Shown: positions 1 through 64,000 of the stretch, piece by piece | Layout of the letters: each line of letters opens with the position of its first letter | Position numbering within the stretch: position 1 is the first letter of the stretch | Source of the DNA: Candidatus Heimdallarchaeum aukensis | Lineage (GTDB): Archaea; Asgardarchaeota; Heimdallarchaeia; Heimdallarchaeales; Heimdallarchaeaceae | Direction: 5' to 3' | Assembly: GCA_021513695.1 (NCBI GenBank) | Contig: CP084166.1 | Span: 1,600,001 to 1,664,000 of the forward strand | Length of the DNA stretch: 64,000 nucleotides | Program-made: the position numbers and the translations under genes | Notes under the pieces: generated by a model | The model's input: only the letters and a program-made list of their open reading frames with translations | What the model was told of the DNA's origin: nothing | Databases searched by the model: none

Positions 1-867
1 AGCAAGTCTACTTTCTGGCAACATTTTTCCAAAGAGAGTGAAACAGTGTGTCATTTCTTCCCAAATATCTAGCTCCACATTTACACCTTGTTCTAGTGCT
101 TTTTTTGCGAATCTTATTGAATCATCGAGTAAAATTTCAGAGGTTCCAACTTGGATAAATATTGAAGGTAGACCACGAAGGTCACCAAACAAAGGGGACA
201 CTAAGGGGTTTCTAGGATTTTGTCCTTGTAGATACATTTCGGCGGCAAATTCTAGATTCTTTTTTGATAACTGGGGATCTTCATCTTCTTTAGTAAGAAC
301 TGATTCACCAGATAAGGTTAAGTCAGTCCAGGGAGAGATACATATTCCTGCCCTAGGAAGAGGTTTTCTTAATGATTTCAAGTTGAGCATTGTAGATAGT
401 GTCAATCCTCCTCCTGCAGAGTCACCCATTATGATTACTTTTTTTGGGTTAAGTTCCAGATCGCCTATCAAGTTCAAATATGCTTTTGTTGCATCTTCAA
501 GAGCTGCAGGAAAAGGAAATTCTGGAGCTAAACGATAATCAAGAAGTAGTACTTGCGTTTCAGTTATCAGTGAAAATCTTCCTGCAAAAGCTCTATGCGT
601 TTTTGGAGATCCAATTACATATGCTCCCCCATGTAAATATAAAATAGTATATTCAGATTTCATGTAACCGATCTTTGTTGGATATAACCATTCTGCATTT
701 AAATTATTTATTTCAGTTTTTTCAACAGTTATTGCTTTTGGTACTTTTAAAATAGAAAGAGTTCTCTCTAAAATGTGCCTTTTTCTTTCTACACTCCTGT
801 CTCCAGTAGATTTTACGGGCAGAGAACGTAAAAGATTTAACAAAATTTTTGCTTTACGACTAACCAC
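1..867 (-). CDS. alpha/beta-hydrolase esterase/lipase (HSL family), C-terminus runs off the window start
   Basis: Reverse-strand translation of 1-867 gives ...MKSEYTILYLHGGAYVIGSPKTH...IMGDSAGGGLT...NVELDIWEEMTHCF..., i.e. the HGG oxyanion motif, the GDSAGG nucleophile elbow and a C-terminal His block typical of hormone-sensitive-lipase-type carboxylesterases. No ATG lies upstream of the MKSEY Met in frame, so the start is probably GTG near 867 or TTG near 843. This ORF is not in the supplied track because it has no stop inside the window. The + strand ORF 38-538 is its antisense shadow. Confidence 0.7.
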   Translation of the reverse strand, partial: MVSRKAKILLNLLRSLPVKSTGDRSVERKRHILERTLSILKVPKAITVEKTEINNLNAEWLYPTKIGYMKSEYTILYLHGGAYVIGSPKTHRAFAGRFSLITETQVLLLDYRLAPEFPFPAALEDATKAYLNLIGDLELNPKKVIIMGDSAGGGLTLSTMLNLKSLRKPLPRAGICISPWTDLTLSGESVLTKEDEDPQLSKKNLEFAAEMYLQGQNPRNPLVSPLFGDLRGLPSIFIQVGTSEILLDDSIRFAKKALEQGVNVELDIWEEMTHCFTLFGKMLPESRLA

Positions 868-1173
868 AATAACAAAGAATTACTACATAAAACATAAATG
901 TTTTCTTTGGACATGATTTACTTTTTTCCGTAAGTTTTTCGCACTCGGTCTTTCAAGAGAGAAAAACAATAAAATAGCTTAATCGCTTGGTAACTCAACC
1001 TAAACATACAATGAATGGGAGTGGTTGAGACAGACATCATACACGAATCGTGGGAATCATAAAGAAGAAAGGAAGAAAAAAGTAAAACCTTTTTTCTTTT
1101 TTCCTTCACTCCACGAGAGACAAAAAAGAAAGACTAACTCTAACACAAGAGGATAGAATTAGTTTCTTTTCGT

Positions 1174-2628
1174 CTACTGGGGCTGCAACCAATGGCTGAG
1201 CCCTCGGCAAACAGTGAAATGAGTGAGACTGAATTTCTGACCAGTGAGGTAATCAGTAATGGTGTTACATCGAGGACGGAAAAGATATCCAAGGAACTTA
1301 CGAGCGATATTCATTCCCCTTGTTAGATCAGAATGAAAAGTGTAGTTACAGGAAGAACAATGAACTAACCCTCTAACGGGACGGGAAACTTTCCTCCCGC
1401 AACGAGCACAGTGAGAAGATGTCCCTCTTTCCTCTATTGTTAATATTCGGTGAGATTCAAAGCCTCGAAGTATAAGTGCCCGACGGAGAAGAGAGAGAAC
1501 AAGAGAAAAATTCCACTGATGAAGTTTTCTGCGAAACTTACGATTACTTTTTTCTTTTTCTTTTCCTTCTCGAACATGTTTGGGGTAACCTACAACAACG
1601 AAAAGGTCATACACTTGTGCATAACTCTCTATCGTCTGCACAACATCGCTTATAAATTGGTGAATATACGCGCGTTTAACGTTTCTATACCTCCGACGAA
1701 GAAGACCAAGAAAACGGTAAACTTGGTGCTTTTTACCTAACTGGTCGTTTAAAGCTGCTTTCCTCTGAAGACGGGAAAGTTTGAGTTTATATCTATGATT
1801 GATTCTATTCCACTGTTTAGTATACCAGAATTTTATCTCTTTTTTTGTTAACTTCTTTTTAGGAGTCAGTAACACTCCTGCAGCAGGAATGTTTATCCCT
1901 AGATCTATTCCCAGCACAGCTGGGGGAAGAGAAGAAGAATTATCTCCTTGACTTGTGAGATAAAAGGAAGAAGGAGGAAGAACTTTTAATTGGAAATACA
2001 CCCACCATTCACGTGTAGAACGTTTGTATCTTAGTTCTAGACTTTTCACCCTCCCTTTCTTTAACTCTTTCTGGTGAAAATCGCTCATCTCTAAAGGTAA
2101 CCACAACTTCTGATGATAAGGTGTCTTTCTCTTCCAGGTATCTAACGAGTCTCTTATTCCTACCCACCAACGAGTAAGTGTATTATTCTTCTCTTTTGGT
2201 AGATGGACAAGAATGAACCTTTTTCCATTAATTAATTGCCTTCTTGCTCTCTTTATTGGAGGACGAGTAGGACGGGGTCTATACCCTTGTTCATATAATT
2301 GTACAGCTATATCTCTACACTCTTGGAATTCATTGTGAGAACAATAGGGAAACATTTTCTTCAAGTCGTGAGGAACAGTCTTTCTCCTCTCTTCTTCTTT
2401 TACTCTTGAAGTAGTCAGTGTCAACTCGTCTAATTTTCCTCTATGTACTCTTATTTTCCCTTTTTTTGTTCTTATACTTATTTTTCTTCTGTTGTGGTGT
2501 ATAATTCTCACATATTTTTCTATTATTCTCGTGTCTCTCCCCGTTATTCTCCTTAATCTTTCCTTTTTTCTCGTCGTCAATACCTCATTCTTTATTCTCA
2601 CTTTTAATGTTTTGACGACGTCCTCCAT
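1174..2628 (-). CDS. tnpB: TnpB-like RuvC/zinc-finger nuclease (OrfB of IS605 family)
   Basis: A RuvC-I-like LGIDLGI motif is present. The C-terminal zinc finger reads HCARCG...CSSCNYTFHSDLTRGMNIA (CxxC...CxxC followed by the HSD RuvC-III block). The N-terminus is basic and the protein is 484 aa. Confidence 0.8.
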   Translation of the reverse strand: MEDVVKTLKVRIKNEVLTTRKKERLRRITGRDTRIIEKYVRIIHHNRRKISIRTKKGKIRVHRGKLDELTLTTSRVKEEERRKTVPHDLKKMFPYCSHNEFQECRDIAVQLYEQGYRPRPTRPPIKRARRQLINGKRFILVHLPKEKNNTLTRWWVGIRDSLDTWKRKTPYHQKLWLPLEMSDFHQKELKKGRVKSLELRYKRSTREWWVYFQLKVLPPSSFYLTSQGDNSSSLPPAVLGIDLGINIPAAGVLLTPKKKLTKKEIKFWYTKQWNRINHRYKLKLSRLQRKAALNDQLGKKHQVYRFLGLLRRRYRNVKRAYIHQFISDVVQTIESYAQVYDLFVVVGYPKHVREGKEKEKSNRKFRRKLHQWNFSLVLSLLRRALILRGFESHRILTIEERGTSSHCARCGRKVSRPVRGLVHCSSCNYTFHSDLTRGMNIARKFLGYLFRPRCNTITDYLTGQKFSLTHFTVCRGLSHWLQPQ

Positions 2629-2639
2629 CTTTCTTTCCT

Positions 2640-2800
2640 CTTTTCTTATTCTAAACTTTTTTCTTCTCCTTTAATTATACTTTTTTTCCCTATAAAAATT
2701 CCTCACTTTTTCTTCTCTCCCTCCCTCTTCCTTCCTTCTTTCCTTTCTTTTTTCGTTGCACTCTTCCTCAATTTTTATAAATTTACGTAAAAAAGTAAGT
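2640..2800. repeat. pyrimidine-rich (CT) low-complexity tract with a CCTATAAAAA motif, upstream of tnpB-1
   Basis: The + strand here is runs of c/t, e.g. cttctctccctccctcttccttccttctttcctttctttttt. The architecture is similar to 31546-31640. Confidence 0.7.
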
Positions 2801-2947
2801 CATTTATTATGCTTTTCTTTAAAGTTTTTACAGTAAGTGCTGAATGTTTCTATTTCATTTATCCCTGAAAGAGGACAATAGTATAAAAAAGTGTAAAAAA
2901 CAATAATTAAGAAAATATTTATAGTTTAACAAAAATAAAAAACATCA

Positions 2948-3895
2948 ATGTGCTGCAAGATAAAAGAAGTTCATGCAAAAATAAGACAATATATCAACAA
3001 AACTCCAGTGATGACTTCAACTACACTAAATAAACTAACTAAAGCGGAATGCTACTTAAAGTGTGAAAACTTCCAAAAAATGGGTGCATTTAAGATTAGG
3101 GGAGCAGTTAATGCCATACTAAATCTAACTGAAGAACAAAAAAAGAAAGGAGTAATAACGCACAGTTCAGGAAATCATGCTCAGGCCTTATCTCTTGCAG
3201 CTTCTTTTTTTAATGTTAAAGCCACAATTGTTATGCCTGAAAATGCACCAAAGGTTAAAATTGAAGCAACCAGAAATTACGGCGGAGAAGTTATTTTTTG
3301 TGGAAACAAACCCTTGGATAGAGAAAAGAAAACAGAAGAATTAATTAAGCAACACGATTATACATTAATTCATCCTTCAAATAATTGGGACATTATTCGT
3401 GGAGCGGGAACAGCAGCCTATGAATTGATACATGAGATCCAAGATCTAGATTATGTTTTTGCTCCTGTTGGAGGAGGAGGGCTATTAAGTGGAACATCTT
3501 TAGCAGTTAAAGAATTATCACCAAAAACAAAAGTGATTGGTGTTGAACCTGAAAAAGCAGATGATGCTTTTAGATCTATAAGAGACAATAAGATTTACCC
3601 CTCAATTAATCCAGACACAATAGCAGATGGCCTTAGAACTTCATTAGGAAATATTACTTTTTCTGTAATAAGAGACAATGTTGATAAAATCATTTTGGTA
3701 ACAGAAGAAGAAATAGTAAAAGCAATGGAATTTCTGTGGTCTCGTATGAAATTAGTTGTTGAACCCTCTGGTGCTGTTTCATTAGCTGGATTATTAAAAC
3801 AAAAAGAAAGTATAAAAAACAAACGAGTAGGAGCAATCATTTCAGGCGGAAATATTGATTTGACCGATTTCTTTGCAAAATTTAAGGGATTGTAA
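2948..3895 (+). CDS. PLP-dependent serine/threonine dehydratase family protein (fold type II; serine racemase/threonine ammonia-lyase-like)
   Basis: MGAFKIRGA carries the PLP-lysine motif. HSSGNHAQA and the glycine-rich PVGGGGLLSG loop are present. The protein is 315 aa. Confidence 0.75.
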   Translation: MCCKIKEVHAKIRQYINKTPVMTSTTLNKLTKAECYLKCENFQKMGAFKIRGAVNAILNLTEEQKKKGVITHSSGNHAQALSLAASFFNVKATIVMPENAPKVKIEATRNYGGEVIFCGNKPLDREKKTEELIKQHDYTLIHPSNNWDIIRGAGTAAYELIHEIQDLDYVFAPVGGGGLLSGTSLAVKELSPKTKVIGVEPEKADDAFRSIRDNKIYPSINPDTIADGLRTSLGNITFSVIRDNVDKIILVTEEEIVKAMEFLWSRMKLVVEPSGAVSLAGLLKQKESIKNKRVGAIISGGNIDLTDFFAKFKGL

Positions 3896-3909
3896 AACTA
3901 TTCAAAACA

Positions 3910-5439
3910 GTGAAAGTTATGGAAGAATCTTCAAAAAAGCCAATCGCATTTATACCTACACCAAAAGAGATAGCTTCTCTAATGGTTTCTTTGATAACAA
4001 AATCTAAAACTGACAGTATATTAGATCCGGGTTGTGGAAAAGGTATTTTCATTGAATGTTTAAAGGAACAGAACTTCACTAACATAACAGGAGTAGAATT
4101 AAACAAAGAATTGTACAATTATTGTAAAAATAAATTCTCTCAAAATAATATAGTTAACCACGATTTTCTTGATTTGAGCGAAGATAACAAATTTGATGTA
4201 ATCATCGGTAACCCACCCTATACCCATTATAATTCTCTTCCTACAAGTATGAGAGAAAAAGTTTATTCAATTACAAAAACAAGAGAAACAGATATTTATT
4301 ATGCTTTTATCATAAAAGCTGTAAAATTATTGAAGGATGAAGGCGAACTTATTTTTATTGTACCATACAGTTTTTTTTATAATACATTTGCAAAAACAGT
4401 AAGAGAGATTCTTGCAGAAAATGGTTTTTTTGAGATAATAATAGATTTAGATGAAGTAAATTTATTTGAAGGAGAGTTACCAGAAACAATAATTTTTAAG
4501 TTTAAGAAGGTAAAGGAGAAAAGAGATACAGTTGTTCTAAAGATTAAAACAAGGTTAACAAAACCAGCACAAGTTGCTGAAAGAGCACTAGAGAGTTTAG
4601 AAAAAAGAAGAGAAAATGAACTTTTTTCCTATTTCATAAAAAAATTTGATTATAAAGCAGAAACATGGTCAACTTTTCCAGATATTGAAGTCAGTTTTTT
4701 TAACAGACTATCAGAATTAGCTTTTGTTGGAGTTGGAATGGTTTCAGGCTATGATAAAGTCTTTAGACTAGAAGAAAAAACAATTAAATTACTAAACGAT
4801 GAAGAACAAAAAAGAGTTTTTCCATTTGTAAAAGGGGAAAACTGTAAGGGATATTTTATTCAAGGTTGCGTATATTATTTCCTACTAGATAATAACATAA
4901 AATCAGAGGAAGAACTATGTAAAAAATACCCCAATTTTTATTCTATGATTTTGTCTTCTAAAGAAAAAATGATTAAAAGGTATTTACCAAAAAACGGCAA
5001 ATGGTTTCATTGGCAAGCTCTTAGAAATTATGAAACATACAGAAAGAGGTTAGATGCTCCCAAGATTTTTGTTCCTACATTGGATAGAAGTAAGATAAAC
5101 CGTTTCAGCCTTACCTATGAAAAATTGTTTCCTTCAGGAGATGTTATTACAATCATTCCTTACAAAGATGTTGATCCCTTCTTCCTTCTAGGTTATTTGA
5201 ATAGTGACTTCTTTAGGAGATATTATTTTTCATATGGAGGAAAAAGAGGAAACAGAGTTTCGTATACACAACGATTATTATCTAACGCTAAAATACCCAA
5301 ATTTTCTGAGAAAATAAAAAAAATAATTTCATCTGAAGCCAAAAAGATCTTTAATCAAAAGTCATTTCAAAATTGTAGGGAAAAGATAGAAAGAACCATA
5401 CTCAAATCTTTCGAGGAAAATCTTTTTGATTCAGTATAG
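3910..5439 (+). CDS. N6-adenine-specific DNA methyltransferase, gamma class (M.TaqI/Eco57I-like) with a C-terminal target-recognition domain
   Basis: Motif X-like IPTPKEIASLMV is followed by motif I DPGCGKGIF and then motif IV GNPPY. This order is typical of gamma-class amino-MTases. The protein is 509 aa. Confidence 0.8.
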   Translation: MKVMEESSKKPIAFIPTPKEIASLMVSLITKSKTDSILDPGCGKGIFIECLKEQNFTNITGVELNKELYNYCKNKFSQNNIVNHDFLDLSEDNKFDVIIGNPPYTHYNSLPTSMREKVYSITKTRETDIYYAFIIKAVKLLKDEGELIFIVPYSFFYNTFAKTVREILAENGFFEIIIDLDEVNLFEGELPETIIFKFKKVKEKRDTVVLKIKTRLTKPAQVAERALESLEKRRENELFSYFIKKFDYKAETWSTFPDIEVSFFNRLSELAFVGVGMVSGYDKVFRLEEKTIKLLNDEEQKRVFPFVKGENCKGYFIQGCVYYFLLDNNIKSEEELCKKYPNFYSMILSSKEKMIKRYLPKNGKWFHWQALRNYETYRKRLDAPKIFVPTLDRSKINRFSLTYEKLFPSGDVITIIPYKDVDPFFLLGYLNSDFFRRYYFSYGGKRGNRVSYTQRLLSNAKIPKFSEKIKKIISSEAKKIFNQKSFQNCREKIERTILKSFEENLFDSV

Positions 5440-5472
5440 TAATTATTTTAAATAAAAACACATTGTGCCTAT

Positions 5473-6114
5473 ATGACCTCTAGAACTTCAACGAACGGTC
5501 TATTTTTAGTTATTGAAGGAATCGATGGTGTAGGTAAAACTACTCAAGCAAAGAAGCTAGTTGAGTTCCTAAAGTCCAAGAAGATAAAAGCTGAATATAC
5601 AACTGAGCCTACTCACTGGAGCATTTATGGAAAAAAGTTGAGAGAGAGTTTTTTTGCCCCAGAAAGACTATCTGTTGAAGAAGAATTTAGACTTTTTTTA
5701 GAAGATAGAAAGGAACATATTGCAAAAGAAGTACTACCACTTATAGAGCAAGAGACAATAGTTGTATGTGATAGATATTACTTTTCATCTGCTGCATATC
5801 AGGGATCTAGAGGACTAGATTGGAAATATATTCTAGAAGAAAATATGAAGGTTGTTCCACCTCCAGATATTACATTTTTAATTGACATTCCTGTAGAAAA
5901 AGCAATAGATAGAATATCTAATGGAAGAGCGGGAAAAATCAATACCTTTGAGAAAAGAGAGAATCTCATCAAAGTAAGGAAAATTTACCATAAGATTGCT
6001 CAAGAGTTCAGTGATTTAATAGTCGTAATAGATGGAACAGATAGTATAGAAGCAGTTCATGAGTTAATAATTAAGAACTTAAAACCTAAACTTTTGGAAA
6101 AAAACTTAATTTAA
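5473..6114 (+). CDS. tmk: thymidylate kinase
   Basis: P-loop IEGIDGVGKTTQ and the DRY motif (CDRYYFS) are present. The protein is 213 aa. Confidence 0.85.
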   Translation: MTSRTSTNGLFLVIEGIDGVGKTTQAKKLVEFLKSKKIKAEYTTEPTHWSIYGKKLRESFFAPERLSVEEEFRLFLEDRKEHIAKEVLPLIEQETIVVCDRYYFSSAAYQGSRGLDWKYILEENMKVVPPPDITFLIDIPVEKAIDRISNGRAGKINTFEKRENLIKVRKIYHKIAQEFSDLIVVIDGTDSIEAVHELIIKNLKPKLLEKNLI

Positions 6115-6311
6115 ATTGTTTTAGTATCACTTTAAATTTCTTAAAAAGTTTCAAAAACAAAGCATTTTTAAATAAAAAGAAATGATGCTATTTGAGGACT
6201 AATGAGTATAGGTGAATTTGTTCCGAACTTGCAGTAGCAACATTGTTTTACTTAGGAGTAGGAACAACACCTTGAAGAGTCTTTTTTCTATGAAAAAAAA
6301 TATGAGAGGAT

Positions 6312-7757
6312 GTGAAACAGTTGTCAGTTTTTACAAAGAAAAAGGATGAGCAATTCATGGCATGGTATCTTGATGTCATTCGAAGAGCAGAAATTGTAGA
6401 CACTCGAACAGGGGTAAAAGGAGCTAACGTACTTATGAGCAACGGATATGAAATCTGGAAAAGGATGCAAAACATCTTAGATGAGAAATTCTATGGAACT
6501 AATCACAAGACCATGATATTTCCTTTATTAATTCCTGAAAAGTTCTTAATGATGGAAAAAGAACACTTTGAGGGATTTGTTCCAGAAGTAGCACTCGTTA
6601 CTCACGCTGGTGAAAAAAAATTAGAAGAAAATTACGCTTTGAGACCAACATCTGAAACTATAATGTATCACTTATATAGTCAATGGATTAGAAGTTATAC
6701 GGATCTACCTTTAAAAGTAAATCAATGGTGCAACATTATTAGAATTGACACAAAGGATACTCGACCTTTACTTCGTGACAGAGAGTTTCACTGGACAGAG
6801 GCCCATACATGTCATGAAACAGCAGAAGAAGCAGAAGAACAAGTGAAAGAATCGATGTGGATTTATTCAACATTCTTTGATGAATGCTGTTTACCTTATT
6901 TAGTACTTAAACGTCCAAAACATGACACTTTTCCTGGAGCAGAATATAGCGTAGCTTATGATTGCCCTCTTCCTGATGGAAAAAGTTTACAAATTGGGAC
7001 TACACACAATCTTGCACAAGGATTTAGCAAAGTATTTAAAATCAAGTTCCAGAAAGCAGATGGTTCACATGATTTTGCTTATCAAACATGTTACGGACTA
7101 TCCACAAGAGTCATAGCTGCCGTTATTGGAGTACATGGTGATGATCGAGGACTAATCTTACCTCCATATCTAGCACCCACACAAATAGCCATTATCCCTA
7201 TTATATTCAAAGGCAAAGAAGAAAAAGTGAAAAAAACTAGTAAAGAAATATATGAGAAAATCAAGTCGTCTGGTATAAGAGTAATATTAGATGACGGTCC
7301 TAAAACTAGTGGCTGGAAGTTTAATGAATATGAACTTCGAGGGGTACCACTAAGAATAGAAGTAGGTCCAAGAGATGTAGAAAAAGGATCAGTGATTATT
7401 GTTCGTCGTGATACAAAGGAAAAGATCGAAGTCAAAAATGAAGATATAATAGAAGAGATACAAAAATTGTTTGAAGCAATTACTACAGAATTAAAACAAA
7501 GAGCCAAAACCTTATTGGAAAAATCTGTTTCCACAATAGAAACTTTAGAAGAAATTGAAGAGAAATTCAACACAAAAAAACCTGGTTTCATCAGAACAAA
7601 CTGGTGCGGAAATAAGAAATGTGCTGAATATATAAAAGAAAACTTCCGAGCTAATATTCTAGGCACAAAGTATGGTGAAGTAGAGCAAGTTTTTGGAGAT
7701 TGCCCAGTTTGCGGTGAAAAAGCTAAACATGTTGTGTATCTTTCAAGAACCTACTAG
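6312..7757 (+). CDS. proS: prolyl-tRNA synthetase, archaeal/eukaryotic type (likely true start ATG at 6357, MAWYLDV...)
   Basis: A class II aaRS core is followed by a C-terminal zinc-binding domain (WCGNKKC...CPVCGEKAKHVVYLSRTY) characteristic of archaeal-type ProRS. The track start at 6312 is a GTG. Confidence 0.85.
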   Translation: MKQLSVFTKKKDEQFMAWYLDVIRRAEIVDTRTGVKGANVLMSNGYEIWKRMQNILDEKFYGTNHKTMIFPLLIPEKFLMMEKEHFEGFVPEVALVTHAGEKKLEENYALRPTSETIMYHLYSQWIRSYTDLPLKVNQWCNIIRIDTKDTRPLLRDREFHWTEAHTCHETAEEAEEQVKESMWIYSTFFDECCLPYLVLKRPKHDTFPGAEYSVAYDCPLPDGKSLQIGTTHNLAQGFSKVFKIKFQKADGSHDFAYQTCYGLSTRVIAAVIGVHGDDRGLILPPYLAPTQIAIIPIIFKGKEEKVKKTSKEIYEKIKSSGIRVILDDGPKTSGWKFNEYELRGVPLRIEVGPRDVEKGSVIIVRRDTKEKIEVKNEDIIEEIQKLFEAITTELKQRAKTLLEKSVSTIETLEEIEEKFNTKKPGFIRTNWCGNKKCAEYIKENFRANILGTKYGEVEQVFGDCPVCGEKAKHVVYLSRTY

Positions 7758-7866
7758 TTTTTCACTTTCTTATTTTATTTTTTAAAATCTGTGACAAACG
7801 ATAGATTTTTTTGTTTGAAAGATAGTTTTTTAATATTAATACAGTAATTAAGAAAGGAAGAGTAAA

Positions 7867-8247
7867 ATGTCAATAAGTTTACCACCAGAAAAGAAAAAAG
7901 AATTAATTAAAATATTAAAACAAATTTCACAAGGTTGTGAATTGGAAGCTTTAGCAGTTGTAACAGATGAGGGAATTAAAGTAGCTTTTTTTGCCGAGAA
8001 AAGTGCAGACCCTGATTTACTCAGCGCTGTAAGCTCGGCTGTTCTTTCCACCGGAGAGATGGTTACAAAACAGCTTTCTCACGGTTTTTTGGAACAAGTT
8101 TTAATCCGCGGTGCTAAAGGATTTACTATCTTATCTAATTTAGATCACTATCTTTTAATTGGAGCTTCTAAGGATTTACACAGCGTTGGTTTAGCTATAC
8201 AAGTAATAAGAAGGCATAGCCCCACAATTGCAGAATTGTTAAACTAA
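7867..8247 (+). CDS. Roadblock/LC7 (MglB-like) domain protein
   Basis: This 126-aa protein aligns by eye with the MglB/Roadblock pattern (ALAVVTDEGIKVAFFAE...LLSAVSSAVLSTGEMV...QVLIRGAKGFTILSNLDHYLLIGASKDLHSVGLA). Confidence 0.65.
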   Translation: MSISLPPEKKKELIKILKQISQGCELEALAVVTDEGIKVAFFAEKSADPDLLSAVSSAVLSTGEMVTKQLSHGFLEQVLIRGAKGFTILSNLDHYLLIGASKDLHSVGLAIQVIRRHSPTIAELLN

Positions 8248-8289
8248 AAAAGAATTAAAAAAAAGAACTAACTGATTAGTAAGAGAGAG

Positions 8290-9291
8290 TTAATAAAAGA
8301 GGAAACTCTTCTCTATTTCCTCTTGGCTAAAGCCAGCATTAATTCCAACAATTATTCTAATAAGATCAGAGATTTCTGCGTATTTCATTTCAAAAAAGGC
8401 AATCAATATTTTAAGATCAGTTGAAGATTTTTGACGAAATATTTTTTTCCATTTTTTGATTTGGAAACGCTCAACAGCAAATTCTATATCATGTAGAGGA
8501 ATATCATCTTTTCCCATGTAGTCAGCGAAGATTCTTTTGTATATTCCAAAATTGTACATGCTTAGGACTTCAGGAATGGAATTTGATTCTAATGCTTTTG
8601 CAATAAATGTTGTTGGTTTAATATAACGATAGGGAGCAATCCCAAGATTAATACATCTACACACCCAAATTATGTTCTTTAAGTTAACGTAGACATCAAA
8701 CTCACGAGAAATTACAGGGAGAATATAATATTCAAATTGATCTATTGCTGCGTCAACTGGTACAAAACGTCCTGTTTTCTGAAATTCAGAATAGCCTTGT
8801 TCTAATAATTGTTTGAAAGTCTGAATTTTTTCTGACTTAATGATATCAGCAATTGATGAGGAGGAAGAAAGAACTTTTTCATAATATTCATAACTGTATC
8901 TTCCAACTGGAGAAATTCTTTCTATTATTTCTTCATGAGGTTGCTTCATAAACAGTCCACGAAGAATATATCGGATATTCTCTGCATGAAATCGTTGGGA
9001 ATGAAGATCAATTATCTTTTTTGCTCTACTTGATCCCTGTTTATAAAAAGTGCTCACAGTTTGAGCAAAATGGTTCTTTAATTGTTTTGCAACTTCTGGC
9101 ATCTCTGTAACAAAATTAATATCTTGAACAATTGGACCATATTGCGTTTGCCGAAAAGCAGCTTGTAGTTCTTTAAGATTAGAAGAGGATAGAAGAAAAT
9201 TTATCTGACTTCGACTAAGTACTTTGCCTATTATTCCATGAGCTCTTCCATATAAATATCCATCTCCTGAGAACATTTCATTCACCAGCAA
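8290..9291 (-). CDS. atpC: A/V-type ATPase subunit C (homologue of eukaryotic V0 d)
   Basis: It lies immediately downstream of subunit I with a 14-nt overlap. The N-terminal pattern YLYGRAHGIIGKVLSRSQINFLL resembles the Y-x-N/R-A-R-V-R start of subunit C/d. Size (333 aa) and helical pattern fit. Confidence 0.55.
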   Translation of the reverse strand: MLVNEMFSGDGYLYGRAHGIIGKVLSRSQINFLLSSSNLKELQAAFRQTQYGPIVQDINFVTEMPEVAKQLKNHFAQTVSTFYKQGSSRAKKIIDLHSQRFHAENIRYILRGLFMKQPHEEIIERISPVGRYSYEYYEKVLSSSSSIADIIKSEKIQTFKQLLEQGYSEFQKTGRFVPVDAAIDQFEYYILPVISREFDVYVNLKNIIWVCRCINLGIAPYRYIKPTTFIAKALESNSIPEVLSMYNFGIYKRIFADYMGKDDIPLHDIEFAVERFQIKKWKKIFRQKSSTDLKILIAFFEMKYAEISDLIRIIVGINAGFSQEEIEKSFLFY

Positions 9292-12200
9292 TAGTTGTGT
9301 ATTGAATAAATTTGGTTTTCTCTAGTAATGGAGTATATTGGACACCTTCCCCTTTGTAGAACTTGGAGAAAAATTCTACCCAATGCAACCTCAGTGTCTG
9401 TAAGAATGAGAACATTCCTTCAATAGGTACAATCACAACAAGTCCCCAAACAATGCCAACAATCCAATAAATCCAAGAGGTAGCTAAAGCAGAGACGTTA
9501 TGGGTATCAACACCAGCTAAAATATATGGAAGACCACTCAAAATTGCATGGACTAGTAACATAGCTAAGATACGGCTAAAGGATAGTGTGTTAGAGAATA
9601 GAGCAATAAGATGATCTATAGCTTCCATAATCCCCTCTGTTCCTTCATGGAGATATTCGAATAGGAAAACTAGAGGAATTGAAACTAAGGCAATAATTGT
9701 AAATATTGTAGAATAGGGTTTTGGAATACTAGGAAGTGCATTTCCACCGATAAGTCGTGAAGTAGCACCAGCACCCATTAAATTATACAATACTGCAAAA
9801 AGTCCTACGTAAAAAATGGAAAGTATAATTGGAGAAATCCATGAAGCTACACCGTGACCGTATTTTTTGTTTTGTATAAATCTTAACCAGATCCCAAGTT
9901 GTATAATTACAAAACCAATAGAAATGGAAAACAATAAGAACAATGGTACTTCTTTTGTAGGCTCAATCAAAGGCAACCATTCAATATGCAAAACGTTTTC
10001 ATAAATATCAGGTAGAAATACTTCATCACCTAGAAGTGCTCCAAATAGGAAACCAAAGATAATTGAAGAAAAACCAGAAAGAGCAAGTAACTCAGAACCT
10101 TTATACAGAAATCCAGACATTGATTCATCAGGTTCAATATTCTTTTTGTTTTTCTTATAAGTTAGAAACAATCCAATCAAGAAGAGAAGTATTCCATGTC
10201 CCACATCAGCGAACATTATACCAAATATCAAGGGAAAAGTAAATTGTATAATTTTGAAGGGGTCTACTTCATGAGTTGAAGGGATACCCATTCCATCAAC
10301 TATTCCTCGAAAAACTTTAGTAACCTTATTCCCATGTTTTGTCATTGAAGGATTCGTTAATGGTACTTTTTGTTTTTCAGACATAGTTATTGGAAAATCC
10401 AATTTTTCGGTTTCTTTCTTTAAGTCTTCAACCCTATCTTTAGGAACCCAACCCCAAATTGTTGTAGTGGTTTCATCAGTTTTACATTTTTCTTCTGTTT
10501 CCAACCTTTTAATTTCTGTTTCTATTAACTCTTCTAGTGCGAAGATTTTGTCTTCTACTTTCTCCCTAATTTCATCCAATTCATGTTCTTTATGTTCTAT
10601 TTCAGTTTGAAGATTCGTGAGCTGACTTTCAATAGATTCTGAAGATATCATGCTATAGTCAATAGATAACAGCTCAAAGGAATATTCTTCTAGAACTTGT
10701 TGTATAGACTTCTTATAATCTATTAGAGACAATATGTAGACAAAGACTGTGTCACTTTTTTCTGGTTGCTCAACCTCAATGAAAATTAATTGCCCATCAG
10801 AAACTTCATTTAGGAAAAACTTTACAGCCTTAACATTCTTTTTTGGGATATTCCCCAAAAAGGTACAAGTTTCAAAATCTGGATCATCCAAGTATGGTTT
10901 AACATCAGAGCTTAAATAGGAATAAATAGGGATATATGCTTCTAATTCTGTTTTCTTCGCTTTTAATTCTTTAAGTTCGGAACTAAGATTTTCTATTTTT
11001 TCTCCATAATCTGCAATAAATTGCTCAACAAAAGATATAGCTTCATCATAGTTATCTTTTACAGCAATCTTAGAATCAGATATTGCTGGAGGAATAGATA
11101 ATCCAAGGGCTTGTTTGTATCTGCTAATTTTGGAAGATAGTAAAGTAAAATTCTGTCTTTTTTGTTTTATGTCGTTTAAAATATCTTCTGACTGTCTTCC
11201 TATCTTTTCTTGATGAAGGATACCAGTGTTATGAATAAAGGAGATTAACTTACGTGTGTGCTCCTTTGGGACTTCCATTTTAACAAACTCTACATCCTTC
11301 GGAAATAAAGCTCCTCCCTTACTGTCACCTAAATGATGATAAGGAGGAATTTCTTTTTCAATTGTTTTTTCTTCTTTCAAAGTCAAAGAACCACGATCCT
11401 TGGAAATTTTTTTAGATTTTTTATATTTCAGAGGAACATCCCTCAATTGAGTGAGTTTAACAGGAAAAGGAAGCTCTTTGAGTTCCTTTTCGAGATTAAG
11501 ATAATCATTAGGTTTAATCCAACCCCAAAGGGTGAAATTAGTTTGAGTTGTTCGACCCTGTTCTAGAATATCAAATAACTCAAGCATGAGATTAATAAAA
11601 GTGAGAAAATGCAAAAGAGTTTCACGATGTTCATCACGCAATTCTGAAATTTGAGATAAAATTTCATCGTGCTTTTCGTGCAGAAAATCATGTACATTAG
11701 CTACTGTAAGCTTGCTAGTTTCTTCATCACTGAACATATCGGCAAAAACAGACAGTTCAAAATCTATTGAAGAAAAATAGAAATTTTCTAGAATAGTCAA
11801 AACTTCATCTTGATATTCCTGGGGGGTGAGAATAAAAACCAAACGAAAATCAGGGTTAGATGATTCAATACTCCAGAAGTAATAAAGACCTTTAGTTATC
11901 TCATCAATATAAAAGGAGATAACTTTCTTATACGAATGATGGATTTCTCCAACGATAGAAAAGGTGGAAGGCCCAGAAGAAAGTAAATCTAAAGGGATAT
12001 CACCAGTCTCAAACTTATGCCGAAAATAATGAAGTTTGTCGGCAATTAGATGCTTCTTTGTTAAAGAATGATTTTCTTCAAAAAGAGAGATAAGAGAAGT
12101 TTCATGTGTATCTAAGAAAGATTTTAGTTCGGAAAGAAATCTAGAAGCATCAAAAACATCAGAGTAGTTTTTTTCTGAATATGAATAAACATCAGAAAGA

Positions 12201-12406
12201 TCTAGACCTAGTTCTTGTGATATGGTAGTAAAACGCTTTAACAAATCAGAAAAAAGCTGGCGATTATCTTCAATTTTAGCCAATTCTGAAGGAGATTGAG
12301 TATCAATTTGAACAAAATCAAAACAATCTAAATAATGTAATTTGGATACAAGAGGAAGGGAGTCGGAGGGTGACACCTGAACCTTTGAAAGTACTCTTTT
12401 TGCCAT
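9278..12406 (-). CDS. atpI: A/V-type ATPase subunit I (a), unusually long with an internally duplicated cytoplasmic N-terminal domain
   Basis: The C-terminal membrane domain carries the conserved-arginine helix SFSRILAMLLVHAILSG (cf. R-L-W-A-L-S-L-A-H-A-Q-L-S), and the FPLIFGIMFADVGHG motif is present. Two copies of a coiled-coil/GW(I/V)(K/P) module (TLWGWIKPNDY around aa 292 and TIWGWVPKDRV around aa 643) give 1042 aa versus the usual 650-700. Confidence 0.8.
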   Translation of the reverse strand: MAKRVLSKVQVSPSDSLPLVSKLHYLDCFDFVQIDTQSPSELAKIEDNRQLFSDLLKRFTTISQELGLDLSDVYSYSEKNYSDVFDASRFLSELKSFLDTHETSLISLFEENHSLTKKHLIADKLHYFRHKFETGDIPLDLLSSGPSTFSIVGEIHHSYKKVISFYIDEITKGLYYFWSIESSNPDFRLVFILTPQEYQDEVLTILENFYFSSIDFELSVFADMFSDEETSKLTVANVHDFLHEKHDEILSQISELRDEHRETLLHFLTFINLMLELFDILEQGRTTQTNFTLWGWIKPNDYLNLEKELKELPFPVKLTQLRDVPLKYKKSKKISKDRGSLTLKEEKTIEKEIPPYHHLGDSKGGALFPKDVEFVKMEVPKEHTRKLISFIHNTGILHQEKIGRQSEDILNDIKQKRQNFTLLSSKISRYKQALGLSIPPAISDSKIAVKDNYDEAISFVEQFIADYGEKIENLSSELKELKAKKTELEAYIPIYSYLSSDVKPYLDDPDFETCTFLGNIPKKNVKAVKFFLNEVSDGQLIFIEVEQPEKSDTVFVYILSLIDYKKSIQQVLEEYSFELLSIDYSMISSESIESQLTNLQTEIEHKEHELDEIREKVEDKIFALEELIETEIKRLETEEKCKTDETTTTIWGWVPKDRVEDLKKETEKLDFPITMSEKQKVPLTNPSMTKHGNKVTKVFRGIVDGMGIPSTHEVDPFKIIQFTFPLIFGIMFADVGHGILLFLIGLFLTYKKNKKNIEPDESMSGFLYKGSELLALSGFSSIIFGFLFGALLGDEVFLPDIYENVLHIEWLPLIEPTKEVPLFLLFSISIGFVIIQLGIWLRFIQNKKYGHGVASWISPIILSIFYVGLFAVLYNLMGAGATSRLIGGNALPSIPKPYSTIFTIIALVSIPLVFLFEYLHEGTEGIMEAIDHLIALFSNTLSFSRILAMLLVHAILSGLPYILAGVDTHNVSALATSWIYWIVGIVWGLVVIVPIEGMFSFLQTLRLHWVEFFSKFYKGEGVQYTPLLEKTKFIQYTTIAGE

Positions 12407-12867
12407 TAATTTCTCACCAGAATAGTAAGCAAGAACAATTTTAAAATCTTCCTACTGAACATAAGACAAAAAAAATAGTGAGCTTGTTACTAAAAAATAT
12501 GAGAAAATATTGGAGAAGAAACAAGAAAGAGAAGAATGAACTACAAAAACAAAGAAGAGAGTTAAAAAATTAAAAAAGAGATTTGAAAAAAGAATTGTTT
12601 GGTTTAAAAACCAGTGAAATTTTTCAATTTTATTCGAGAATAATTATTTTCAAATGGAAAAACAGTAAAAAAGAGAAACAATAACAGATATGCAAATAAT
12701 CAAAAAACAAAAGATGGAAGAAGGATTCATTTAAAAAGAATGACCTAAGAATAACAAAAAGTTTAATAACTTTCTAAAGGTAACTAAGGTCAGTAACCAA
12801 ATAGGTTAGATTTGTAAAAACAAGTCGAAAAAAATTTGAAAAAAACCAAACAATAGGTGAAAAATTT

Positions 12868-14004
12868 ATGGAAGAAATAGTATCTGATAAACCGTTGGTA
12901 ATAGACAACGGAACAGGATTCACAAAAAATGGATTCGCAGGAGAAGATCAACCAAGAAGTGTGTTCCCAACGCTAATAGGTTATCCAAAATACCAAATAA
13001 TAATGACTGATGTTGAACATTACGTAAGAGAATACTATATAGGAGAAGAAGCACTAAACTTGAGAGGAGTGCTCAAACTAGTATACCCAATAGAACATGG
13101 TCAAATAGGTGACTGGGACGCCATGGAAAGAATCTGGCATTACACCTTCTATAACGACCTTAGAGTTAATCCTAACGAGCATCCTATTTTGCTCACCGAA
13201 CCTCCTCTTAACAAGAATGTCAACAAGGAAAAGATGGCCGAATTAATGTTTGATACCTTTAATGTTCCTGCTATGTATATTAGCATGCAAGCTATTCTTT
13301 CGCTTTATGCTTCTGGTCGTACTACAGGTATTGTAGTCGACAGTGGTGATGGTGTTACACACATCGTTCCTGTTTACGAAGGTTTTGCAATTAGTCATGC
13401 TATTCGCAGAGCTGATATTGGTGGTCGTGATATTACTGACTATCTACGTCGTCTATTAAGACAAAGAGGATATTCCTTAACCAGCAGTGCAGAACGAGAA
13501 ATTGTTCGTGACATTAAGGAACGTCTTTGTTACGTAGCTTTAGATCCTGAAAAAGAACTCAAACTTGCTGAGAAAGTTTCTGGTATGGAAAAGACTTACA
13601 CCTTGCCAGATGGTGAAACTCTAAGCATTGGCGCTGAGCGCTTTATGGCTCCTGAATTGTTCTTCAATCCTGGTGCCATCGGTTCTGAAGAACTTCCTTT
13701 GGATGAACAGATCTATCAAGCTATCACTGATTGTGATGTCGATCTTCGTAGAGATCTTTATTCCAACATTGTTCTTTCTGGTGGATCCACCATGTTCCCA
13801 GGTTTGAAGGAGAGATTACACAAGGAACTTACTGAACTAGTCCCCGAAACTATGGAGGTTAAGATTATCGCTCCACCAGAACGTCGTTACAGTGTTTGGA
13901 TAGGAGGAAGCATCCTCAGTAGTCTTAAGACCTTTACCAAACTTTGGGTGACTAAGAAAGAGTATAAAGAAACTGGTCCTACCGCAGTTTATCGTTGTAT
14001 CTAA
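12868..14004 (+). CDS. actin (eukaryote-like, Asgard 'Lokiactin'-type)
   Basis: The protein aligns along its whole length to eukaryotic actin. Matching blocks include [84 protein letters not shown] and [19 protein letters not shown]. Confidence 0.95.
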
Positions 14005-14029
14005 TTTAACTTGATTGAAATTTATTTAA

Positions 14030-14085
14030 TTCAATCTTTTTTCTTCATTTTTGTGTTTTTCTGTTTTTCTTTTTTCCTATTGGTA
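14030..14085 (+). terminator. T-rich tract downstream of actin (probable archaeal oligo-T terminator)
   Basis: Multiple T5-T7 runs lie within 80 nt after the actin stop. Confidence 0.4.
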
Positions 14086-14185
14086 AAGTCTTTTCTTCAA
14101 TATTCTCAAATTTTTTTCATTAATTTTTATCGGGTTGAGAAAACTTTATTTTATTCTTTGAGTATACATTCTTTTAGGGGGTATA

Positions 14186-15124
14186 TTGTTGGACGTCAAT
14201 TTACTCAGATCTTATTTATCTGAGCCTAACTATCGCGCTGTTTTATCGGAGATTATACATTCCCATCGTAGCCGTTCTATTGACGAACTTTCTTCTCTTT
14301 TTCCTTCTTTAACTAGTAACTACTCTTTAACTAAAATTTTGAAGAAGTTTGTAGATATAGGTATTATTAAAAGCAAGAAAATTTCCCTTGGTTCTCAAGA
14401 GCGTGAATTTTATTTTCCCAATCGGGAACTTTTACGAAGTAATTTTTATCAAGATTTGCTTTTAGAATATGAAGATCTAAATTATCCAGCCAAACTAGAT
14501 CTGGAATTTACTTATCTTTGGGAAGATTGGCCTCAGTGCCTTGTTGATAATGGTTCTTTAACCCTGTATATTGTCACCAGTACTTATTTACCTGAAAATG
14601 TAGATATTTCACACCTAACAAAGCTTCTTACTGTTTGGGCTTTAAAATATGCAAAACTATCTATTGAAAACATTCATATTTCTAATATTGTTGATATTAA
14701 AGCAACACCAGTTAAAACTAATAATCTAATAGTTATTGGTTCTGGAGAAGTCAACAAGGTTACTGCCGATATTTTATCTCTTTATGGTGACTCTTTACCT
14801 ATTCGTTTTCAATCTAAATCAATATATAGTTCCTTGACTTCCAAAAATTATTCTTCTACAAAAGGTTCTATTGTAGGTTTACTTCCAAATCCCTGGAATC
14901 CTAGCAAAATTGCTTTAATCTGTTCTAGTATGAGTTATTTTGGAACTAATATTTCACTTAAAGCTTTAATTGATGATCTTGATTCAATTATCCATCAAGA
15001 ACCCAGAATTTTATCTAATCACTCTGTTTATTCTGAAATCCCCATTCGTGTTCTTGCATCAGAAGAAAACAACAAGAATAAAGAAAAACTTGAAGGACTG
15101 AAATCTTACACTTTCAAAGAATGA
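14186..15124 (+). CDS. hypothetical protein, possible N-terminal winged-helix; TTG start
   Basis: This is a 312-aa ORF with no internal Met for about 250 residues. The N-terminal region (SIDELSSLFPSLTSNYSLTKILKKFVDIGIIKSKK) looks wHTH-like. No recognisable catalytic motifs. Confidence 0.35.
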   Translation: MLDVNLLRSYLSEPNYRAVLSEIIHSHRSRSIDELSSLFPSLTSNYSLTKILKKFVDIGIIKSKKISLGSQEREFYFPNRELLRSNFYQDLLLEYEDLNYPAKLDLEFTYLWEDWPQCLVDNGSLTLYIVTSTYLPENVDISHLTKLLTVWALKYAKLSIENIHISNIVDIKATPVKTNNLIVIGSGEVNKVTADILSLYGDSLPIRFQSKSIYSSLTSKNYSSTKGSIVGLLPNPWNPSKIALICSSMSYFGTNISLKALIDDLDSIIHQEPRILSNHSVYSEIPIRVLASEENNKNKEKLEGLKSYTFKE

Positions 15125-15148
15125 CTTCTATGATACTGTTCAAATATA

Positions 15149-15161
15149 CCCCCCTTTTTTT
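15149..15161 (+). terminator. C-run followed by T7 (intrinsic-type terminator signal between convergent genes)
   Basis: The sequence is cccccc then ttttttt, located 25 nt after the stop at 15124. Confidence 0.4.
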
Positions 15162-15269
15162 ACTATTTCTGCTTTCTTCTTCATATTTTAATTTTCTATT
15201 AAATAATGTAAATCTTAAAGAGGGTTTATAAAAAAAGAGAAACTGAAGTTAACATTTTTAGTTATTTGT

Positions 15270-16058
15270 TCATTTTCCTACATTAACTTCCAGCTTTGGT
15301 AGTTCACCTATTTTCAGTGAAACTATATCCCCCAAATTTATTTTTCCTACTCCCTCAGGTGTTCCTGTTGCAATAATATCTCCTGGCTCTAAAGTCATCA
15401 CTTCTGAGACATATTCTATCATTCTTTCTGGTGGAAAAATCATTTTCTTCGTGTTACTATTTTGTTTTAATTCTCCGTTTACAAATGTTTGAATACTTAA
15501 GTTTTTTACTCGAGTAGTCAAGTCTATCCACGGGCCTAAAGGTCCAAAGGTGTCGAACCCTTTCGCTCTTGTCCACAATCTATCTTTTTTCTGTAAATCT
15601 CTAGCAGTTATATCCAAAAAACCAGTCCAAGCATAATAATCTTCTGGCCATTGTGCTATATCTTCTGCTTTTTCACCTCTTATTTTTCTTCTTATTACTA
15701 GAGCTAGCTCCCCTTCAAAATCCACATGGTTTGACAAAGAAGGATAAATTATTCTTCCCTTGTGAGGAAGTAGAGAACTTGGAGGTTTTAAAAAGATTAT
15801 TGGCTCTTCTGGTACTTCATTACCCAATTCTTTTGCGTGTTCACTATAATTTCTTCCTACACAAACAATTTTTGTTGGAGTTATTGGAATATCAATTTTT
15901 ACCTTTTCTATCTCAATGCCTATTGGATCAAGGTCTATCTCTTCGTGATTTTTTAAGACTTCCTCAATAGGAGATAATATTTCATACACTTTTTCCTCTT
16001 TTTGATCAAATAGCACGTTAAATTTTCTATTTTTATAAATGACCTTTCCTATTAACAA
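15270..16058 (-). CDS. fumarylacetoacetate hydrolase (FAH) family protein
   Basis: VGRNYSEHAKELG, the DFEGELALVI metal-binding block and the TGTPEGVG C-terminal motif are present. Confidence 0.75.
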   Translation of the reverse strand: MLIGKVIYKNRKFNVLFDQKEEKVYEILSPIEEVLKNHEEIDLDPIGIEIEKVKIDIPITPTKIVCVGRNYSEHAKELGNEVPEEPIIFLKPPSSLLPHKGRIIYPSLSNHVDFEGELALVIRRKIRGEKAEDIAQWPEDYYAWTGFLDITARDLQKKDRLWTRAKGFDTFGPLGPWIDLTTRVKNLSIQTFVNGELKQNSNTKKMIFPPERMIEYVSEVMTLEPGDIIATGTPEGVGKINLGDIVSLKIGELPKLEVNVGK

Positions 16059-16079
16059 AATAATCCCTTTTTTACTTTT

Positions 16080-17636
16080 TCATTTTTTATGTTTTGTTTT
16101 CTCTTTATTTTTTGTTTTAAATAATTCAAACTTTTCTGGTCGTAATAACATATAAGTTAGCATTCCAATTACTATCATTAATGCTGCAATATAAAAGGTT
16201 ACTCTGTATGAATAAGCATCAGAATTTCCCCCTGAACTTATCCAGTTAGCTATTTTTTGTGAGAACAGAAAGGCAACAATTACAGAAAACACAAAAGAGA
16301 TACTAAAGGATGACATCTGAATACCTTTTGTTTTATTTAACTTGAAATAAGAAATAAAGAATGTAGCTAACCACATACATACGCTTACAATGAAGAATCC
16401 AACATATATTGAAAGAGTCACTAGATTTACGTCAACTATGCTATCTGCAACTGGGCCAGTTATTAATGTCCCCCCTAATCCCCATGACAAATAAAAAGCG
16501 GCATTATAGTAGCCCATCATTTTCCCTCTTATTTCAAGTGGGATAATCTTCGTTATCATTGAATAAGAGATAGTCTGTATCCACACCCTAGATAATCCTA
16601 AAAGAGCCATATAAACAAAGATAAGTACAATAGACGGTGCAAAAGGTAGAATTAATGTTCCAATAAACAAAAAACTAAATCCAACTAACAATAGTGTATG
16701 ATCACTGAAATGTTTAGTTAAAAAACCAACAAGTAATCCACCAATTATTATTGCAATACTACTTGTATTTCTTAATTGAGCAACAATTACATCTGAAGCA
16801 GCAAAAGTTGACGGTAATCTTATGTAAATACTTACCATTTGATTAATGCTATTTCCTCCAATATTTACAATTCCAAGAACTACTAAAATCCACACAAATA
16901 ATTGCCATTCCCAACGTATTTTTTGAGGATTCTCGACAGTGTTATTTTTTCCTTTATTCTCCATACCCTCTTCATTTTTATTCAAAATCGCGTTGTTAAT
17001 TGGCACTACACCACTATCTTCCAGTTCAGCATAAGATTCAGGTATAAGGAACAAGGCTATAATACTGAAAACCATTATTCCTGAAGAAATAAAAAACAGA
17101 TTTCCATTGGAAAATCCCTCTCCACCTAAGTATAAAAATCCACTCGCTGTAACGCCCAATATATTTCCTATTCCTCCAATAAATTGGAGTCTACCCATTA
17201 TTTTTCCTCTTTCAGTTTCTTTTGTTAGATCTGCAATTAATGCAGTCCACCCTAGGTTACTACTACTCCATCCAGCTTCTATTATTGTGAAACCTATGAT
17301 TATTGTATAAGCTGCTGCATGAAGACTCTTGTTTATGGCCATGTTCTTGTGAATGAAATAAACTACAATATAGCCCACAGCGGCGTATAATTCTCCAAAA
17401 ATAATTAATAATCTCCTTTTTTGGAATTTGTCAGAGATTCTCCCCCAAACTGCTGATTGAGTTAAAATGTTAGCAACCATTGGCAATGTTGCATAAAGTG
17501 TCATTTCTGTGTTACTTACACCCAGATTCTCTTTCAAATATATACTTAGAAAAAAATAGAAGATTCCTCTCCTAAACATAGCCATTATCTGAAATATAGA
17601 CAAGCTTACAAAATGCTTATTTCTCAAAGGTTTCAC
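16080..17636 (-). CDS. MFS transporter
   Basis: About 12 predicted TM segments are split by a hydrophilic loop in 518 aa. Composition is typical of MFS. The real start may be internal (MAMFRRG). Confidence 0.65.
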   Translation of the reverse strand: MKPLRNKHFVSLSIFQIMAMFRRGIFYFFLSIYLKENLGVSNTEMTLYATLPMVANILTQSAVWGRISDKFQKRRLLIIFGELYAAVGYIVVYFIHKNMAINKSLHAAAYTIIIGFTIIEAGWSSSNLGWTALIADLTKETERGKIMGRLQFIGGIGNILGVTASGFLYLGGEGFSNGNLFFISSGIMVFSIIALFLIPESYAELEDSGVVPINNAILNKNEEGMENKGKNNTVENPQKIRWEWQLFVWILVVLGIVNIGGNSINQMVSIYIRLPSTFAASDVIVAQLRNTSSIAIIIGGLLVGFLTKHFSDHTLLLVGFSFLFIGTLILPFAPSIVLIFVYMALLGLSRVWIQTISYSMITKIIPLEIRGKMMGYYNAAFYLSWGLGGTLITGPVADSIVDVNLVTLSIYVGFFIVSVCMWLATFFISYFKLNKTKGIQMSSFSISFVFSVIVAFLFSQKIANWISSGGNSDAYSYRVTFYIAALMIVIGMLTYMLLRPEKFELFKTKNKEKTKHKK

Positions 17637-17875
17637 TCCAAGGAATAATTTACTTTTCGTCGTTTTGCTTTTTTTTGTAACGAATAAATAGTTTGTGTTT
17701 TGCCTATTTTTGTAATAAAAAAATTAAGTTAAAGTAAACTTTTTTATATCGGTGCAATTTTCCTCTTTTGAGGACAATGAATCCTGGTGAATATGAAACA
17801 ATACAGTAAAATGCTTTCTTTTGGTTTAGTAGTTTATCTTTGTCCTCTTGGGAAAAAATGTTTTAAGGTGGAAAG

Positions 17876-19801
17876 ATGGTAGAAGTAAAAGTAAAATTAC
17901 CTGATAACAACGAGATTACCATTGAAAAGGGTAAAACAGTATTGGATTTAGCCAATAAAATAAGCCCTAATTTAGCAAAAGCATCTTTAGCAGCAAAAGT
18001 AGATGATAAATTAGTGGATCTTACTTACCCAATTGAACAAGATTGCAAAGTAGAATTAATTACAGCCAGATCAGATGAAGCTTTTCATATTCTAAATCAC
18101 AGTGCGGCTCACGTATTAGCTAGTGCTGTCGTCGAATTGTTTCCTGAAGCGAAGCCAACTATTGGACCCTCTGTTGATGAGGGATTTTATTACGATTTCG
18201 AGGTAAAAAAGCCCTTTTCTCAAGAGGATTTGGAAAAAATAGAAAAGAAAATGATAGAGATAATAGAAGAAGATACTCCGTTTATTAGAGAAGAAGTTCC
18301 AATTCAAGAAGCCATTAAGTACTATAAAACAGTTGAAAAAAACAAATTCAAAGTAGAAATATTGGAAGAGATGCCAGATGTTGGCACCGTTTCTTTTTAC
18401 TCTCATCGAAACGGTAAATTCAAAGATCTTTGTAGAGGACCACATGTTCCATCAACGAAAAAAATTAAAGCTGTAAAAGTGTTAAACGCTTCTTCTGCAT
18501 TCTGGAGAGGAGATGCAAAAAGAGAATCTCTTCAACGAGTATATGGTATTGCTTTTACTGACGCTAAAAAACTAAAGAAGCACTTGAAAATGCTTGAAGA
18601 AGCAAAGAAACGTGATCATAGAATTTTAGGTCCTCAACTTGACCTATTCGATACTGCAGATGAATGGGGGCCTGGGATGCCATTAATCTATCCTAAAGGC
18701 ACAATCCTTCTAGATACAATCAAAGAGTTTTGGAAAAAAGAACACAAAAAAGCAGGGTATAAGGTTGTTCAAACTCCTCATCTGTTCAAAGAGATAGTTT
18801 GGAAAACGAGTGGGCATCTAGACTACTACATTGAAAACATGTATCCAGTTGACGCTAGAGGTGAACGTTGGTATGTTAAACCTATGAATTGTCCAGGACA
18901 TATGATGATCTTTAATAGAAAAACATATTCCTACAGAGAATTACCTGAAAAAATTGCAGAAATGGGTACTGTATATAGATACGAACTTTCAGGAGTACTT
19001 CATGGTTTATTCAGAATTCGAGGTTTTACCCAAGATGATAGTCACATTTTCATGCTTCCGGAGCAACTAGAAGACGAGATAGTAAAGATTATTGAAATGG
19101 TTAATCATTTTTATAAAGTGTTTGGATTCAAAGAGTGGGAATTTTTCATTAGTACAAGACCAGAGAAGTCTATTGGAACTGACGAAGGCTGGGAACACGC
19201 CACCAAATCTTTAATGAATGCTATAGAAAGAGTTGGAATCAAATACAAGGTTAAGCAAGGAGATGGAGCTTTCTATGGACCAAAGATTGATGTTGATGTT
19301 AAAGATGCAATTGGAAGACGTTGGCAATTAGCAACTATACAAGTAGATTTTAACTTACCTGAGAGATTTGATATAAATTACATAGGAGAAGATGGTCAAA
19401 AACATAGACCATTTGTTATTCACAGAGTCATATACGGTGCCTTAGAACGGTTTTTAGCTATATTAGTCGAGCATTATGCAGGAAAATTGCCAATATGGTT
19501 GAGCCCTGTACAAGCAATTGTTATTCCTATTACTGATGAACATATAGAATATGCAAAAATGGTTGCAACGGCACTTGATAATGAAGGAATTAGAGCAGAA
19601 GCTGATCTTTCTGGAGAGCGAATGGAGTACAAAATAAGACAAGCTACTCTTCAAAAAATACCTTACATTATTAACGTTGGTGGAAAAGAAATAGAGAACA
19701 ACACTATAGCTGTTCGTGATCGAACAAATAAAGTAAGATTTGGCGTTAAGATTGAAGAATTCGTTAAAGAAGTCAAAGAAAAAATAGCAAATTATGAATA
19801 A
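17876..19801 (+). CDS. thrS: threonyl-tRNA synthetase
   Basis: An N-terminal TGS-like domain is followed by a class II core (FRIRGFTQDDSHIF, HRVIYGALERF). The protein is 641 aa. Confidence 0.9.
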   Translation: MVEVKVKLPDNNEITIEKGKTVLDLANKISPNLAKASLAAKVDDKLVDLTYPIEQDCKVELITARSDEAFHILNHSAAHVLASAVVELFPEAKPTIGPSVDEGFYYDFEVKKPFSQEDLEKIEKKMIEIIEEDTPFIREEVPIQEAIKYYKTVEKNKFKVEILEEMPDVGTVSFYSHRNGKFKDLCRGPHVPSTKKIKAVKVLNASSAFWRGDAKRESLQRVYGIAFTDAKKLKKHLKMLEEAKKRDHRILGPQLDLFDTADEWGPGMPLIYPKGTILLDTIKEFWKKEHKKAGYKVVQTPHLFKEIVWKTSGHLDYYIENMYPVDARGERWYVKPMNCPGHMMIFNRKTYSYRELPEKIAEMGTVYRYELSGVLHGLFRIRGFTQDDSHIFMLPEQLEDEIVKIIEMVNHFYKVFGFKEWEFFISTRPEKSIGTDEGWEHATKSLMNAIERVGIKYKVKQGDGAFYGPKIDVDVKDAIGRRWQLATIQVDFNLPERFDINYIGEDGQKHRPFVIHRVIYGALERFLAILVEHYAGKLPIWLSPVQAIVIPITDEHIEYAKMVATALDNEGIRAEADLSGERMEYKIRQATLQKIPYIINVGGKEIENNTIAVRDRTNKVRFGVKIEEFVKEVKEKIANYE

Positions 19802-19814
19802 TTTTTTATATTTT

Positions 19815-20960
19815 TTATTTTTCTTTAAATAGTTCAACAATTGTTTTGAACAACAAATTTGAATAAGTCACGACCTCATCCTTTAATGTATATTCATCAG
19901 TCACATGTAATTTATCCAATCTACCAGGACCAAAAATCACAAAATCAGTATTGTTAGGTGGAACCAATACTGCACCATCTGTACCGTAGGTAACACCTAT
20001 TACTTCCAAAATGCCTTTTTCTTTGAGTTTTTCTTTTAATTTGTCTAAAAATGCTATTTCTGAATTTGATTCAATTGGAGGAATAACATGTACTTCTTCA
20101 AACTCTGCTCGTGCATCCTCTTTAGAATTAAACTGATCTAATACTCTATTTATTTTCATTCTTATTTCATTATAATCGACAGAAGGAACAACTCTATAGT
20201 CTAGAGTAAATTCACAATATTCAGGAACAACGTTGAAAGAAGTCCCCCCGCTTATTTTACCAATATTAAGAGTTGAGTTGTTTAAAAGAGGATGCTTAGT
20301 TGATGGTATAGTTTTCTTAATTTTGGCTATTAATTCAGCAGCTTTCTCTATAGCATTAACTCCCAACTCAGGAGTTGAGCCATGAGCTGACTTGCCGTAT
20401 ACCTTTATTTTTGCCCAATATACACCTTTTTGAGCTATTGAAAGTTTTAATTCTGTTGGCTCACCTATTATAAGAAAGTGAGTCGAATCCATTATATCAG
20501 TGTTTAAAGCAGCTTTAGCACCCCCCATTCCTACTTCTTCATCACTTGTTATTAACAACTTAATTTTTTTTGTTAACTTTATGTTCTTTTCTTTTAATTT
20601 TAACAAAATTGCTATATATGACGCAATAGAGCCTTTCATGTCTGTTGCTCCTCGCCCATATATTCGTCCATTATGCTCAATCCCTTCAAAAGGATTAAAA
20701 GTCCATTTTTCTTCATCTCCAGGGGGAACAACATCAATATGTCCACATAGTACTATGCTTTCTTTACCAGATCCATATTCCGCAAAAAGATTGGCTCGAT
20801 CTTCTGAATACTTTTGAATTTCACATTGTATGCCTTTTTCAGAAAGAATTTTTTTCACATAATTAATCGCGTTTATTGTTTTTCCAGGAGGATTTACTGT
20901 TTTAAACTGGATGAGTTTTTGCAATATTGGAATTACTTCTTTTTCTTTTATTTCATTCAT
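19815..20960 (-). CDS. M20-family metallopeptidase (ArgE/DapE-like deacylase)
   Basis: LCGHIDVVPPGD, GRGATDMKG and the Glu-rich SDEEVG block are present. Confidence 0.7.
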   Translation of the reverse strand: MNEIKEKEVIPILQKLIQFKTVNPPGKTINAINYVKKILSEKGIQCEIQKYSEDRANLFAEYGSGKESIVLCGHIDVVPPGDEEKWTFNPFEGIEHNGRIYGRGATDMKGSIASYIAILLKLKEKNIKLTKKIKLLITSDEEVGMGGAKAALNTDIMDSTHFLIIGEPTELKLSIAQKGVYWAKIKVYGKSAHGSTPELGVNAIEKAAELIAKIKKTIPSTKHPLLNNSTLNIGKISGGTSFNVVPEYCEFTLDYRVVPSVDYNEIRMKINRVLDQFNSKEDARAEFEEVHVIPPIESNSEIAFLDKLKEKLKEKGILEVIGVTYGTDGAVLVPPNNTDFVIFGPGRLDKLHVTDEYTLKDEVVTYSNLLFKTIVELFKEK

Positions 20961-21139
20961 TATTGTTCTTGAGGAATTGAAGCCCCTTCTATAAAATTTT
21001 TTTCTATTGATGTTCTTTAGATTCTCAATGTTTTAAAAACGAAAATTTGCACCTAAAAATAAGATACTTGTAATCAAATTTTCCAGATATTACATTCATT
21101 TTAAAAACCCCTCATAATTGTGTTGTTGGTTGAACCATC

Positions 21140-22558
21140 TTGTTAGTATTATCAAGTTGTCAATATTGTGGTAATAAAGCTCAATATTATTGTACAAATT
21201 GTGGAAAATTACTATGTTCAGAACATGCGACTGAAGCCCACACAGTCTACTATTGTAAAAACTGTGATTTAGAAGTGTATGAAAAGCAATGTCACAAGTG
21301 TGGAAACAAAACAGAATTTTCTAGAAATGATAATGTTCTCCTGTGCGAATGGTGCAAAACTCCTACAGTAGTAGATGGCTATGCCTATCATCAACAATTA
21401 CCTGAAAAAATATTTAGTTCAATACTTAGAATAAATAAAAAGATAGCTGATTTGCTTTACCTAACAGATAGATATCACAAATTAGTTGACGAAATTCTAA
21501 AAGTGCGATATGCTAAAATAAAATTATTTCCAGAAATTGAAGATGATCTCTCCATTCTAAGAACAAAAATAGACAACTTAATCAAAAAACTAAGAATCAT
21601 CAGTGATAGCTTATTTTTGAAAATAAACAAAAAGTTACAATCATTAAACTACCTTAGATCCCCAAACTTAAACAACCTTGAACCAGCTGAAGAATTAATC
21701 AATTATTTAGACAAAAACTATGAATCTTTAGGATATAGCTTACATTTAAAAATTGAGCAAATAGAAGAATACTTTGCCTCCATTGGCAAAAAAGTTGATT
21801 TTCTGAATTATCAATATACTCTTTTGAAGATAATATACCGACTTATTCCTGAAGTTGAAGGAGAGGAATTAATTGCTATCATTCCTAGAATGTGGATAAA
21901 AAAAAGTTATAAGCTCCCTAAGCGTCATGTTTTTGTTTTAACAAACAAGAACATCTACCTCTTAAGAGAAAAAGGCCTATTTCGTACAATGTTAAAATTA
22001 AAAGAGAAAATCGATCTCTCTAATGTAAGATTAGTTTCAGAATCCCAAACATTATTGAAAGGAAAGGTTGTAAAAATTTCAACATTACTTTCACAATATT
22101 CATTGTTTGGTAGAGATATAGCTATTTCAGAGTTATCAAAATATTTCAGTATCTATTATGAATACTTCAAATATTCTACAAGTGACCTCACAGTAATTAA
22201 TGAATTTAAATATTATAATTTATCTGTAAAAGATTTACGAGAAGCAATAAATAAATACCTCAACAACCTCCGTGTTTCTCTTCTTAAAAAGAGAGAAATA
22301 AAAAGAGAAATAATGTATAAAAATAGTTTAGTAGCAAGACGACAGCAGATATTACAACGATTAGCAAATATAAGACGTAAAATCCAAGAAATAACGCAAT
22401 CTAGAACAGGAAGATATCAAAGTCCTAAAGTTTTCAACAACCTGTTACAGAGACTTATGGAAGAGCAATCTCGTTTAGAAAAAGAAATAAGAATAAATGA
22501 CGCAAAAATCAGAGAGATAGATGAATTGTGGGGTGTTTTTTATGATCAAGTTTCTTAA
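21140..22558 (+). CDS. hypothetical protein with N-terminal B-box-like zinc fingers, a bPH-like segment and a C-terminal coiled coil
   Basis: The first finger reads CQYCGNKAQYYCTNCGKLLCSEHATEAH (C-x2-C-x7-C-x2-C-x4-C-x2-H-x4-H), and a second CxxC...CxxC...CxxC cluster follows. The mid-region HVFVLTNKNIYLLREKGLF...KIDLSNVRLVSESQTLLKGKV resembles bacterial PH (bPH_2) domains. The start is TTG. Confidence 0.4.
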   Translation: MLVLSSCQYCGNKAQYYCTNCGKLLCSEHATEAHTVYYCKNCDLEVYEKQCHKCGNKTEFSRNDNVLLCEWCKTPTVVDGYAYHQQLPEKIFSSILRINKKIADLLYLTDRYHKLVDEILKVRYAKIKLFPEIEDDLSILRTKIDNLIKKLRIISDSLFLKINKKLQSLNYLRSPNLNNLEPAEELINYLDKNYESLGYSLHLKIEQIEEYFASIGKKVDFLNYQYTLLKIIYRLIPEVEGEELIAIIPRMWIKKSYKLPKRHVFVLTNKNIYLLREKGLFRTMLKLKEKIDLSNVRLVSESQTLLKGKVVKISTLLSQYSLFGRDIAISELSKYFSIYYEYFKYSTSDLTVINEFKYYNLSVKDLREAINKYLNNLRVSLLKKREIKREIMYKNSLVARRQQILQRLANIRRKIQEITQSRTGRYQSPKVFNNLLQRLMEEQSRLEKEIRINDAKIREIDELWGVFYDQVS

Positions 22559-22641
22559 CCCCCTTTTCCTTTCCTATTACTATAGAAAAACTAATAAGGA
22601 CTGTAATTAACTCTATTTTAGTTAATTCAAGAGTTGAAAAA

Positions 22642-23790
22642 ATGAATCCAATTCCTGTTGTAGATGTGAATATTAATGAAAAAGAGTTAGAAGCGGTAAA
22701 AAAAGTAATTGAAAGCAAGTATCTTGTAGAAGGTAAGAACGCGAGAGAATTTGAAAAGAAATTTGCTAAATTCACTGGTGCTAAATATGTTACTACTGTT
22801 GTAAACGGTACAGCCGCGCTTCATCTTGCAATGACCGCTTTGGATATTGGTCCTGGAGATGAAGTTATAACTACACCATTTACTTTTATTGCTTCTTCAA
22901 ATGCTATCCTATTTAATGGTGGAGTACCGATTTTTGTTGATGTTGATAAAGAGACTTTTAACATAGACCCAGAGAAAATTGAAGAAGCAATTACTGAAAA
23001 AACAAAAGCTATTCTTCCCGTACATATTTTCGGAAACCCGTGTGACATGAAAGCAATATCTGATATCGCTGAAGATCACAATTTAATAGTAATTGAAGAT
23101 TGTGCTCAAGCACATGATGCGCGAATAGATGGTGTTCATACTGGAAATTTTGGACAGATTGGTTCATTCTCTTTCTATGGAACGAAGAACCTTATTGGTG
23201 GAGAAGGTGGGGCAGTAATCTGTAATGATGAAGAACTTTTCGAAAAAATAAAAAGTATAAAAAATCACGGAAGAAGTCCAAAAGGAGGGTATTATCACTA
23301 TAGAATAGGGTTTAACTATCGAACAACAGATATATCTGCTGCCATCATGAATGTACAAATGGATAGAGCTCAAGAAATTTTAGAAAGAAGGCATAAGAAT
23401 GGAGAACTTTATAGAAAATTACTTTCTGAACAAGAAAATTTAATGATACAAAAAGTTCTTCCAGGCCATCAGCATAGTGACTATATAATGACACCAATAA
23501 TACTAAATGAAAAAGTGAAAACTGAAGAAATTATTAGTTACCTTAAGAAGAATGGCATCTCATCAAGAACAATTTACTCAATACTTTCTTACGAACAACC
23601 ATCTTATACTGATCTTTCAAATTGGCACATGTCTCGTGTTGTTAACTATCCAGATTATTCGAAAGTTTCTTGCCCTAATGCAGAATTTTTAGCAAGAAAC
23701 CACTTCGAAATACCTATGGTATCCACACTTTCAGATGAAGAAATTACTTTCATTGTAGAAAAAATAAATGATTTCTTCAAAAAAAAGTAA
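22642..23790 (+). CDS. DegT/DnrJ/EryC1/StrS-family PLP-dependent sugar aminotransferase
   Basis: Overall pattern (VNGTAALHLA, ITTPFTF, HIFGNPCDM, SFYGTKN) is characteristic of the family. Confidence 0.8.
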   Translation: MNPIPVVDVNINEKELEAVKKVIESKYLVEGKNAREFEKKFAKFTGAKYVTTVVNGTAALHLAMTALDIGPGDEVITTPFTFIASSNAILFNGGVPIFVDVDKETFNIDPEKIEEAITEKTKAILPVHIFGNPCDMKAISDIAEDHNLIVIEDCAQAHDARIDGVHTGNFGQIGSFSFYGTKNLIGGEGGAVICNDEELFEKIKSIKNHGRSPKGGYYHYRIGFNYRTTDISAAIMNVQMDRAQEILERRHKNGELYRKLLSEQENLMIQKVLPGHQHSDYIMTPIILNEKVKTEEIISYLKKNGISSRTIYSILSYEQPSYTDLSNWHMSRVVNYPDYSKVSCPNAEFLARNHFEIPMVSTLSDEEITFIVEKINDFFKKK

Positions 23791-23913
23791 TATAGACTTA
23801 AAAAAAATCTTTTTCTTTTCTTATAGATTCTATCATTTTACTTGGAACTTAAAAAAATGAATATTCAATCTTTTTCCAAAACATTTTTTTGCTCTTACTG
23901 ACAAGAATAAACA

Positions 23914-24846
23914 ATGAGTAACTTACCATTAGAATTTCCTTTGTATCTTAGTAATATTTCAGTAAAAGAAAAAGACACTCCAGAATTAGTTTTAACTTAT
24001 GAGGGAGATGAAACCCTTGTTGATAAATTGCTTCTAATTGGGAAGAATAATGGCTTACCTGACAACATTAATGCGGCCTTACCTTTTGAGCAAAAGAAAG
24101 TAAAAGGGAGAGTAGTTTTTGAGATTACTATCCCTATTTATGAGGACGGAGAATTTCAAGCTGTTGTGGAGTATGAAGACGAATATATTTATGAACCAGG
24201 GCAAGCTCATAATATAGTCTTTAGAGGTAAAGGTATTTTTTTGGATTTCAGAAAAATATTCCATCTTCAAAAAGAAGTTGTAAGACCAAAAGGAGCACCT
24301 AAACCTACCAAAAAAGAAACAGAACTCGAGGAAAAAATTGAAATTAAGAAAGAAGAGGATAAGCTTACTCCGTCTATTGAAAAGAAGAAAGATTTGACTC
24401 CTATTGCGGATAAAGATAACCTGCTAAAGGTTCAGCCTAAGGATTTTAGAAACTTTGATGAAAACCTTAAAACAAAACTTCTTCAGATATTGGATTATTT
24501 AGCAAATGAAAAAAGTAAAAAACTTGTTCTTGACACCATTATTCTGCCAGATATCTCTAGAACACTCAAAAGGCTAATTCTAGAAGAAATGAGGAAAAGC
24601 GTCTACGAAGCATGTTTTCCTGTAATTGTGTTGATCGAGAAGGCTCTGATATTAGGTGGTATGGTTTTTCAAGCTGTTTTTACTGATGAAACATTTGAAG
24701 AATATAAAAAAGAGGTTGTAGAAAAAATCCCAAAAATAAAAGAAAAAATCAATAGAATTGAGTTTGAACCCACAAATACTATGATAAAAGTAAAATACGA
24801 TAAAGACAAGCATTCATTTAAGAAAATGTTATATCATCAGATATAA
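23914..24846 (+). CDS. hypothetical protein
   Basis: This 310-aa ORF has a K/E-rich linker and no recognisable motifs. Confidence 0.35.
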   Translation: MSNLPLEFPLYLSNISVKEKDTPELVLTYEGDETLVDKLLLIGKNNGLPDNINAALPFEQKKVKGRVVFEITIPIYEDGEFQAVVEYEDEYIYEPGQAHNIVFRGKGIFLDFRKIFHLQKEVVRPKGAPKPTKKETELEEKIEIKKEEDKLTPSIEKKKDLTPIADKDNLLKVQPKDFRNFDENLKTKLLQILDYLANEKSKKLVLDTIILPDISRTLKRLILEEMRKSVYEACFPVIVLIEKALILGGMVFQAVFTDETFEEYKKEVVEKIPKIKEKINRIEFEPTNTMIKVKYDKDKHSFKKMLYHQI

Positions 24847-24882
24847 TTTTACTTTTTAATTATTGAAAAAATAAAAAAATGA

Positions 24883-25998
24883 TTAGGATTTATCTAGTTT
24901 TACTTTTTTTACTTTGTACTGGTGGTAAGCTGTTAACACTCTAATGAAACCATTATTTAATTCAGGAATATTCACTTCACCGTTTAAGTCAATTTTTATG
25001 CTTTCAATTGTTTGAACCTTTGAACTTGTTGAGACAACAATAAGATCAACTTTTTTACAACCATTGATTACTCTTGCGCTTATTTGTTGATTTCCTCTAC
25101 CTAATAGAAATCCTTGGCCCCCTATTGGTGAAAGAAGAATTTTAACTTCTTTATCTTTCGCTAGATTATATAATGTCTCTTCGTCAACATCCTCTGCAAT
25201 AATTTTTCCATTTTCCATAAAGTCTACGCCTAAAAGAGTTTTGTTAAAACCCAAATATTTCATCACTTGATAAACTGTACTCCCTGTACCTAAGATAACG
25301 GATCCATTCAATATATCATAACTAAATTTCAGATCCTCTGCAATAGATTCATACTCAATTTCATCACTATGTCCAGTGGGAATTTTTCCTCCTTGCATTA
25401 AGCCACCCTTTACTGGAGTTAAAACAGAGCCAAAATAATTTGCTGAAACTTGCCCATTTCTGAAGAGTTCTTCGTCAACGTCAAGAACATCTTCTAAAGT
25501 ATATTGAATCTCACCACTTTCTATTGCCTTGATTATCTCACCAAGATAAGTAGGATATTGCAGGAAACATCCACTGAACATTTTCACTCCAGAGGGTATA
25601 CCTACAATAGGAACTTCTTGGTTAACCACTGTTAATATATCTCTAGCTGTTCCATCTCCTCCAACAAAAACAATTAAATCAACTTTTTTATCTAGGAACA
25701 ATTTACATGCATTTTTCGTGTCTTCAGCTGTCGTTTGATCTTTTGCAAATGAATACACTAATTCTTTTTTAAAAGGATAGTTTTGTAGAATCGATTCACC
25801 CATTGGATCTGAACAATAATAGAAGAAAAGTGATTTTGAGTCAGAAATTGAAGATAGAGCTTTTTCAACTCTTTCATATGCATATTTCTCTTTTTCGAAA
25901 ATAGTCCAAGCTTCTTCTATTCCATCAGTTCCCTTCCAAGCTCTTTTTCCTCCAATTCCTGCAATTGGATTAACAATAAAACCAATTTTAATCGTCAT
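24883..25998 (-). CDS. ATP-NAD kinase/diacylglycerol-kinase-like (GGDGT motif) family protein
   Basis: VFVGGDGTARDIL is the GGDGT catalytic motif of the NAD-kinase/DAGK superfamily. The track ORF extends to 26073, but the likely start is MTIKIGFIVNP at 25998. Confidence 0.5.
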   Translation of the reverse strand: MTIKIGFIVNPIAGIGGKRAWKGTDGIEEAWTIFEKEKYAYERVEKALSSISDSKSLFFYYCSDPMGESILQNYPFKKELVYSFAKDQTTAEDTKNACKLFLDKKVDLIVFVGGDGTARDILTVVNQEVPIVGIPSGVKMFSGCFLQYPTYLGEIIKAIESGEIQYTLEDVLDVDEELFRNGQVSANYFGSVLTPVKGGLMQGGKIPTGHSDEIEYESIAEDLKFSYDILNGSVILGTGSTVYQVMKYLGFNKTLLGVDFMENGKIIAEDVDEETLYNLAKDKEVKILLSPIGGQGFLLGRGNQQISARVINGCKKVDLIVVSTSSKVQTIESIKIDLNGEVNIPELNNGFIRVLTAYHQYKVKKVKLDKS

Positions 25999-26134
25999 TG
26001 AAAAGGAATAAAGTATAAGAAATTTTAATTTTCCGCATAAGCAAAAAATAGAAAAAAGTAGACAATTGAACAAGTTATTTTATTTGAAAGTTACACATTA
26101 AAAAAACTTAAAACAATATCAAAAAAGTTATCTT

Positions 26135-26506
26135 GTGATTACCTTAAAGAAAAAAGACTTGTTGAAATATTATGGAGGAGCTTATTTATTAGTTGCCATC
26201 CTTGAAACATTATTATTTACCGCTATTCACGGAGATTGGAGCTTTAGGAGTATAATACTTAGCTTTAGCATTTGGGGAATTATCTGGTTAATATCAATGT
26301 TCGCATACCCTTCACTGATTACTGATGCAAACTATGAAATGCTAGCATTATCGCCATATCTATCACTTCTAGGATATGTAATAATCATTTTAGTTTTCTA
26401 TATTGTTTTCCGAGTTCATAAGCAAAAGGTAGAAAAAAAATTAGGAAAAAAATTAACTTTTGGGAAACTAATGGATTTATACTTTCCAATCAAAGAAGAA
26501 ACTTGA
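26135..26506 (+). CDS. small membrane protein, hypothetical
   Basis: Three predicted TM helices in 123 aa. Confidence 0.3.
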   Translation: MITLKKKDLLKYYGGAYLLVAILETLLFTAIHGDWSFRSIILSFSIWGIIWLISMFAYPSLITDANYEMLALSPYLSLLGYVIIILVFYIVFRVHKQKVEKKLGKKLTFGKLMDLYFPIKEET

Positions 26507-26730
26507 ACCCTTCTTTATATTGTTCAGAACAAAATTTCTTTCTTTTTGAATTAAAATATAGCAATAATGTTATTCAAGTTAGTATCTTTGATCTTACTCT
26601 TATTGCTTTTTCTAATCTTTCTTTACTCCCTTTCACACCTATTACTTGAATTTTTCTTTTTTTTCTATAAAATTCTCAATTATTTTTCTTCTTTCCTAAA
26701 CTTTATAAAAATTATACAAAAAATTCAATC

Positions 26731-27936
26731 ATGAAAATATCAAGTCGAGCTTCTAGTTTTAGTTATGCAATCAGAGACATTCTATCGGTAGCTAAAGAAG
26801 TGGAAGAAAAAGGTCATAAATTAATAAAATTAAATATCGGAGACCCTATTAAGTATGACTTTAAAACTCCTGATATCTTAACTGAACAATTAAAATTTGC
26901 AAAAACAGAAAATTATAATTTTTATGCTGATTCTCAGGGTTTGCTTGAATTTAGAGAGCAAATTGCGAATTATGAAAATAGAAAACATGGATTAAATGTT
27001 TCAGAAGAAAACGTGTTAGCTACTTCAGGGGTAAGTGAAGGCATTGCTTTTACATTTATGGCCTTCACAAATGAGGGAGATGATGTTTTAATTCCAGGAA
27101 TACATTATCCTAGTTATTCTGGAAATTCTTCAATCTATGGCACTAATTCAATATTTTATAAGACGGTAGTTGAAGAAAACTTTTATCCTGACCCAGATGA
27201 GATTCGTTCTCTCATGACAGAAAAAACGAAATTGGTATTTCTTAATACGCCTAATAATCCTACTGGAAGTGTTTATCCTGAAAAAGTAATTAAAGAGATT
27301 GTTGATATAGTTGGAGAATATGACGCGTGTATCGTCTCTGACGAAACTTACGATCAACTAATCTTAGATGATGGACTCAAACACATTCCAACTGCAAAAG
27401 TGGCAAAAGATGTTCCAGTAATAGCTTACAATGGTTTTAGCAAAGTTTTTTTGGCTCCAGGATGGAGATTGGGGTATCTTTACGTTCATGACCCAGAAGG
27501 AAAGATAGAAGAACCTTGGGAAGGAATAAATAAGTTAGCTAGAATTCGTTTATGTGCTTCAACCCCCTTGCAAAAAGCAGGAGCAGAGGCCTTAAAAATT
27601 GACCAAAGCGTTTACTTACCAGAAGTCATCCAAGATTTAAGAAAAAGAAGAGATTTAATGTATAATCGATTAAAAGAAATGGATGGTGTTTCTGTTTATA
27701 AACCCCAAGCAGCGTTTTACATCTTTCCTGTACTTGATATGGAACAATTCACATGGAAAAATGATAAAGAGTTTGTAATAGATTTTCTAAAAAAGAAACA
27801 TGTGTTAACAGTCTTTGGAACTGGTTTTGGTCCTTATGGAAAAAATGGTTTCCGTATGGTCTTTTTGCCTACACCAGAAGAGATAGACGAATCAATGAAC
27901 AGGCTTGAGGAATTGTTAAAAGAAAATAGAAAATAA
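26731..27936 (+). CDS. class I PLP aminotransferase (alanine/aspartate aminotransferase-like)
   Basis: LNIGDP, NTPNNPTG and YNGFSKVFLAPGWRLGY (the SK lysine) are present. Confidence 0.75.
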   Translation: MKISSRASSFSYAIRDILSVAKEVEEKGHKLIKLNIGDPIKYDFKTPDILTEQLKFAKTENYNFYADSQGLLEFREQIANYENRKHGLNVSEENVLATSGVSEGIAFTFMAFTNEGDDVLIPGIHYPSYSGNSSIYGTNSIFYKTVVEENFYPDPDEIRSLMTEKTKLVFLNTPNNPTGSVYPEKVIKEIVDIVGEYDACIVSDETYDQLILDDGLKHIPTAKVAKDVPVIAYNGFSKVFLAPGWRLGYLYVHDPEGKIEEPWEGINKLARIRLCASTPLQKAGAEALKIDQSVYLPEVIQDLRKRRDLMYNRLKEMDGVSVYKPQAAFYIFPVLDMEQFTWKNDKEFVIDFLKKKHVLTVFGTGFGPYGKNGFRMVFLPTPEEIDESMNRLEELLKENRK

Positions 27937-27946
27937 GAGAATACCT

Positions 27947-28903
27947 TTATTCTTTATCTACTTCTTCTTTTGTTTTTTTCAAATTTTGTGAAACAGATGT
28001 TAAACCGATACCTATTATCACAATTAGAGCATAAGCAAGTGTGATTATTTCTGGAATTTGATCTAGAAAAATTATGCCTAATATAGTAGCTCCAATAGGT
28101 TCTGCAACTATAACAGTTCCTACAATAAAAGCGGGGATTTTTCTAAGAGAATAGTTATATGTAGCATGACCAATAAGTGATGGTCCTAAAGCCATTAGGA
28201 CTATAAATAAAAATGCTTTTCCTGAAAAAACAAAACTATTACGTTGAATTAGATTATAAATCATTAACGCGACTGCAGAAACGATGTTTACAACTCCAAA
28301 ATAAGCCCATAGCGGAGAATCTTTTAATATTTTTTTTCCTATTAAGAAATAAAAACTTACAGTGATTGCTCCTATTATAGCTAAAATTCCACCTAATAAA
28401 GGGTTAAGCAAATCAGAAGACTGAGATGTTGAGAGTGTTAGTAAAACACTACCAACAATTGCTATAACAATCCCGGTAACACCTATCCAGTTAACCCTTT
28501 CTCGAAAGAATAAATAGCCAAAAATAGCCATAAAAATTGGTACAGTGTCGACCAATGTTGTGGAGATTGCAACAGAGATAAATCGTAGGGATAAGAACCA
28601 AGTTGCGAAATGAATAGCTAATAGTATACCAGAGAGAATTATCCAGTGATATCTCCTTCTAGTTTTTTCTGATTTTAGCCATTTAACATCTTTATTAATC
28701 GTTGAAATAGTGAGAGCACCAATTCCAGCAAAGAAGGTTCGATACATTGCCACAATTTCAGAAGAAACATTGTATTCTTGAATTAAAACAACGAGAGGAG
28801 CAGCAAATGAAACGGCAATTATTGCTATGAATAAAAGAATAAAAGGGGTGTATTTTTTTATCCACGAGTTATTTCTAATTTTTTTCATTTGCACCAATTC
28901 CAA
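27947..28903 (-). CDS. EamA/DMT-family transporter
   Basis: About 10 TM helices arranged as two repeated halves in 318 aa. Confidence 0.6.
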   Translation of the reverse strand: MELVQMKKIRNNSWIKKYTPFILLFIAIIAVSFAAPLVVLIQEYNVSSEIVAMYRTFFAGIGALTISTINKDVKWLKSEKTRRRYHWIILSGILLAIHFATWFLSLRFISVAISTTLVDTVPIFMAIFGYLFFRERVNWIGVTGIVIAIVGSVLLTLSTSQSSDLLNPLLGGILAIIGAITVSFYFLIGKKILKDSPLWAYFGVVNIVSAVALMIYNLIQRNSFVFSGKAFLFIVLMALGPSLIGHATYNYSLRKIPAFIVGTVIVAEPIGATILGIIFLDQIPEIITLAYALIVIIGIGLTSVSQNLKKTKEEVDKE

Positions 28904-28936
28904 TACTCCTCACTGTCAATAAAGTAATATAGTGTT

Positions 28937-30172
28937 TTAAGCTCCAAACTTTTCTACCAAGTGCAACTCATTTAATAACACTTTCATTAGATGTTTTCCT
29001 TTAATTCTTCCTAATCCACCATTATACGCATAACGTTCTCCAAAATACTTAACATTATCTTTTACGCAAGTTGGAGAATAAACAATTAGTGGAACTGGAT
29101 CAGCAGAGTGGTCTTTAAAGGAACAAGGAGTACTATGATCCCCAGAAATCATTACAACTAATTCTTCATCAAAGTTTTCAGGAAGAAATCTGTAAAGCTC
29201 TTTGTCAACTTTTTCAATGAATTCGACTTTTCCGTTATAATTTCCATCGTGCCCATAATTATCTGTTCCCTTAAAATGTAAAAATATGAAATCATGAGTT
29301 TTTAGAAGGTTAAAAGCAGTTTCAGCTTTTAAACGTACATCAGTGTTTGTTCCTCCTGTCATTCCATCTTTTTCAACTATTTCCATTCCGAGCATTCGAG
29401 CAACACCTTTGTAAAGACCTCCACCCGCTACACATGCTGTTTGCAACCCATATTCTTTTTCAAAGTTTGGCAATTTAGGGACTCTTCCAGCACCTCTGAT
29501 TAGCAAGTAATTTGCAGGTAATTTACCGGCTTCAATTCTTTGTTCATTTAGGGGGGAATGAGACAAAATTTCGTGAGATTTCCTTGCAAACTCAGATAAC
29601 ACCCTAGCAGTTTTTTGTGCTGATTCTGAATCATCTAAAGCTTTAAACGAATAAGGAGCTTTTCCTTCTACTTTAGGATCATTTGCTGAAACTTTATCTG
29701 ATAGATTTTCACCACGAAGAACTAGCGCAGCCCTATGTTCAGTACCTGCTTTCATGAGAAATTGAACATCTTCTATCTTCATTCCATTTAATTGCTTAAT
29801 GAACTCTTCTGTTCCTTCTTTTATACGCCCAGCACGACGATCAATAATAATTCCTTTTTCATCCATCGTGGCAAAATTCACTCTAAAAGCAATATCTCCC
29901 TCTTTTACAGTCAAACCAACACCTGAAGCTTCAAAAGGTCCGCGTCCTGTATAATACTGAAAAGGATCAACTCCAAATAGTGCAAGATGAGCAGTATCAC
30001 TTCCTGGCGTCTGTCCAGTTTCAATTACGTCCATGATTCCAGTTACACCCAGTTCAGCAAACTTATCCATATTTGGTGTTTTTGCATACTCTAAGGGAGT
30101 TTTACCGTCTAATTCAGGAATTGGACGATCACCTAATCCATCAAGGATAATAAATAATAATTTTCCAGTCAT
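28937..30172 (-). CDS. apgM: 2,3-bisphosphoglycerate-independent phosphoglycerate mutase, archaeal type
   Basis: [28 protein letters not shown] and the size (411 aa) are typical of ApgM. Confidence 0.85.
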
Positions 30173-30246
30173 TAATCAACTTGATTTTTGTACAAAAATA
30201 AATTTTGTGCAAGAATCTTGCTCTCGGAAAGCACTAAAAGAAACTA

Positions 30247-31545
30247 TCACGAAGGAGAGTTTAGATTAGGCGAACCGGTCATAGAGCCAGAGGAGAGAGT
30301 TGATAAACCCTCGACCACGGAAACTGGAAAAAAGAACTTTTTCCGCTCACGTGGGACAGGAAAATAAGAAAAAAAGGAAGAAGAGAGAGGGAGAGGAAGA
30401 GAACCAAAAAAGAGAAGAGAAAGGTTGCGAGAGGCGTTGCGGTCAGAGTGAACTTCAAAACCACAAGAAACGCAACGAAAAAGGTCACGAGTGACACGGG
30501 AGGAAGGAGAAACGTGACCGCAACGAGAGCAACGTTGACTGGTATAATGAGGGGGGACAGGAAGAACAGGAATATGCTTTTCTTCAGCAAGAGAGGTCAA
30601 GAAAGAGAGGAAAAAGCGATAAGACCAGCGGTTGAGAGAGCGACGAATACGTTCTCTTCCTCTAAAATTCTTTTTAGTCCATTTTTTTCTTATTTTACTA
30701 ATTTCTTCAATTACTATCGCAGAGCGTGTAACTACTGCTAAATCTACAATCTCGTGAGCTATTTGCTCACATCGGGTTTTGTTATAATTTTTTTCTTTAT
30801 TTTTCAATCTTTTTAACGCACGCCGTGCTTTTTCACTTCCTTTATCAGCATACGATTGTAGCTTTCTTCTTCTTTCATTAAACTTATGTTGTTTCCAGGC
30901 AAGATCTTTTCCGAGGTAACGTTCAATTAGAGTAAAAGAGGGATGATTAAGTGTTATTGCGGCAGCTATCTTTCTACCTACGTCTACTCCTATCGTTCCT
31001 TCTACTTGTTGAGGAGGAAAAAGGTTAAGTTCTTTACGTAAAATTATGTGCTCTACCCACTTTCTTTCCCGTTTAAAGACTTTACAACTATGCTCTTTCC
31101 ATCCTTCTCTGCGGTATGCTTCTACTCTTCTCCATCCTCCATCTAGTTTGATAGGTATAGCTATCCTTTCTTTCATCGGAGAAATAGCTAAAACAGGGTT
31201 CCCTCTCTCTGTTTCTTTTATTCCTCCACTCCTGGGAAAGTTGAACTCCAACGGTAAATTATCGAACTTTTTCACTTTCCTTGCCGCATAAACTCTTCTC
31301 TGTACCGCTTCTTGCACTTGACTGTGTAACTTCACATATTTGAACCTCTTATATACTAAATGATGGAACTCTTTTCCTGATTTCGCTTTTTCCTTGAACA
31401 CTATTATTTTATTTGCCATCTCTGTCGCTTTTTTCTGTGCTCTCTGCATGTATGCTCTTTTTCTTCTACTCGGGAGAATATTCACTTTTACTGTTTTTTC
31501 TTTCCACTTCCTTTTCTTTCCTTTTCTTCTCCCTTTCGTTTTCAT
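30247..31545 (-). CDS. tnpB: TnpB-like RuvC/zinc-finger nuclease
   Basis: RuvC-I reads IGVDVGRK and RuvC-II reads AIVIEEISK. The zinc finger reads CSRCGHVS...FRCVSCGFEVHSDRNASRNL. The K/R-rich N-terminus and low-complexity C-terminal tail probably reflect read-through of the low-complexity ends. Confidence 0.8.
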   Translation of the reverse strand: MKTKGRRKGKKRKWKEKTVKVNILPSRRKRAYMQRAQKKATEMANKIIVFKEKAKSGKEFHHLVYKRFKYVKLHSQVQEAVQRRVYAARKVKKFDNLPLEFNFPRSGGIKETERGNPVLAISPMKERIAIPIKLDGGWRRVEAYRREGWKEHSCKVFKRERKWVEHIILRKELNLFPPQQVEGTIGVDVGRKIAAAITLNHPSFTLIERYLGKDLAWKQHKFNERRRKLQSYADKGSEKARRALKRLKNKEKNYNKTRCEQIAHEIVDLAVVTRSAIVIEEISKIRKKWTKKNFRGRERIRRSLNRWSYRFFLSFLTSLAEEKHIPVLPVPPHYTSQRCSRCGHVSPSSRVTRDLFRCVSCGFEVHSDRNASRNLSLLFFGSLPLPLSSSFFSYFPVPRERKKFFFPVSVVEGLSTLSSGSMTGSPNLNSPS

Positions 31546-31640
31546 TCCTTCTTCTTACTTTTTTTTCCTATATAAACCCCTCTCCTCTCTCTTTCCTTTT
31601 CTTTTCTTTCCTCTTTTTTTACAAAAAACTTGTTCATGAG
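31546..31640. repeat. pyrimidine-rich low-complexity tract with a CCTATATAAA motif upstream of tnpB-2
   Basis: The sequence is ttttttcctatataaacccctctcctctctctttccttttcttttctttcctcttttttt. It spawns the spurious ORFs 31394-31649. Confidence 0.7.
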
Positions 31641-31789
31641 AAAAATTAGTGAATACAAATAAATGTTGCTTTAAATCAATAATTCTTTTTGAAACTACTT
31701 TATTTTTCTTATTAAGAATTTAAAAACGGAGAATCTGCTCTGTTTAATATTAAGCTGAAAAATTTTGCTTGGTGTTAAATCAGATTATT

Positions 31790-32521
31790 CTAAAAGAAAT
31801 AAAATGAAAGAACACAAATAGCTATCGAAACAGATGAGATAAAGAAATCTTTTATTCTAAATCTCCTACTGATGCTATATTTTCGTTTGATGGAGGGGTT
31901 ATATCCTTTTATAACTAAAGTTTCGGCAAATAGGATACTATTATTGATAGCTCTAATAAATACTGTTTTCAACATTTTTTTTAGGATGGAAAATTGATTT
32001 ATGACATTCCAACTAGGAGAAACAAATCCTTTTATTCTTCTTGAATGATTTAAGATGGATATTTCTTTTGTGAAAAGAGGTATTAATTGATAGAGACTTG
32101 TGAAAATAGTTGTCAACTTTTGTGGAATATACATTTTATTCATTACGATAGACAACTCATTTGTTGAAACAGTTTGAAAAAACCAAGTAATCAAACAAAA
32201 AGAAGTGATAAAACGATTAAAGAAAAGATAGAACAATAAAATTAATTCATCTAAGGTTTGTTTCTGGTGTAAGAAGAAAATTCCCAAAAACGAAAAGAAA
32301 AGAAAAGCTAGAGCTATTTTTAGTAGTGTTTTTAGTGGAAATTTAATACTAATTATTAGAATTAGTGATAAAACTATAAGATAAGAATGATACCATAAAG
32401 ATTCTGAAGTAAAAAGAATAACTAATTGAGTAATAAGAAAAACAATCTTCGTTCTCGGATCAATTGTTTGGGGTTCAATTAATCTATCAATTGTTTTGTC
32501 AGTATCTATCATTTTCTTCAC
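31790..32521 (-). CDS. ecfT: ECF transporter transmembrane (T) component
   Basis: This 243-aa polytopic protein lies immediately downstream of the duplicated ABC ATPase. Size and position fit EcfT/CbiQ. Confidence 0.55.
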   Translation of the reverse strand: MKKMIDTDKTIDRLIEPQTIDPRTKIVFLITQLVILFTSESLWYHSYLIVLSLILIISIKFPLKTLLKIALAFLFFSFLGIFFLHQKQTLDELILLFYLFFNRFITSFCLITWFFQTVSTNELSIVMNKMYIPQKLTTIFTSLYQLIPLFTKEISILNHSRRIKGFVSPSWNVINQFSILKKMLKTVFIRAINNSILFAETLVIKGYNPSIKRKYSISRRFRIKDFFISSVSIAICVLSFYFF

Positions 32522-32529
32522 TCTTGATC

Positions 32530-33999
32530 TTAAATTTCTCTAGCAACTTTAGCTATCTGTTTATTCTTAATAACAAATATCTCATCAGCAATGGACTTCA
32601 AAAACATTAAATCATGACTAGCGAAAATTACTAATTTTCCTTGCGCTTTTTCTTTAATCAACTGCATTTGAAGCCATTTTTTATTTTCTATATCCATTCC
32701 ATTTGTAATTTCATCTAGCAGTATGATTTTTGGATTATGGAAGGTAGAAGAAATAAATGCCAATCTTCCTTTTTCGCCTTCAGATAAAGAAAAAGGGCTA
32801 TAGAGGGAGTATTCATCTAATCCAGCTTTCTTTAATGTCTCAATAATCTTATTTTTGGCAGGAACTTTTCTATTTAAATTTCTGAGAACTAATGTTACCT
32901 CATCCTCTACTGTTTCTTCAAAAAATTGTAACTCAGGATTTTGTGATACAAATCCAAATAGAGAAGCTTTTTCTAACCATTTAAACTTATGAACGGATTG
33001 GTTGTCGATTAATATTTGACCCTTTTTTGGTTTTAAAAGTCCAGTAATTAATGAAAGTAAAGTTGTCTTTCCTGTACCATTGCTGCCAGTAATTCCAACT
33101 ATTTGCCCATTTTTAAGAGAAAGAGAGAGATTTTCAAAAACACTCTCGTCTCTTTCCTTATATTTAAAGTGAATTTTATCAAGTATTAAAGAGAAAGAAG
33201 CAATTTCAAGATTAGTATTTGAACTATAATCAAGATAAACTTCTTTAATTCTCGATGGAAAAGAATTCTTTTTTTCTACTTCACTAAAACTCATTTCTGT
33301 CAATTTATTGTTCTGAAGTTGAAATATCTTGGGAGATAAAAGTGAATATTTCGAAATGTCGTGACTTGCAATTATAATAGTATATTTTTGTTCTTTTAGT
33401 TTTAATAGAAGATTTATTGTCTTCTTCTGGTTTATAACATCGAGATTGGCAAGAGGTTCGTCTGCTATAATTAATTTAGGGTAAGAAATAATAGTTGAAC
33501 CTAAACAAGTTTTTTGTTTTTCTCCTTCTGATATATTTCGAGGGTTCAATGGCAGTAGTTCCTTCAATGATAATTCTTCTGCAATTGAAAAAACCCTTGC
33601 TCTAGTTTCACATATTGGTATTTGTTTGTATTCTAAGCCAAAAGACAGTTCTTCATAGACTGTAGGTTCAGTTATAAAATTATTAACTCGTTGAGGGATA
33701 TACCCTACTCGTTCGGTAATCTTTGAAATCTTTGAAGATAACACATTTTCTCTATTAACATAAATTTCTCCCTTTACATCTCCTTTATAAAGATGTGGAA
33801 CCAGACCTAAAATTGAATAGAGGATAGTAGATTTTCCTGAACCACTAGAACCAGTTAAGAGAATTGTTTCACCTTGTTTTATCTTAAAGGATAGATTTTC
33901 GATTACATATTTGTCTCTAAAATGATATTTAAAACTAAAATTCTTGAACTCTACTACAGGTTTATCTATAGACAAATCAACACCGCTCATTGGAACCAA
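32530..33999 (-). CDS. ecfA: ECF transporter ATPase, fused tandem ABC domains (EcfA-EcfA')
   Basis: There are two Walker A motifs (GSSGSGKST, GSNGTGKTT), two ABC signature regions (LSEGEKQ, LSEGEKG) and two Walker B motifs (IIADEP, ILLDE). Confidence 0.8.
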   Translation of the reverse strand: MVPMSGVDLSIDKPVVEFKNFSFKYHFRDKYVIENLSFKIKQGETILLTGSSGSGKSTILYSILGLVPHLYKGDVKGEIYVNRENVLSSKISKITERVGYIPQRVNNFITEPTVYEELSFGLEYKQIPICETRARVFSIAEELSLKELLPLNPRNISEGEKQKTCLGSTIISYPKLIIADEPLANLDVINQKKTINLLLKLKEQKYTIIIASHDISKYSLLSPKIFQLQNNKLTEMSFSEVEKKNSFPSRIKEVYLDYSSNTNLEIASFSLILDKIHFKYKERDESVFENLSLSLKNGQIVGITGSNGTGKTTLLSLITGLLKPKKGQILIDNQSVHKFKWLEKASLFGFVSQNPELQFFEETVEDEVTLVLRNLNRKVPAKNKIIETLKKAGLDEYSLYSPFSLSEGEKGRLAFISSTFHNPKIILLDEITNGMDIENKKWLQMQLIKEKAQGKLVIFASHDLMFLKSIADEIFVIKNKQIAKVAREI

Positions 34000-34005
34000 A
34001 ACTGA

Positions 34006-35031
34006 CTAGTAAACTTTATCGAGTATCAATTTTAGCACTTCATGTTTAAGTTTATCGATATCATTAGGTAAGTCACCTATATTTGGCAGATTTATTCCTG
34101 CTGCGGTTATATGCCCCCCTCCTGTTCCACCTAAACTGAGTGAAAGTTGGTACGCTATTTCTCCTAAATCTATACTATGTTTTTTGGCAAAAGACTTCTT
34201 ACATCGGAGACTTATTCGCAGTTGTGATGGCTTTTGTTTAGAAACTACAATTGCCAAATCTGTACCTACAGAGGTTAAACTTCTCGCTACGGCTGATTCA
34301 AAAGAACTTACATGAGATATTGCAATTAAGTCATCATCTATTTTTTTTAATATTGCTCGCTGCATACCCTTAATTTTTGCAACTCGCTCAGATAGGGATA
34401 CTGGTGTTGCTAAAACAGATAAAGCTTGTTCATAATCGCCATATTTGGTTAGAAAATTAGTTACTTCGAAAATGTGCTTTGAAGTAATGAGAAAGCGACG
34501 AGAATCAGACATTATTCCAGCTAATAATAGAGTTGCTATGTTTTTTGGTAAGGAGATACCTGATTGATAAAAAATATATGAAATTATCTCCGAAGCAGAA
34601 CTAAATGATTGATCAATTATTGTGAAATCAGCTCTTTCACTAAATTCATGAAAAGAATGGTGATCTATAATAAAAAACGGCTTATCACCTGGAAATTCTT
34701 GATTTAGGATTAGTTCACCTAATTGTAAAAGATTGTTTACGTCGCAAAAGAAAAAAGCTTCGTAATCGTCAATTATCAAATTGTCATATACATTTATCTT
34801 AAAATGAGAACACAGATTTCCTGTGAGTGAATTTAAGGAAGAAGCAAATAATTGTATGCTTACTGAAGGGATAAAGTGATGTATTAATTCTTTTAAACCC
34901 ATTGCACTAGCTATTGCATCAGCATCAGCATTCTGGTGGAGAAGTATTGCTATTTTGATTATTTTTCTTTCTTTTAAGAAAGAAATTATTTTTCGGAATT
35001 CTTGTAGCAACGGAGTTCCTCCTCCAACCAA
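34006..35031 (-). CDS. DHH/DHHA1-family phosphoesterase (NrnA/RecJ-like)
   Basis: HQNADADAIASA carries the DHH motifs. GGTGGGHITAAG is the GGGH motif of DHHA1. The protein is 341 aa. Confidence 0.7.
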   Translation of the reverse strand: MVGGGTPLLQEFRKIISFLKERKIIKIAILLHQNADADAIASAMGLKELIHHFIPSVSIQLFASSLNSLTGNLCSHFKINVYDNLIIDDYEAFFFCDVNNLLQLGELILNQEFPGDKPFFIIDHHSFHEFSERADFTIIDQSFSSASEIISYIFYQSGISLPKNIATLLLAGIMSDSRRFLITSKHIFEVTNFLTKYGDYEQALSVLATPVSLSERVAKIKGMQRAILKKIDDDLIAISHVSSFESAVARSLTSVGTDLAIVVSKQKPSQLRISLRCKKSFAKKHSIDLGEIAYQLSLSLGGTGGGHITAAGINLPNIGDLPNDIDKLKHEVLKLILDKVY

Positions 35032-35297
35032 ACAGTTAATAATTCTGATATTTTTTCGTGCAACTCACTTAATTTCTCACTATTAAGTGCACCAGAAGAT
35101 TCAATTTCTAAATTTAAGGTGAGTTTCCTACTTTTATCTTGCTCTAAATTAATTATGATCGAATATTCAGTAAGAATAGACAATAATTTCTCCGCGGACA
35201 AATAATCAAATAATTTCTCTGACAGTTTTTCAGCAAAGTTTTCTAGTTCTTTAGATGAAAAAGAAGGAAGGCCGATTTCGATGAAATCTTCTGTCAT
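34986..35297 (-). CDS. small acidic hypothetical protein (overlaps DHH gene start by 46 nt)
   Basis: 103 aa with no motif recognised. It lies in the same strand run as prefoldin and the DHH protein. Confidence 0.3.
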   Translation of the reverse strand: MTEDFIEIGLPSFSSKELENFAEKLSEKLFDYLSAEKLLSILTEYSIIINLEQDKSRKLTLNLEIESSGALNSEKLSELHEKISELLTVWLEEELRCYKNSEK

Positions 35298-35327
35298 ACA
35301 TTATACACCATTAAAAGGGAATAATCC

Positions 35328-35666
35328 CTATATTTTTAGTCGTTCTTGAATTTCTTTTAGAGAGTTCAATATATTTTTCTCTCTTTTTTGAAGAGAAGAC
35401 AGATGTATCTCTATTCTTTCAAGTTCCTCTGTTAACGATTTTTTAACTGTTTCAACGTCTGATTGAAAAAGTATTGGACCAGTGGAGCGATAGATTACAG
35501 TTGACTCATCTAATTCATCAACTACTTTCAAGGCATTAGAACTATCATGTTTCATAATTTCATATTGCTGTATGTTTAGTCTAATTGAATCTAGACTTTG
35601 TCTGAGTTCATAATATCGTTGAACATCTTTTTCTTGTTCTGGAGTAAGTTTTCCTGGACTTGACAT
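35328..35666 (-). CDS. pfdB: prefoldin beta subunit
   Basis: 112 aa with coiled coil, a central beta-hairpin (VIYRSTGPILFQ) and coiled coil. Size and heptad pattern fit prefoldin beta. Confidence 0.6.
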   Translation of the reverse strand: MSSPGKLTPEQEKDVQRYYELRQSLDSIRLNIQQYEIMKHDSSNALKVVDELDESTVIYRSTGPILFQSDVETVKKSLTEELERIEIHLSSLQKREKNILNSLKEIQERLKI

Positions 35667-35833
35667 AATATATCCTCATTAAATGATATGAACGTCAAGT
35701 AATAGAGGAAATAAAGTTTTTGTTAAGTCATATTCTACCTAAAATCTTTTACAAAACGATATCTCTTTTATTTTATAGTGCTCTTTTTTTCTTAAATAAT
35801 AAAAATAAAAAAAGAGTTTGAAATTAAAAAAAG

Positions 35834-36517
35834 TTATTTTAGTTTGGCAAATTCTTCCTCAATATGAGATATTTTAATACCAAGGCTATCCATTAAAACA
35901 AAGCACCAACCCAACCAGATATTCACAAAACCTTTAGCTCCTGCGTCTACAACCCCAGCTTCTTTCAAAACGGGTAGCAAATTGGGTGTTTCTTTTAGAG
36001 ATTCTACTGCAGTTAAATAAGTGCCACTGATCATTTCGACCCAATCGCCACCATTTTCTGCTATTTCTCTTGCTTTGTCTGCAGTGTCTTTTATTACTGT
36101 TAACATTGTTCCCTCTTGAGGATTCATTACTGCATCATAAGCCCATTCTTTTCCTTCTTGTAATGCATCTGCAAATTCTTTAATTCCTATCTCTTCATGT
36201 TCTTCAATTGAAGAAGAAAATCCTTGGAAAAACTGACTAATTATAACACCAGAGTTTCCTTTAGCTCCCAAAAAAGACCCTTTAGAGATTAGTTGGGCAG
36301 CTTCTGCCACTGATTTGGCATTATCATCTGTGAATTGTTCAATTACCGTTCTTACGGTTAAAAACAGATTCACACCGGTGTCCCCATCTGGAACTGGAAA
36401 AACATTAATTGCATTTATTTCTTCCTTTGTTCGTTCTAAATTATTAGCAGCAGTAATCATCATTTTCTTAAGAGTAGAGCCGTTAATTTTTGTGCTACTT
36501 AGCATCACTTTTTTCAC
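35834..36517 (-). CDS. DAK2-domain protein (DhaL / FakA N-terminal-like)
   Basis: PVPDGDTGVNL is the DGDTG nucleotide/Mg-binding motif of DAK2 domains. The protein is 227 aa and all-helical. Confidence 0.55.
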   Translation of the reverse strand: MKKVMLSSTKINGSTLKKMMITAANNLERTKEEINAINVFPVPDGDTGVNLFLTVRTVIEQFTDDNAKSVAEAAQLISKGSFLGAKGNSGVIISQFFQGFSSSIEEHEEIGIKEFADALQEGKEWAYDAVMNPQEGTMLTVIKDTADKAREIAENGGDWVEMISGTYLTAVESLKETPNLLPVLKEAGVVDAGAKGFVNIWLGWCFVLMDSLGIKISHIEEEFAKLK

Positions 36518-36548
36518 CGATTCTTATAGTTTATTTCTCGAAATACAG

Positions 36549-36595
36549 TTTTACGGCTTCCTTTATAATACTTCCTAGTTTTTATGGCCGTAAAA
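36549..36595. promoter_or_regulatory. inverted repeat TTTTACGGC / GCCGTAAAA flanking a TATA-like tattataaa, upstream of the DAK2 gene; a third direct copy at 36657-36670
   Basis: The arms are 36549-36557 and 36587-36595 with a 29-nt spacer containing (minus strand) tattataaagg. A direct repeat variant agccataaaatattat lies 70 nt away. Confidence 0.3.
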
Positions 36596-36693
36596 TATTA
36601 TTTTCAAAATTATGTTTTTTCAATTCTTTTTAAGTTTAATCTTTGTTCGTTTCATAGCCATAAAATATTATATAATTATAAAATAATAAAAAG

Positions 36694-39630
36694 TTAAAGA
36701 AGTAAAATAGCTGGTTTCATAGGTCTAGCTTTACGAGCTTTGTTTTGTGGGTCAAAAATATCTTTTGTTTCAGAGATGTAGGTTTCGACTGTTATTTCAG
36801 GGTATTTTTGATTGATAATTTTCATATATCCTTGAATTGCATCCAATTGTTCTTCAGGAGAAAGCATTGAAATTCTAAAAATTGTTGGATCTTTTATCAT
36901 CAGCTTTGCTTCTTCGGCAATATTTTTCATGTATTTGTTTAATGTTTCGTGGTTTTTCACTAAAGACATTATTTTTCCTATATTGAAAGCTTCTTCAACG
37001 AAGGAATCCTTAGCAAGTTTATAAAAATCATTTTTCCACTGTGGAGCTATATATATAATCATTTTTTTAGGCTCTGATTTAACTAATTTCATGATTTGTT
37101 CGATATCTTTCATTAGATTTGTTAAGAATTTTAGCTGTAATGCTAGTCGTGTATCTTCTTCTGTTAAAACAACATCGTTTATTTTCTGTAAGGAAACAAA
37201 ACCTGTATTTCCATATCGTTCATATATCTCTTCACAAATGTGTGGAATCACTGGCGCCATCAGTATTATCATGTTTTCAATAGTCTGTTTTATTACACTT
37301 TGAACTTCTTTCTTGTCTAAATTTGAAGATATTTTCAAGTAATTTTCTATTTCTCTAATATTATCAAAGAACCCTGATAATATATAGTCTCGTGGATTAA
37401 ATTGCTCCATTGCATCAATTGCTAATTTCATATTACGTTTTACAGAAGCGATGACGATCTTAGATATAAAAGAATATGATTGTGGGTCAACTTTTTTGCT
37501 TTTTTCTACCATTGTTGCAAATTCCCAGAACTTACGTAATTTTTCTTTAGAATGGTTAACTTCTACTTCTCTCCAATCGACCACAGACTCTTGTGTTGCA
37601 ACAGAAGCTAAATGTAAACGTGTTAAGTCAACACTATACTTTTCTGGAATTTTAGCTATTGGAATTACATTTCCTTTACTTTTTCCCATTTTTTCTCCTT
37701 CTCTATTTAACATCTCATTCAAAGAGAACATTTGAGGCCAATATTTTTCTGGAAAAATTGCTACATGGTGAAAAATAGTAAAAGACAAATGATTAGAAAT
37801 GTGTGCTATTGCAGTGTGTCGCAAATCGTTAGGATACCAATACTCAAATTCACTTTTCATTTTTTTTATACTATCAATAGAAATTCCTGTTTCTTTAGAT
37901 ACTGTTTCAACATCGTGCTTGGAAAGGAATATATGGTCAAATAATATCGGTTTTAACTGCTTTGGTTTTATTTTTGATTCTTTAATTTTCTTTATGATTG
38001 TGTAGAATGCCATATATATGACAGAATCGCTTAATGATTCAATGATCCACCCTTTTCCCTTTGTAATAGGAAATTCAGTTCCTAATCCTCTCTTTCGCAC
38101 ACATGGGCGTTTATCTAACCAATTAAACACGTTTTCAAATGCTTGACGGTATTTTTCTGGAACTATTTTCATTTTGTTTAATGCTTTAAATGCAAGTTCT
38201 TTCCATTCAGTATTTCCGTAATTTAAGAAGTATTGGTCTTCAATCACTGCAGCAATTATTTTTCCACCACATCTACATCTTGCTTTTGTTGAAATTTCGT
38301 AAATATTTGATGCTAAATTCAGTTCTTTGAGTTTTTTCGCAACAGCAACTTTTGCTTCTTCAACTTTTAGCCCTTTAAATTCACCAGTATTTGATTTCAT
38401 TACTCCAGAGTAAAATTCTTCTTTGTATATTGTCTGCGTAGCTTTCTCTAACTTTTCAATGTCTTCTTGACTTTGAACACCCATTTTCTCATATATTTCT
38501 ACAGCTGGAAAATCTCCATATCCATCTAATTTAATTAGAGAAATAGCAGTAATGCTTTTCAGTTTTTTTTCATCTAATGAATACTCTTTTATCGCTTCAT
38601 CATTTTTTTGCAAATCTACTAATGCTGCATAATCATAAGGAGCATGTCCTGGAACGCTATACACTACTCCAGTTGCATGATCCGTATCAACAAATGTTGC
38701 GGGATAAATGGGAATAACAACACCAGTTAATGGCACTTCAACTTCTTGGTCAAATAATTCTCTTCCCTTAAATTCTCTAATTACCTCAATCTTATGATGT
38801 TGATTCTCTAATTTACTTACAGATTCTGATGATACAATCCAGTTTTCATTATCTATCTTAATCTCACAGTATGTATTTTCAGGATGTATCCAAACATTTG
38901 TTGCTCCAAAGATAGTTTCAGGTCTGAAAGTAGCAGCAACCAAAAAAGTGTTTTTGTTTTTTATTTTGAACTTGATTCCGACGAATTCAGATACTTCTAC
39001 TTTTGTTTCATCACCCGCATAAATATCATCCTCTCCAACAGCATTTTTACAGTTTGTACACCACAAGATAGGATATTCTCCCTTTGTAATGTATCCTTTT
39101 TCGTTAAGAATCTTATATTGCCATTCAATGAACTTGTTATATTCTGGATCACCAGTCGTAAACTCACGTGTATCATCTATCGAAAAACCCATTCTCTTAA
39201 AATCTTCCATTAACTTACCTGAAAAATACATAGCTACATTCATAGGTTCTACAAATGAACTAACTATTTCTTCAACTTTCTTTTCATCAGATTCGTAGAT
39301 AGATACATAATCTCTGTATTTTTTCCATTCTTTCTCATCCTTTTCTTTTATTTTTGCGGAAACTGAAAGAACAGGAGTTCCCGTAATATGGTAAGCCATT
39401 GGCCACATCACATTAAATCCTCGTTGCCTTTTATATCTTGCAAATAGATCACCAAGATTATATGTTCGACAATGGCCAATATGAAGAGAACCGCTTGCAT
39501 AGGGATAAGGTACAGTAACAAAATACTTGGGTTTGGAATTGTCTACTTTACCTACAAAGATTTTTTTTTCATCCCATCGTTTTTGCCATTTCGTTTCAAT
39601 TTTACGTATTTCCTCTAAAAAACCAGTCAT
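36694..39630 (-). CDS. leuS: leucyl-tRNA synthetase, archaeal type
   Basis: The HIGH motif is PYASGSLHIGH, the KMSKS motif is GEKMGKSKGN, and the editing domain is present. The protein is 978 aa. Confidence 0.9.
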   Translation of the reverse strand: MTGFLEEIRKIETKWQKRWDEKKIFVGKVDNSKPKYFVTVPYPYASGSLHIGHCRTYNLGDLFARYKRQRGFNVMWPMAYHITGTPVLSVSAKIKEKDEKEWKKYRDYVSIYESDEKKVEEIVSSFVEPMNVAMYFSGKLMEDFKRMGFSIDDTREFTTGDPEYNKFIEWQYKILNEKGYITKGEYPILWCTNCKNAVGEDDIYAGDETKVEVSEFVGIKFKIKNKNTFLVAATFRPETIFGATNVWIHPENTYCEIKIDNENWIVSSESVSKLENQHHKIEVIREFKGRELFDQEVEVPLTGVVIPIYPATFVDTDHATGVVYSVPGHAPYDYAALVDLQKNDEAIKEYSLDEKKLKSITAISLIKLDGYGDFPAVEIYEKMGVQSQEDIEKLEKATQTIYKEEFYSGVMKSNTGEFKGLKVEEAKVAVAKKLKELNLASNIYEISTKARCRCGGKIIAAVIEDQYFLNYGNTEWKELAFKALNKMKIVPEKYRQAFENVFNWLDKRPCVRKRGLGTEFPITKGKGWIIESLSDSVIYMAFYTIIKKIKESKIKPKQLKPILFDHIFLSKHDVETVSKETGISIDSIKKMKSEFEYWYPNDLRHTAIAHISNHLSFTIFHHVAIFPEKYWPQMFSLNEMLNREGEKMGKSKGNVIPIAKIPEKYSVDLTRLHLASVATQESVVDWREVEVNHSKEKLRKFWEFATMVEKSKKVDPQSYSFISKIVIASVKRNMKLAIDAMEQFNPRDYILSGFFDNIREIENYLKISSNLDKKEVQSVIKQTIENMIILMAPVIPHICEEIYERYGNTGFVSLQKINDVVLTEEDTRLALQLKFLTNLMKDIEQIMKLVKSEPKKMIIYIAPQWKNDFYKLAKDSFVEEAFNIGKIMSLVKNHETLNKYMKNIAEEAKLMIKDPTIFRISMLSPEEQLDAIQGYMKIINQKYPEITVETYISETKDIFDPQNKARKARPMKPAILLL

Positions 39631-39946
39631 ATTTACACCTCAATACTGGAATAAAGAATTTTTCTTTTCTATAGTAAATTACAGTTGCGATAAAAAATAG
39701 TAATATTATAAATTTACTGTAAAAAGATTCTTTTCTAAAAAATCGGGAAACCTTGTATCCAGTAACTATGTTAATAAAATAACTGTTTTCCAAGAAGAAC
39801 ATAGTCACCTTTCATCTTCTGGTCTCCTAAAACAGAAAAGGAGATATTAATTAAAAAGTTTATTCATATGACAGATTTTTGAGTACTTTTGGAAAAAGGA
39901 ATTGTGCAATTTCTCAAATTTTCTACTCAACTTTGTTGAAACGTTT

Positions 39947-40010
39947 GAAATAGATAGTATTTTTCTTAACTATGAAGTTGAAATAGTATTTTTCTTAACT
40001 ATGAGGTTGA
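39947..40010. repeat. tandem direct repeat, 2 x about 31 nt (tagtatttttcttaactatga[a/g]gttgaaat)
   Basis: Two adjacent copies differ by one base, and further GTTGAAA(T) half-motifs lie just upstream. There are no spacers, so this is not a CRISPR. Confidence 0.8.
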
Positions 40011-40059
40011 AATTTTACTTAATTTCTTCAGGACTCTACCCAACCAGTCAATAAACATA

Positions 40060-40205
40060 GCGAAAGTTGTGAAGACTGGCTTAAGAGAAAATGAAAGACA
40101 CAGTCTTAAGTGAGTTCTCTAAGGGGTTCATCTCCTGATCCCGGGCACTCATAACTCCCACATGGAAGACCGGGTGTCGTAGGAATGAAACCTACGTCTT
40201 TAAGC
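40060..40205. ncRNA. candidate structured small RNA (unclassified): GC-rich patch with three local hairpins
   Basis: GC is about 48% in a roughly 30% background. Hairpins are AGACTG(40073-78)/CAGTCT(40101-06), CCCGG(40140-44)/CCGGG(40170-74) and GTCGTAGG-aatgaaa-CCTACGTC (40177-40199). No ORF is present, and the patch lies in a 670-nt intergenic gap. I could not fold it into a tRNA cloverleaf or match SRP/RNase P motifs. Confidence 0.25.
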
Positions 40206-40304
40206 ATATAGCTCAAGACAATAGATAAATGATAATTGAATATATAAAGACAGCGGAAAAGTTGTAACACTCCCCAATATCGTAAATTATTTATTAATAC
40301 AAAT

Positions 40305-40964
40305 GTGTTTCTGGTTGTTATTGGTCTAATAACTCCACAAACTAAAAATTTAGTTTTTTACGAAAAAAGTATTTCATGGAGAAAAGATCCACTGTATCAA
40401 GAAGTGAAAAAGACTTTTATTTGGACTATACCTATATTACAACTTTATAACGTTTATCTTTTTGTATTTGCTTTTCGTACAGAATTAAAAGCAGATCAAT
40501 CTATTCCTTGTGTTATCGATATTTTAGTACTAATAACTTTAACTTCGTGGCAGCTCATTTCTGACATAAGCAAAAAGTTGAAGGAGAAAAAACTGATAGT
40601 TAACCAAAGAAAGTTGATACTTTACTTATATTTCATATATACAACAACTATATACAGCAACGTCATCACTTCATTCTTCGGAGAAACTGAGGTTTTTAAT
40701 TACTGGGTTGCAGTTTTTACAGGACTTGGTATAATAGTAACTTTTGTTAGTGTAACTAGAGAAATAGGAAGAAAATATGGAGCAATAAACGTTAATTTAT
40801 TTTCATTTATGTTTAACACAATCAAATATTCAAAAGAAATTAAAAAAGATAGCATAAACCTATGTTCAAATTGTAATTCCCCAATAAAAATATCTGACAA
40901 ATTTTGTGGTCATTGTGGTCTTAAACTAGAAAAGCATGTAGAAACTAATTCTTCTAATATATAA
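40305..40964 (+). CDS. membrane protein with C-terminal zinc-ribbon (GTG start)
   Basis: About 4 TM helices are followed by CSNCNSPIKISDKFCGHCGLKL (CxxC-x11-CxxC). Confidence 0.35.
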   Translation: MFLVVIGLITPQTKNLVFYEKSISWRKDPLYQEVKKTFIWTIPILQLYNVYLFVFAFRTELKADQSIPCVIDILVLITLTSWQLISDISKKLKEKKLIVNQRKLILYLYFIYTTTIYSNVITSFFGETEVFNYWVAVFTGLGIIVTFVSVTREIGRKYGAINVNLFSFMFNTIKYSKEIKKDSINLCSNCNSPIKISDKFCGHCGLKLEKHVETNSSNI

Positions 40965-41067
40965 AAAAGCCTAACTAATCTTTAATAAATACTAATTTAT
41001 TCTTTTTCAAATTAATAAAAATCTTAAAGAAAGTTTAAATATTGATTACGGAATCCTATTTGGTGAT

Positions 41068-41994
41068 TTGTTGTCTCGTTTCAAGATATTTATAATAAAT
41101 TGCTTACCAGATTTTGCAGTTTATTTCTTTGCAAAGCCTTATCTTGGTGGAAATAGTTTGGAGGAGGGAATTAACAAGGCTAAATTACTTTGGAAAAAAG
41201 GTTTATCCTCAACTATTGATATGCTTGGAGAAGATTTGAAAAGTAAAGAAGAAGTCGAGCATGCTATTGGTGTTTATTTAAAAGCTATTGATAGAGTAAA
41301 TGAAGAACAAATGCAAGATTATGCTTCAATTTCTGTTAAACCTTCATCTCTCGGGTACTTAGTATCAGAGGACTATTACATTAAAAACTTAGAAAAAGTT
41401 GTTTCTTATGCTTCAGAAAAGGGAATTGAAATAACAATTGACATGGAAGATCATAACTATACAGACATTACACTGAAATCATATAAATTATTAAAACCAA
41501 AATATCCTCTTTTAGGTACTGTACTTCAAACTAGATTATTCAGAACAGAGAGAGATATCGAAGAATTAGGAGACATTAATGCGAGGATACGATTATGTAT
41601 TGGTATATACAGAGAACCAAAAGAAATTGCTTATACAAATAAAAAACTGATGAAAGAGCGTTTGATAGCTTTTGCACAAGAACTTATTTCCAATAATCAT
41701 TATGTTGCCTTTGCGACACATGATGAGAAATATATTAGACGGATGCTCTCTATTGTCGATGAAAAAGGTTTAACAAAGGATCAAATTGAATTTCAAATGC
41801 TTCTTGGGGTACCGAGAAGGAAGATACAAAAAGAAATCATTGAACGAGGTTTTGTCATGCGACTTTATGTGCCTTTTGCAGAAGAGAAAAAATATTCTAT
41901 CGCTTATTTACGTAGAAGGCTTTACGAAAACCCATTCATGGTATTCTCTGTTTTGAAAAATATTTTCAGAACAATTTTTAAATTTGGAAATTAA
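41068..41994 (+). CDS. proline dehydrogenase (PutA PRODH-domain family, monofunctional)
   Basis: YLGGNSLEEGI...IDMLGED, ISVKPSSLG and the C-terminal RLYVPFAEE...YLRRRLYENP match the hallmark blocks of bacterial/archaeal PRODH. The start is TTG. Confidence 0.7.
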   Translation: MLSRFKIFIINCLPDFAVYFFAKPYLGGNSLEEGINKAKLLWKKGLSSTIDMLGEDLKSKEEVEHAIGVYLKAIDRVNEEQMQDYASISVKPSSLGYLVSEDYYIKNLEKVVSYASEKGIEITIDMEDHNYTDITLKSYKLLKPKYPLLGTVLQTRLFRTERDIEELGDINARIRLCIGIYREPKEIAYTNKKLMKERLIAFAQELISNNHYVAFATHDEKYIRRMLSIVDEKGLTKDQIEFQMLLGVPRRKIQKEIIERGFVMRLYVPFAEEKKYSIAYLRRRLYENPFMVFSVLKNIFRTIFKFGN

Positions 41995-42035
41995 ATTTAG
42001 GAAAAATTTTTTTACACCTCTTCTATTTTTATTTA

Positions 42036-43127
42036 ATGATATGGACATCATTAGTTTACATTACCTCTGCAATTTTCATCTTATTAATTGTAATTGTTAC
42101 AATGTTGAAATACAAATTCCAGATGTCTAGTCAAGCCTTTTATTATTTTCTTTCAATGTTGATTTTTTTGATTATATGGTTTATCACTGATTTGGGCTTA
42201 ATTATAGCAAGTAACTCAAGAGATTCCGATTCTGCTAGATTTTTTTCCAAATTAGGTACAACATTCAGCATGATCGCGATGATATCTGTAATTTTTTATA
42301 CACAATTTTTAACTTCTAAAGAGTTTTTCAACTCTCCACATATTGTTATTTCGTCGTTTTTACTTGGAGGTGTTATTGCCCTTACTTTGTCTCCTGTATA
42401 TGATGTCCAAGAAGCAATTGTAGATCCTACAAATATTTTTTATATTGCAAAAGTAAATACATCATGGTTTGTTTTTGATACAGCATTACCATTATACGCA
42501 GGTTGCTTGCTGATTTATTACTTAACTAGACAAAAAAAGATTGTTCCAGAGAGACATAATTCAGCTCTAAATTTGATGATCATTGGGACAATAATAGCTT
42601 TTTTTGGGACAATAACAATTTTTGTTTCTCGAAAGGTAGTATTCATTATTTTTAACAAAATTATTTTACTTCATGTTGAATTATTAGCTGTAGCTATTGG
42701 AGCAGTTATAATGCTTATAGCAACCATTCAAGGAGGAGTAAAAACTTTCTACTATTCATCCAAGATTCATTCACTCCATATTTATGATAATATGGGGATG
42801 GATATTTACACTGCCACTTTTGAAACAAAAAGAAACGTATCAACTGGATTTATACCTGGTGTAACAAGCGCCATTTCTGTTTTTGCTACAGATTTAATCG
42901 GCAAAGATGTGAAACCTAAAGAAATATCCTTTGGGGAGTATTCGTTAATGATTGAATCTTATGGAGAAATAAATTGTTTTGTTTGTGTTGAGTATCCAAC
43001 AATAAATTTCAGAAAAGGGATACAAAATTTAATCAAACAAATTAAAGTAAACCAGTCACATCAGGAAATTTCTGAATTGATAGAAGAAATTTTAGCAATT
43101 ACCCCGATTTACCAAAAAAAACTTTAG
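42036..43127 (+). CDS. polytopic membrane protein (about 7 TM) with a C-terminal soluble alpha/beta domain, hypothetical
   Basis: Hydrophobic helices run through about aa 230, followed by about 130 aa of soluble sequence with alternating beta/alpha pattern. Confidence 0.4.
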   Translation: MIWTSLVYITSAIFILLIVIVTMLKYKFQMSSQAFYYFLSMLIFLIIWFITDLGLIIASNSRDSDSARFFSKLGTTFSMIAMISVIFYTQFLTSKEFFNSPHIVISSFLLGGVIALTLSPVYDVQEAIVDPTNIFYIAKVNTSWFVFDTALPLYAGCLLIYYLTRQKKIVPERHNSALNLMIIGTIIAFFGTITIFVSRKVVFIIFNKIILLHVELLAVAIGAVIMLIATIQGGVKTFYYSSKIHSLHIYDNMGMDIYTATFETKRNVSTGFIPGVTSAISVFATDLIGKDVKPKEISFGEYSLMIESYGEINCFVCVEYPTINFRKGIQNLIKQIKVNQSHQEISELIEEILAITPIYQKKL

Positions 43128-43142
43128 TTTGATATGAAGTTT

Positions 43143-43679
43143 TTACTGTTTATTAAAAAATAGTTTAGATTCTTGCATTAGAAGTTTTTTCTTAAGTTCG
43201 ACTCCACCTTCTGATGAAAAATTACCTGGTTTTCCATTAGATAAAATCACCCTATGACAAGGAATAATTGGAGCAAAGCGGTTTTTGGCCATCACATTTC
43301 CAACAAATCTTGCTGCGTTAGGCAATCCTGCTAATTTAGCCAATTCTCCATAAGAAACTGTTTTTCCTACTGGAACTTTGAGCAGTGCCTTTAATACCTT
43401 AATTTCTTTATTTGTGTAACCAGAAAAATCAAATTCGATCTTTGGAATATTATAATTTACACCGTTTACTATGTTATTTATTGCTTTGATTATTGGATGT
43501 TCATCTTCAATAACCTCAACATCACAATTACATTTTGACTTTAAATGAGATAGAAGTTTTTCTTTCGTTGGAAAATTATAAGTAGAATAGAACAATCTAT
43601 TATTTCTAAGAATTATTCCAGTCCAAGTTTTTTCACTTTTTGAGATTATAAGTTGCATATCAATATTAGGAGTATCCAC
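43143..43679 (-). CDS. ogt: methylated-DNA-protein-cysteine methyltransferase
   Basis: The PCHRV active-site motif (IIPCHRVI) and the preceding HTH (VSYGELAKLAGLPNAARFVGNVM) are present. Confidence 0.8.
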   Translation of the reverse strand: MDTPNIDMQLIISKSEKTWTGIILRNNRLFYSTYNFPTKEKLLSHLKSKCNCDVEVIEDEHPIIKAINNIVNGVNYNIPKIEFDFSGYTNKEIKVLKALLKVPVGKTVSYGELAKLAGLPNAARFVGNVMAKNRFAPIIPCHRVILSNGKPGNFSSEGGVELKKKLLMQESKLFFNKQ

Positions 43680-43750
43680 ATATAATTAAGATTATTGGAA
43701 TAAAAAAAGAAAAAAAATAATAGACAATAGTATCCAAAATCGATACTTAT

Positions 43751-44563
43751 TTATTTTTCTTTATTTATATTTTCGAGCATTTTTGTTACAATTTCACCAA
43801 AAACGCTTTTAGTCAAATCATCTAATTTCACAGCAGGTTTTCCTGTATCTCCTGCTTCACATATTTTTGGAATTAGTGGAACTGCACCTAAAAATGGAAT
43901 ATTAAGCATCTTGGCTACGTTTTTTCCTCCATCTTTAGCAAAGATATAGGTAATATTTCCACAGTGTTCACACTTGAAACCACTCATATTTTCAACAATT
44001 CCTAAGATTGGAGTATTAGTAACATTTGCAAAGTTGATAGATTTTCTTACATCGAGCAAAGATACTGCTTGTGGAGTAGTAACAACCACCATTCCATTCA
44101 AATCTTTAATTGTTTGTACGATTGATAAGGGCTCATCACTACTTCCTGGAGGTAGATCAACAATTAGAAAATCTAGTTCTCCCCACGCAACATCTCCAAT
44201 AAGTTGTTTTAGACCTTTAATTTTTAAGGGGCCTCGCCAAATGATAGCTTTGCTTTTATCTTCAAGTAAGAACTCCATAGAAACAACTTTAACATTTCCT
44301 GCTTCTATTGGAAGAATTTTGTTTCCGTCAGACATTAATTGCTCATTTTCTACTCCAAGCATTAAAGGTACATTAGGTCCTGTAATGTCTGCGTCAAGAA
44401 TACCTACTTTATATCCTTTATCTGCTAAGGTTTGAGCAATATTAACAGTAACAGTCGTTTTCCCTGTTCCCCCTTTTCCACTCAAAACAGCTATCTTATA
44501 TTTGATCTTGCTGAGTGTTTCCTCAATTTTTTGATCTTCTTCAGATTTTAATTTTAGTTCCAT
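43751..44563 (-). CDS. Mrp/NBP35/ApbC-family Fe-S cluster carrier ATPase
   Basis: The deviant Walker A reads VLSGKGGTGKTTV, and the CxxC pair reads FKCEHCGN. Confidence 0.8.
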   Translation of the reverse strand: MELKLKSEEDQKIEETLSKIKYKIAVLSGKGGTGKTTVTVNIAQTLADKGYKVGILDADITGPNVPLMLGVENEQLMSDGNKILPIEAGNVKVVSMEFLLEDKSKAIIWRGPLKIKGLKQLIGDVAWGELDFLIVDLPPGSSDEPLSIVQTIKDLNGMVVVTTPQAVSLLDVRKSINFANVTNTPILGIVENMSGFKCEHCGNITYIFAKDGGKNVAKMLNIPFLGAVPLIPKICEAGDTGKPAVKLDDLTKSVFGEIVTKMLENINKEK

Positions 44564-44738
44564 TTTAAACCCTTCTTTTCGTTATGAAAAACAAATAAAT
44601 AATTTAAAAACAATTTGATTCATCAATTTTTTTTAAATTTTTGGAGCAAATTAGGTAAAAACTGAAAACTTAGTACGTATTTGAAGACTTTAGTGTTTGC
44701 TAAAATTGCGAATAAAAAAGAAAAAATTTGATTAAGAC

Positions 44739-45893
44739 TTACTTTAACTTCTCTGTAGATTTAAAGTCTCTATACAATGATAATTCATCAAGAATTCTTT
44801 TATCATCAGAAGTAAGTTCATCTGTTACTAATCTAGACAATAGTTCACCAAGCCCAGGCCCCAACATAAAGCCTTGACCACACATTCCAACAGCGTTAAT
44901 ATATCCTTTAACATCTTTTACTGGTCCAACAATGGGACTACCATCTGGTGTCATAGGATAAATACCTCTCCAAGTGCGACGCATTTTCAGATGTTTAGTT
45001 CTCGGTAATAATTCAATCATTCGTTGTGCAGCTTGAGGTAAAAAGACGGATGTTTCTCTACAATCAGTTCCTGGAATTAAAGGATTTGGTGTTAAACACA
45101 GTATAAATTGACCTTGTTTATTTTGATAGAAATAGAAATTTTTTGTTCCAGGACGACCACGTATGTCGACTACTAAGGGTTTAACGAATTTTTTTACAGG
45201 TTCAGTTATACCTGATTCATGTGAATCTGGATAAATAGGAAGATCTATTCCAACCATTTTTCCTATCTTAGATGCTTCAGAACCTGCAGTATTTATAACA
45301 AACTCTGTTTCATAAACACCTTTATCAGTTTCAACTTGTTTTACTTGTCCTTTTTCTGTCTTTATGGTAGTAACTGTTTCCTCAAAAAAGAAATCTGCTC
45401 CTTCTCTTTTTGCAGCATCATAAAATGCGTAGGAACAAAGAATAGGTGATGCAGTTCCATCTTCAGGTGAATAAGTACCTCCTCTTAATCCTTCTTCTGA
45501 AATACCTGGCACTAACTCTTTTATTTTTTCTTTTGACACCCAGCTAATGTTTAGGCCAGCTTTTTGTTGGACGTTAATAGTCTCTTTCAGCATTTTCTCG
45601 TCTTCTTCTGTATAAGCAACGAACACGTACCCTCCTTGTTCCCATTCAATATCGTGCCCATATGTCTCTTTCCAACTAGAAAAAATACGAATTGAATCAA
45701 GACAAATCTTTATTTTAGCAAAACTAGAATGTGTTGCTCTAATACCCCCTATTGCACGTTTATTCTGTCCTTGTCCTGTAGCAGCGTTACTCTCAATCAC
45801 TGCAACCTTTAATCCTTTTTTTGCTATTGACAAAGCAGTGGGGACTCCTACACTTCCTCCACCTATAATTACAACATCATACTTTTTGTTCAT
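44739..45893 (-). CDS. FAD-dependent oxidoreductase, sarcosine oxidase beta / HcnC / dye-linked L-proline dehydrogenase beta-like
   Basis: The N-terminal dinucleotide fold reads YDVVIIGGGSVGVPTA. The size is DAO-family (384 aa). It abuts the alpha-like gene, with stop and start adjacent at 45893/45894. Confidence 0.7.
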   Translation of the reverse strand: MNKKYDVVIIGGGSVGVPTALSIAKKGLKVAVIESNAATGQGQNKRAIGGIRATHSSFAKIKICLDSIRIFSSWKETYGHDIEWEQGGYVFVAYTEEDEKMLKETINVQQKAGLNISWVSKEKIKELVPGISEEGLRGGTYSPEDGTASPILCSYAFYDAAKREGADFFFEETVTTIKTEKGQVKQVETDKGVYETEFVINTAGSEASKIGKMVGIDLPIYPDSHESGITEPVKKFVKPLVVDIRGRPGTKNFYFYQNKQGQFILCLTPNPLIPGTDCRETSVFLPQAAQRMIELLPRTKHLKMRRTWRGIYPMTPDGSPIVGPVKDVKGYINAVGMCGQGFMLGPGLGELLSRLVTDELTSDDKRILDELSLYRDFKSTEKLK

Positions 45894-47975
45894 CTAGTTC
45901 TCCTCCTTTGAAGAAAAATTCTTTAGAGGTACTTCAACAAATAGTGGCCTTTTTGAAGATGGTTTATATTCTCCCCTCGTATAGCCTTCTTCTCTGTAAA
46001 TTCGTTCAATTAGTGAAGAACAAGTTTTACCTCCACACGCACCTAAACCTGCACGGGTGATCGCCTTTAATTCATTCATATCTTTTACACCAGAACGGAT
46101 ATATTTTCTTACCTCTCCTGCAGTAACCCTTTCACACCGACATACATAAGCATCATCAGGAATAATCGTTCCATAATATTTATCCTCAACATTATGTGCT
46201 ATAATGTTTTGTACTTTAAATGACATTGCTTTCCACGCAATTTCTTTTGGAACCTGAAGTTCAACCAATTTTGTTGCTGGATATTTTCTTAACTCTCTAA
46301 CTTTATTGACACTAAATTTCCCGAGTTCATTTCCGTCCTCATCAACGAGCACTAAAGTATCGCCTTGGTTTACTTCAGTAAATATTTCACAAGGAAGCGT
46401 TATAGTTGGGTTTTCATTATCATTTCTGAAATCAACAAGTGTAATCGCTAATCCTGGGCAAATTGCAACACACTGAGCACAACCTATACATTTATCCTCT
46501 GTATCTATAAATTTAGGAATACCTAAAATTCCTCCTTCTTCAATTTTTATTAGATTCTTTGGACAAACTGACGTACAAGGATTGCAAGGAATCTCTTGGT
46601 TACAGTGGATAATTGGATAAACTCCACTTGTCGAGTTGGGTTTTTCTCTCTCAAATATTTTTCCAGGATGACTCTTTAGAATTGCTTCTTTTTCTCTCCA
46701 TTCTTCTGGAATACTCTCATTTGTAAAGCCTAAAGATCTAGCTATTTCAACACCAGCAATTTTTCCCCCAAACATTGCGGCTGAAGCTTCAGCTATTTCT
46801 TTTGCATCTCCAGCAGACCAAACATCAAACCCATATTCTTTAGCTTTGAGATAAAATTCATTAACAGGGTTTAACCCAACAGCTATAAGTATTGTATCAA
46901 CATCAAAAGTCTTTTCTGTTCCATCTATTGGCTTAAAGTTCTCGTCTATCTCTGCAATTGTTATAGACTCTACTCTCTCTTCTCCATGTGCAGCCAAAAT
47001 AGTATGGCTTGTGAAGATAGGAACTCCAAGTCTTCTGAGCTTATCCTCATGAACTTTATACCCACCACAACGGGGTAATGCTTCTACTAAACCAACTACC
47101 TCGATTCCAGCTTGAATTGCATGATATCCAGCAATTAAACCTACATTTCCTCCTCCTACAATAAAAATCCTTTCACTAGTTTTTACTAAATCCCTATTTA
47201 CTAATGTCTGAAAAGCTCCAGCACCATAAACTCCAGGAAGAGTGTTTCCTGGAAAAACTAACATTTTTTCTCTTGCACCTGTAGCTATTAGTAGTTTTTT
47301 TGGTTTTACTAGAATATATTGATCTTTCTTTAATATCCCCACAACTTTATCAGAAAAAACTGCAATTGCTGTACTCTCAAGCCAAACATCTACTTTTTGT
47401 GATGAATTAATTTGATCAGCTAATATATTTCCGATCTGAATCCCTCTTGTTCCAGCAAATGAATCCTTAATGGAACCAAAGAATTTATGCGTTTGAAGGA
47501 CGAGTTTTCCACCTAATTTAGATTTATCATCTACAATTAGAACATTGATATCATATTTTGATAATTCCATTGCCGCAGACAATCCTGCAGGACCACCACC
47601 TATAATTAAAACATCAGTTTCTATTGTCTTTACGGGTTTCAAATCAATAGGTTCATCATCTTCGGGTAATGATGGTAAGCCTTCTAAACTTTCTATTTTC
47701 ATTCCTTCCTTAAGGGGCGTCATACAAGATTTTACAGCTAAGCCATCCACAATTACAGTGCATTGGGCACATTGACCATTTGCACAAAAAATCCCTTGAG
47801 GGCTTTTATCCTTTTTATGATGACCAAAAATATCTATTCCATTAGCTATTAAAGCAGATGATATCATCTCGTTTTCATAGCCAAACATTTCTTTTGAATT
47901 AAATGTAAAAGAAACTTTCTTTCGTTCAATATTCGTAGGCAAAACAGGGTGTCTAGTAATTCTTCTGTCTGTCAT
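45894..47975 (-). CDS. multidomain flavoprotein: N-terminal 2Fe-2S ferredoxin-like, FAD/NAD(P) oxidoreductase, 4Fe-4S and BFD-like [2Fe-2S] domains (HcnA+HcnB / sarcosine oxidase alpha-like)
   Basis: The N-terminal domain reads CANGQCAQCTV...KSC. The Rossmann fold reads LIIGGGPAGLSAA and a second IFIVGGGNVG. The 4Fe-4S motif reads CIGCAQCVAICP. The BFD-like domain reads CRCERVTAGE...GACGGKTC. Confidence 0.7.
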   Translation of the reverse strand: MTDRRITRHPVLPTNIERKKVSFTFNSKEMFGYENEMISSALIANGIDIFGHHKKDKSPQGIFCANGQCAQCTVIVDGLAVKSCMTPLKEGMKIESLEGLPSLPEDDEPIDLKPVKTIETDVLIIGGGPAGLSAAMELSKYDINVLIVDDKSKLGGKLVLQTHKFFGSIKDSFAGTRGIQIGNILADQINSSQKVDVWLESTAIAVFSDKVVGILKKDQYILVKPKKLLIATGAREKMLVFPGNTLPGVYGAGAFQTLVNRDLVKTSERIFIVGGGNVGLIAGYHAIQAGIEVVGLVEALPRCGGYKVHEDKLRRLGVPIFTSHTILAAHGEERVESITIAEIDENFKPIDGTEKTFDVDTILIAVGLNPVNEFYLKAKEYGFDVWSAGDAKEIAEASAAMFGGKIAGVEIARSLGFTNESIPEEWREKEAILKSHPGKIFEREKPNSTSGVYPIIHCNQEIPCNPCTSVCPKNLIKIEEGGILGIPKFIDTEDKCIGCAQCVAICPGLAITLVDFRNDNENPTITLPCEIFTEVNQGDTLVLVDEDGNELGKFSVNKVRELRKYPATKLVELQVPKEIAWKAMSFKVQNIIAHNVEDKYYGTIIPDDAYVCRCERVTAGEVRKYIRSGVKDMNELKAITRAGLGACGGKTCSSLIERIYREEGYTRGEYKPSSKRPLFVEVPLKNFSSKEEN

Positions 47976-48271
47976 TTTTCTTCCTCACAACAAATCAATG
48001 TTCGTTTTTGTGCACAAATTAATTGTCGAAATCGAATAGTAAATATATAATAATGTTTCTCAACAAGCATTGTTTTCACTTTTTCTAAAATCTTTTTACT
48101 ATAGGTATTAATCTTGGTCGTTTCATTTGACCTTAAGAAGATAGGAATGAAAAATAATAGGTTTTTCCTCTGAAATTAACGGATTTTATAGGTAAAAATA
48201 ATGCAAGAAATAAAGATATAAAATTAATAATCTAATCTATATTTTTTTTCTATATTGGAAGATAATTATTA

Positions 48272-48296
48272 TTACACATAACTTTCAAATGTGTAA
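48272..48296. promoter_or_regulatory. perfect 8-bp-arm palindrome TTACACAT-n9-ATGTGTAA about 50 nt upstream of the MBL-fold gene
   Basis: ttacacat aactttcaa atgtgtaa lies just upstream of an A/T-rich TATA-like ttttaaataaaaa at about 48312-48322. Confidence 0.35.
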
Positions 48297-48342
48297 AACG
48301 TTCTTAAAAAGTTTTAAATAAAAAGTCGTTACATGTTAAGCG

Positions 48343-49200
48343 ATGAGTATTCAAGTAACAAGTGTATATACAAACACAAAAGAACGCAACACTAACTTCA
48401 AAACTGGACACGGTCAGTCATTTTTTATTACAAACCTACAATCAGGTAAGAAAATTCTCTTTGATATTGGAACAAAAGGAGACGACGTTCTTTTTAATAT
48501 GAATCTTTTAGGTATTCACCCAGATGAAGTTGATTTAATTGCATTTTCTCATGGTCATTATGATCATACAAGAGGATTAGAAAGTTTTCTTAAAGTAAGA
48601 AAAAAAGAAATAACTATAATAGGGCATCCAAGCATTATTGAACCCAAAAAACTGAAATTTAAAAAATGGTTTTTCAACGTAAAAATTGATATTGGATTTC
48701 CCAAACTGAAATCATCTCTTAAAAAGAAAATAAAGTTCTTATTTCAAACAGAATTTTATGCAATAACAGACAACATTTTCCTTTCAGGAGAGATTATTAA
48801 TAGAAATGAAAAAGATGGAACAGAAGATAGGTTAATACATCATAATGGCAAAAAATGGGAAAGAGATCCTTTACAAGATGATCAATCACTTATTATTGAA
48901 ACAGATAAAGGACTAGTAATTATCTGTGGTTGTTGTCACTCAGGATTGTTAAATACACTAAACCATGTTAGTCAAACGTTTGAAAACAAAAATATCTATG
49001 CAGTTATCGGGGGAACCCACATGCTAAAATTTAATGAACATGAATTAGAACATATCAGCAAAGTTCTTGTTGAAAAATACAAAAAACCTATACTTTATTT
49101 GAACCATTGTACAGGTAATTTTGCTTTCGATTTCCTTCAGCAAAAACTTGGGAAGGAAACGGTAAAACCGTTCCATACAGGATATAAGCTCTCTTTTTAA
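48343..49200 (+). CDS. MBL-fold metallo-hydrolase
   Basis: The HxHxDH motif reads SHGHYDHTRG, and a later His/Asp motif reads CGCCHSG. Confidence 0.7.
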   Translation: MSIQVTSVYTNTKERNTNFKTGHGQSFFITNLQSGKKILFDIGTKGDDVLFNMNLLGIHPDEVDLIAFSHGHYDHTRGLESFLKVRKKEITIIGHPSIIEPKKLKFKKWFFNVKIDIGFPKLKSSLKKKIKFLFQTEFYAITDNIFLSGEIINRNEKDGTEDRLIHHNGKKWERDPLQDDQSLIIETDKGLVIICGCCHSGLLNTLNHVSQTFENKNIYAVIGGTHMLKFNEHELEHISKVLVEKYKKPILYLNHCTGNFAFDFLQQKLGKETVKPFHTGYKLSF

Positions 49201-49319
49201 TCTATTTCTCTTCTTGCTCTTTGTTTTTGAAACTAAAGAAAGAGTCAAAAATCGTAAAATTTATATATCAGTAATTGGACAGTATTATACAGAAAGTATA
49301 ATACCGAGAGGTGATATAA

Positions 49320-49979
49320 ATGGTATGGAAAAACAAAAAGGATGAAAGAAACCCCAACTTTAGAGAGTTTCGTTCTGTTAGATATTATACCAATATAAAT
49401 GGTAAAGAAAATACTTATGGTTATGATTACACTATTGACGAAAATGGTAAAAAAATCTATAAAGAATATGGAGATCCATCAATGTTTAATTTAAGTGAAA
49501 ACATTGAAGAAAGAATTAGAGAGTTTGAAAATATGTTTAGTAACGAATTGAGAGTTGACAGATTTGGATTGTTGAACAGTATCTTTCCAAAATTAAGTAA
49601 TATGTTTGAAGAACACATCTCAAGTTTAGGATTACCTATGGCTTCAGAGCCAAGATCAATTGAGCCATTAGAAAATGATAAATCTAGTGGTAAGCAAGAA
49701 TTAAGTTATGATTTCCAAAAAGAAGGTGACAAGTTATATCTAATTATTGAACTTCCTGGATTTGGGAAAGAAGACCTTAAACTCAAGCTTAAAGACAATA
49801 AACTCTATCTAGTTGCAAAAAACAACAAGAAGGAAATAAGTACTGTAATTGACCTCAAATATAAAGTGAATAAAAAATCTAAAATCGATGCCACTATGCA
49901 AAATGGTATTCTCGAACTACAATTTGAACTAGATAAAGATGAAAAAAACGATGATGGATTAGACATCACCATCCACTAA
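49320..49979 (+). CDS. Hsp20/alpha-crystallin-domain protein with a roughly 120-aa N-terminal extension
   Basis: The C-terminal 90 aa fit the ACD pattern (YDFQKEGDKLYLIIELPGFGKEDLKLKLKDNKLYLVAKN...ATMQNGILELQFE). Confidence 0.5.
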   Translation: MVWKNKKDERNPNFREFRSVRYYTNINGKENTYGYDYTIDENGKKIYKEYGDPSMFNLSENIEERIREFENMFSNELRVDRFGLLNSIFPKLSNMFEEHISSLGLPMASEPRSIEPLENDKSSGKQELSYDFQKEGDKLYLIIELPGFGKEDLKLKLKDNKLYLVAKNNKKEISTVIDLKYKVNKKSKIDATMQNGILELQFELDKDEKNDDGLDITIH

Positions 49980-49996
49980 ATTTTTTCTTTTTTTAG

Positions 49997-52237
<2,241 letters not shown>

Positions 52238-52259
52238 CCCATTTCTTTTTTTTCAGGAG

Positions 52260-52991
52260 ATGAGGATTATGGATGATGACGAAGAGATTATGGATATCGA
52301 AGAACTATTTGAAGTATTTAGTAACTCTACAAGGCGAAAGATTCTTGAACTACTATCGTCTGAAGCTCTATATCCTTTTCAAATTTCAAAAATCCTAGAA
52401 ATATCTCCAAGAATAATAGGAAAATATATTTCTGAACTTGAAGAATTAGGATTAGTAAAAACAATTGAAAAAAAGAGTGATAAAGGACCAGTAAGAAGGT
52501 ATGCACAGATAGACAAAACATTTTCTATTATGATTGACATCGGGCCTAACAATTTCTCTTGGAAAGTAGTTCCCATTGAGACAGAAACCAGTGATGAAGA
52601 GGTACAAACAACAGGAATTAGGAAAATTAGAGAAAGTGACATAAGAAGTATTGAAGAAGTTAAAAATTCGATTAAGAAAAAGGTTGCTGAAGTTGTAAAA
52701 ATAGATAATAAGAGAAAAGAATTAGTTGCAGACATAAATGAATGTTTTAAGATTTTTAATGACCTTTTAGAGAACACAATAGAAGAATATATTGATAGAG
52801 TTTATGTACGGACTTTGCTTCGAGAGATGGTAAACATGAAGCAAGAATGGATTTCTTCTAATCACTTATCGAACACTTTACGAGAGTGGAGAGGAGATAT
52901 TAGGAATAGGTTAATTAAACTAGCTGAAGAAACAGGAATTGTAAAGTATAAATTTGATAATCGAAAAAATGATTATTTATTTTCTATCTAA
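52260..52991 (+). CDS. ArsR-family winged-HTH transcriptional regulator with a C-terminal extension
   Basis: FEVFSNSTRRKILELLSSEALYPFQISKILEISPRIIGKYISELEELGLV is an ArsR/SmtB-type HTH. The probable start is MRIMDDDEE (ATG at 52260 or 52269) rather than the track's 52224. Confidence 0.6.
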   Translation: MRIMDDDEEIMDIEELFEVFSNSTRRKILELLSSEALYPFQISKILEISPRIIGKYISELEELGLVKTIEKKSDKGPVRRYAQIDKTFSIMIDIGPNNFSWKVVPIETETSDEEVQTTGIRKIRESDIRSIEEVKNSIKKKVAEVVKIDNKRKELVADINECFKIFNDLLENTIEEYIDRVYVRTLLREMVNMKQEWISSNHLSNTLREWRGDIRNRLIKLAEETGIVKYKFDNRKNDYLFSI

Positions 52992-53031
52992 TCATTTTTA
53001 TTTAGTCTGTTAAATTTCATTATAAGCTAAA

Positions 53032-54384
53032 ATGACAAAAAGTTTCATTCAATTACACATTGGCATAGATGACACTGATTCACTATCTGGAAATTGTACC
53101 ACTTATGTAGCTGCAAGAATCATAGAATATCTCTCTAATTTTGTCAAGTTTAGCGATTATCCTAGGTTAATCAGAAATAACCCCAATATTCCATGGAAAA
53201 CTAGAGGAAATGGGGCAATTGCAATTTCATTTAAGGTAGAAGAAAAATATATTGACGAAATAATTTCTTTTATTTTTAACTACATAAAAGATAATCATGA
53301 ACATGATATTAATACAAATCCAGGTTGTGTGATCATTAAAGGAGAAGTTCCTCTTCTTGTCAGAGAATTTTCTAAAAGAGCTTTAATCTCTAATATCAAA
53401 ATTAATGAAGCAAAGGAACTGATTAAGGATCTAAATTTAAAATCTTTTCACATTGGTAATGGGCGAGGTTTAATTGGTGCTTTAGCTGCATTAGGCAATG
53501 AGTTAAAACCTTCAGAAGAAGATTTCACGTATGAATTACTTACTTACAGACGAAAAGAGAACATAGGAAAAAAACGATTAGTGTCTGAAGAAAGTGTTCA
53601 TTTAATGGATAAAGAACTGTATCCATTTGTTTTCAACAATATTGATGAGGAAAAAAATAAATCGATCATTGCTCCTGCAGGAAAAGACCCAGTATTATAT
53701 GGTATCAGAGGAGAAAATGCTGAAATATTATTGAAAGCATTAAAAATTGTTAAAACTTATGAAGAAATAGAAAGATACTGTATTTTTAGGACAAATCAAG
53801 GAACAGATCAACATTTTAAATTTGCAAGTTCAAAAATTGAAAAGTATTCAGTATTCAAAGGCGAAATAGAAGTCCAAACAAAGCCTACAACTATCTTAGG
53901 AGGACATGTTTTTTTTAAAGGAAAAATCCTTGATAGCGGTAAAATCGTAGATGTTGCTGCATTTGAACCAACAAAGAAGTTTAGACTAGTAGTTAAACAA
54001 TTACTACCAAATGACAGAATAATTGCTTTTGGTGGAGTTCAAGTTTTTCAGGAGAATGTTTTTACAATTCAACTAGAAAAGATGATAGTTACGCATGTTG
54101 CAGAACAATACAAAGAGCTTTCTCCACTCTGTCCTCAATGTGGAAAGAGAATGACTTCTGCTGGTTTTTCAAAAGGCCATAAATGTAAAAAATGTGGTTA
54201 CAAAGATAGAAATAGCAAAAAAATTAGAGAAACTGTTTACAGAGAATTGAAAAAAGGACTATATATTCCTCCAGCTGGTTCTCAGCGGCATTTAGTTAAA
54301 CCCCATAGAAGGTATTCTATAGAAAACTCAAGAGAGAATAAAATTGTTCTTATTAATAATTGGTGGAGAAAAAACGAGAATTAG
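53032..54384 (+). CDS. tiaS: tRNA(Ile2) 2-agmatinylcytidine synthetase
   Basis: LHIGIDDTDSLSGNCTTYVA is the TiaS kinase-domain signature. YPRLIRNNPNIPWKTRGNGAIA is present. The C-terminal zinc ribbon reads CPQCGKR...CKKCG. Confidence 0.8.
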   Translation: MTKSFIQLHIGIDDTDSLSGNCTTYVAARIIEYLSNFVKFSDYPRLIRNNPNIPWKTRGNGAIAISFKVEEKYIDEIISFIFNYIKDNHEHDINTNPGCVIIKGEVPLLVREFSKRALISNIKINEAKELIKDLNLKSFHIGNGRGLIGALAALGNELKPSEEDFTYELLTYRRKENIGKKRLVSEESVHLMDKELYPFVFNNIDEEKNKSIIAPAGKDPVLYGIRGENAEILLKALKIVKTYEEIERYCIFRTNQGTDQHFKFASSKIEKYSVFKGEIEVQTKPTTILGGHVFFKGKILDSGKIVDVAAFEPTKKFRLVVKQLLPNDRIIAFGGVQVFQENVFTIQLEKMIVTHVAEQYKELSPLCPQCGKRMTSAGFSKGHKCKKCGYKDRNSKKIRETVYRELKKGLYIPPAGSQRHLVKPHRRYSIENSRENKIVLINNWWRKNEN

Positions 54385-54464
54385 GAGGTTAACCCCTCCA
54401 ATGAAGGCGCGTATGAGCGCTGAGTGTCGGTTAAAAAACCTCAGCAAAGAGTTAATGTTTTTTT
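54384..54464. terminator. hairpin cluster plus T8 run between convergent tiaS and aIF5B (bidirectional terminator region)
   Basis: The hairpins are GGAGG-ttaacc-CCTCC, GCGC-gtatga-GCGC and CTGAG...GGTT-aaaa-AACC...CTCAG. A T8 run lies at 54457-54464 and an A6 run faces the other strand. Confidence 0.4.
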
Positions 54465-54492
54465 TCTATTTAAAATTATCGGAGAAATGATC

Positions 54493-56310
54493 TTACCATG
54501 CCCACCATTTATCAACATTTTTCCTCTTTATCTCAATTAGCTCATCTAAACATTTAGATTGGTCTTGTGTTAAAGACTCACCATATTTCTTTTTCAGTAA
54601 CCTTACATGTCTCTCCGGAATATCAACATAAAGAATATCACCCTCATGAATTTGTCGACCAACAGTTGGTCCTCTGATACTCATAGCAACTTGTTGACCT
54701 TTTTTTGCTTCTTGTATGTTTTCTCCTCTATCCTGAAGACCATGAATTCTTCCAACCCGTCTATTATCTTCTCGAATTAACATTGAACCAGTGTTTATTT
54801 TACCAGCTAATACCTCTATTCCAACTATCGCAGGATTTGATCTACGAAATACGTATCCTTGTAATATTTCTAATTTAGCGGGCATAATTATATCTTTCAG
54901 AGATTCAGCTTTTATAGACTCTTTAACATCTTCTTTCCAGCGATCATATTCATCTATCAAATTATAGATAACTCTATCAGAAAAAATCTTGATATCGTTG
55001 ATTGAAGCTTCTTCTTCTGCATCGGGAAGCAATTCTGTATTAAAACATAATACTGCACCATACTCTGGAGCTTTTTCAGCCACTATTGCTGCATCAATAA
55101 TATCTTTTTTAGTAACTTCACCCACATTAGCTTTTTGAATGGGTATATTTCTACTTTTTAACATGTCAACAATTGCTTCTAAACTACCAAGAGTATCAAC
55201 TTTTACGATTACTCCGTTTTCTTCAGTATCAAAAACAAACTGTTGAAGTTCTGCATTAACTTCATCAATAACTTGTTGCTCTTTGCCTTTAGGAGCTACT
55301 CGTACAGGAGCCCCTGCTAGAACATCTTCTAAACCAGGAGCACTTATTTTTAAACCAGCAGAAGCATAAACTTTATCTACATTTCTAAATTTATCTCGAG
55401 GATCACGCATCTCATCAAGTTCTTTAGCTTGGAGGAGTGCTCGTATCTTTACTAATTTAGCTCCTCCTCTTCCTCCTATAACAACTTGGTCATTTTTTGT
55501 AATTACACCATCATATAAGATGATGTCAGCTGTTGTTCCCATACCTTCAACATCTTTTACTTCTAATACTGTACCAGAACCAGGCCCAGTACTGTATTCT
55601 AGTTTTTTCATCATAAATTGTTGTGTTAAACCTGCTAAAACCAAAAACAAGTCGGGTATTCCTTCTCCTGTAACTGCACTTGTAGGAATGATTGCTATTT
55701 TCTTTCTAAAATCTTTCACACGGTCATAACGATCAGCTTCAAATTTTAATTCACTTAACTCTCCCATTATTTCATAAATTCTGTTATCAAGATCCTGTTT
55801 AGCTTTAGGTATTTGTTTATTATAAGACTCAATGAAAGTAGCTCCTTCTATCCCTTTCCAAGCTGAGATTCTATCAATTTTGTTTGCAGCAACAATAAAG
55901 GGTACTTTTCTTGCCTTTAAAATATCCATTGATTCATAAGTCTGAGCTTGAAACCCTCGAGTTAAGTCAACAACTAATATTGCAATATCTGCAACAGAAG
56001 CTCCTCTTTTTCTCAGATTTGTGAAAACAGCATGTCCAGGAGTATCAACAATGAGTATTCCAGGAATATTTAACTCTATTTTAGAATTTTTCATTAATTT
56101 ACTACTTACTTTTACAATCGTTTCTGTTGGAAAAAAACTTGCCCCAACATGTTGTGTGATACCTGCTGCTTCTCTAGCTTGAACAGCAGTTCCCCTTACC
56201 TTATCTAAAAGACTAGTTTTTCCAGAATCAACATGCCCAAGAATAACAGCTATTGGGCTTCGAATTCTCTTTCCACTTTCTTCATTTACAACTTTAGACA
56301 ATAGAAACAC
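54493..56310 (-). CDS. infB: translation initiation factor aIF5B (IF-2 homologue)
   Basis: G1 reads GHVDSGKTSLLD, G3 reads DTPGH and G4 reads NKID. The protein is 605 aa with domains II-IV. Confidence 0.9.
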   Translation of the reverse strand: MFLLSKVVNEESGKRIRSPIAVILGHVDSGKTSLLDKVRGTAVQAREAAGITQHVGASFFPTETIVKVSSKLMKNSKIELNIPGILIVDTPGHAVFTNLRKRGASVADIAILVVDLTRGFQAQTYESMDILKARKVPFIVAANKIDRISAWKGIEGATFIESYNKQIPKAKQDLDNRIYEIMGELSELKFEADRYDRVKDFRKKIAIIPTSAVTGEGIPDLFLVLAGLTQQFMMKKLEYSTGPGSGTVLEVKDVEGMGTTADIILYDGVITKNDQVVIGGRGGAKLVKIRALLQAKELDEMRDPRDKFRNVDKVYASAGLKISAPGLEDVLAGAPVRVAPKGKEQQVIDEVNAELQQFVFDTEENGVIVKVDTLGSLEAIVDMLKSRNIPIQKANVGEVTKKDIIDAAIVAEKAPEYGAVLCFNTELLPDAEEEASINDIKIFSDRVIYNLIDEYDRWKEDVKESIKAESLKDIIMPAKLEILQGYVFRRSNPAIVGIEVLAGKINTGSMLIREDNRRVGRIHGLQDRGENIQEAKKGQQVAMSIRGPTVGRQIHEGDILYVDIPERHVRLLKKKYGESLTQDQSKCLDELIEIKRKNVDKWWAW

Positions 56311-56441
56311 CTTTCTTTTTTCTTTTACTCTTATTTCTGTTTATTTCTCTTTTTTTAAAAATAAATTGGTCTGTTATACTTTATTAAAAAAAACAACAAT
56401 GAAGAAAAAAGAAAAAAAATTAAGAACAAAAGATTATAAAT

Positions 56442-56612
56442 CTAAAGATCTCTTGCACTTACAGTTTTACGTCCGTTGGCTTTAGCTCTTTCAGCTGCTT
56501 TCTTGACAATTCCTTCAACAAGTTTGTCAAGAGCATCAAAGAGGTCTCCACCAACTTTGTAATCACCAAGTTCCTTGATGAGTTCTCTTACTTTACTTTT
56601 TACGACAATCAT
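56442..56612 (-). CDS. short histone-fold protein (56 aa; archaeal histone-like with truncated alpha-3) - not in the supplied ORF track
   Basis: The reverse-strand translation is MIVVKSKVRELIKELGDYKVGGDLFDALDKLVEGIVKKAAERAKANGRKTVSARDL. ...ERAKANGRKTVSARDL aligns with the archaeal histone L2-alpha-3 block ...KHAGRKTIKAEDI. The alpha-1/loop/alpha-2 pattern is preserved, but alpha-3 is cut after DL. Confidence 0.45.
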   Translation of the reverse strand: MIVVKSKVRELIKELGDYKVGGDLFDALDKLVEGIVKKAAERAKANGRKTVSARDL

Positions 56613-56906
56613 TTTTTTGTCACCTTATGCTTTGTGCCTTGCGTTTTTCACGCAAGTACGATAAATACTATTACAGAGCCCCTTAAAAAGGTTTTTGGTT
56701 TAGCCATCTTTTTTTAAAACCTTACGCTATCTAGTAAAAAAAGCCGACAATAATTGCCCTACATTCAAAAAATTCCAGTTTGAGCGAGTTTTGTCCTCTA
56801 ATTTTAATGAGGTTCGATTTAAAAGGATATAAAAAAGAATAACAATAAAAATAAAAAATATGTGGTTTTAGAGGTTTTAATGATATTTCATTATATTGCA
56901 ACAAGG

Positions 56907-58202
56907 TTATACGTGTTTAGTAAGCAATTCGCCTAGTTTTCTTACTCCTTCATCCAACAGTTCTGGATTAAGGAAGGAAAAGCCTATTCTCATTCCTCCT
57001 TTAATTACTTTTAGAGGTACAATAGTTCTCGTCTCCAAATCATAGGAATACCCAACGGGGGGATAAAATGCAGCTCCAGGAACAACTAGTACATCATTAG
57101 GTAGAAGAATATCTTGGTTAAACTTTCCGACATCAAAAGAATAAGCTTTTTCATCAGGTGCTTGCCACCAGATAAAGAAACCACCAGTAGGATTTGTATA
57201 ATCCCCTTCTGGAAAAGTATCTTGTAATGCCTTAAAAGCCACATCTTTTTGTTTTTTATACTTTTGAACAATTTCAGGTAAATAGGTATCAATATATTTG
57301 GCATAATATATTTCAGCAACTCTTTGAGTTAAAGTAGGAGTACAAAGGTCTATATAACCTTTTGATTTTTCTGCTTCTAAATGCAGATGCTCTGGCATTA
57401 GAGAATAACCTATTCTAAGAGGTGCAGCTTCTTTTGATGTTGAAGAGACATAAATAACCCATTCATTATCCTTATCCAAAGACTTGATTGGAGGAATACG
57501 CTCAGTAAATTGCATTTCTTTATAAGCTTCATCTTCTAAAATGAAAACATTGTATTTCTCAGCGAGATCATACAGGGCCTTTCTCCTTTCATAAGGTAAA
57601 GTAGTCCCTTTTGGATTGTCGCTATCACTTACAACATATAGAAGCTTAACTTTTTTGCCTAATTCCTTTTCTGCTTTAACAATTGTATCCTCAACAGCTT
57701 CTGGTATAAGCCCAAATTCATCTGTGGGAGCAGTTACAACTGTTCCTCCAATTTTTACAACCGCTGTGACAAATCCTAGATATGCAGGACTGGGGGTTAT
57801 AACTATATCTCCAGGGTTTACTAATATATCAAGAACAAGATAAGTGGCTTGTTGTGACCCTGTTGTAATTAACATTTTTTCCCAATCTTGTTTTCCTGAG
57901 ATACATGAAATTTTATCTTTAACATGTAATCTTTCAGCTAAAACTTCTCTTAATCCCTTGGCTCCAGCAGTCATACCATATTGAAATTCATTAATAACTC
58001 TTTTTTCATCCTCTTTGTAATATTCTGATAACTCATCTAAAATTTTAGGAAATACTTTAGTAGGTAAATTGCCGGGAAGACCACCAGCTAAATAATACTT
58101 TGTTTTATTTTTTAATAAGCGTCTAATCTCAGATTCTGGTATTTTTTTGGTCCAATCGGCAAGCAATTCTCTTGTTGATTCTATATTTCTCATTGCGTCC
58201 AA
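56907..58202 (-). CDS. class I/II PLP aminotransferase (2-aminoadipate/aromatic aminotransferase-like)
   Basis: Aminotransferase fold pattern, 431 aa, SSTSKEAAPLRIGY (the SxSK lysine), and no HTH. Confidence 0.7.
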   Translation of the reverse strand: MDAMRNIESTRELLADWTKKIPESEIRRLLKNKTKYYLAGGLPGNLPTKVFPKILDELSEYYKEDEKRVINEFQYGMTAGAKGLREVLAERLHVKDKISCISGKQDWEKMLITTGSQQATYLVLDILVNPGDIVITPSPAYLGFVTAVVKIGGTVVTAPTDEFGLIPEAVEDTIVKAEKELGKKVKLLYVVSDSDNPKGTTLPYERRKALYDLAEKYNVFILEDEAYKEMQFTERIPPIKSLDKDNEWVIYVSSTSKEAAPLRIGYSLMPEHLHLEAEKSKGYIDLCTPTLTQRVAEIYYAKYIDTYLPEIVQKYKKQKDVAFKALQDTFPEGDYTNPTGGFFIWWQAPDEKAYSFDVGKFNQDILLPNDVLVVPGAAFYPPVGYSYDLETRTIVPLKVIKGGMRIGFSFLNPELLDEGVRKLGELLTKHV

Positions 58203-58386
58203 TTTCCAACCTCCAATCCTTGTACTAATATTTATAGAAAAATCTTAATTAGTATCTAAAAAACTTTCGCAACAACTATAAATTAATTTTATAAAATCTT
58301 TCTAATAATCGGCTAAAACAATAGAGATATTTTAAAGTTTAATTGAAACGAGTAATGTTTTTATTGAAGACATTTAAGAATGACTT

Positions 58387-59556
58387 GTGCAAATCGAGAA
58401 GATAGATATTGGAATAATTGGAGCTGGACCAGCAGGATTATCAGCGGGTTTAGCTTTAGCAATGAATGGACATAAACCAATAATTTTTGAAGAACACTCC
58501 GTAGTGGGAATACCTGTTCAATGCGGAGAGGGTATTAGCGATAAAGTTTTTCTAGATTTTCCAATATTAAAGGATAATAGAGGATTCCTATTAAGGAAAT
58601 TTAAAAATACAAAAATCTATTTTCCAGGCAACTATGCTGTTTTTGGAGATACTCATGCATACATGATTATGAGAGATAAATTTGATCAATTTCTTGCCAA
58701 ACATGTTGAGAGAAGTGGAGGAAGAATTCTTACAAATTCTAGAGTAATTGACGTAACTGAAAAGAAAGGAGGTGTCCAGATAGAGATAGAAAAAGAAGGA
58801 AAAAGACAATTATTCTTATCTTCCATCTTACTTATTGCTGAAGGACCAAAAGCGAATATAGCAAAAAAACTAGGGTTTGAAACTCCGGAGATGATAAGAG
58901 CTTTAGAATATAGAATTCAGGGAGAGTTCAGCGATACTATGGAATTCTACTTTGATAACGAGAAATATCCCTTTGGATATTGCTGGATATTCCCAAGGAA
59001 AGAAGAAACAAATGTTGGAATAGTAACTACCGCCAAAAATCGTAAAGAAATTTTGGATAATTTTCTTAAAGAGAGAAATATTTCAGGAAAGATAATAAAA
59101 AAAATAGGTGGGGCAATACCAAAAAAGGGTATAGTAAAACGACTTGCTACAGAAAAAATAGCTCTACTGGGTGATACAGGGGGCTTTGCCAATCCTCTTT
59201 TTTACGGCGGAATACGAAACGCAATGTTCAGTGGGAAAATAGTTGCAGATATTATTAATATGCAGCTAAAAAACAGAGAAAAAATAGATCTTAGAATATT
59301 TGAGAAAGAAGTTAGAAAACACCCATTTACTTCTGAAATAAGTATAAAATGCCATAATTACTTTTACACAAGTTCTGTAAAATTTCAAGAGAAAATTGGC
59401 AAATTATTTAATGAAACATATATAAATCGAATTGAAAATAAAGAGATATTAAAATATTTATTAAAATTAGCAACTAATCCAACACTTATCAAAAATCCTA
59501 GAAAACTATACTTGCTTTATAAAGGTTTCAAACTAGCAAGAGACTATGGATTTTAA
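58387..59556 (+). CDS. geranylgeranyl reductase family FAD-dependent oxidoreductase
   Basis: The FAD-binding fold reads IGIIGAGPAGLSAGLALA, and the GD motif reads ALLGDTGGFANP, as in the GGR family. GTG start. Confidence 0.75.
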   Translation: MQIEKIDIGIIGAGPAGLSAGLALAMNGHKPIIFEEHSVVGIPVQCGEGISDKVFLDFPILKDNRGFLLRKFKNTKIYFPGNYAVFGDTHAYMIMRDKFDQFLAKHVERSGGRILTNSRVIDVTEKKGGVQIEIEKEGKRQLFLSSILLIAEGPKANIAKKLGFETPEMIRALEYRIQGEFSDTMEFYFDNEKYPFGYCWIFPRKEETNVGIVTTAKNRKEILDNFLKERNISGKIIKKIGGAIPKKGIVKRLATEKIALLGDTGGFANPLFYGGIRNAMFSGKIVADIINMQLKNREKIDLRIFEKEVRKHPFTSEISIKCHNYFYTSSVKFQEKIGKLFNETYINRIENKEILKYLLKLATNPTLIKNPRKLYLLYKGFKLARDYGF

Positions 59557-59686
59557 ATTAATCGTTCTAAAAAACAGAAAAAACATTGTTTAACCTCTTT
59601 TAGTCTATTTTTCTTTTTTGTGCAATAAAGGACGAAAACCATAAGAGTTAAATGCAAACCAATGATGAAATCTTCGAGGAAAAAAA

Positions 59687-59878
59687 ATGATTATCCCCGT
59701 ACGTTGTTGGACATGTGGTTCTTTAATTGCAGATAAGTGGGAAGAGTTTCACGAAAGAGTTGAAAATAACGAGAATCCAGAAAAAGTATTAGATGACTTG
59801 AAAGTCAATCGTTGGTGTTGTCGAAGAATGTTGATAGCACATATTGATCTCATTGATGAGATACTCCCATTCAGTTAG
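59687..59878 (+). CDS. rpoN: DNA-directed RNA polymerase subunit Rpo10 (N)
   Basis: [11 protein letters not shown]...RWCCRRML is the canonical Rpo10 Zn-binding pattern. Confidence 0.85.
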
Positions 59879-59949
59879 GAAGTTTATAACAAACAACAAA
59901 AAAAAGAACAAGAAACGAAACTTTTTATATAAAACTAAAAGAGAATGAA

Positions 59950-60612
59950 GTGATTAGGAAACGAGGAAGAAAAATGTCTGAAGAAACTAAAGATCCAATT
60001 GAAGAAGAACAAACACTTTTAGTTCCTAGAGATGAATATTTAGTTAGCGGAATTCATATTGGGACAAGTGTATGCACAAAATCAATGCAAAAATACATGT
60101 ATCGAGTTCGCACTGATGGTATTTTTGTTCTTAATGTAAATTTAACAGACGAACGTATACGTACTGCTGCTAAGTTTTTAGCTCGATTCGAGCCTTCTCA
60201 AGTAGCAGTTTTTGCAACAAGACAATATGCATCTGTACCATCTACAAAAATGGCTCGTTATTGTGGTTTTAAAGTATTTCCAGGTCGTTTTATCCCAGGA
60301 ACTTTAACCAATCCTACATACTCAGGATATATTGAGCCAGATATAATAATTCTAACTGACCCACGAGCAGACAAACAAGCTCTAACAGAAGCTTCTTCAC
60401 GTGGTATTCCTATTATTGCATTATGCGATACAGATAATATCACAACAAATGTCGATTTTGTTATTCCTGTAAATAATAAAGGAAGAAAAAGTCTTGCGTT
60501 AGTATATTACCTACTAACAAGACAGGTATTGATCGAGCGTGGAGAGTTAGGCGAAAACGAAGATTTGCCAGAAACTGTAGAAGACTTTTCTTTCAAACTA
60601 ATTAGAGATTAA
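59950..60612 (+). CDS. rps2: 30S ribosomal protein uS2 (likely start MSEETKD at 59974)
   Basis: LVSGIHIGT, VFATRQYA and IIILTDPRAD...ASSRGIPIIALCDTDN are uS2/SA-family blocks. Confidence 0.85.
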   Translation: MIRKRGRKMSEETKDPIEEEQTLLVPRDEYLVSGIHIGTSVCTKSMQKYMYRVRTDGIFVLNVNLTDERIRTAAKFLARFEPSQVAVFATRQYASVPSTKMARYCGFKVFPGRFIPGTLTNPTYSGYIEPDIIILTDPRADKQALTEASSRGIPIIALCDTDNITTNVDFVIPVNNKGRKSLALVYYLLTRQVLIERGELGENEDLPETVEDFSFKLIRD

Positions 60613-60946
60613 TGTGTTCCTTTTCTTTCATTTTATTGTTAAAAAGAAAAGGGAATACTCTACTTCTTTTTTGCGACAGTCCTTTAGGAACTATCAGTTA
60701 AACTTTCCAATAGAAAAATAATTTACTCTTAGTCGTTATCAGATATTATCTTTAAATTAAAATATGTAAAAATTACTTCTCTAACAGAATTCTTTCCTTA
60801 TATTTATGTTTCATTGATTTCATAGTGTTTTTATTTGTTTACATTATTGAAGCTCAATAACACAACTTTATTTTCTCTTCCATTTTCAAAAAAAATCAAT
60901 ATAGAAGCTTGAAAAAGCTTTTATCATCCAATTTTTTGTCAGACAT

Positions 60947-61918
60947 ATGAAAGAAATTATCTCCTGTTCTGCCCCTGGTAAAGTTATTCTATTTGGGGAG
61001 CATGCAGTTGTTTATGGCTTTCCAGCTATTGCACTAGCCATCAATAAAAGAGCAAGAGTAAGCATAACAGAAGGAGATGATGAACTAAAAACTCTTTTCA
61101 CCCCAGATTTATTTCCAAAAAAACGATTTGATCTTACCAACGAGCATGATGCCCCTACACAGCTTAAAGCAATCTTTTTTCTTTTAAAGAAAATGAATAT
61201 GGTTGACAATTTATCTAATGGGCAACAAATACTAATAAAGTCTCAAATTCCTCCTTCAGCAGGATTAGGATCTAGCGCTGCAGTTAGTGTATCATTAGCA
61301 ATGTTGGGAACTAAAATTTCTAACAAAAAACTAACACTTGAAGAGATTAATAAAATTGCTTTTCAAGCTGAAAAGATTCAACATGGAACCCCTAGTGGAA
61401 TAGACAACTTCATTTCAACATTTGGAGGAGGAGTTTATTACTTAAAGAAATCACTAGAAAGAATTGACATTTCTAAAATATCCTTTAAAATAGTTATTAT
61501 TAACACAAAAGTCACTAGAAATACAAAAGATTTAGTTTTAGCAGTAAAAAAGAGATATGAAAAAAATAAAGAGTATACTAAAGAGATATTAAATGAAATT
61601 AAAACGATAACCGAACAAGCAAAAACAGCTATAGAAAAAGGGATGACTGAAAAAATAGGTGAATTAATGAATCAAAACCAAGTAGCATTAGATAAATTAG
61701 GAGTAGGGCACAAAAAAATTACAGAAACTGTTAATATTTTAAGGAGTGAAGGAGCAATAGGTGCAAAACTAACTGGGGCAGGAGGAGGAGGGTGTGTTCT
61801 CGGAATATTTTCAAGTAAACAAGAAGCTTCCATAGCTGTAAAAAGGGCAGAAGATGAAGGTTTTGAGGCCTTTATTACGGAACCATCTAAAATAGGAGCA
61901 AGAGAAAATGAACTCTAA
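60947..61918 (+). CDS. mvk: mevalonate kinase
   Basis: The GHMP kinase motifs read APGKVILFGEHAVVYG and PPSAGLGSSAAVSVSL. The protein is 323 aa. Confidence 0.8.
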   Translation: MKEIISCSAPGKVILFGEHAVVYGFPAIALAINKRARVSITEGDDELKTLFTPDLFPKKRFDLTNEHDAPTQLKAIFFLLKKMNMVDNLSNGQQILIKSQIPPSAGLGSSAAVSVSLAMLGTKISNKKLTLEEINKIAFQAEKIQHGTPSGIDNFISTFGGGVYYLKKSLERIDISKISFKIVIINTKVTRNTKDLVLAVKKRYEKNKEYTKEILNEIKTITEQAKTAIEKGMTEKIGELMNQNQVALDKLGVGHKKITETVNILRSEGAIGAKLTGAGGGGCVLGIFSSKQEASIAVKRAEDEGFEAFITEPSKIGARENEL

Positions 61919-62708
61919 AAAAATCGAAATAATAAAAATCGGAGGATCGGTAATAACTGATAAACGAAATTATAAAACTTTGTTAACAAAGAATCTTGCG
62001 AGAATAATAGAAGAGATTTCATTATCCTTTGATAAATCGAGAATAATTATTCATGGAGCAGGTTCTTTTGGGCACATTGTTGCAAAAAAATATGATATAA
62101 TTAATGGTTTCAAAAAGACAGAACAAATCAAAGGAATAATAAAAATTCGAGAAGATATGACAGAATTAACAAAAAATATTGTAAGACTACTAAACGAAAA
62201 AAACTTGAAAGCTATTTCTTTCCAAACTAGTGCTATAACTTTTGAGAATCAAGAAACGAGAAGAATAGAAATCTTTGTTGAGCCTATCAAAAAAGCTTTA
62301 GAAATGGATTTGATTCCTGTTTTATCGGGAGATATTATATTTAGTGAGAACAGAAGTTTTTCTATAATTAGCGGAGATCAACTAATAGAAGTATTAACAC
62401 ACTTTTTCGAGGTTGAAAGAGTAGTTTTTTGCTCAGATATCGACGGACTATTAGTATATAATGAAAAAAATGAGCAATTGCTAATTGAAGAAATAGAATA
62501 TAATAAAATAGATACAATAAACATAGCTAAAATAAAAGAAACAGAAAAAATTGACGTTACAGGAGAGATGAATAATAAATTTAATATTATAAGAAAACTT
62601 TCAGACAAAGTTAATGAAGTAGTATTGGTTAACGGATTAATTGAAGGGAGACTTCGCTCTGTCTTAAACAATGAAAAAACGATATGTACAAAAATAATTA
62701 ATAAATAG
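61908..62708 (+). CDS. isopentenyl phosphate kinase (amino-acid-kinase family)
   Basis: IIKIGGSVITDK and HGAGSFGH are present. It lies immediately downstream of mvk with an 11-nt overlap, the canonical archaeal MK-IPK pair. Confidence 0.75.
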   Translation: MNSKKIEIIKIGGSVITDKRNYKTLLTKNLARIIEEISLSFDKSRIIIHGAGSFGHIVAKKYDIINGFKKTEQIKGIIKIREDMTELTKNIVRLLNEKNLKAISFQTSAITFENQETRRIEIFVEPIKKALEMDLIPVLSGDIIFSENRSFSIISGDQLIEVLTHFFEVERVVFCSDIDGLLVYNEKNEQLLIEEIEYNKIDTINIAKIKETEKIDVTGEMNNKFNIIRKLSDKVNEVVLVNGLIEGRLRSVLNNEKTICTKIINK

Positions 62709-62727
62709 AAATGAATAGATGATTATT

Positions 62728-63180
62728 CTATTCATATATCCATTCTTCATCTATTTTTTGATACTGAACAAATTCTTCTTCATCAAAATAGATAGAATAT
62801 TCAATTTTTGCATTTTCTGGTGAGTCACCAGCATGAATTATATTACGTCCAATTTCTAATGCAAAATCTCCTCGTATTGTACCTGGTTGAGCATCAACAG
62901 GATCTGTAGCTCCGACTATTTTACGTGTTAATTTAACAGCATTTTTTCCTTCAACAACCATTGCTACTACAGGACCGCTAGTTATATATTCAATTAAGCC
63001 TTCATAAAATGATTTTCCTTTATGAATAGCATAATGTTCTTCTGCCATTTTTTTGGTTAATTGGAGCATTTTTAGACCAATAATTTTTAGCCCTACACGC
63101 TCAATGCGTTTGATAACATCACCAATTAATCCTCGCTGAACACCATCAGGTTTTATCATGATAAATTCTCGTTCCATATT
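62728..63180 (-). CDS. ndk: nucleoside diphosphate kinase (start at MEREF..., not the track's 63219)
   Basis: EREFIMIKPDGVQRGL and NIIHGSD-type NIIHAGDS are present. The protein is about 150 aa. Confidence 0.9.
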   Translation of the reverse strand, partial: NMEREFIMIKPDGVQRGLIGDVIKRIERVGLKIIGLKMLQLTKKMAEEHYAIHKGKSFYEGLIEYITSGPVVAMVVEGKNAVKLTRKIVGATDPVDAQPGTIRGDFALEIGRNIIHAGDSPENAKIEYSIYFDEEEFVQYQKIDEEWIYE

Positions 63181-63306
63181 AACACCAAAATCGAAAAAGT
63201 ATAAGGAAATAAAAAACATTCGATTAAGTTTTAAATTACATTATTAGAAAATTACTAAAAATAGGATAAAAACAAACGAAAAACAGTTTAGAAAGAAAGA
63301 AAAGAA

Positions 63307-63495
63307 TTAGAAAATTTTCTTTTCGTATTTAGTTGTATATTTTAGTTTTTTGGGGTCTCGCTTGAAGTCAAGATTTGATCTTTTACATTTATTACTACAA
63401 AAATGTAAAACGTTTCCAGTGCGTTGAACATATAATAAACCTTGACCATGGGGAATTTCTTTTCCGCAAAATGAACAAGTTCGTGTTTTTGGCAT
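63307..63495 (-). CDS. rpl24e: 50S ribosomal protein L24e
   Basis: MPKTRTCSFCGKEIPHGQGLLYVQRTGNVLHFCSNKC is the L24e zinc-ribbon signature. Confidence 0.85.
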   Translation of the reverse strand: MPKTRTCSFCGKEIPHGQGLLYVQRTGNVLHFCSNKCKRSNLDFKRDPKKLKYTTKYEKKIF

Positions 63496-63505
63496 ATTTT
63501 GTCAC

Positions 63506-63721
63506 CTATCGTCTCCTTATTTTTCTTGCTTCACGCTCAGTTTCTCTAAGCATGAGTATATCTCCTTTTCTTACAGGACCCTTAAGATTACGTGTAATAA
63601 TACGATTTTTGTCAGGTCCTTCTAGGACTTTTACTCTTGCTTGGATGACTTCCCCCACTGAACCAGTTCTATCTAAAACCTGGATAACTTCAGCAGGTAT
63701 TCCTAGATCTTCAGAGCTCAT
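63506..63721 (-). CDS. rps28e: 30S ribosomal protein S28e
   Basis: [47 protein letters not shown] is present. Confidence 0.85.
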
Positions 63722-63735
63722 TCTTAATCACCAAA

Positions 63736-64000
63736 TTATTTTTTGAGTTCTGCAATCTTTTGAGCGAGACTTTCAAGAGTGCTTTTAGCTTCTCCAGCTT
63801 TTACTACTGCTATTGAAGCTGAACCAACAGAAAGACCCACTGCCTTTCCTAATTCTTCTTTTGTTGGAACAAAAGTGTAAGGTATTTTGTTCTCTTCACA
63901 TAACAAAGGAAGGTGCATTACGATTTCTGGTGGTTCGACATCTTCAGCAATGTAAACCATAGAAGCGGTTTTTCTTTCTACAGCTTTAGTAACCTCATTA
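63736..64000 (-). CDS. rpl7ae: ribosomal protein L7Ae (N-terminus continues beyond the window end)
   Basis: ...NEVTKAVERKTASMVYIAEDVEPPEIVMHLPLLCEENKIPYTFVPTKEELGKAVG... is present. The in-frame translation continues upstream of the track's Met through 64000. Confidence 0.8.
   Translation of the reverse strand, partial: NEVTKAVERKTASMVYIAEDVEPPEIVMHLPLLCEENKIPYTFVPTKEELGKAVGLSVGSASIAVVKAGEAKSTLESLAQKIAELKK

Follow-up and report, generated by a model that had tools for sequence, protein, structure and literature searches.

The window analysed here, a 64-kb stretch of the genome of Ca. Heimdallarchaeum aukensis, contains a TnpB-carrying mobile element of 1,893 bp at positions 912-2804 on the minus strand. 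Taking all observations together we consider it probable that this element is a non-autonomous transposon of Asgard archaea which encodes a TnpB of the Ealt type, has an omega RNA in its tail and is mobilised in trans via its inverted repeats at N-AT-N targets. It belongs to a known kind, the TnpB-only mobile elements, with ends that are unlike those of the IS200/IS605 family. The tnpB gene is the sole ORF inside the 1.89-kb element, and the individual features are collected in Table 1.

Table 1. Features of the element and of its immediate flank (positions within the window)
Feature	Positions	Strand	Remarks
Whole element	912..2804	-	1,893 bp including both terminal tetranucleotides; from copy alignment and empty sites
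Predicted guide segment, flanking DNA TCCAAAGAAAACATTTATGT	892..911	-	Proposed on the model of known TnpB systems
Right-end inverted repeat ...TTACGGAAAAAAGTAAAT CATG	912..933	-	From comparison of 20 copies
Candidate omega (right-end) RNA scaffold	912..1225	-	~310 nt: last ~50 nt of the ORF and 262-nt non-coding tail
tnpB ORF, intact	1174..2628	-	484 aa; from Pfam, NCBIfam, AlphaFold2 with Foldseek, and dN/dS
D434, RuvC-III aspartate (HSDLTRGMNIA)	1327..1329	-	Invariant in 40 family members
CCCC zinc finger (C407, C410, C424, C427)	1348..1410	-	Within Pfam PF07282 match, residues 394-441
E400, predicted alternative catalytic glutamate (Ealt)	1429..1431	-	Invariant; six residues before C407xxC410
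G347, glycine at the canonical RuvC-II glutamate position	1588..1590	-	Invariant in 40 family members
D242, RuvC-I aspartate (GIDLG)	1903..1905	-	Invariant in 40 family members
TATA-like box TTTTTATAGGG	2688..2698	-	Archaeal type; ~60-70 nt upstream of the ATG
Purine-rich (GGAA/GAGA) tract	2699..2775	-	Between left repeat and TATA box; length varies among copies
Left-end inverted repeat AATG ACTTAC TTTTTT ACGTAA	2783..2804	-	19 of 22 bases match the right-end reverse complement
Target tetranucleotide AATG at left junction (CATT on + strand)	2801..2804	-	From comparison of empty and occupied sites

The initial annotation had located the element between an esterase and a dehydratase gene, which is borne out (the latter encodes a PLP-dependent threonine/serine dehydratase), and had let it span positions 1100-2800. 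Its extent has to be revised, as in an alignment of 13 full-length copies the similarity begins and stops at exactly 912 and 2804, and the empty sites described below agree with these borders. The search for further copies that had been suggested was run and defined the ends: the sister genome Ca. H. endolithica (CP084167.1) contains 12 full and 2 truncated copies, and others occur in metagenomes. The copies in Ca. H. endolithica have only the 1.85-kb block in common, while their flanks are all different. The label “copy 1” was misleading, since no second copy at the nucleotide level is present within the 64-kb window. The other TnpB of the window (30247..31545) was rejected as copy 2; it is an unrelated TnpB with a canonical active site and only 33% identity over 69 aa. 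Neither the exact window protein nor P0007 had an entry in the contig index searched.

An empty site at the exact insertion position was found in four contigs from related strains, in which the flanking gene is 98% identical. The empty allele joins window position 911 to 2805 via a single CATT/AATG and reads CATAATA-AATG-TCCAAAG, compared to CATAATA-AATG-[element]-CATG-TCCAAAG in the occupied allele. The insertion is polymorphic between closely related strains. The closest copy (94% identity at the amino acid level) lies at a different locus and comes from the same samples as the empty-site strains. The truncated copies contain no alternative cargo and have ordinary chromosomal genes as neighbours. 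A metagenome scan with an invariant 21-mer of the tail returned four short contigs, all of them ordinary copies and none an autonomous partner, and no extra terminal repeats, solo ends or MITEs were present in the window or in any of the fetched loci. Matches to the terminal repeat in viral and other mobile-element contigs (17, all single, with no TnpB or tail similarity) were attributed to chance.

Both ends of the element are inverted repeats of 22-31 nt which terminate in CATG and follow the pattern CATGATTTACTTTTT[T]NCG and its complement. In subfamily 2 the repeats match perfectly over 18 of 18 positions and agree at 27 of 31 positions overall, and they are not palindromic hairpins. A relative with 43% identity (L016) has a 31-nt repeat of other internal sequence with the same CATG termini. 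The terminal hairpins that had been proposed as a check were looked for as conserved subterminal single-stranded DNA hairpins at both ends; none were found (z-scores were non-significant in L011 and L016), and the ends carry the inverted repeats instead. The variability of left-end positions 5-8 was dismissed as a mechanistic signal, as most of it reflects the usual sequence divergence from one subfamily to another.

The right-end 13 nt, AAAAGTAAATCAT, are invariant in all 20 copies, followed by a final base that is G in 16, A in 3 and C in 1 of them, scattered on the phylogeny of the element. At both junctions (C/A)ATG is found, the empty site has a single AATG, and the shared dinucleotide is AT. 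With A at this position of the target, the C of the right junction must have been supplied by the element; in the left-end repeat the target contributes the first A and possibly AAT. A plain 4-bp target duplication can be ruled out, as the empty site has AATG where the right junction has CATG. In formal terms, insertion 3' of AATG would also account for the single empty/occupied pair, yet the last right-end base behaves as target-derived. These junction sequences indicate that the central AT is shared or duplicated in an N-AT-N target, preferably CATG. We note that duplication of AT and recombinase crossover at AT give the same pattern if the junction sequences alone are regarded. The base preceding the left tetranucleotide is T in none of 15 sites (P ~0.002). 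At the right end, by contrast, CATG is preceded by T in every case, and a V-CATG TAM could therefore tell an unoccupied target from the right junction of the element itself.

The 484-aa TnpB-like ORF reported by the initial annotation is real and belongs to the TnpB family, as judged from domain profiles and from the fold obtained with AlphaFold2 and Foldseek. The protein matches Pfam PF07282 narrowly above the cutoff (27.5 against 26.3 bits) and stays below the 100-bit cutoff of NCBIfam guided_TnpB with 74.7 bits. The AlphaFold2 model (pLDDT 82.5) retrieved AsCas12f (3e-14), ISFba1 TnpB (7e-12), ISDra2 TnpB (1e-10) and Fanzor2 (1.6e-10), each in alignments of approximately 460-490 columns, and the family profile matched Cas12f and TnpB structure chains with E-values of 1e-19 to 1e-16. 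According to the model the protein has a TnpB-like fold, with a WED/REC lobe and a split RuvC domain with an inserted zinc finger. It is rich in Arg and Gly. All detectable relatives are from Asgard archaea, to which this TnpB family is, by its sequence relatives, endemic. The dN/dS of the window tnpB against intact copies is 0.11-0.14, with a median of 0.14 and dS up to 0.77 among copies; the ORF is intact in 9 of 13 copies and disrupted in the other 4. Judged by these ratios, the function of tnpB is maintained by strong purifying selection.

The active site deserves a closer look. The canonical RuvC-II glutamate is absent and an invariant glycine is found instead in the 40 family members, with G347 pairing in profile alignments with the catalytic glutamate in the “IQMEDL” motif of AsCas12f. 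E400 follows immediately after a strand (residues 395-399) in the secondary structure of the model, just ahead of the zinc finger, of which C407, C410 and C424 are invariant and C427 is kept in at least 90% of the family members. The published expression for the Ealt arrangement, D{P}G x(120,160) E x6 CxxC x(12,18) CxxC x(4,8) D (PMC10711439), is satisfied by residues 242-434 of the window protein and by 108 of the 111 proteins in the family. The RuvC-I motif of the window protein is D-L-G, and DPG occurs in none of the 111 members. By these sequence criteria the RuvC site is of the rearranged “Ealt / TnpB2” type, made up of D242, the glycine, E400 and D434. Since the Ealt enzymes ApmFanzor2 (E467) and TvTnpB are active nucleases (PMC10711439, PMC10530073, PMC11832414, PMC10691335), the 484-aa TnpB presumably acts as an RNA-guided nuclease.

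Upstream of the gene the TATA-like box TTTTTATAGGG is kept in all copies (alignment columns 297-310) as well as in the distant relative L016, and could serve as the tnpB promoter. GC and AT skew are extreme at 2400-2800.

Downstream, conservation of the 262-nt tail equals that of the coding part, and over the final 42 nt of the ORF there is essentially no variation, even at third codon positions. A consensus fold of this 3' region comprises 72 pairs, 98.3% of them paired compared to 39-51% when the fold is slid along the alignment, and includes five compensatory pairs. These five pairs with double changes are no more than a shuffle control yields (240/500), and the covariation is drawn mostly from two subfamilies and represents few independent events. 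Folding of the gene strand gives a minimum free energy of -90 kcal/mol (z -5.4), compared to -78 (z -3.1) for the opposite strand. An Rfam scan matched no family at the gathering threshold and in permissive mode gave chance-level miRNA matches only. An nhmmer profile of the tail found zero matches in distant relatives, homology of the RNA being seen only down to approximately 80% nucleotide identity. The roughly 310-nt 3' region likely encodes an omega (right-end) RNA scaffold, in the same direction as tnpB. The guide RNA that had been expected on the minus strand, overlapping the gene's 3' end, has its counterpart in a conserved, structured and strand-specific RNA-like region, which lies at about 912-1225 and not at 1100-1400. 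By analogy, the guide would be the sequence directly 3' of the right end. The right flanks differ in all 20 copies, and the 20 nt of the predicted guide segment also follow AATG in the empty allele.

A further aspect is base composition. A GC content of about 45% had been stated for the segment, but the element has 37.5% and the ORF 39.0%, with a window mean of 32.5%, and 44-45% is attained only in the 1200-1500 stretch. A recent horizontal transfer, one of the two causes that had been offered, would call for a donor of higher GC content and could refer to this excess and to a GC3 of 0.33 in the ORF as compared to 0.20-0.24 in neighbouring host genes. The excess is modest, however: in 47 of 1,243 windows of this size the GC content equals or exceeds that of the element, and 40% is reached by host genes, among them the actin-like ORF. 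Every copy in other genomes has a GC content 5-9 points above its own flanks, with an equal excess in 13 of 13 copies (at most 20% nucleotide divergence) from two genomes. This and the restriction of all detectable relatives to Asgard archaea argue against a recent import, which we regard as very unlikely. The other proposed cause, a compositional constraint on the element, fits better; it could be imposed by the structured RNA and the Arg/Gly-rich protein.

No transposase was found inside or adjoining the element or among the ORFs of at least 150 aa in the window, nor near the truncated copies or among the called neighbours of three distant relatives. The initial annotation was correct in that no TnpA is present. 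Its suggestion that the element may be “autonomous” lacks support, as the element encodes no transposase, and the proposed assignment to the IS1341 or IS200/IS605 type disagrees with the terminal inverted repeats, the lack of subterminal hairpins and the AT shared or duplicated at the junctions. We instead prefer a model in which a transposase acting on double-stranded DNA would work in trans on the inverted repeats. The element would integrate into N-AT-N, preferably into the palindrome C-AT-G, and the central AT would then be present at both junctions. The omega RNA scaffold would consist of the last ~50 nt of the ORF and the 262-nt tail, with the guide provided by the flank beyond the right end. 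For the transposase type, the TAM and the homing role we infer the following. The enzyme could be a DDE-type cut-and-paste transposase generating a 2-bp duplication, in a geometry like that of IS630 at CTAG/TA, and TnpB with its omega RNA might, by analogy, cut the unoccupied allele beside a (V)CATG-like motif, which would favor retention or homing of the element. IS630 itself has CTAG as its insertion site. The dinucleotide duplicated by IS630/Tc1-mariner elements is TA, and they are not known to duplicate AT.

Other mechanisms have to be weighed against this model. There is a real, if rather small, chance that a serine recombinase acts in trans in an IS607-like manner. A double-stranded DNA circle would then expose a palindromic core of right and left end, CGCAAAAAGTAAAT-CATG-ATTTACTTTTTGCG, and would integrate by crossover at the matching AT dinucleotide inside a CATG or AATG target, with unchanged roles of TnpB and omega RNA. 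The junctions fit a crossover between matching short motifs at left end, right end and target, as in IS607 (PMC10711439), and the abutted ends would form a perfect palindrome which resembles a recombinase core site. Ealt-type TnpBs are often associated with IS607, and rearranged archaeal branches linked to serine recombinases exist. On the other hand, the core of IS607 is a non-palindromic GG, and with a palindromic AT in its place the reaction would lack polarity; a serine recombinase is also absent from the element, from the 64-kb window (ORFs of at least 150 aa) and from the examined neighbourhoods of copies and relatives. Elements of the IS607 family are, in addition, reportedly without terminal inverted repeats. 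We think it unlikely that the element is a classical IS200/IS605 member of the IS1341 type, moved as single-stranded DNA by a Y1 (HUH) TnpA encoded elsewhere and inserting 3' of CATG without duplication. Such an element would likewise be tnpB-only, with a conserved tetranucleotide 5' of its left end and variable sequence 3' of its right end; the empty/occupied pair formally fits, and TvTnpB, which is of the Ealt type, reportedly occurs together with a TnpA of IS605. True inverted repeats, perfect over 18 positions in subfamily 2 and devoid of palindromic hairpins there, are an argument against it, as is the lack of a conserved subterminal hairpin at both ends. A last right-end base that varies independently of phylogeny next to 13 invariant nucleotides is equally unexpected for an element-borne Y1 cleavage site.

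Finally, the loss of the RuvC-II glutamate might be read as inactivation, with TnpB as a domesticated or decaying, immobile and possibly nuclease-dead RNA-guided regulator. The replacement of the glutamate by glycine in all members, the weak NCBIfam and Pfam scores and the disrupted ORFs in 4 of 13 copies in the sister genome could be taken in this sense. We nevertheless hold this to be very unlikely, given an invariant alternative glutamate at the exact published Ealt position in an arrangement whose known enzymes are active, a multicopy family with intact inverted repeats that is present or absent between close strains, and the strong purifying selection.

TnpB-only elements are very common, and the finding of the initial annotation is by itself therefore ordinary. 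The candidate RNA-guided nuclease of 484 aa, with defined ends, a putative scaffold and a V-CATG TAM prediction, would be suited for functional mining; in tested enzymes the rearranged (Ealt) active site is accompanied by a lack of collateral cleavage. Near-identical strains differ in the presence of the element, and with the enrichment cultures and closed genomes an Asgard archaeon offers a system in which to test whether TnpB assists the maintenance of a transposon. As the architecture of the ends departs from both usual TnpB-carrying families, the element could also represent a clean case of TnpB moving between unrelated transposition systems, the process that is invoked for the origin of Fanzors. 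A bolder proposal, which we put forward as improbable, is that we are dealing with an undescribed archaeal class of cut-and-paste type, having inverted repeats, insertion at CATG with duplication of AT, a Fanzor-type (Ealt) TnpB as sole cargo and possibly a new transposase. If true, these elements would correspond, in archaea, to the eukaryotic Fanzor-carrying DNA transposons with inverted repeats, or would be related to the ancestor of those transposons, and a Fanzor-type site would be carried in the archaeal lineage closest to eukaryotes.

Several known systems share parts of this organization. As in the IS1341 group of IS200/IS605, there is a single tnpB, the left end is preceded by a conserved motif, the DNA beyond the right end is variable and a genome contains multiple copies, but terminal inverted repeats take the place of subterminal hairpins and the junctions do not fit Y1 insertion 3' of a motif. 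The aCas1-associated groups Cas1H-Asgard-1 and -2 (PNAS 2023) are likewise Asgard-specific, repeat-flanked TnpB lineages; no Cas1 adjoins three distant relatives (called neighbours) or occurs among the window ORFs of at least 150 aa, and the GTTCACTCA motif that follows the downstream hypervariable region in the aCas1 groups is absent at up to one mismatch. Fanzor2 and the “pro-Fanzor” IS607 TnpBs (ApmFanzor2, PDB 9b0l; ISXfa1) have the Ealt arrangement in common with the family described here (9b0l: Foldseek E 1.6e-10, profile E 2e-9), and some Fanzors are also carried in transposons with inverted repeats and short duplications. They differ by the D-P-G that defines pro-Fanzors and Fanzors, where this family has D-L-G (DPG in 0 of 111 members), and by the serine recombinase, GG core and NLS-like N-terminal extension, none of which is found here; the family profile also scores better against Cas12f and TnpB structures, with E-values of 1e-19 to 1e-16, than against Fanzor2.

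With regard to the ends, the DDE-linked TnpB elements of the IS630-linked DDE-6 branch (PNAS 2023) are similar in that symmetrical inverted repeats flank tnpB and the 3' end of tnpB lies within approximately 260 bp of the transposon end. In the same census solo TnpB copies share their ends with transposase-bearing elements (PNAS 2023). A palindromic tetranucleotide target with the central dinucleotide at both junctions is a further IS630-like point, whereas the element has no DDE gene (window ORFs of at least 150 aa), shares or duplicates AT and not TA, and has termini, (G)ATTTAC, that do not resemble those of Tc1/IS630.

With regard to the protein, the Ealt/TnpB2/RIIr TnpBs such as TvTnpB from Thermoplasma volcanium (PMC10530073, PMC10691335, PMC10711439) differ from the family described here, which is Asgard-only, very divergent and below the NCBIfam TnpB cutoff; TvTnpB itself occurs with an IS605 TnpA and asymmetric ends, in contrast to inverted-repeat ends with no TnpA. 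Both have glycine at the canonical RuvC-II position, a glutamate that precedes the first CxxC by six residues and the order D...Ealt...CCCC...D, the glutamate being placed 53 residues downstream of the canonical position compared to the ~45-50 reported for Ealt TnpBs. Compact size (484 aa here) and a long conserved 3' non-coding region, within ~260 nt of the transposon end, are also features that they have in common.

To define the ends of the element, further copies were sought, and we found 12 full-length and two truncated ones in Ca. H. endolithica, which have one block in common and nothing else. The alignment of both boundaries across copies leads to an element of 1,893 bp (see table) in place of the interval 1100-2800 that the initial annotation had given. 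It had also labelled the element as a first copy, but the window contains no second one. The other TnpB of the window was considered and rejected, as it is unrelated (33% identity over 69 residues only). This protein possesses the canonical RuvC-II glutamate and scores 129.8 bits with NCBIfam guided_TnpB, over the cutoff; its gene adjoins the apgM phosphoglycerate mutase gene, and its GC content (39.8%, GC3 0.32) is raised as in the first element.

Coordinates of the features in the window, the element being listed in gene orientation
Feature	Position	Strand	Remark
Element	912..2804	-	left end 2804, right end 912
Left flank			
(C/A)ATG			
T-rich repeat			
Purine-only GGAA/GAGA tract	2699-2775	-	variable length; alignment columns 236-296
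TTTATA box			conserved
tnpB	1174..2628	-	484 aa
Tail			262 nt, conserved; ends AAAAGTAAAT-CATG
Right flank			
Region past the right end, incl. overlap of predicted guide segment and esterase 5' leader	860-911		
Esterase start codon GTG	about 872	-	~40 nt past right end; same orientation as tnpB
N6-adenine DNA methyltransferase	3910-5439	+	509 aa, Eco57I/TaqI-like
Actin-family protein	12868-14004	+	GC 40%
CDC48 AAA ATPase	50009-52237	+	
Second TnpB	30247-31545	-	432 aa
ORF without Pfam match	14186-15124		
ORF without Pfam match	21140-22558		
ORF without Pfam match	23914-24846		
ORF without Pfam match	40305-40964		
ORF without Pfam match	42036-43127		
ORF without Pfam match	48343-49200		
ORF without Pfam match	49320-49979		
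ORF without Pfam match	52224-52991		

The GC content was earlier put at about 45% for the element, but we measured 37.5% (ORF 39.0%, window 32.5%), and values of 44-45% are confined to ~1200-1500. A GC content at least as high as that of the element occurs in 47 of 1,243 windows of the same size, and GC3 of the tnpB ORF is 0.33 compared to 0.20-0.24 in the neighbouring genes. The excess is real but modest. The purine tract, which separates the left repeat from the TATA box, behaves like a microsatellite, its length varying among copies, and causes an extreme strand skew at 2400-2800.

The element is flanked by an alpha/beta-hydrolase esterase and a PLP-dependent threonine/serine dehydratase. 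In strains with a 98%-identical dehydratase these two genes are directly adjacent and the element is absent from the contigs examined, while the closest copy in the same samples (94% aa, 91% nt) is located at another locus. Close relatives are thus polymorphic for this insertion. The start codon of the esterase, placed by homology with the gene call on a syntenic contig (L020), is so close to the right end that the insertion leaves the gene with little of its native upstream region, and read-through or an outward promoter may now be needed for its expression. Of typical Asgard eukaryote-like genes, positions 1-1202 of the same contig contain those of a ubiquitin-conjugating/Vps23/Vps28 fusion and an Arf-family GTPase, and the window itself those of the CDC48 ATPase and an actin-family protein matching crenactin, MamK and 'syringactin' models. 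The methyltransferase gene directly downstream of the dehydratase has no obvious restriction partner in adjacent ORFs and is kept in the empty-site strains.

The tnpB ORF was confirmed. Sequence searches with it yield weak TnpB signals only: Pfam Cas12f1-like_TNB with 27.5 bits, barely over the cutoff, and NCBIfam guided_TnpB with 74.7 bits, under the 100-bit cutoff. The AlphaFold2 model, for which 40 family sequences were aligned, is confident (pLDDT 82.5) and resembles complete Cas12f and TnpB structures (AsCas12f, E 3e-14), with further matches to ISFba1 TnpB, ISDra2 TnpB and mimivirus Fanzor2. Relatives are restricted to Asgard archaea (Heimdall, Thor and Loki-group names). The neighbouring dehydratase is 100% identical to that of Ca. 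Heimdallarchaeum aukensis, whose closed Asgard genome is thus the source of the window. In a contig index this dehydratase is present, and both the exact window protein and a further family protein named H. aukensis (P0007) are absent, which suggests that the deposited annotation calls other start codons or flags pseudogenes.

D242 (GIDLG) and D434 are invariant in the 40 family members, and so is G347 at the position of the canonical RuvC-II glutamate; in profile alignments the catalytic glutamate of AsCas12f falls exactly on this glycine. An invariant glutamate, E400, precedes C407xxC410 by six residues, and the published definition of the alternative catalytic glutamate (Ealt) is a glutamate six residues before the first CxxC (PMC10711439). 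Both the window protein and 108 of 111 proteins of the family fit the regular expression published for Ealt. ApmFanzor2 and TvTnpB, having the same arrangement, are active RNA-guided nucleases without collateral activity (PMC10711439, PMC10530073, PMC11832414, PMC10691335), and according to a 2023 census the E-to-G rearrangement marks large clades, of which some are archaea-only (PMC10691335). This site architecture is thus an already known variant and does not indicate inactivation. The ORF is intact in 9 of 13 full-length copies, and dN/dS of 0.11-0.22 among the intact copies (dS up to 0.77) shows strong purifying selection on the protein.

The non-coding tail is conserved like the ORF: its pairwise identity is 0.75-0.93, and that of typical third codon positions 0.62-0.75. 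Third positions become more conserved over the final 60 nt of the ORF, of which the last 42 nt are essentially invariant. RNAalifold predicts 72 pairs from 15 copies, with 98.3% of cells paired compared to 39-51% if the partners are slid. Compensatory double changes occur in five pairs, a count not above the shuffle control; as the copies represent two subfamilies, independent covariation events are few. Four more metagenome copies contain consistent one-sided changes. Many G-U pairs fold on the gene strand only, and the minimum free energy of the window sequence is -90 kcal/mol (z -5.4) on this strand and -78 kcal/mol (z -3.1) on the other. No Rfam family matches the region. The conserved tail with its predicted fold is in agreement with the guide RNA that had been anticipated at the 3' end on the minus strand, and remains a candidate. 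In analogy to systems already characterised, the flank past 912 would serve as the guide; the right flanks differ in all 20 copies. The base before the left tetranucleotide is T in 0 of 15 sites (P about 0.002) and the right end always reads T-CATG. We hypothesize a V-CATG TAM, with which the nuclease would cut the empty allele and spare its own right junction. Thorarchaeota family members carry a low-complexity, Ser/Lys-rich C-terminal extension of ~100 aa in place of the non-coding tail of the Heimdall elements, and one locus (L019, 6001-7740) is without any intergenic tail. The ORF call may here have been continued through an RNA-coding region.

The ends of the element are inverted repeats of each other, with 19 of 22 bases matching in the window copy and 18 of 18 (27 of 31 overall) in the second subfamily. 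In L016, a relative whose protein is only 43% identical, the inverted repeat is 31 nt long and differs in its internal sequence, again with CATG at start and end, which indicates that the two ends changed together and the termini stayed fixed. The empty site reads CATAATA-AATG-TCCAAAG and the occupied one CATAATA-AATG-[ACTTAC...GTAAAT]-CATG-TCCAAAG. A plain 4-bp duplication was rejected, since it would yield AATG twice; the right-hand C hence belongs to the element. The final base of the right tetranucleotide is A in three and C in one of 20 copies. These variants are scattered over the phylogeny of the element and the 13 bases before them never vary, so the final base behaves as target-derived. 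The element would then be G-ATTTAC...GTAAAT-C and the target N-AT-N, with the palindrome CATG preferred and the central AT at both junctions.

Two mechanisms would account for this pattern: a transposase binding the inverted repeats could have duplicated 2 bp, or a site-specific recombinase could have made a crossover at AT, in which case its substrate would be a circle whose right end-left end junction is a perfect palindrome. The pattern agrees poorly with a Y1 mechanism of the IS200/IS605 type, and conserved subterminal ssDNA hairpins were not detected at the element ends; together with the inverted repeats this speaks against the IS1341/IS605 assignment of the initial annotation. In several copies (L003, L008, L009, L011, L012) an A-rich stretch of 12 nt precedes the left CATG, for example CGAAAAAAGAAA-CATG and AGAAAAAAGAAC-CATG, and resembles the right end of the element itself (AAAAAAGTAAAT-CATG). 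The target preference may thus be an extended one, or these copies may have inserted beside old right-end remnants.

A transposase gene was sought in the element, among window ORFs of at least 150 aa and beside the truncated copies and three distant relatives, without success, and scans of metagenome and viral contigs gave no partner element. For eight window ORFs (219-472 aa) Pfam gives no match at E<=1e-8, and for two of these none at 1e-6 either; a novel transposase may be among the eight. The original description as a TnpB-only mobile element with a candidate guide-RNA region at the 3' end on the minus strand holds.

Compared to known systems the element differs from IS200/IS605 in its end structure, from IS607 in having neither serine recombinase nor GG core, from IS630-type elements in having neither TA duplication nor DDE gene, and from the aCas1-associated Asgard groups in having neither Cas1 neighbour nor GTTCACTCA motif. 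It belongs to the Ealt/TnpB2 class; the shift of its glutamate is 53 residues, compared to ~45-50 in reports on Fanzors and TnpB2. None of the 111 family proteins has the pro-Fanzor motif DPG, so the element is not a pro-Fanzor. By analogy it would work like a TnpB/omega-RNA transposon. The 2023 census links TnpBs with symmetrical ends to DDE transposases and reports solo copies sharing such ends (PMC10691335). The element, whose mobilising enzyme was not found, is therefore best filed as a further member of an already known kind of TnpB transposon.

Follow-up and report, generated by a model that had tools for sequence, protein, structure and literature searches.

A 64-kb stretch (the window) of the circular, 3.08-Mb genome of the Asgard archaeon Candidatus Heimdallarchaeum aukensis carries two tnpB genes whose upstream regions read alike on the forward strand, each with a T-run, a TATA-like word, a long C/T run and a further T-run in the same order, and we asked what this shared layout represents. 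A preliminary description had taken it for the left end of a single IS family that bears its own archaeal promoter. The strings are present in the window as described (Table 1), the neighbouring open reading frames are indeed tnpB genes, as both match the Cas12f1-like TNB domain of TnpB (PF07282), and TnpB-2 is identical in sequence to a Ca. Heimdallarchaeum aukensis protein. We consider it likely that the two sites are the left (5′) ends of two distantly related, non-autonomous elements, each comprising tnpB and an omega-RNA, in which the element’s own promoter lies beside a tolerated spacer.

The genome paper counted 11 families of transposases and integrases, with as many as 27 copies, and left element ends and promoters undescribed (PMC8813620). 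Our literature search returned no account of these TnpB element ends or promoters, and Rfam and tRNA scans of the 64-kb window gave no matches. Exact-protein look-ups with TnpB-1 and with a second protein, P0002, gave no match either. The TnpB-1 family is confined to Asgard archaea; one of its 90% clusters holds 18 sequences from H. aukensis and another 31 from H. endolithica. Family 1 was represented in our alignments by 12 full and two partial copies from H. endolithica (13 close copies including that of the window) and by L030, a distant relative with 43% identity, while about 12 loci represented family 2.

Table 1 Positions of the features of both elements and of the relic within the window.
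Feature	Position	Strand	Basis or remark
Element 1 (family 1, tnpB-only, ~1.89 kb)	912-2800	-	sharp homology limits among 13 copies
Right-end terminal CATG, element 1	912-915	-	
Left flank AATG, candidate target site / TAM, element 1	2801-2804	-	
Left TIR, element 1, sense ATGACTTACTTTTTTACGTAAATTT	2779-2803		pairs with 913-937
tnpB-1 ORF, 484 aa	1174-2628	-	Pfam PF07282; 21-sequence alignment
Purine-rich (87%) stretch from promoter to ATG, element 1, variable length	2629-2680	-	
3′ structured block, element 1, presumptive omega-RNA scaffold	912-1220	-	conservation and covariation
Candidate core promoter of tnpB-1, TTTTTATAGGG (2688-2698) and A7 (2681-2687)	2681-2698	-	
BRE-like purine-rich GTGAGGAA, just upstream of the tnpB-1 box	2699-2706	-	
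T-run, element 1	2681-2687	+	window sequence
TATA-like word CCTATAAAAA, element 1	2689-2698	+	window sequence
Pure C/T run, element 1, 49 nt, T6 at end	2706-2754	+	
Element 2 (family 2, tnpB-only, 1.46 kb)	30175-31634	-	family-2 locus alignments
Left flank TCATG, candidate target site / TAM, element 2	31635-31639	-	
Left TIR, element 2, T6-GTA-A7 core	31614-31637		pairs with 30175-30198
tnpB-2 ORF, 432 aa	30247-31545	-	PF07282; canonical RuvC-II glutamate E280
3′ structured block, element 2, presumptive omega-RNA scaffold	30175-30444	-	overlaps ORF tail
Candidate core promoter of tnpB-2, TTTATATAGG (31567-31576) and A8 (31559-31566)	31559-31576	-	
T-run, element 2	31559-31566	+	window sequence
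TATA-like word CCTATATAAA, element 2	31567-31576	+	window sequence
Pure C/T run, element 2, 44 nt, T7 at end	31577-31620	+	
Relic left end, third, truncated family-2 element	26594-26734	-	blastn vs L016

Both proteins and their surroundings show the hallmarks of TnpB (a split RuvC, a zinc finger and covarying 3′ structures), and the ends of both elements have in common a CATG flank, a T-run with a 6-8 bp palindrome and terminal inverted repeats (TIRs). TnpB-1 and TnpB-2 share only 25% identity, confined to the C-terminal half, and differ in their RuvC-II configurations, so that the earlier assignment to one IS family was too strong; judged by sequence, elements 1 and 2 are the same kind of element from different families. 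In TnpB-1 the RuvC-II glutamate is shifted, with D242 as RuvC-I, G347 at the canonical RuvC-II position, an alternative glutamate at E400, D434 as RuvC-III and a CxxC...CxxC zinc finger, and in a 21-sequence alignment both G347 and E400, the latter six residues before C407, are invariant in family 1. The ‘RIIr’ clades of TnpB have a Glu-to-Gly rearrangement of RuvC-II together with an alternative glutamate (PMC10691335); family 1 resembles them in both respects, and its active site is, as read from the alignment, this known shifted-glutamate arrangement. A Fanzor-like (‘pro-Fanzor’) assignment of TnpB-1 was rejected, as RuvC-I of family 1 reads D-L-G and not DPG, and the shifted glutamate alone is found in thousands of TnpBs.

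The family-1 copies define both ends of element 1, the first base of the left end being 2800. On the sense strand, the left end runs from the flanking CATG through cTTcTATTTTTTACGTAA-TTTACA, the purine tract, TTTTTATAGGG with A7 and a purine-rich stretch to the ATG, and at the right end every copy finishes with TTACGTAAAAAAGTAAATCATG, followed by unrelated flank. The left flank word is CATG in 11/12 H. endolithica copies and AATG in the window. CATG stands at both family-1 junctions, and at one locus (L011), where the element splits an ABC-transporter-like gene, a reconstructed empty site with one CATG restores a 310-aa frame, whereas keeping zero or two does not. Such junctions are equally compatible with insertion after CATG, with duplication of 4 bp or 2 bp and with a recombination core. 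The 3′ structured block, which contains the right TIR, is conserved over about 270-300 nt (mean column identity 79%), and five of its 68 predicted consensus pairs show compensatory changes. Runs of opposite polarity near the 3′ end of element 1 (1061-1082 and 1088-1110) form a purine/pyrimidine hairpin in this block (1061-1110), and the family-1 homopyrimidine run would thus be a local hairpin of the omega-RNA.

Element 2 is delimited in the same way by the family-2 loci. TCATG is conserved at the left flank of all independent insertions, whereas the right flanks are mutually unrelated and TCATG is not duplicated there. After TCATG, the left end reads A-N4-ACTTTTTTGTACA, a spacer, TTTWWATAGG with an A-run, and the ATG; the right end reads TTTTGTACAAAAATCAAGTTGAT. 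In the 3′ block, which takes in the right TIR, 10 of the 25 predicted pairs carry compensatory changes. The block also includes a 38-nt homopyrimidine run on the sense strand (30366-30403), upstream of the 3′ hairpins, which, like the 5′ tract, is found in the Heimdallarchaeum copy only. The 3′ blocks of both elements are presumptive omega-RNA scaffolds, abutting the right end as expected. The relic of a further family-2 element matched L016 with 68% identity over 155 nt (blastn, E = 1e-15) and retains the order of the left end, with a TCATG flank (26730-26734), T6-GTATAA, a short purine tract, TTTTATAG with A8 and a decayed remnant (~40 nt) of the 5′ coding part of tnpB; no match to its right end was found.

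We next consider what kind of transposon these ends delimit. The TIRs are 25 nt long and 88% complementary in element 1, and 24 nt and 79% in element 2; those of L009 are 22 nt (82%) and those of L030 31 nt (81%), with CATG outermost on both arms, giving a range of 22-31 nt and 79-88% over the tested loci. The motif CATG-N6-T6-RYRTA has four matches in the window against 0.17 expected (~20-fold). Folds of the ends as single-stranded DNA, a test for IS200/IS605-type hairpins, were mostly within the range of shuffled sequences; the outlier was the left end of element 1 in the window (z = −3.6), where the terminal T-run pairs with an A-run of the tract. Neither element contains tnpA, tnpB being the sole gene, and the window and the flanks of the loci examined yielded no DDE or other transposase sharing these TIRs, and no solo right ends or extra end motifs beyond the left end of the relic; no Y1 transposase was identified and no serine recombinase was seen in this sequence. 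From their sequences, the elements are TIR-bounded, tnpB-only mobile elements.

IS200/IS605 elements, which a Y1 (HUH) TnpA mobilises, have asymmetric ends with subterminal hairpins and are not known to carry terminal inverted repeats, whereas the ends here are inverted repeats of 22-31 nt; the presence of TCATG in the left flank only, together with unrelated right flanks, is consistent in family 2 with an IS200/IS605-type insertion 3′ of a specific tetra- or pentanucleotide without duplication. In gene content the elements resemble the tnpB-only archaeal members of the IS1341 group of IS200/IS605 (PMC4615843; bioRxiv 10.1101/2023.03.06.531077), exemplified by the Halobacterium salinarum elements with 3′ sense-overlapping RNAs and by the solo tnpB of Sulfolobus islandicus (SisTnpB1): in these, too, tnpB is the only gene, the copies are multiple and need mobilisation in trans, the tnpB 3′ end is overlapped by a structured RNA that borders on the right end, and a conserved word of 4-5 nt in the left flank is a possible target site or TAM. 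A broad survey of TnpBs reports symmetrical inverted-repeat ends for DDE-associated TnpBs, and also solo TnpBs inside such ends (PMC10691335), and our elements resemble them in having TIRs, in the distance of less than ~250 bp between the 3′ end of tnpB and the element end, and, with respect to the solo copies, in their apparent mobilisation in trans. They differ in that the sequence examined holds no transposase with these TIRs and in that family 2 shows no target duplication. Like IS607 elements they combine TnpB with a right-end guide RNA, and short-core recombination could explain CATG (or AT) at both junctions; however, IS607 elements, which encode a serine-recombinase TnpA, are described as having neither TIRs nor TSDs (PMC6188088), and TIRs are present here.

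Within the left end, the TATA-like box is a candidate promoter. Archaeal promoters, as characterised in Thermococcus onnurineus, have an 8-bp TATA box centred at about −27, a BRE at about −33 and an A/T-rich element at about −10 (PMC5316973), and TTTAWATA-type 8-bp A/T-rich boxes are present in the window (TTTTTATA, TTTATATA). The preliminary description had proposed that copies lacking the motif would point to coincidence; when the copies were aligned, TTTWWATAGG was kept in 12/13 close copies of family 1 and in L030, throughout the family-2 loci (protein identity 47-62%) and in the relic. The sole close family-1 copy without it (L010) lost the box to a deletion, and in the most distant family-1 relatives (L031 and L032) no TTTWWATA word was found within 300 nt.

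The spacing of the box carries further information. When the TATA box is counted from its first base, the ATG follows at 70 nt in tnpB-1 and at 31 nt in tnpB-2, rather than the 24-65 nt given previously. In family 2, the box lies 27-31 nt from the ATG in 8/9 loci with a defined start, whereas it stands anywhere between 20 and 47 nt from the TIR motif, which argues that it is placed relative to the gene and not to the element tip. This argument is limited to family 2, because family-1 boxes lie 70-92 nt from the ATG (38 nt in L030), and purines make up 87-96% of the bases that separate the two across copies. Among 43 host genes in the window, compared on the basis of crude ORF calls, several have TATA-like boxes at −26 to −31. 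The predicted TSS of tnpB-2 falls at about the A of the ATG (31545), such that its transcript would be leaderless, and the −27 rule (PMC5316973) predicts the TSS of tnpB-1 near 2667-2668; the part of the 2629-2680 stretch downstream of this position would be a leader of ~40 nt.

On the tnpB sense strand, the 6-8 nt that precede the box are rich in purines (GAGAGGGG, GTGAGGAA and AAGAGAC), and hence in pyrimidines on the opposite strand, a sequence polarity that favours transcription in the tnpB direction. The layout is like that of the BRE-TATA leaderless promoters of archaea (PMC5316973) in its 8-bp A/T box, upstream purine stretch and A-rich region between box and start, but differs in that the bases adjoining the box upstream are G-rich (GAGGGG or GAGGAA) instead of forming an A-rich BRE as in Thermococcales, and in the longer gap to the ATG in family 1. 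The earlier proposal that the end bears its own archaeal promoter holds up in that the box belongs to the element and is conserved across copies. Conservation and spacing support well that TTTWWATAGG with its A-run is the element’s own archaeal promoter, with activity probable on these grounds.

The C/T tract behaves differently. On the tnpB sense strand the order is TIR, homopurine tract, TATA box, A-run and ATG, so the long tract sits upstream of the box and not after it, as had been supposed, although a separate purine-rich region does precede the ATG. The 49- and 44-nt tracts exceed every other homopyrimidine run in the window, where shuffling gave a longest run of 16.5 nt on average (maximum 25), and 5/5 runs of at least 25 nt fall within elements 1 and 2, which together account for 5% of its length. 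The same concentration was seen in H. endolithica, with 24 homopurine runs of at least 25 nt in 22 kb of element DNA versus two in 55 kb of flank; both flank runs (at L008) were inspected and are not tnpB ends. Further homopurine runs precede the ATG or fall in the first codons, among them one of 31 nt in the 5′ coding part of tnpB-2 (31507-31537), and another lies at a single site deeper in coding sequence; in both ORFs purines make up 71-72% of the initial 300 nt, versus 55% over the full length. Specific pairing between the homopurine tract at the 5′ side and the homopyrimidine tract at the 3′ side was also considered, but their complementarity, before any comparison with random purine and pyrimidine runs, is only 71-81%.

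Aligned across copies, the tract is not the shared end architecture for which it had been taken. In family-1 subfamily A the longest pure run varies from 39 to 52 nt, with GA-rich block indels between near-identical copies in which the TIR and the TATA box beside the tract are identical. In subfamily B it is replaced by GTATGGATG and an A-rich run of 18-19 nt, and in L030 it is absent (longest purine run 11 nt). The family-2 spacer is 100% purine in the window copy and 87% in copies of the H. endolithica type, and is ordinary sequence outside the Heimdallarchaeum lineage, at 49-60% purine with longest runs of 3-6 nt (L017, L019, L021, L025 and L027). Given this variation in length between nearly identical copies and its absence from relatives that fall outside the lineage, the C/T tract is a variable low-complexity spacer of the Heimdallarchaeum lineage and therefore not a defining part of the end.

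These observations suggest the following organisation. A CATG-type flank word, the likely target site or TAM, is followed by a TIR of 22-25 nt, in which a T-run is joined to a palindrome of 6-8 bp (TACGTA or TGTACA), then by the homopurine spacer, and then by the probable core promoter, TTTWWATAGG(G) with an A-run, a purine-rich, BRE-like stretch lying upstream of the box. The ATG comes ~21 nt after the box in element 2, whose mRNA would be leaderless, and after a variable purine-rich stretch in element 1. TBP and TFB would bind the TATA box and BRE, and RNA polymerase would start ~27 nt downstream of the box centre, at ~31545 and ~2667; the transcript would be translated into TnpB, and read-through and processing would yield the omega-RNA. 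With both products made from the element’s own promoter, expression would be independent of the insertion site. The C/T tract is the complement of the homopurine spacer, would lengthen and shorten by slippage, and belongs to a general homopurine tendency of these Heimdallarchaeum elements that extends over the spacer, the stretch before the ATG and the first codons. Of the two T-runs in the preliminary description, the one next to the TATA-like word is complementary to the conserved A-run that separates the TATA box from the predicted TSS; the other is complementary to the A-run with which the tract ends distally, the A7 arm of the TIR palindrome in the case of element 2.

Other readings of the box were weighed against this one. 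The 10-mer alone has two matches in the window versus 1.04 expected, which is not significant, and in a genome of 32% G+C where A/T runs are plentiful, two unrelated low-complexity AT/CT-rich upstream regions might resemble each other by coincidence. Exact matches to the 10-mer with its T-run occur at these two sites only, however, and the copy alignments refute coincidence: the layout is repeated at over 25 independent insertions and at the relic, the tracts are twice as long as the longest run of any shuffle, and the TIR motif is far in excess of expectation, leaving this reading next to no credence. A subterminal site for the mobilising transposase, in place of a promoter, would account for the position of TTTWWATAGG and its A-run less than ~100 nt from the element tip and for their conservation in both families. 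Yet the motif is missing from the right end, which in other respects is an inverted repeat of the left, it keeps its distance to the ATG and not to the TIR in family 2, and it matches the archaeal TATA consensus and spacing, and we regard such a site as very improbable.

More can be said for the tract as a selected cis-element, acting through a triplex (H-DNA), through exclusion of archaeal histones that leaves the adjacent promoter open, through insulation of the promoter from its insertion context, through termination of antisense or read-through transcription at the T-runs of the antisense strand, or as a length-tunable rheostat of expression in each copy. The runs are element-specific and extreme, occupy the same position between TIR and TATA box in two families with 25%-identical proteins, are bordered by A/T runs on either side, and differ in length among near-identical copies, as expected of a tunable module; the parallel occurrence in both families somewhat favours a functional role. 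A purely neutral origin leaves unexplained why tracts are found in both families of one genus and not in host intergenic DNA. On the other hand, subfamily B and members from outside Heimdallarchaeum keep the TATA box with an absent or ordinary tract, the tract sequence itself is not conserved, and similar runs before the ATG and in coding sequence suggest a general compositional or slippage tendency. We therefore think selection on the tract unlikely, and the tract is most likely a tolerated low-complexity expansion that is at most modulatory; slippage-prone expansion tolerated upstream of the promoter is the simplest reading. It is rather doubtful that the two TnpB lineages independently gained, beside their promoters, a selected, length-tunable homopurine module (a triplex-forming or histone-excluding insulator, or a rheostat) and that a transposase of neither the Y1 nor the serine type moves the CATG-associated TIR elements; if true, these elements, of which family 1 also has the shifted RuvC-II glutamate, would be the Asgard equivalent of the Fanzor-bearing TIR transposons of eukaryotes.

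Under the preferred reading, of an element-borne promoter beside a tolerated spacer, the finding is an ordinary mobile-element feature with one unexplained oddity, the tract, which matters only if it is functional. A promoter carried by the element is expected for insertion sequences. For two Asgard-restricted TnpB families the analysis gives exact element limits, CATG and TCATG as candidate TAMs, presumptive scaffolds of the guide RNA and a probable native promoter; both families occur in multiple copies and seem to be active in the only Heimdallarchaeum genomes that have been circularised. This provides groundwork for nuclease testing, including that of a TnpB with a shifted catalytic glutamate, for Asgard promoter architecture, and for tracing, in the archaea most closely related to eukaryotes, the transposase that moves TIR-bounded TnpB elements.

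Family-2 copies also lie close to host genes in the window. The start codon of apgM is 2 nt beyond the right end of element 2. At the relic, CATG includes the start codon of a divergent aminotransferase-like gene (at 26731), and the TATA box of that gene (−29) falls inside the relic.

Elements 1 and 2, the tnpB-only mobile elements of family 1 and family 2, respectively, have terminal inverted repeats (TIRs) of 22–31 nt at both ends, with CATG adjoining. These TIR-bounded ends do not fit either classical IS200/IS605 or IS607 elements, but resemble the symmetrical termini that have been reported for TnpBs associated with DDE transposases. We found no partner transposase for either element in the window or in the flanks of the comparison loci.

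Coordinates of element ends and associated genes
Feature	Sequence	Position	Strand	Remark
TnpB-1 ORF	window	1174-2628		active-site residues of note G347, E400
Element 1 TIR pair	window	913-937 / 2779-2803		CATG adjoining
Element 2 TIR pair	window	30175-30198 / 31614-31637		CATG adjoining
TIR pair of a family-1 relative (43% identity)	L030	1423-1453 / 3158-3188		
Left-end relic of a third, truncated element (family 2)	window	26594-26734	-	layout as in intact left ends
Divergent aminotransferase-like gene	window	26731-27936	+	neighbour of relic left end

Family 1 and family 2 have near-identical predicted promoter cores across ~30 nt (L009, a locus whose element has a 22-nt TIR, 2409-2445 vs. window 31556-31590), sharing GAGGGG-TTTWTATAGG-R-AAAAAAAGTAA, although protein identity between the families was just 25%. 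Such similarity could reflect convergence on an optimal promoter or a module exchanged between elements. One family-1 copy in H. endolithica (L010, ~2440-2470) has lost both its purine tract and its TATA box to a deletion, with tnpB still open; this copy is probably promoter-less.

The relic left end comprises, in order, a TCATG flank, T6-GTATAA, a short purine tract, TTTTATAG followed by A8, and ~40 nt of decayed tnpB. The ATG of the aminotransferase-like gene (26731) falls within the CATG of the relic and the TATA-like box at −29 of this gene is located inside the relic, such that this remnant of an element seems to provide a predicted outward-facing leaderless promoter. The right end of element 2 (region 30170-30200 of the window) terminates 2 nt ahead of the apgM start codon (30170-30172), separating apgM from its former upstream region, and contains the TATA-like word TTTATTTTT ~30 nt before the apgM ATG. 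Among family-2 comparison loci, the right end in L025/L026 likewise adjoins the following gene, which has the same orientation, at its start, and outward TATA-like words similar to that in the relic lie 27–28 nt from the flank ATG at intact left ends (L016, L019, L021, L025).

A family-2 subgroup (L024, L028; proteins P0016, P0017) combines N-termini that are greatly expanded and rich in Lys/Glu/Arg with TATA-to-ATG gaps of ~66–84 nt. Homopurine DNA encodes these expansions, and the same low-complexity expansion therefore reaches into coding sequence. Over its last ~60 codons, the annotated tnpB-2 ORF overlaps with covarying RNA hairpins (window 30247-30444), and apparent conservation of the TnpB-2 C-terminal tail may be due to the omega-RNA, the presumptive guide, rather than the protein. 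The flank of one H. endolithica family-1 copy (L008, 4650-5490) holds tandem GAATGCCAGAAAAGA repeats within an ORF, a GC-rich, tRNA-like stretch (~4989-5085) and a 58-nt homopurine run, (GAAAAA)n-like; this may correspond to the integration region next to a tRNA that has been described for provirus HeimV1.

Family 1 appears limited to Asgard archaea (Heimdall, Thor, Promethearchaeota). In its proteins the canonical RuvC-II glutamate position is an invariant glycine and an invariant glutamate lies six residues ahead of the zinc finger, a 'C-terminally shifted' or RIIr active-site arrangement that also occurs in Fanzors and several TnpB clades. RuvC-I reads D-L-G, not DPG. For L032 (1440-1500), a Thor-type homologue among the most distant family-1 relatives, the start has probably been called too far downstream, by 57 nt. 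An in-frame ATG upstream gives back the conserved MGRSKG... N-terminus; the direct repeat AAGTTTATAACC occurs twice upstream.

Follow-up and report, generated by a model that had tools for sequence, protein, structure and literature searches.

The gene located at positions 9278-12406 on the minus strand of the window, i.e., the whole stretch of 64,000 nucleotides of Candidatus Heimdallarchaeum aukensis DNA analyzed here, almost certainly encodes the stator subunit I/a of the A/V-type rotary ATPase in a species of Ca. Heimdallarchaeum, a protein whose entire cytoplasmic N-terminal domain (aN) was copied once, by tandem duplication within the gene, on the stem of a clade of Heimdallarchaeaceae (probability of about 0.95). 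Rotary ATPases are classified partly on the basis of their stator, with one stalk in the F-type, two in the A-type, and three in the V-type, and from the doubled aN a novel stator geometry is expected for this A/V-ATPase, in which the anchoring of the peripheral stalks may be altered. The novelty consists of a stator I/a harboring two full tandem cytoplasmic arms, the family and the aN fold being already known; a literature search for a duplication or a structure of subunit I of Asgard/Heimdall ATPases retrieved no description. The features of the locus are as follows:

9278..12406, minus strand: complete subunit I/a gene, 1042 aa, with the domain order N1, linker, N2, membrane domain (open reading frame and translation)
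11429..12406, minus strand: N1 (aa 1-326), the extra, more diverged N-terminal copy, consisting of proximal lobe, coiled coil, distal lobe, coiled coil, and proximal lobe
12272..12304, minus strand: N1-specific motif D35-x-Q-x-P-x-E-x-A-x-I45, located where the first long helix begins
11519..11527, minus strand: W294-G295-W296 of N1, on the strand returning to the proximal lobe
11294..11428, minus strand: linker (aa 327-371), 45 aa, lysine-rich (11 K, 1 R, 4 E, 3 D) and predicted to be disordered
10337..11293, minus strand: N2 (aa 372-690), in the ancestral position and joined directly to the membrane domain
10448..10456, minus strand: W651-G652-W653 of N2; W653 is almost unchanged in the 31 aligned homologues, single-copy proteins among them
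9281..10336, minus strand: C-terminal membrane domain (aa 691-1042), single copy, with about eight hydrophobic helices according to hydropathy scan and AlphaFold
9572..9574, minus strand: Arg945 codon, in the SFSRILAMLLVH helix, counterpart of the essential stator arginine, aligning with the SYLRLWAL helix of Stv1
8290..9276, minus strand: subunit C/d gene (AC39 family; Pfam PF01992, E 1.8e-32)

The open reading frame proposed by the initial annotation is real and extends on the minus strand from an ATG at 12406 to a TGA at 9280-9278, for a total of 1042 aa. The protein matches the Pfam family V_ATPase_I (PF01496) with 164.1 bits (curated cutoff 30.7; E 5e-48), the chains that it matches by sequence in the PDB are V-ATPase a and V/A-ATPase I, and the best Foldseek matches of the AlphaFold model of the whole protein (pLDDT 81.1) are a subunits (E 2.5e-31). 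The following features of V_ATPase_I membership are found: the HMM score, the helices with the stator Arg and the LRLHWVE motif, the N-terminal dumbbell, and the adjoining ATPase subunit gene. The departure from the family norm lies in the presence of two N-domains in 1042 aa, versus one per polypeptide and about 600-850 aa; the extra domain is a variant feature and gives no ground for excluding the protein from the family. The PF01496 match spans only aa 487-791 and the C-terminus; since both this model and sequence profiles miss N1, the second domain is invisible to routine annotation. One member of the doubled family is annotated as "hypothetical protein".

The membrane domain had been described as single-copy, and this is borne out by the PF01496 match (164 bits) and by the invariance of S942, R945, R1006, L1007, and E1011 across 31 aligned homologues. 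This domain aligns in sequence with yeast Stv1, including the SYLRLWAL and LRLHWVE helices of the latter. It is known that the stator arginine is essential in this protein family; R945, R1006, and E1011 being invariant, the pump core is, judging from the sequence, intact.

The internal duplication of the N-terminal domain, which was the central claim of the initial annotation, is confirmed by the comparison of the protein with itself. The segments aa 8-326 (N1) and aa 376-683 (N2) are collinear paralogues sharing 22% identity in self-BLAST, with a score of 73.9 bits (E 3.7e-19) when composition-corrected and 94 bits when uncorrected. When N2 was shuffled (n = 200), the mean score was 18.9 bits (sd 2.6, maximum 33.1), so that the real repeat lies about 29 sd above the mean, far above what shuffled sequences give. 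The repeat is significant in all eight of the full-length doubled members tested (E 8e-15 to 8e-31), and the alignment of the N1 and N2 profiles with hhalign covers 312 of about 330 columns with a probability of 100% (E 2.5e-45). In the AlphaFold model, the secondary-structure elements follow the same order in N1 (aa 5-321) and N2 (aa 372-688). The paired stretches IVGEIHH...FIL (aa 151-193) and FLGNIPK...YIL (aa 516-559), already indicated as corresponding to each other, align in self-BLAST; of the two motifs reported to mark the copies, TLWGWIKPNDY is found at aa 292-302, as expected, while TIWGWVPKDRV is present but at aa 649-659 rather than at about 643. The excess length over the typical 650-700 aa also holds, because the single-domain relatives are 635-823 aa long. 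No likeness of N1 or N2 to the C-terminal domain was found. The possibility that N1 is an unrelated inserted domain was ruled out by its HMM matches to single-copy N-domains and by structure searches, in which N1 by itself matches solved aN domains.

The two copies share a core of invariant residues (T-F...G, F-Y/F-x-x-E, WGW, VP), and the W294-G295-W296 of N1, invariant in the doubled family, aligns with the W651-G652-W653 of N2. In addition, N1 harbors a motif of its own (D35-I45), which is invariant in 8/8 N1 copies, whereas the aligned columns are variable in 8/8 N2 copies; this motif is a candidate partner-binding patch, and we infer that it may lie at an interface. In the linker, the pLDDT of the full model falls below 50 at aa 332-350, and KYKK, EEK, PPY, and SKGG-x-LFPK are conserved throughout the family. 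The profile matches of all the single-copy relatives are restricted to about positions 364-680, i.e., to N2, and nearly all the single-copy relatives matched by both HMMs give a better score with that of N2 than with that of N1 (with the exception of P0043 and a tie for P0055). Hence, N2 is the copy that has kept the ancestral position and sequence character, being closer than N1 to the single-copy N-domains. A conserved internal start that would yield a protein composed of N2 and the membrane domain was discarded, since the family alignment shows no conservation of the Met with which N2 starts.

The doubled layout recurs, at 36-98% identity, in no fewer than 10 independent assemblies, each bearing the name Heimdallarchaeaceae or Heimdallarchaeota; the closed, circularized genome of Ca. 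Heimdallarchaeum endolithica PR6 (CP084167.1) is among them. The remaining relatives found (635-823 aa) possess one N-domain each, aligning with N2, and the doubled N-domain is absent from all the single-copy relatives recovered in the searches. The best single-copy match is the P0017/P0075 cluster (674 aa, from a 2.85-Mb ENA metagenome contig; 120 bits with N1 and 153 bits with N2), which has one N-domain, is about 29% identical to the doubled proteins, and lies outside the N1+N2 clade; its locus likewise contains an I-d gene pair without other ATPase genes nearby. Four candidates for a free-standing N1 protein (P0011, P0014, P0015, and P0016) are only fragments of doubled genes, resulting from frameshifts, chimerism, or truncation, and in the case of P0105 (936 aa) the gene is split, the start of N1 being matched by a 114-aa ORF upstream.

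In a neighbor-joining (NJ) tree, based on distances only and including 31 single-copy N-domains, N1 and N2 form a clade in 198/200 bootstraps, and N1 is monophyletic in 200/200. The grouping of N1 with N2 against all the single-copy domains points to one intragenic duplication. The same grouping, together with the hhalign scores (317 for N1 versus N2 and 225 for N1 versus single-copy domains), rules out a fusion with the N-domain of another lineage or of a paralogue. The branching inside N1 is broadly similar to that inside N2, and the mean identities within the two sets are close (33% for N1-N1, 35% for N2-N2). The dN/dS values are 0.17 for N1, 0.22 for N2, and 0.07 for the membrane domain, and, on this sequence measure, both N1 and N2 are under purifying selection. 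Even though N1 diverges faster, its full dumbbell fold and the purifying selection acting on it indicate a working part rather than a relic.

Concerning the neighboring genes, the likely ATG of the d gene is located at 9276, one nucleotide past the stop codon of subunit I, and the two genes are probably co-transcribed. The I-d pair is kept at every related locus examined, with an 85-aa ORF located between the two genes in Baldrarchaeia; an actin gene, and often also a Roadblock/LC7 gene, adjoins the pair across the family, in an orientation varying among loci. No further ATPase subunit was found among the ORFs of at least 100 aa in the 64-kb window, nor was a c subunit retrieved by tblastn. 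A promoter/terminator scan of the actin/I intergenic region, carried out with a bacterial sigma-70 model, revealed no excess over shuffled sequences.

What N1 might do can be approached from the architecture of the known enzymes. A-ATPases possess two filaments, which are linked by aN as a half-collar, while in V-ATPases there are three, with a collar formed by aN, C, and H, the third filament being linked via C; a single peripheral stalk, E/G (E/H), is held at each of the two ends of aN (PMC10313074). By analogy, N1, which the linker (about 45 aa) tethers to the N2 proximal lobe, would be placed in the plane that separates the membrane from the A1 head. In this position, it would carry the half-collar further round the central stalk and contribute one or two additional lobes for docking, providing in cis the same structural solution that subunit C of V-ATPases provides in trans. 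The outcome would be a more rigid stator, in which the stalks might number three, as befits an enzyme probably run as an ATP-driven ion pump in this fermentative organism; Heimdallarchaeum has no discernible terminal electron-accepting pathways (PMC8813620), which fits such a pump mode. We tentatively favor N1 as an extension of the two-stalk half-collar, and possibly as an anchor for a third stalk, at odds slightly short of even.

The most serious competitor, although improbable, is that N2 alone forms a two-stalk stator and that N1, drawing on the hub function in regulation for which aN is known, serves to dock or regulate partners other than the ATPase (for instance, membrane lipids, the cytoskeleton, or small-GTPase/Roadblock modules). 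The eukaryotic aNT binds phosphoinositides, ARNO/Arf6, RAVE, and other regulators (PMC10313074), and the invariant D35-I45 motif, absent from both N2 and the single-copy domains, the lysine-rich linker with its conserved KYKK, and the greater distance of N1 from the single-copy form, which is expected after a change of partner, are consistent with it. The proximity of the actin and Roadblock/LC7 genes to the I-d pair might point in the same direction, but genes lying side by side do not show that their products interact physically, and their orientation differs among the loci; moreover, N1 retains the shared invariant core residues and both lobes, as continued contacts of the stalk type require. 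The conservation of these stalk-binding-type lobes would also suit an N1 reaching a neighboring complex or a second set of stalks, giving rise to ATPase dimers or rows, since the flexible linker of about 45 aa could carry N1 several nanometers from N2, and F-type ATP synthases are known to oligomerize through extra stator elements. This proposal is purely conjectural and quite unlikely: A/V-ATPase dimers are not evidenced in any archaeon, and the sequence contains no pointer to a dimer interface.

In the autoinhibited eukaryotic Vo, the aNT contacts subunit d, toward which it is reported to swing, and the tight coupling of the d and I genes observed here might suggest that N1 serves as an autoinhibitory element or brake on subunit d or on the rotor when A1 is absent or ATP is low. 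Such a role appears very unlikely, given that reversible dissociation is not described for archaeal enzymes and that N2 alone could do the same job. Lastly, the doubling might be an artefact (an assembly error or the fusion of gene models) or a neutral relic being lost, and truncated or frameshifted database entries do exist (P0011, P0014, P0015, and P0105). However, these broken versions come from low-coverage short contigs, and one of them is identical to P0002 until the break, while the ORF is uninterrupted in the at least 10 independent assemblies, the circularized genome included. Besides, copies that are only 22% identical cannot represent a collapsed or expanded assembly repeat, and N1 is conserved within the family to the same degree as N2 (dN/dS 0.17 for N1), so that this explanation is effectively refuted.

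Single-copy I/a proteins of the A-type ATPases of Archaea and of the V/A-type ATPases of Bacteria, such as those of Thermus thermophilus (6R0Z chain N), Meiothermus ruber (I-NT, 3RRK), and Enterococcus hirae (NtpI, 8WCI), share with the doubled protein the membrane helix with the essential Arg, the N-terminal dumbbell fold, and the adjoining d/C gene, and N2 aligns end to end with the single-copy N-domains of Asgard archaea. Unlike them, the doubled protein has two complete tandem N-domains and a disordered basic linker (1042 versus 635-823 aa). The a subunits of eukaryotic V-ATPases (Vph1/Stv1, ATP6V0A1-4) possess one aNT, their extra length being due to loops and not to a second domain, and no sequence link to a metazoan aNT was revealed by hhalign with either the N1 or the N2 profile.

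The comparison with subunit C bears on the origin of the eukaryotic collar. This subunit has the aN fold but, to our knowledge, no detectable sequence link to aN. Foldseek searches with the N1 model also retrieve subunit C (E 7e-7 to 2e-6). None of seven N1 sequences matches V-ATPase_C (PF03223) at E up to 10, and the PDB profile search retrieves no chain of subunit C. A direct evolutionary descent of subunit C from N1 is highly improbable, because the duplication is placed within the family and eukaryotic sequences show no special closeness to either copy. A less remote, though doubtful, scenario is that Heimdallarchaeaceae arrived independently at a more complete collar of the V-ATPase type through the duplication of aN in cis, thus obtaining a third-stalk anchor without C and H; an aN duplication of this kind may have given rise to the eukaryotic subunit C, and the family would offer a living example of it. 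Heimdallarchaeaceae are archaea close to the ancestors of eukaryotes, and in them the aN module has been duplicated, retained, and kept under selection; as enrichments and closed genomes of Heimdallarchaeum exist, the question of collar origin is experimentally approachable. Subunit C (Vma5p, ATP6V1C; PDB 1U7L) is an aN-shaped dumbbell with head, neck, and foot, through which the third EG stalk is linked and the collar completed (PMC3899036). It offers a functional analogue to the role proposed for N1, with the difference that subunit C is a free-standing soluble protein, whereas N1 is always fused.

The coordinates given in the initial annotation for the A/V-ATPase stator subunit I/a (9278-12406) enclose a single unbroken ORF of 1042 codons, which lies on the minus strand (ATG at 12406, TGA at 9280-9278); the Pfam model V_ATPase_I (PF01496) matches it with 164 bits (cutoff 30.7), but only over aa 487-791 and the C-terminus. 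The internal duplication of the cytoplasmic N-terminal domain proposed in the same annotation is borne out: when aa 1-350 were compared with aa 351-700 (BLASTP), aa 8-326 and aa 376-683 formed one collinear alignment with 22% identity, scoring 73.9 bits (E 3.7e-19) with composition correction and 94 bits without it, far above the values obtained with the shuffled second half (n = 200; 18.9 +/- 2.6 bits, maximum 33). The four stretches quoted in its favour are all present and paired in this alignment, the second WGW motif lying at aa 649-659 and not at about aa 643. The repeat is significant in each of the eight full-length family members tested (E 8e-15 to 8e-31), and the profile of the extra copy (N1) aligns with that of the copy joined to the membrane domain (N2) over 312 columns with a probability of 100% and an E-value of 2.5e-45 (hhalign); the membrane domain bears no resemblance to either N-terminal half.

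A full-length AlphaFold model obtained from a 31-sequence alignment (mean pLDDT 81.1, pTM 0.60) presents an identical order of elements in aa 5-321 (N1) and aa 372-688 (N2), i.e., strand-helix-strand, a long helical pair, a strand-helix-strand-strand-helix lobe, a long return helix, and strand-helix-strand, with pLDDT below 50 in the stretch between the two. In Foldseek, the complete model matches eukaryotic V-ATPase a subunits (E 2.5e-31) and Thermus subunit I, with some 750-790 aligned columns. Modelled alone, N1 reaches a pLDDT of 84.7 and a pTM of 0.68, and its closest structural neighbours are solved a/I N-terminal domains (synaptic-vesicle a subunit, Foldseek E 1e-13, TM 0.54; Thermus I, 7e-12; crystal structure 3RRK, 1e-10); moreover, the N1 HMM matches single-copy Asgard N-domains end to end, with up to 120 bits. 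Because of these neighbours and end-to-end matches, the extra ~350 residues are a second complete aN domain, and their origin as an unrelated foreign insert, which the initial annotation had left as the alternative, is rejected. N1 alone has no match in Pfam or in a PDB sequence-profile search and is therefore missed by annotation pipelines.

The membrane domain is single-copy and carries the expected Arg helix: about eight hydrophobic helices form one set only, and S942, R945, R1006, L1007 and E1011 are among the columns invariant in 31 homologues, with R945 in the SFSRILAMLLVH helix and the last three residues in LRLHWVEF. The helices harbouring invariant residues align to the corresponding ones of yeast Stv1. 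Outside N1, subunit I is an ordinary, intact stator. The gene for the C/d subunit (AC39 family, E 1.8e-32) lies directly downstream, its likely ATG 1 nt past the subunit I stop codon.

Concerning the distribution of this layout, a word-indexed search retrieved three full-length relatives of 1042-1043 aa (98%, 62% and 55% identity), all named Candidatus Heimdallarchaeaceae. An exhaustive HMMER search of 1.84 billion cluster representatives, made with a profile of aa 1-700, gave only 63 matches at E <= 1e-3, independent doublings in distant lineages being invisible to it because N-domains diverge fast. Apart from fragments, two-domain matches (profile positions 1-695) were restricted to five clusters with lengths of 1043-1067 aa; all remaining matches, including Baldrarchaeia and Jordarchaeum proteins, cover only positions ~364-680, i.e., N2, and the length of these proteins (635-823 aa) confirms that 1042 aa is unusual. 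A later search added a split copy (P0105) and two further doubled proteins, P0104 (1043 aa) and P0107 (1065 aa), the latter encoded on a 701-kb contig. A GTDB species scan found the doubled gene in the circularised PR6 genome (Ca. Heimdallarchaeum endolithica, CP084167.1) with 96% protein identity, the DNA of the window being 91-93% identical to that genome. Public annotation of the family is uneven (entries P0010, P0011, P0014, P0015 and P0105; loci L003, L008 and L009): one full-length member bears the name "hypothetical protein", several truncated entries come from low-coverage contigs and are frameshifted or chimeric, and at L009 the gene is split into ORFs of 114 and 936 aa.

The two copies are about equally conserved within the family (mean pairwise identity 33% for N1 vs 35% for N2), and dN/dS between the window and PR6, based on small counts, is 0.17 (N1), 0.22 (N2) and 0.07 (membrane domain). 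Both share an invariant core (K8/K376, T148/T513, G153/G518, F165/F530, E169/E534, WGW, P325/P682), and N1 possesses an invariant motif of its own, D35-x-Q-x-P-x-E-x-A-x-I45, whose aligned N2 columns vary. All four observations indicate that N1 is functional. The linker (aa 327-371) is lysine-rich and predicted to be disordered, with short family-conserved motifs (KYKK, EEK, PPY, SKGG-x-LFPK).

A neighbour-joining distance tree (Kimura distances, 322 columns, 200 bootstraps) of seven N1, seven N2 and 31 single-copy N-domains joined N1 and N2 in one clade in 198/200 bootstraps, with N1 monophyletic in 200 and N2 in 131, and a broadly similar branching within each. The nearest single-copy protein (cluster P0017/P0075, 674 aa) falls outside this clade, and the hhalign scores (N1-N2 317, N1-single-copy 225, N2-single-copy 333) agree with the tree. 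The clade and these scores reject a fusion with a foreign N-domain; the simplest reading is that the domain was duplicated once, in tandem and within the gene, on the stem of the doubled clade, with conservative evolution of N2 and faster divergence of N1 thereafter.

Genes for the ATPase are scattered: besides I and d, the 64-kb window contains none of the A, B, D, E, F, H and c subunit genes. An I-d pair without A1 genes also occurs in the nearest single-copy relative (L002), and also in Baldrarchaeia (L005), where an 85-aa ORF separates I from d and a c subunit is present. Comparison of the window with six loci of relatives (L003, L004, L006, L007, L009, L010), whose proteins are only 36-40% identical to the window's, disclosed the conserved order ProRS - Roadblock/LC7 - subunit d - doubled subunit I - actin (window 6312-14004). 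The doubled-family pair is flanked by actin (window, L004, L006, L007, L010; in the window 378 aa, E 3e-132, divergent from I), often also by Roadblock/LC7, which adjoins d in the window, L003 and L009, and ProRS. Small genes for the c subunit (80-102 aa) lie alone, 7-10 kb from the I-d pair, at three loci:

L003, 10796-11038: c-subunit gene
L009, 12212-12520: c-subunit gene
L010, 247-549: c-subunit gene

The L003 product, the one translated, is a single hairpin with one Glu; its gene has two Snf7/ESCRT-III genes and one Vps4 gene as neighbours, and that of L010 a Snf7 gene.

Other features of the window are the following:

1174-2628, minus strand: 484-aa ORF with a Cas12f1-like/TnpB TNB domain (E 3.6e-6)
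30247-31545, minus strand: second TnpB-like ORF (TNB E 7.5e-19, OrfB_IS605)
21140-22558, plus strand: 472-aa ORF with only sub-threshold Pfam matches
38-538, 14186-15124, 23914-24846 and 42036-43127, plus strand: four ORFs of 166-363 aa

The first lies inside ~2 kb (909-2902) absent from PR6 at the same spot, where positions 19502 and 19535 of the PR6 stretch (L001) align to window 2903 and 908; this extra DNA has the look of an IS200/605-type insertion polymorphism. The sub-threshold matches of the 472-aa ORF, below the gathering score, are to eukaryote-typical domains, namely an N-terminal B-box zinc finger (E 3e-4 to 4.5e-4) and a myosin TH1 tail (E 2.5e-4). The four remaining ORFs have no Pfam match (14186-15124 at E <= 0.1, the others at E <= 0.001), and ARAGORN found no tRNA genes in the 64 kb. 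The window is rich in genes for translation (ProRS, ThrRS, LeuRS, an aIF5B-like GTPase, TiaS, ribosomal protein S2) and for proteostasis (prefoldin, CDC48, Hsp20).

As for the role of N1, in A-type enzymes two stalks are joined by aN as a "half-collar"; eukaryotic V-ATPases, which operate as ATP-driven pumps, have three stalks and a fuller collar formed by aN, C and H, with the third stalk linked to the second via subunit C. Since both aN termini are situated in the proximal lobe, N1 would be tethered through ~45 flexible residues beside the proximal lobe of N2. The aN domain has the shape of a dumbbell, with one E/G peripheral stalk held at its proximal end and one at its distal end (PMC10313074). 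N1 could run round the central stalk in the direction uncovered by N2, extending the half-collar and supplying extra stalk-docking lobes, a proposal to which we assign a probability of roughly 0.45; it might support a third stalk, as a cis-encoded analogue of subunit C. Ca. Heimdallarchaeum has been described as fermentative, with no discernible terminal electron acceptors (PMC8813620), and ATP-driven pumping is a plausible mode for its enzyme.

Less probably, N1 might act as a hub where lipids or regulators from outside the ATPase dock, which we consider unlikely; a bridge between complexes is a long shot, and an autoinhibitory brake acting on d or the rotor a slightly longer one. That the doubled layout is an artefact or a relic is scarcely credible: an assembly artefact is excluded by the low identity of the copies (22%) and by the presence of the doubled ORF in at least 10 independent assemblies.

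The doubled N-domain is a solid structural fact, which would surprise rotary-ATPase specialists, and its functional consequence is inferred; neither a doubled N-domain in subunit I/a nor a rotary-ATPase structure from any Asgard archaeon turned up in full-text literature searches. At the sequence level, aa 562-1028 are nearer to the a subunits of eukaryotic V-ATPases (PDB E 1.6e-25 to 1e-18) than to NtpI of Enterococcus (8e-16) or subunit I of Thermus (5e-9), which fits descent of the eukaryotic V-ATPase membrane sector from Asgard archaea. Unlike eukaryotic subunit C, N1 is fused and not free, and with a fold only partially similar and no sequence match, its membership of the subunit C family is rejected. 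That N1 was the direct ancestor of subunit C is disfavoured, since the duplication maps within the family and neither copy has any affinity to metazoan aNT (hhalign). By every other defining feature tested, the protein belongs to the V_ATPase_I family; the sole departure is from the layout with one N-domain per protein, and this doubling makes the origin of the V-type collar testable.

Follow-up and report, generated by a model that had tools for sequence, protein, structure and literature searches.

The actin-like gene of the stretch of Heimdallarchaeum DNA analyzed here (64 kb, referred to as the window) raises two questions: whether it encodes a true eukaryote-like actin belonging to an archaeon, and whether the long A-rich intergenic region that precedes it is a regulatory leader of the actin mRNA. 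The two genes that border this region are the following.

12868..14004, + strand: actin, a Lokiactin-type conventional actin of 378 aa plus stop with an ATG start, assigned from Pfam, PDB and protein alignments.
9278..12406, - strand: atpI, A/V-ATPase subunit I of 1042 aa with a duplicated N-terminal domain (PF01496, 5e-48).

An earlier note, made from the sequence, had read the plus-strand ORF as an actin that aligns with eukaryotic actin over its whole length, nucleotide-binding loops included, and we found this to be correct. The translation opens with ATG, runs to 378 aa and contains the C-terminal motif quoted at the time. The ORF matched the Pfam Actin family (PF00022) at E=3.3e-132 and 441.4 bits against a cut-off of 27, with profile positions 5-407 of 410 aligned to residues 8-376, and the MreB_Mbl model reached only 20.7 bits, under its cut-off of 27. 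A search of all solved structures returned ‘HC1 actin’ (9wc4_A, 3e-197) as the top match, with 269/375 identical residues (72%) in an ungapped alignment over residues 2-376, followed by over 55 conventional actins from eukaryotes, which aligned full-length (residues 9-376) at about 1e-159; Arps were absent among the 60 best matches. Human beta-actin, whose reference sequence we take to be UniProt P60709, was identical to the ORF at 219/367 positions (60%, with 80% positives), and the sole gap comprised 2 residues in the D-loop. These values correspond to the level at which we call an actin conventional, namely about 55-60% or more identity to eukaryotic actin over the whole length and without large indels.

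The motifs of the nucleotide-binding site were found throughout: phosphate-1 (sought as DxGxGxxK), phosphate-2 (DxGxGxxH, here DSGDGVTH) and adenosine (LSGGxT, here SGGSTM), along with the catalytic Gln137 and YPIEHG. The nucleotide-binding motifs and Gln137 stood in register in both the PDB-match and the human beta-actin alignments. The C-terminal third of the ORF is conserved compared to human beta-actin; the ‘hydrophobic plug’, which had also been counted among the matching regions, does align free of gaps but is divergent, with about 4/13 residues identical. The top hits were not the MreB-, ParM- or crenactin-like proteins with under 30% identity to actin that had been named as the contrary outcome. 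Judged by these comparisons, the ORF is a full-length eukaryote-like actin and not a distant protein of the MreB/ParM/crenactin type, and its placement as a conventional actin or Lokiactin follows the best-hit ranking and identity.

We then place the gene among its relatives. Among 5.8 billion proteins searched, the closest (99% identity) was ‘actin family protein [Candidatus Heimdallarchaeum endolithica]’, and the next single-domain relatives came from Heimdallarchaeaceae (97%), AB_125-type Heimdallarchaeaceae (92-93%) and other Asgard classes (about 74-85%). Some high-ranking eukaryotic entries owed their rank only to being tandem fusions of 530-650 aa; among single-domain proteins, the search that had been proposed put Asgard actins on top. 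Its nearest relatives are thus Asgard Lokiactin-type actins, and the genome around it is likewise Asgard: positions 2.9-23.5 kb of the window are collinear with the closed Ca. H. endolithica PR6 chromosome (CP084167.1) at 91-93% DNA identity, and an identical actin protein with the same neighbors occurs on 9 metagenome contigs. Because of the PR6 collinearity and the 99% identical PR6 actin, the Asgard lineage call is correct and the gene was already known. The earlier claim that such similarity is known only from Asgard archaea was slightly too strong as worded, although its lineage assignment stood, with Heimdallarchaeia as best relatives. A few bacteria carry eukaryote-like actins acquired horizontally; despite these exceptions, the genomic context settles the Asgard origin of this actin. 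H. aukensis has been described as the sister species of H. endolithica, at 88% ANI (Wu et al., PMC8813620), and on these sequence comparisons the gene is the single-copy housekeeping actin of a Ca. Heimdallarchaeum species distinct from PR6 and sister to it, possibly H. aukensis.

Eukaryotic actins that reach about 1e-160, and database names such as ‘actin, cytoplasmic 2’ and ‘bacterial actin-related protein’ for some close relatives, would be expected if the ORF were a contaminant from a eukaryote, had recently passed from a eukaryote to a prokaryote or encoded an actin-related protein instead of an Asgard conventional actin. We consider this extremely improbable given the hundreds of Asgard orthologues at 77-99% identity, which rank above every single-domain eukaryotic actin; the intronless gene with its Shine-Dalgarno (SD)-led start; the archaeal gene surroundings (A-ATPase I/C, aaRS, TiaS, aIF5B); the collinearity of the locus with a closed Asgard chromosome; and best PDB matches that are conventional actins and not Arps.

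The gene neighborhood is in part conserved and in part rearranged. On the upstream side, atpI, in which residues 8-326 match residues 376-683 (blastp, 7e-17), has orthologues that adjoin actin in Heimdallarchaeaceae loci. The downstream side contains two features.

14005..14185, + strand: T-rich (56% T) 3′ flank, a putative terminator and inversion breakpoint, from composition, folding and synteny.
14186-15124, downstream of actin: ORF312, which matches no Pfam family.

The flank contains a weak AT hairpin (14013-14036, -4.8 kcal/mol, no better than shuffles) followed by several T5-T6 runs, and is plausible as an archaeal terminator; PR6 has about 460 extra T-rich nt at the 3′ side of actin. 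ORF312 has only three relatives among the 5.8 billion proteins, all in Heimdallarchaeaceae, and in its low-confidence structural model (pLDDT 61) only a winged-helix-like N-terminus is recognizable, with weak PadR/MarR matches. Its orthologues elsewhere lie after LeuRS-Dak2 and before FAA-hydrolase, MFS and ThrRS genes. In 22 of the 24 Heimdallarchaeaceae loci with enough downstream sequence, it is prefoldin-beta that follows actin, 135-280 nt away on the same strand, the exceptions having gaps of 838 nt (L018) and 1534 nt (L029). In the window, prefoldin-beta, a 103-aa ORF, DHH and ABC genes are found inverted at 35666-32530, beside Dak2. A single inversion of about 21.5 kb (14186-35666), common to the window and PR6, accounts for both junctions and for the separation of actin from prefoldin-beta, and the position of ORF312 next to actin is, from this comparison of gene orders, an accidental product of the inversion.

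As a separate observation, the gene order atpI-atpC-actin-prefoldin-beta is conserved across Heimdallarchaeaceae. Actin is one of prefoldin’s main clients in eukaryotes, and the conserved order puts a prefoldin subunit gene directly after the gene for that client. A literature search of a limited library found nothing relevant on actin-prefoldin linkage.

Genes for actin regulators do not form a cluster with actin at this locus, as had been claimed for profilin and gelsolin: no ORF of at least 100 aa in the 64-kb window matched the profilin or gelsolin Pfam families, which can miss Asgard profilins, and the intergenic small ORFs of the window included no plausible profilin or gelsolin candidate.

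The intergenic region itself (12407-12867) spans 461 nt with 52.1% A, 14.8% G and 66.8% purine, which bears out its description as a long purine-rich region shared with the divergent atpI (PF01496). The most A-rich 461-nt stretch of the window’s plus strand falls within it, and it is by far the most strand-asymmetric intergenic region (A 0.52 versus T 0.24), the other divergent regions being approximately symmetric. It had also been called unusually long. It is long within the window, where it ranks 4th of 49 intergenic regions, but 220-800 nt of non-coding sequence is the norm ahead of this actin orthologue in most of the Asgard loci examined, lengths that were counted with ORFs of at least 100 aa only and may be upper bounds. 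The divergent atpI/actin layout is genus-specific; AB_125-type relatives instead have atpI(+)-AC39(+)-actin(+) with a spacer of about 226 nt.

We compared the region within the genus, using PR6, four loci of the same species (L081-L084), L085/L086 and L087 (the last three with 97% actin). Its parts are as follows.

12419..12742, no strand assigned: distal A-rich spacer, single-copy, low-complexity and hypervariable, which must also hold the atpI promoter.
12743..12867, + strand: conserved promoter-proximal block with a putative leader of about 75 nt (alignment, blastn).
12755..12769, + strand: BRE/TATA-like CAAAAAG-TTTAATAA, the putative actin promoter, with a predicted TSS near 12792.
12794..12826, + strand: pair of small neighboring hairpins or palindromes within the putative leader, TAACC-N5-GGTTA and GATTTGT-N4-ACAAGTC, from consensus-fold prediction.
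12856..12860, + strand: Shine-Dalgarno GGTGA, 7 nt before the actin ATG, the same in every sequence of the genus alignment.

Only the proximal 125 nt or so could be aligned with the relatives L085-L087. This block is 98-99.5% identical among the window, L082 and PR6, and its conservation starts about 20 nt upstream of TTTAATAA and extends to the ATG. A promoter was sought as a TATA-like element with a purine-rich BRE ahead of it, some 25 nt upstream from a mapped TSS, together with an SD at 5-10 nt from the start codon. DNA of 24% GC is rich in TATA-like strings; CAAAAAG-TTTAATAA is invariant in 7/7 genus sequences, with the core A.ACTA.CAAAA...TTTAATA also kept in AB_125-type Heimdallarchaeaceae loci. 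The SD of atpI is likewise GGTGA (12418-12414, minus strand), with the same 7-nt spacing to its ATG. With conservation confined to the last 125 nt or so ahead of the ATG and a hypervariable distal part, we infer a promoter at 12755-12769, transcription from near 12792 and a leader about 75 nt in length instead of one of 460 nt.

The distal 330 nt or so behaved differently. It could not be aligned with L085/L087 (alignment, blastn), and it differs by 3-5% when the window is compared to L082, although the coding DNA on either side is 99.5-100% identical in the two. No Rfam family matched in 12300-14300 at E up to 1, or in the whole window at gathering thresholds, and a tRNA search found none. 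The small ORFs of the spacer are all 33 aa or shorter, low in complexity and in no case conserved. Repeats around the actin gene amounted to chance low-complexity pairs, and the spacer is single-copy among all loci; a scan for sigma-70 promoters and intrinsic terminators, whose models are not appropriate for archaea, gave chance-level results. The stems of the proximal hairpins were invariant or altered on one side only (U-A to U-G), and no compensatory changes or covariation were seen among these few, very similar sequences, so that the elements may represent RNA structure or a DNA binding site. A long structured or riboswitch-like leader, which would show sequence or structure kept among relatives or resemble a described RNA family, was not recognized.

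A long regulatory 5′ leader that occupies the entire 461-nt region, with a distal promoter near atpI, would nonetheless account for the length of the region and for its strong A skew in the actin sense, which persists even beside atpI. In addition, AB_125-type relatives strongly conserve another TATA-containing block, GCTTATAAAAGC, located upstream of the proximal block by about 50 nt, which indicates that upstream starts exist in the family. A regulatory leader would however be expected to retain some sequence or structure, and we found that the distal part diverges between strains with near-identical flanking genes, is unalignable within the genus and matches no Rfam family; we consider the long leader very unlikely. 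A literature search of a limited library returned nothing relevant on Asgard TSS or leader maps. The A-rich stretch ahead of actin is probably mostly a fast-evolving spacer and not a conserved long leader. Such a spacer would be lineage-specific, having arisen once the atpI-atpC pair came to point away from actin in this genus, and its A-richness would be a property of composition instead of conserved sequence, one that runs on through the first 88 codons of the gene.

This continuation into the coding sequence divides the actin gene into two parts.

12868..13131, + strand: 5′ coding block, codons 1-88, with A-ending codons that continue the upstream A-rich tract (codon counts, change-point).
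13132..14001, + strand: coding body, codons 89-378, with a T/C-ending, expression-type codon bias (codon counts).

Between 12400 and about 13100 the AT skew holds at +0.35 to +0.40 with no break at the start codon, and it is negative thereafter; the A-rich tract enters the CDS for about 264 nt by way of synonymous codon choice. In 30-codon bins, the share of A at third positions (A3) was 0.50-0.63 in the 5′ block versus 0.07-0.40 in the remainder, and T3 was 0.10-0.27 in the 5′ bins (0.17 over codons 1-90) versus about 0.48 in the remainder. Isoleucine is encoded by ATA in 8/8 cases in the 5′ block and in 1/22 in the remainder (37% in the window); arginine is AGA in 4/4 cases in the 5′ block and CGT in 10/19 in the remainder (CGT 15% in the window); and glycine shifts from GGA (6/9) to GGT (14/19). 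Compared to window-wide synonymous usage, codons 2-88 gave z(A3)=+3.9 and z(T3)=-4.8 (P about 1e-4) and codons 89-378 gave z(A3)=-8.2 and z(T3)=+4.1, with a change-point at codon 88 (z=6.4). The rpS2 and NDK genes of the window lean the same way as the actin body (CGT/ATT/ATC/GGT), more weakly, and the bias of the body fits that expected of a very highly expressed gene.

In a change-point scan that covered 749 ORFs (the window plus 85 related loci), the switches from A3 to T3 were most extreme in actin orthologues (L038, L035, the window, L043, L077, L041, L001/PR6) and in the window’s two TnpB genes. The 5′ end of the switching orthologues is always the A-rich one, and the split point ranges from codon 62 to codon 337; in the L038 actin, T3 is about 0.01-0.05 over almost the entire gene. 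This switch of codon dialect in Heimdallarchaeia actin genes, stronger than in any neighboring gene, is the one new point of our analysis. For its cause, recombination and selection on the 5′ region of the mRNA are the live options.

Selection would make the A-rich, T-poor tract in the sense strand, from about -460 to +264, a single feature of the actin gene. It could act on an unstructured 5′ part of a very abundant mRNA, on a ramp of slow codons or on a DNA tract that excludes histones from the promoter and early transcribed region. The disregard of the start codon by composition, the excess of A and deficit of T in codons 2-88 beyond window-wide usage, the recurrence of the strongest switches in actin orthologues of several lineages with the A-rich part always 5′, and a distal spacer that retains its composition while its sequence changes all speak for this reading. 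When codons 2-88 were recoded in the dialect of the gene body, predicted folding became about 14 kcal/mol stronger, and 0/200 recodings were as weakly folded as the native sequence. With ordinary window-wide usage, however, 29% of recodings were as weak as the native sequence, and the test hence gives no sign of selection for extra-low structure. Upstream A content and the 5′ A3 excess were uncorrelated over 71 loci (rho 0.17, P 0.16), L085 and the AB_125 group are without the feature, the split point is as variable as described above, and the window’s rpS2 has no such 5′ block. We regard a single selected feature as unlikely, and quite unlikely in its fuller form, in which the tract from the distal spacer through about 88 codons would be a selected, composition-level expression element that recurs with variable length in several Heimdallarchaeia lineages. 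If it were true, a synonymous-site code not described before would be present in actin genes near the base of eukaryotes.

Homologous recombination between diverged actin alleles would produce both the codon switch and a 5′-to-3′ gradient of divergence as a mosaic with nothing regulatory about it. Along the gene, the window and PR6 become more and more diverged at third positions (0.044, 0.20, 0.26, 0.40; 0.06-0.26 in other genes), and of their 94 differences, 59 have A on the PR6 side and C, T or G on the window side. A low-divergence block at about 10050-13050 covers atpI, the spacer and the 5′ end of actin, the block boundaries differ among PR6, L087 and the window, an indel and the inversion breakpoint lie directly after the actin stop codon, and gene flow has been stated for these genomes (PMC8813620). 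The pattern thus resembles a recombination mosaic. Against these points, a search of 90 loci turned up no donor whose block is near-identical, and polarizing the substitutions with the outgroups L085/L087 failed: the outgroups disagree at 49/94 sites, and because their synonymous sites are saturated the window-PR6 changes cannot be polarized. Recombination alone would also leave the constant A-richness of the 5′ block unaccounted for. We therefore treat it as possible though doubtful.

Taken together, our data very probably describe a known Lokiactin-type Heimdallarchaeum actin with a short promoter and leader, a fast-evolving A-rich spacer and a gene body with the codon bias expected of a very highly expressed gene. 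Transcription would start from the BRE/TATA-like element at 12755-12769 and yield a leader some 75 nt long that contains two hairpins and the SD GGTGA, and the transcript would end in the T-rich 3′ flank. By homology, the protein is predicted to bind and hydrolyse ATP through the phosphate-1, phosphate-2 and adenosine motifs and to polymerise into F-actin-like double-stranded filaments that would scaffold the cell body and protrusions, as shown for Lokiactin and HC1 actin; genes for its regulators profilin and gelsolin would lie at other places in the genome. The ESPs listed for Heimdallarchaeum genomes include actin, profilin and gelsolin (PMC8813620), and Lokiactin occurs in all Asgard lineages (PMC9834061). 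The identification of actin is therefore right, but the gene was known before. The case that the eukaryotic cytoskeleton predates eukaryotes has Asgard actin as a cornerstone, and this gene, as a catalogued Heimdallarchaeum actin, adds nothing new to it. The value of the analysis is mostly negative, in that the upstream region, striking as it is, does not amount to a conserved long leader; the codon-dialect switch and the order atpI-atpC-actin-prefoldin-beta are by-products that might merit specialist follow-up.

The closest known systems are the Lokiactin-type actins of Asgard archaea (HC1; Ca. Lokiarchaeum ossiferum; PR6), which share the actin fold and the length class of 376-379 aa with the ORF. 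In L. ossiferum, no other actin homologue is transcribed as highly as Lokiactin, which forms F-actin-like filaments (PMC9834061), and actin filaments have been seen in cells of HC1 (Hodarchaeales; bioRxiv 10.1101/2025.02.26.640444). As in other Asgard genomes, the ORF is a single conserved orthologue, and HC1 actin (PDB 9wc4) has the same D-loop, longer by 2 residues (PKYQ..M.DV.HYVREYY). Differences from these actins at the protein level amount to ordinary orthologue divergence, and the peculiarities lie at the level of the gene, in the A-ending codons 1-88 and the lost adjacency of actin and prefoldin. Compared to eukaryotic conventional actin (human ACTB, yeast Act1, Acanthamoeba actin-1), the ORF is 60% identical and 80% similar over 367 residues, with DSGDGVTH identical and Q137, the (S/T)TM-ended stretch and the KIIAPPER(R/K) stretch conserved. 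In contrast to eukaryotic actin, it has the 2-residue insertion in the D-loop, a hydrophobic-plug segment divergent from FQPSFLGMESCGI and an N-terminus (MEEIVSDK) without the acidic processed form, and the gene is prokaryotic in form, SD-led and intronless. Arps, crenactin, MreB, ParM and MamK have the ASKHA/actin fold and nucleotide-binding topology in common with the ORF but are far more distant, as illustrated by the 20.7 bits of MreB_Mbl versus the 441 bits of Actin.

The gene divergent from actin encodes an A/V-ATPase subunit:

9278-12406, minus strand, A/V-ATPase subunit I (atpI), 1042 aa

The length of this product is explained by duplication of its N-terminal cytoplasmic domain, with residues 8-326 matching residues 376-683 (blastp, 7e-17), and the long form was common to all Heimdallarchaeaceae loci examined. 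Comparison of near-identical strains revealed a hypervariable stretch inside the gene (11468-12067). Just upstream of atpI, at 12431/12432, 22-23 nt (ACGATAGTTTAACAAAAAAAAAG) are missing from the window. They are present in the Ca. Heimdallarchaeum endolithica genome PR6 and in four loci of the window's own species (L081-L084) whose identity is otherwise as high as 100%; the cause is a strain-level indel or else a difference in assembly.

In the AB_125-type loci (L002-L025), the spacer between AC39 and actin carries a very strongly conserved second block, GCTTATAAAAGCTACGATAGTGATAATG, located about 125 nt upstream of actin, some 50 nt before the TTTAATA element. The genus of the window lacks this block, which may serve as a second promoter or as a site where a regulator binds.

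Downstream of actin lies a gene confined to Heimdallarchaeaceae, with three relatives in the database and always neighboured by FAA-hydrolase, MFS and ThrRS genes:

14186-15124, plus strand, 312-aa protein without a Pfam family

The protein is predicted to be winged-helix-like at its N-terminus and alpha/beta of no recognised kind in its C-terminal part.

Two mobile-element genes also lie in the window:

1174-2628, minus strand, TnpB/Cas12f-like (IS200/IS605 OrfB)
30247-31545, minus strand, TnpB/Cas12f-like (IS200/IS605 OrfB), 432 codons

The 5' parts of both are Arg/Lys-rich and A-rich, and composition switches sharply near the 3' end of each (around codon 298 in the second), where overlap with an omega-RNA would be expected. 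The regions upstream of both genes are the window's other strongly purine-skewed stretches.

Other genes in the window include:

7867-8247, plus strand, Roadblock/LC7 (ESP)
21140-22558, plus strand, 472-aa protein, B-box-type zinc finger at the N-terminus
50009-52237, plus strand, CDC48
53032-54384, plus strand, TiaS, the agmatidine synthase required for reading ATA codons
56442-56612, minus strand, 56-aa ORF
59687-60612, plus strand, ribosomal protein S2

Against the myosin TH1 tail domain, the 472-aa protein scored 21 bits, below the cut-off of 31, and the similarity may be due to chance. Judged from its sequence, the C-terminus of the 56-aa ORF looks histone-fold-like, and a 63-aa ORF elsewhere in the window reads as RpoN-like.

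Finally, prefoldin-beta follows actin on the same strand in 24 Heimdallarchaeaceae loci (L002-L020, L025, L029 and L085-L087), at a distance of 135-280 nt in 22 of them and of 838 nt (L018) and 1534 nt (L029) in the others. Counting atpI and AC39 on the upstream side, the conserved gene order is atpI-atpC-actin-prefoldin. An inversion of about 21.5 kb (14186-35666) splits the actin/prefoldin pair in both the window and PR6, leaving the window copy here:

35328-35666, minus strand, prefoldin-beta

The papers searched for actin-prefoldin gene linkage contained no mention of it; in eukaryotes, actin is a main client of prefoldin.
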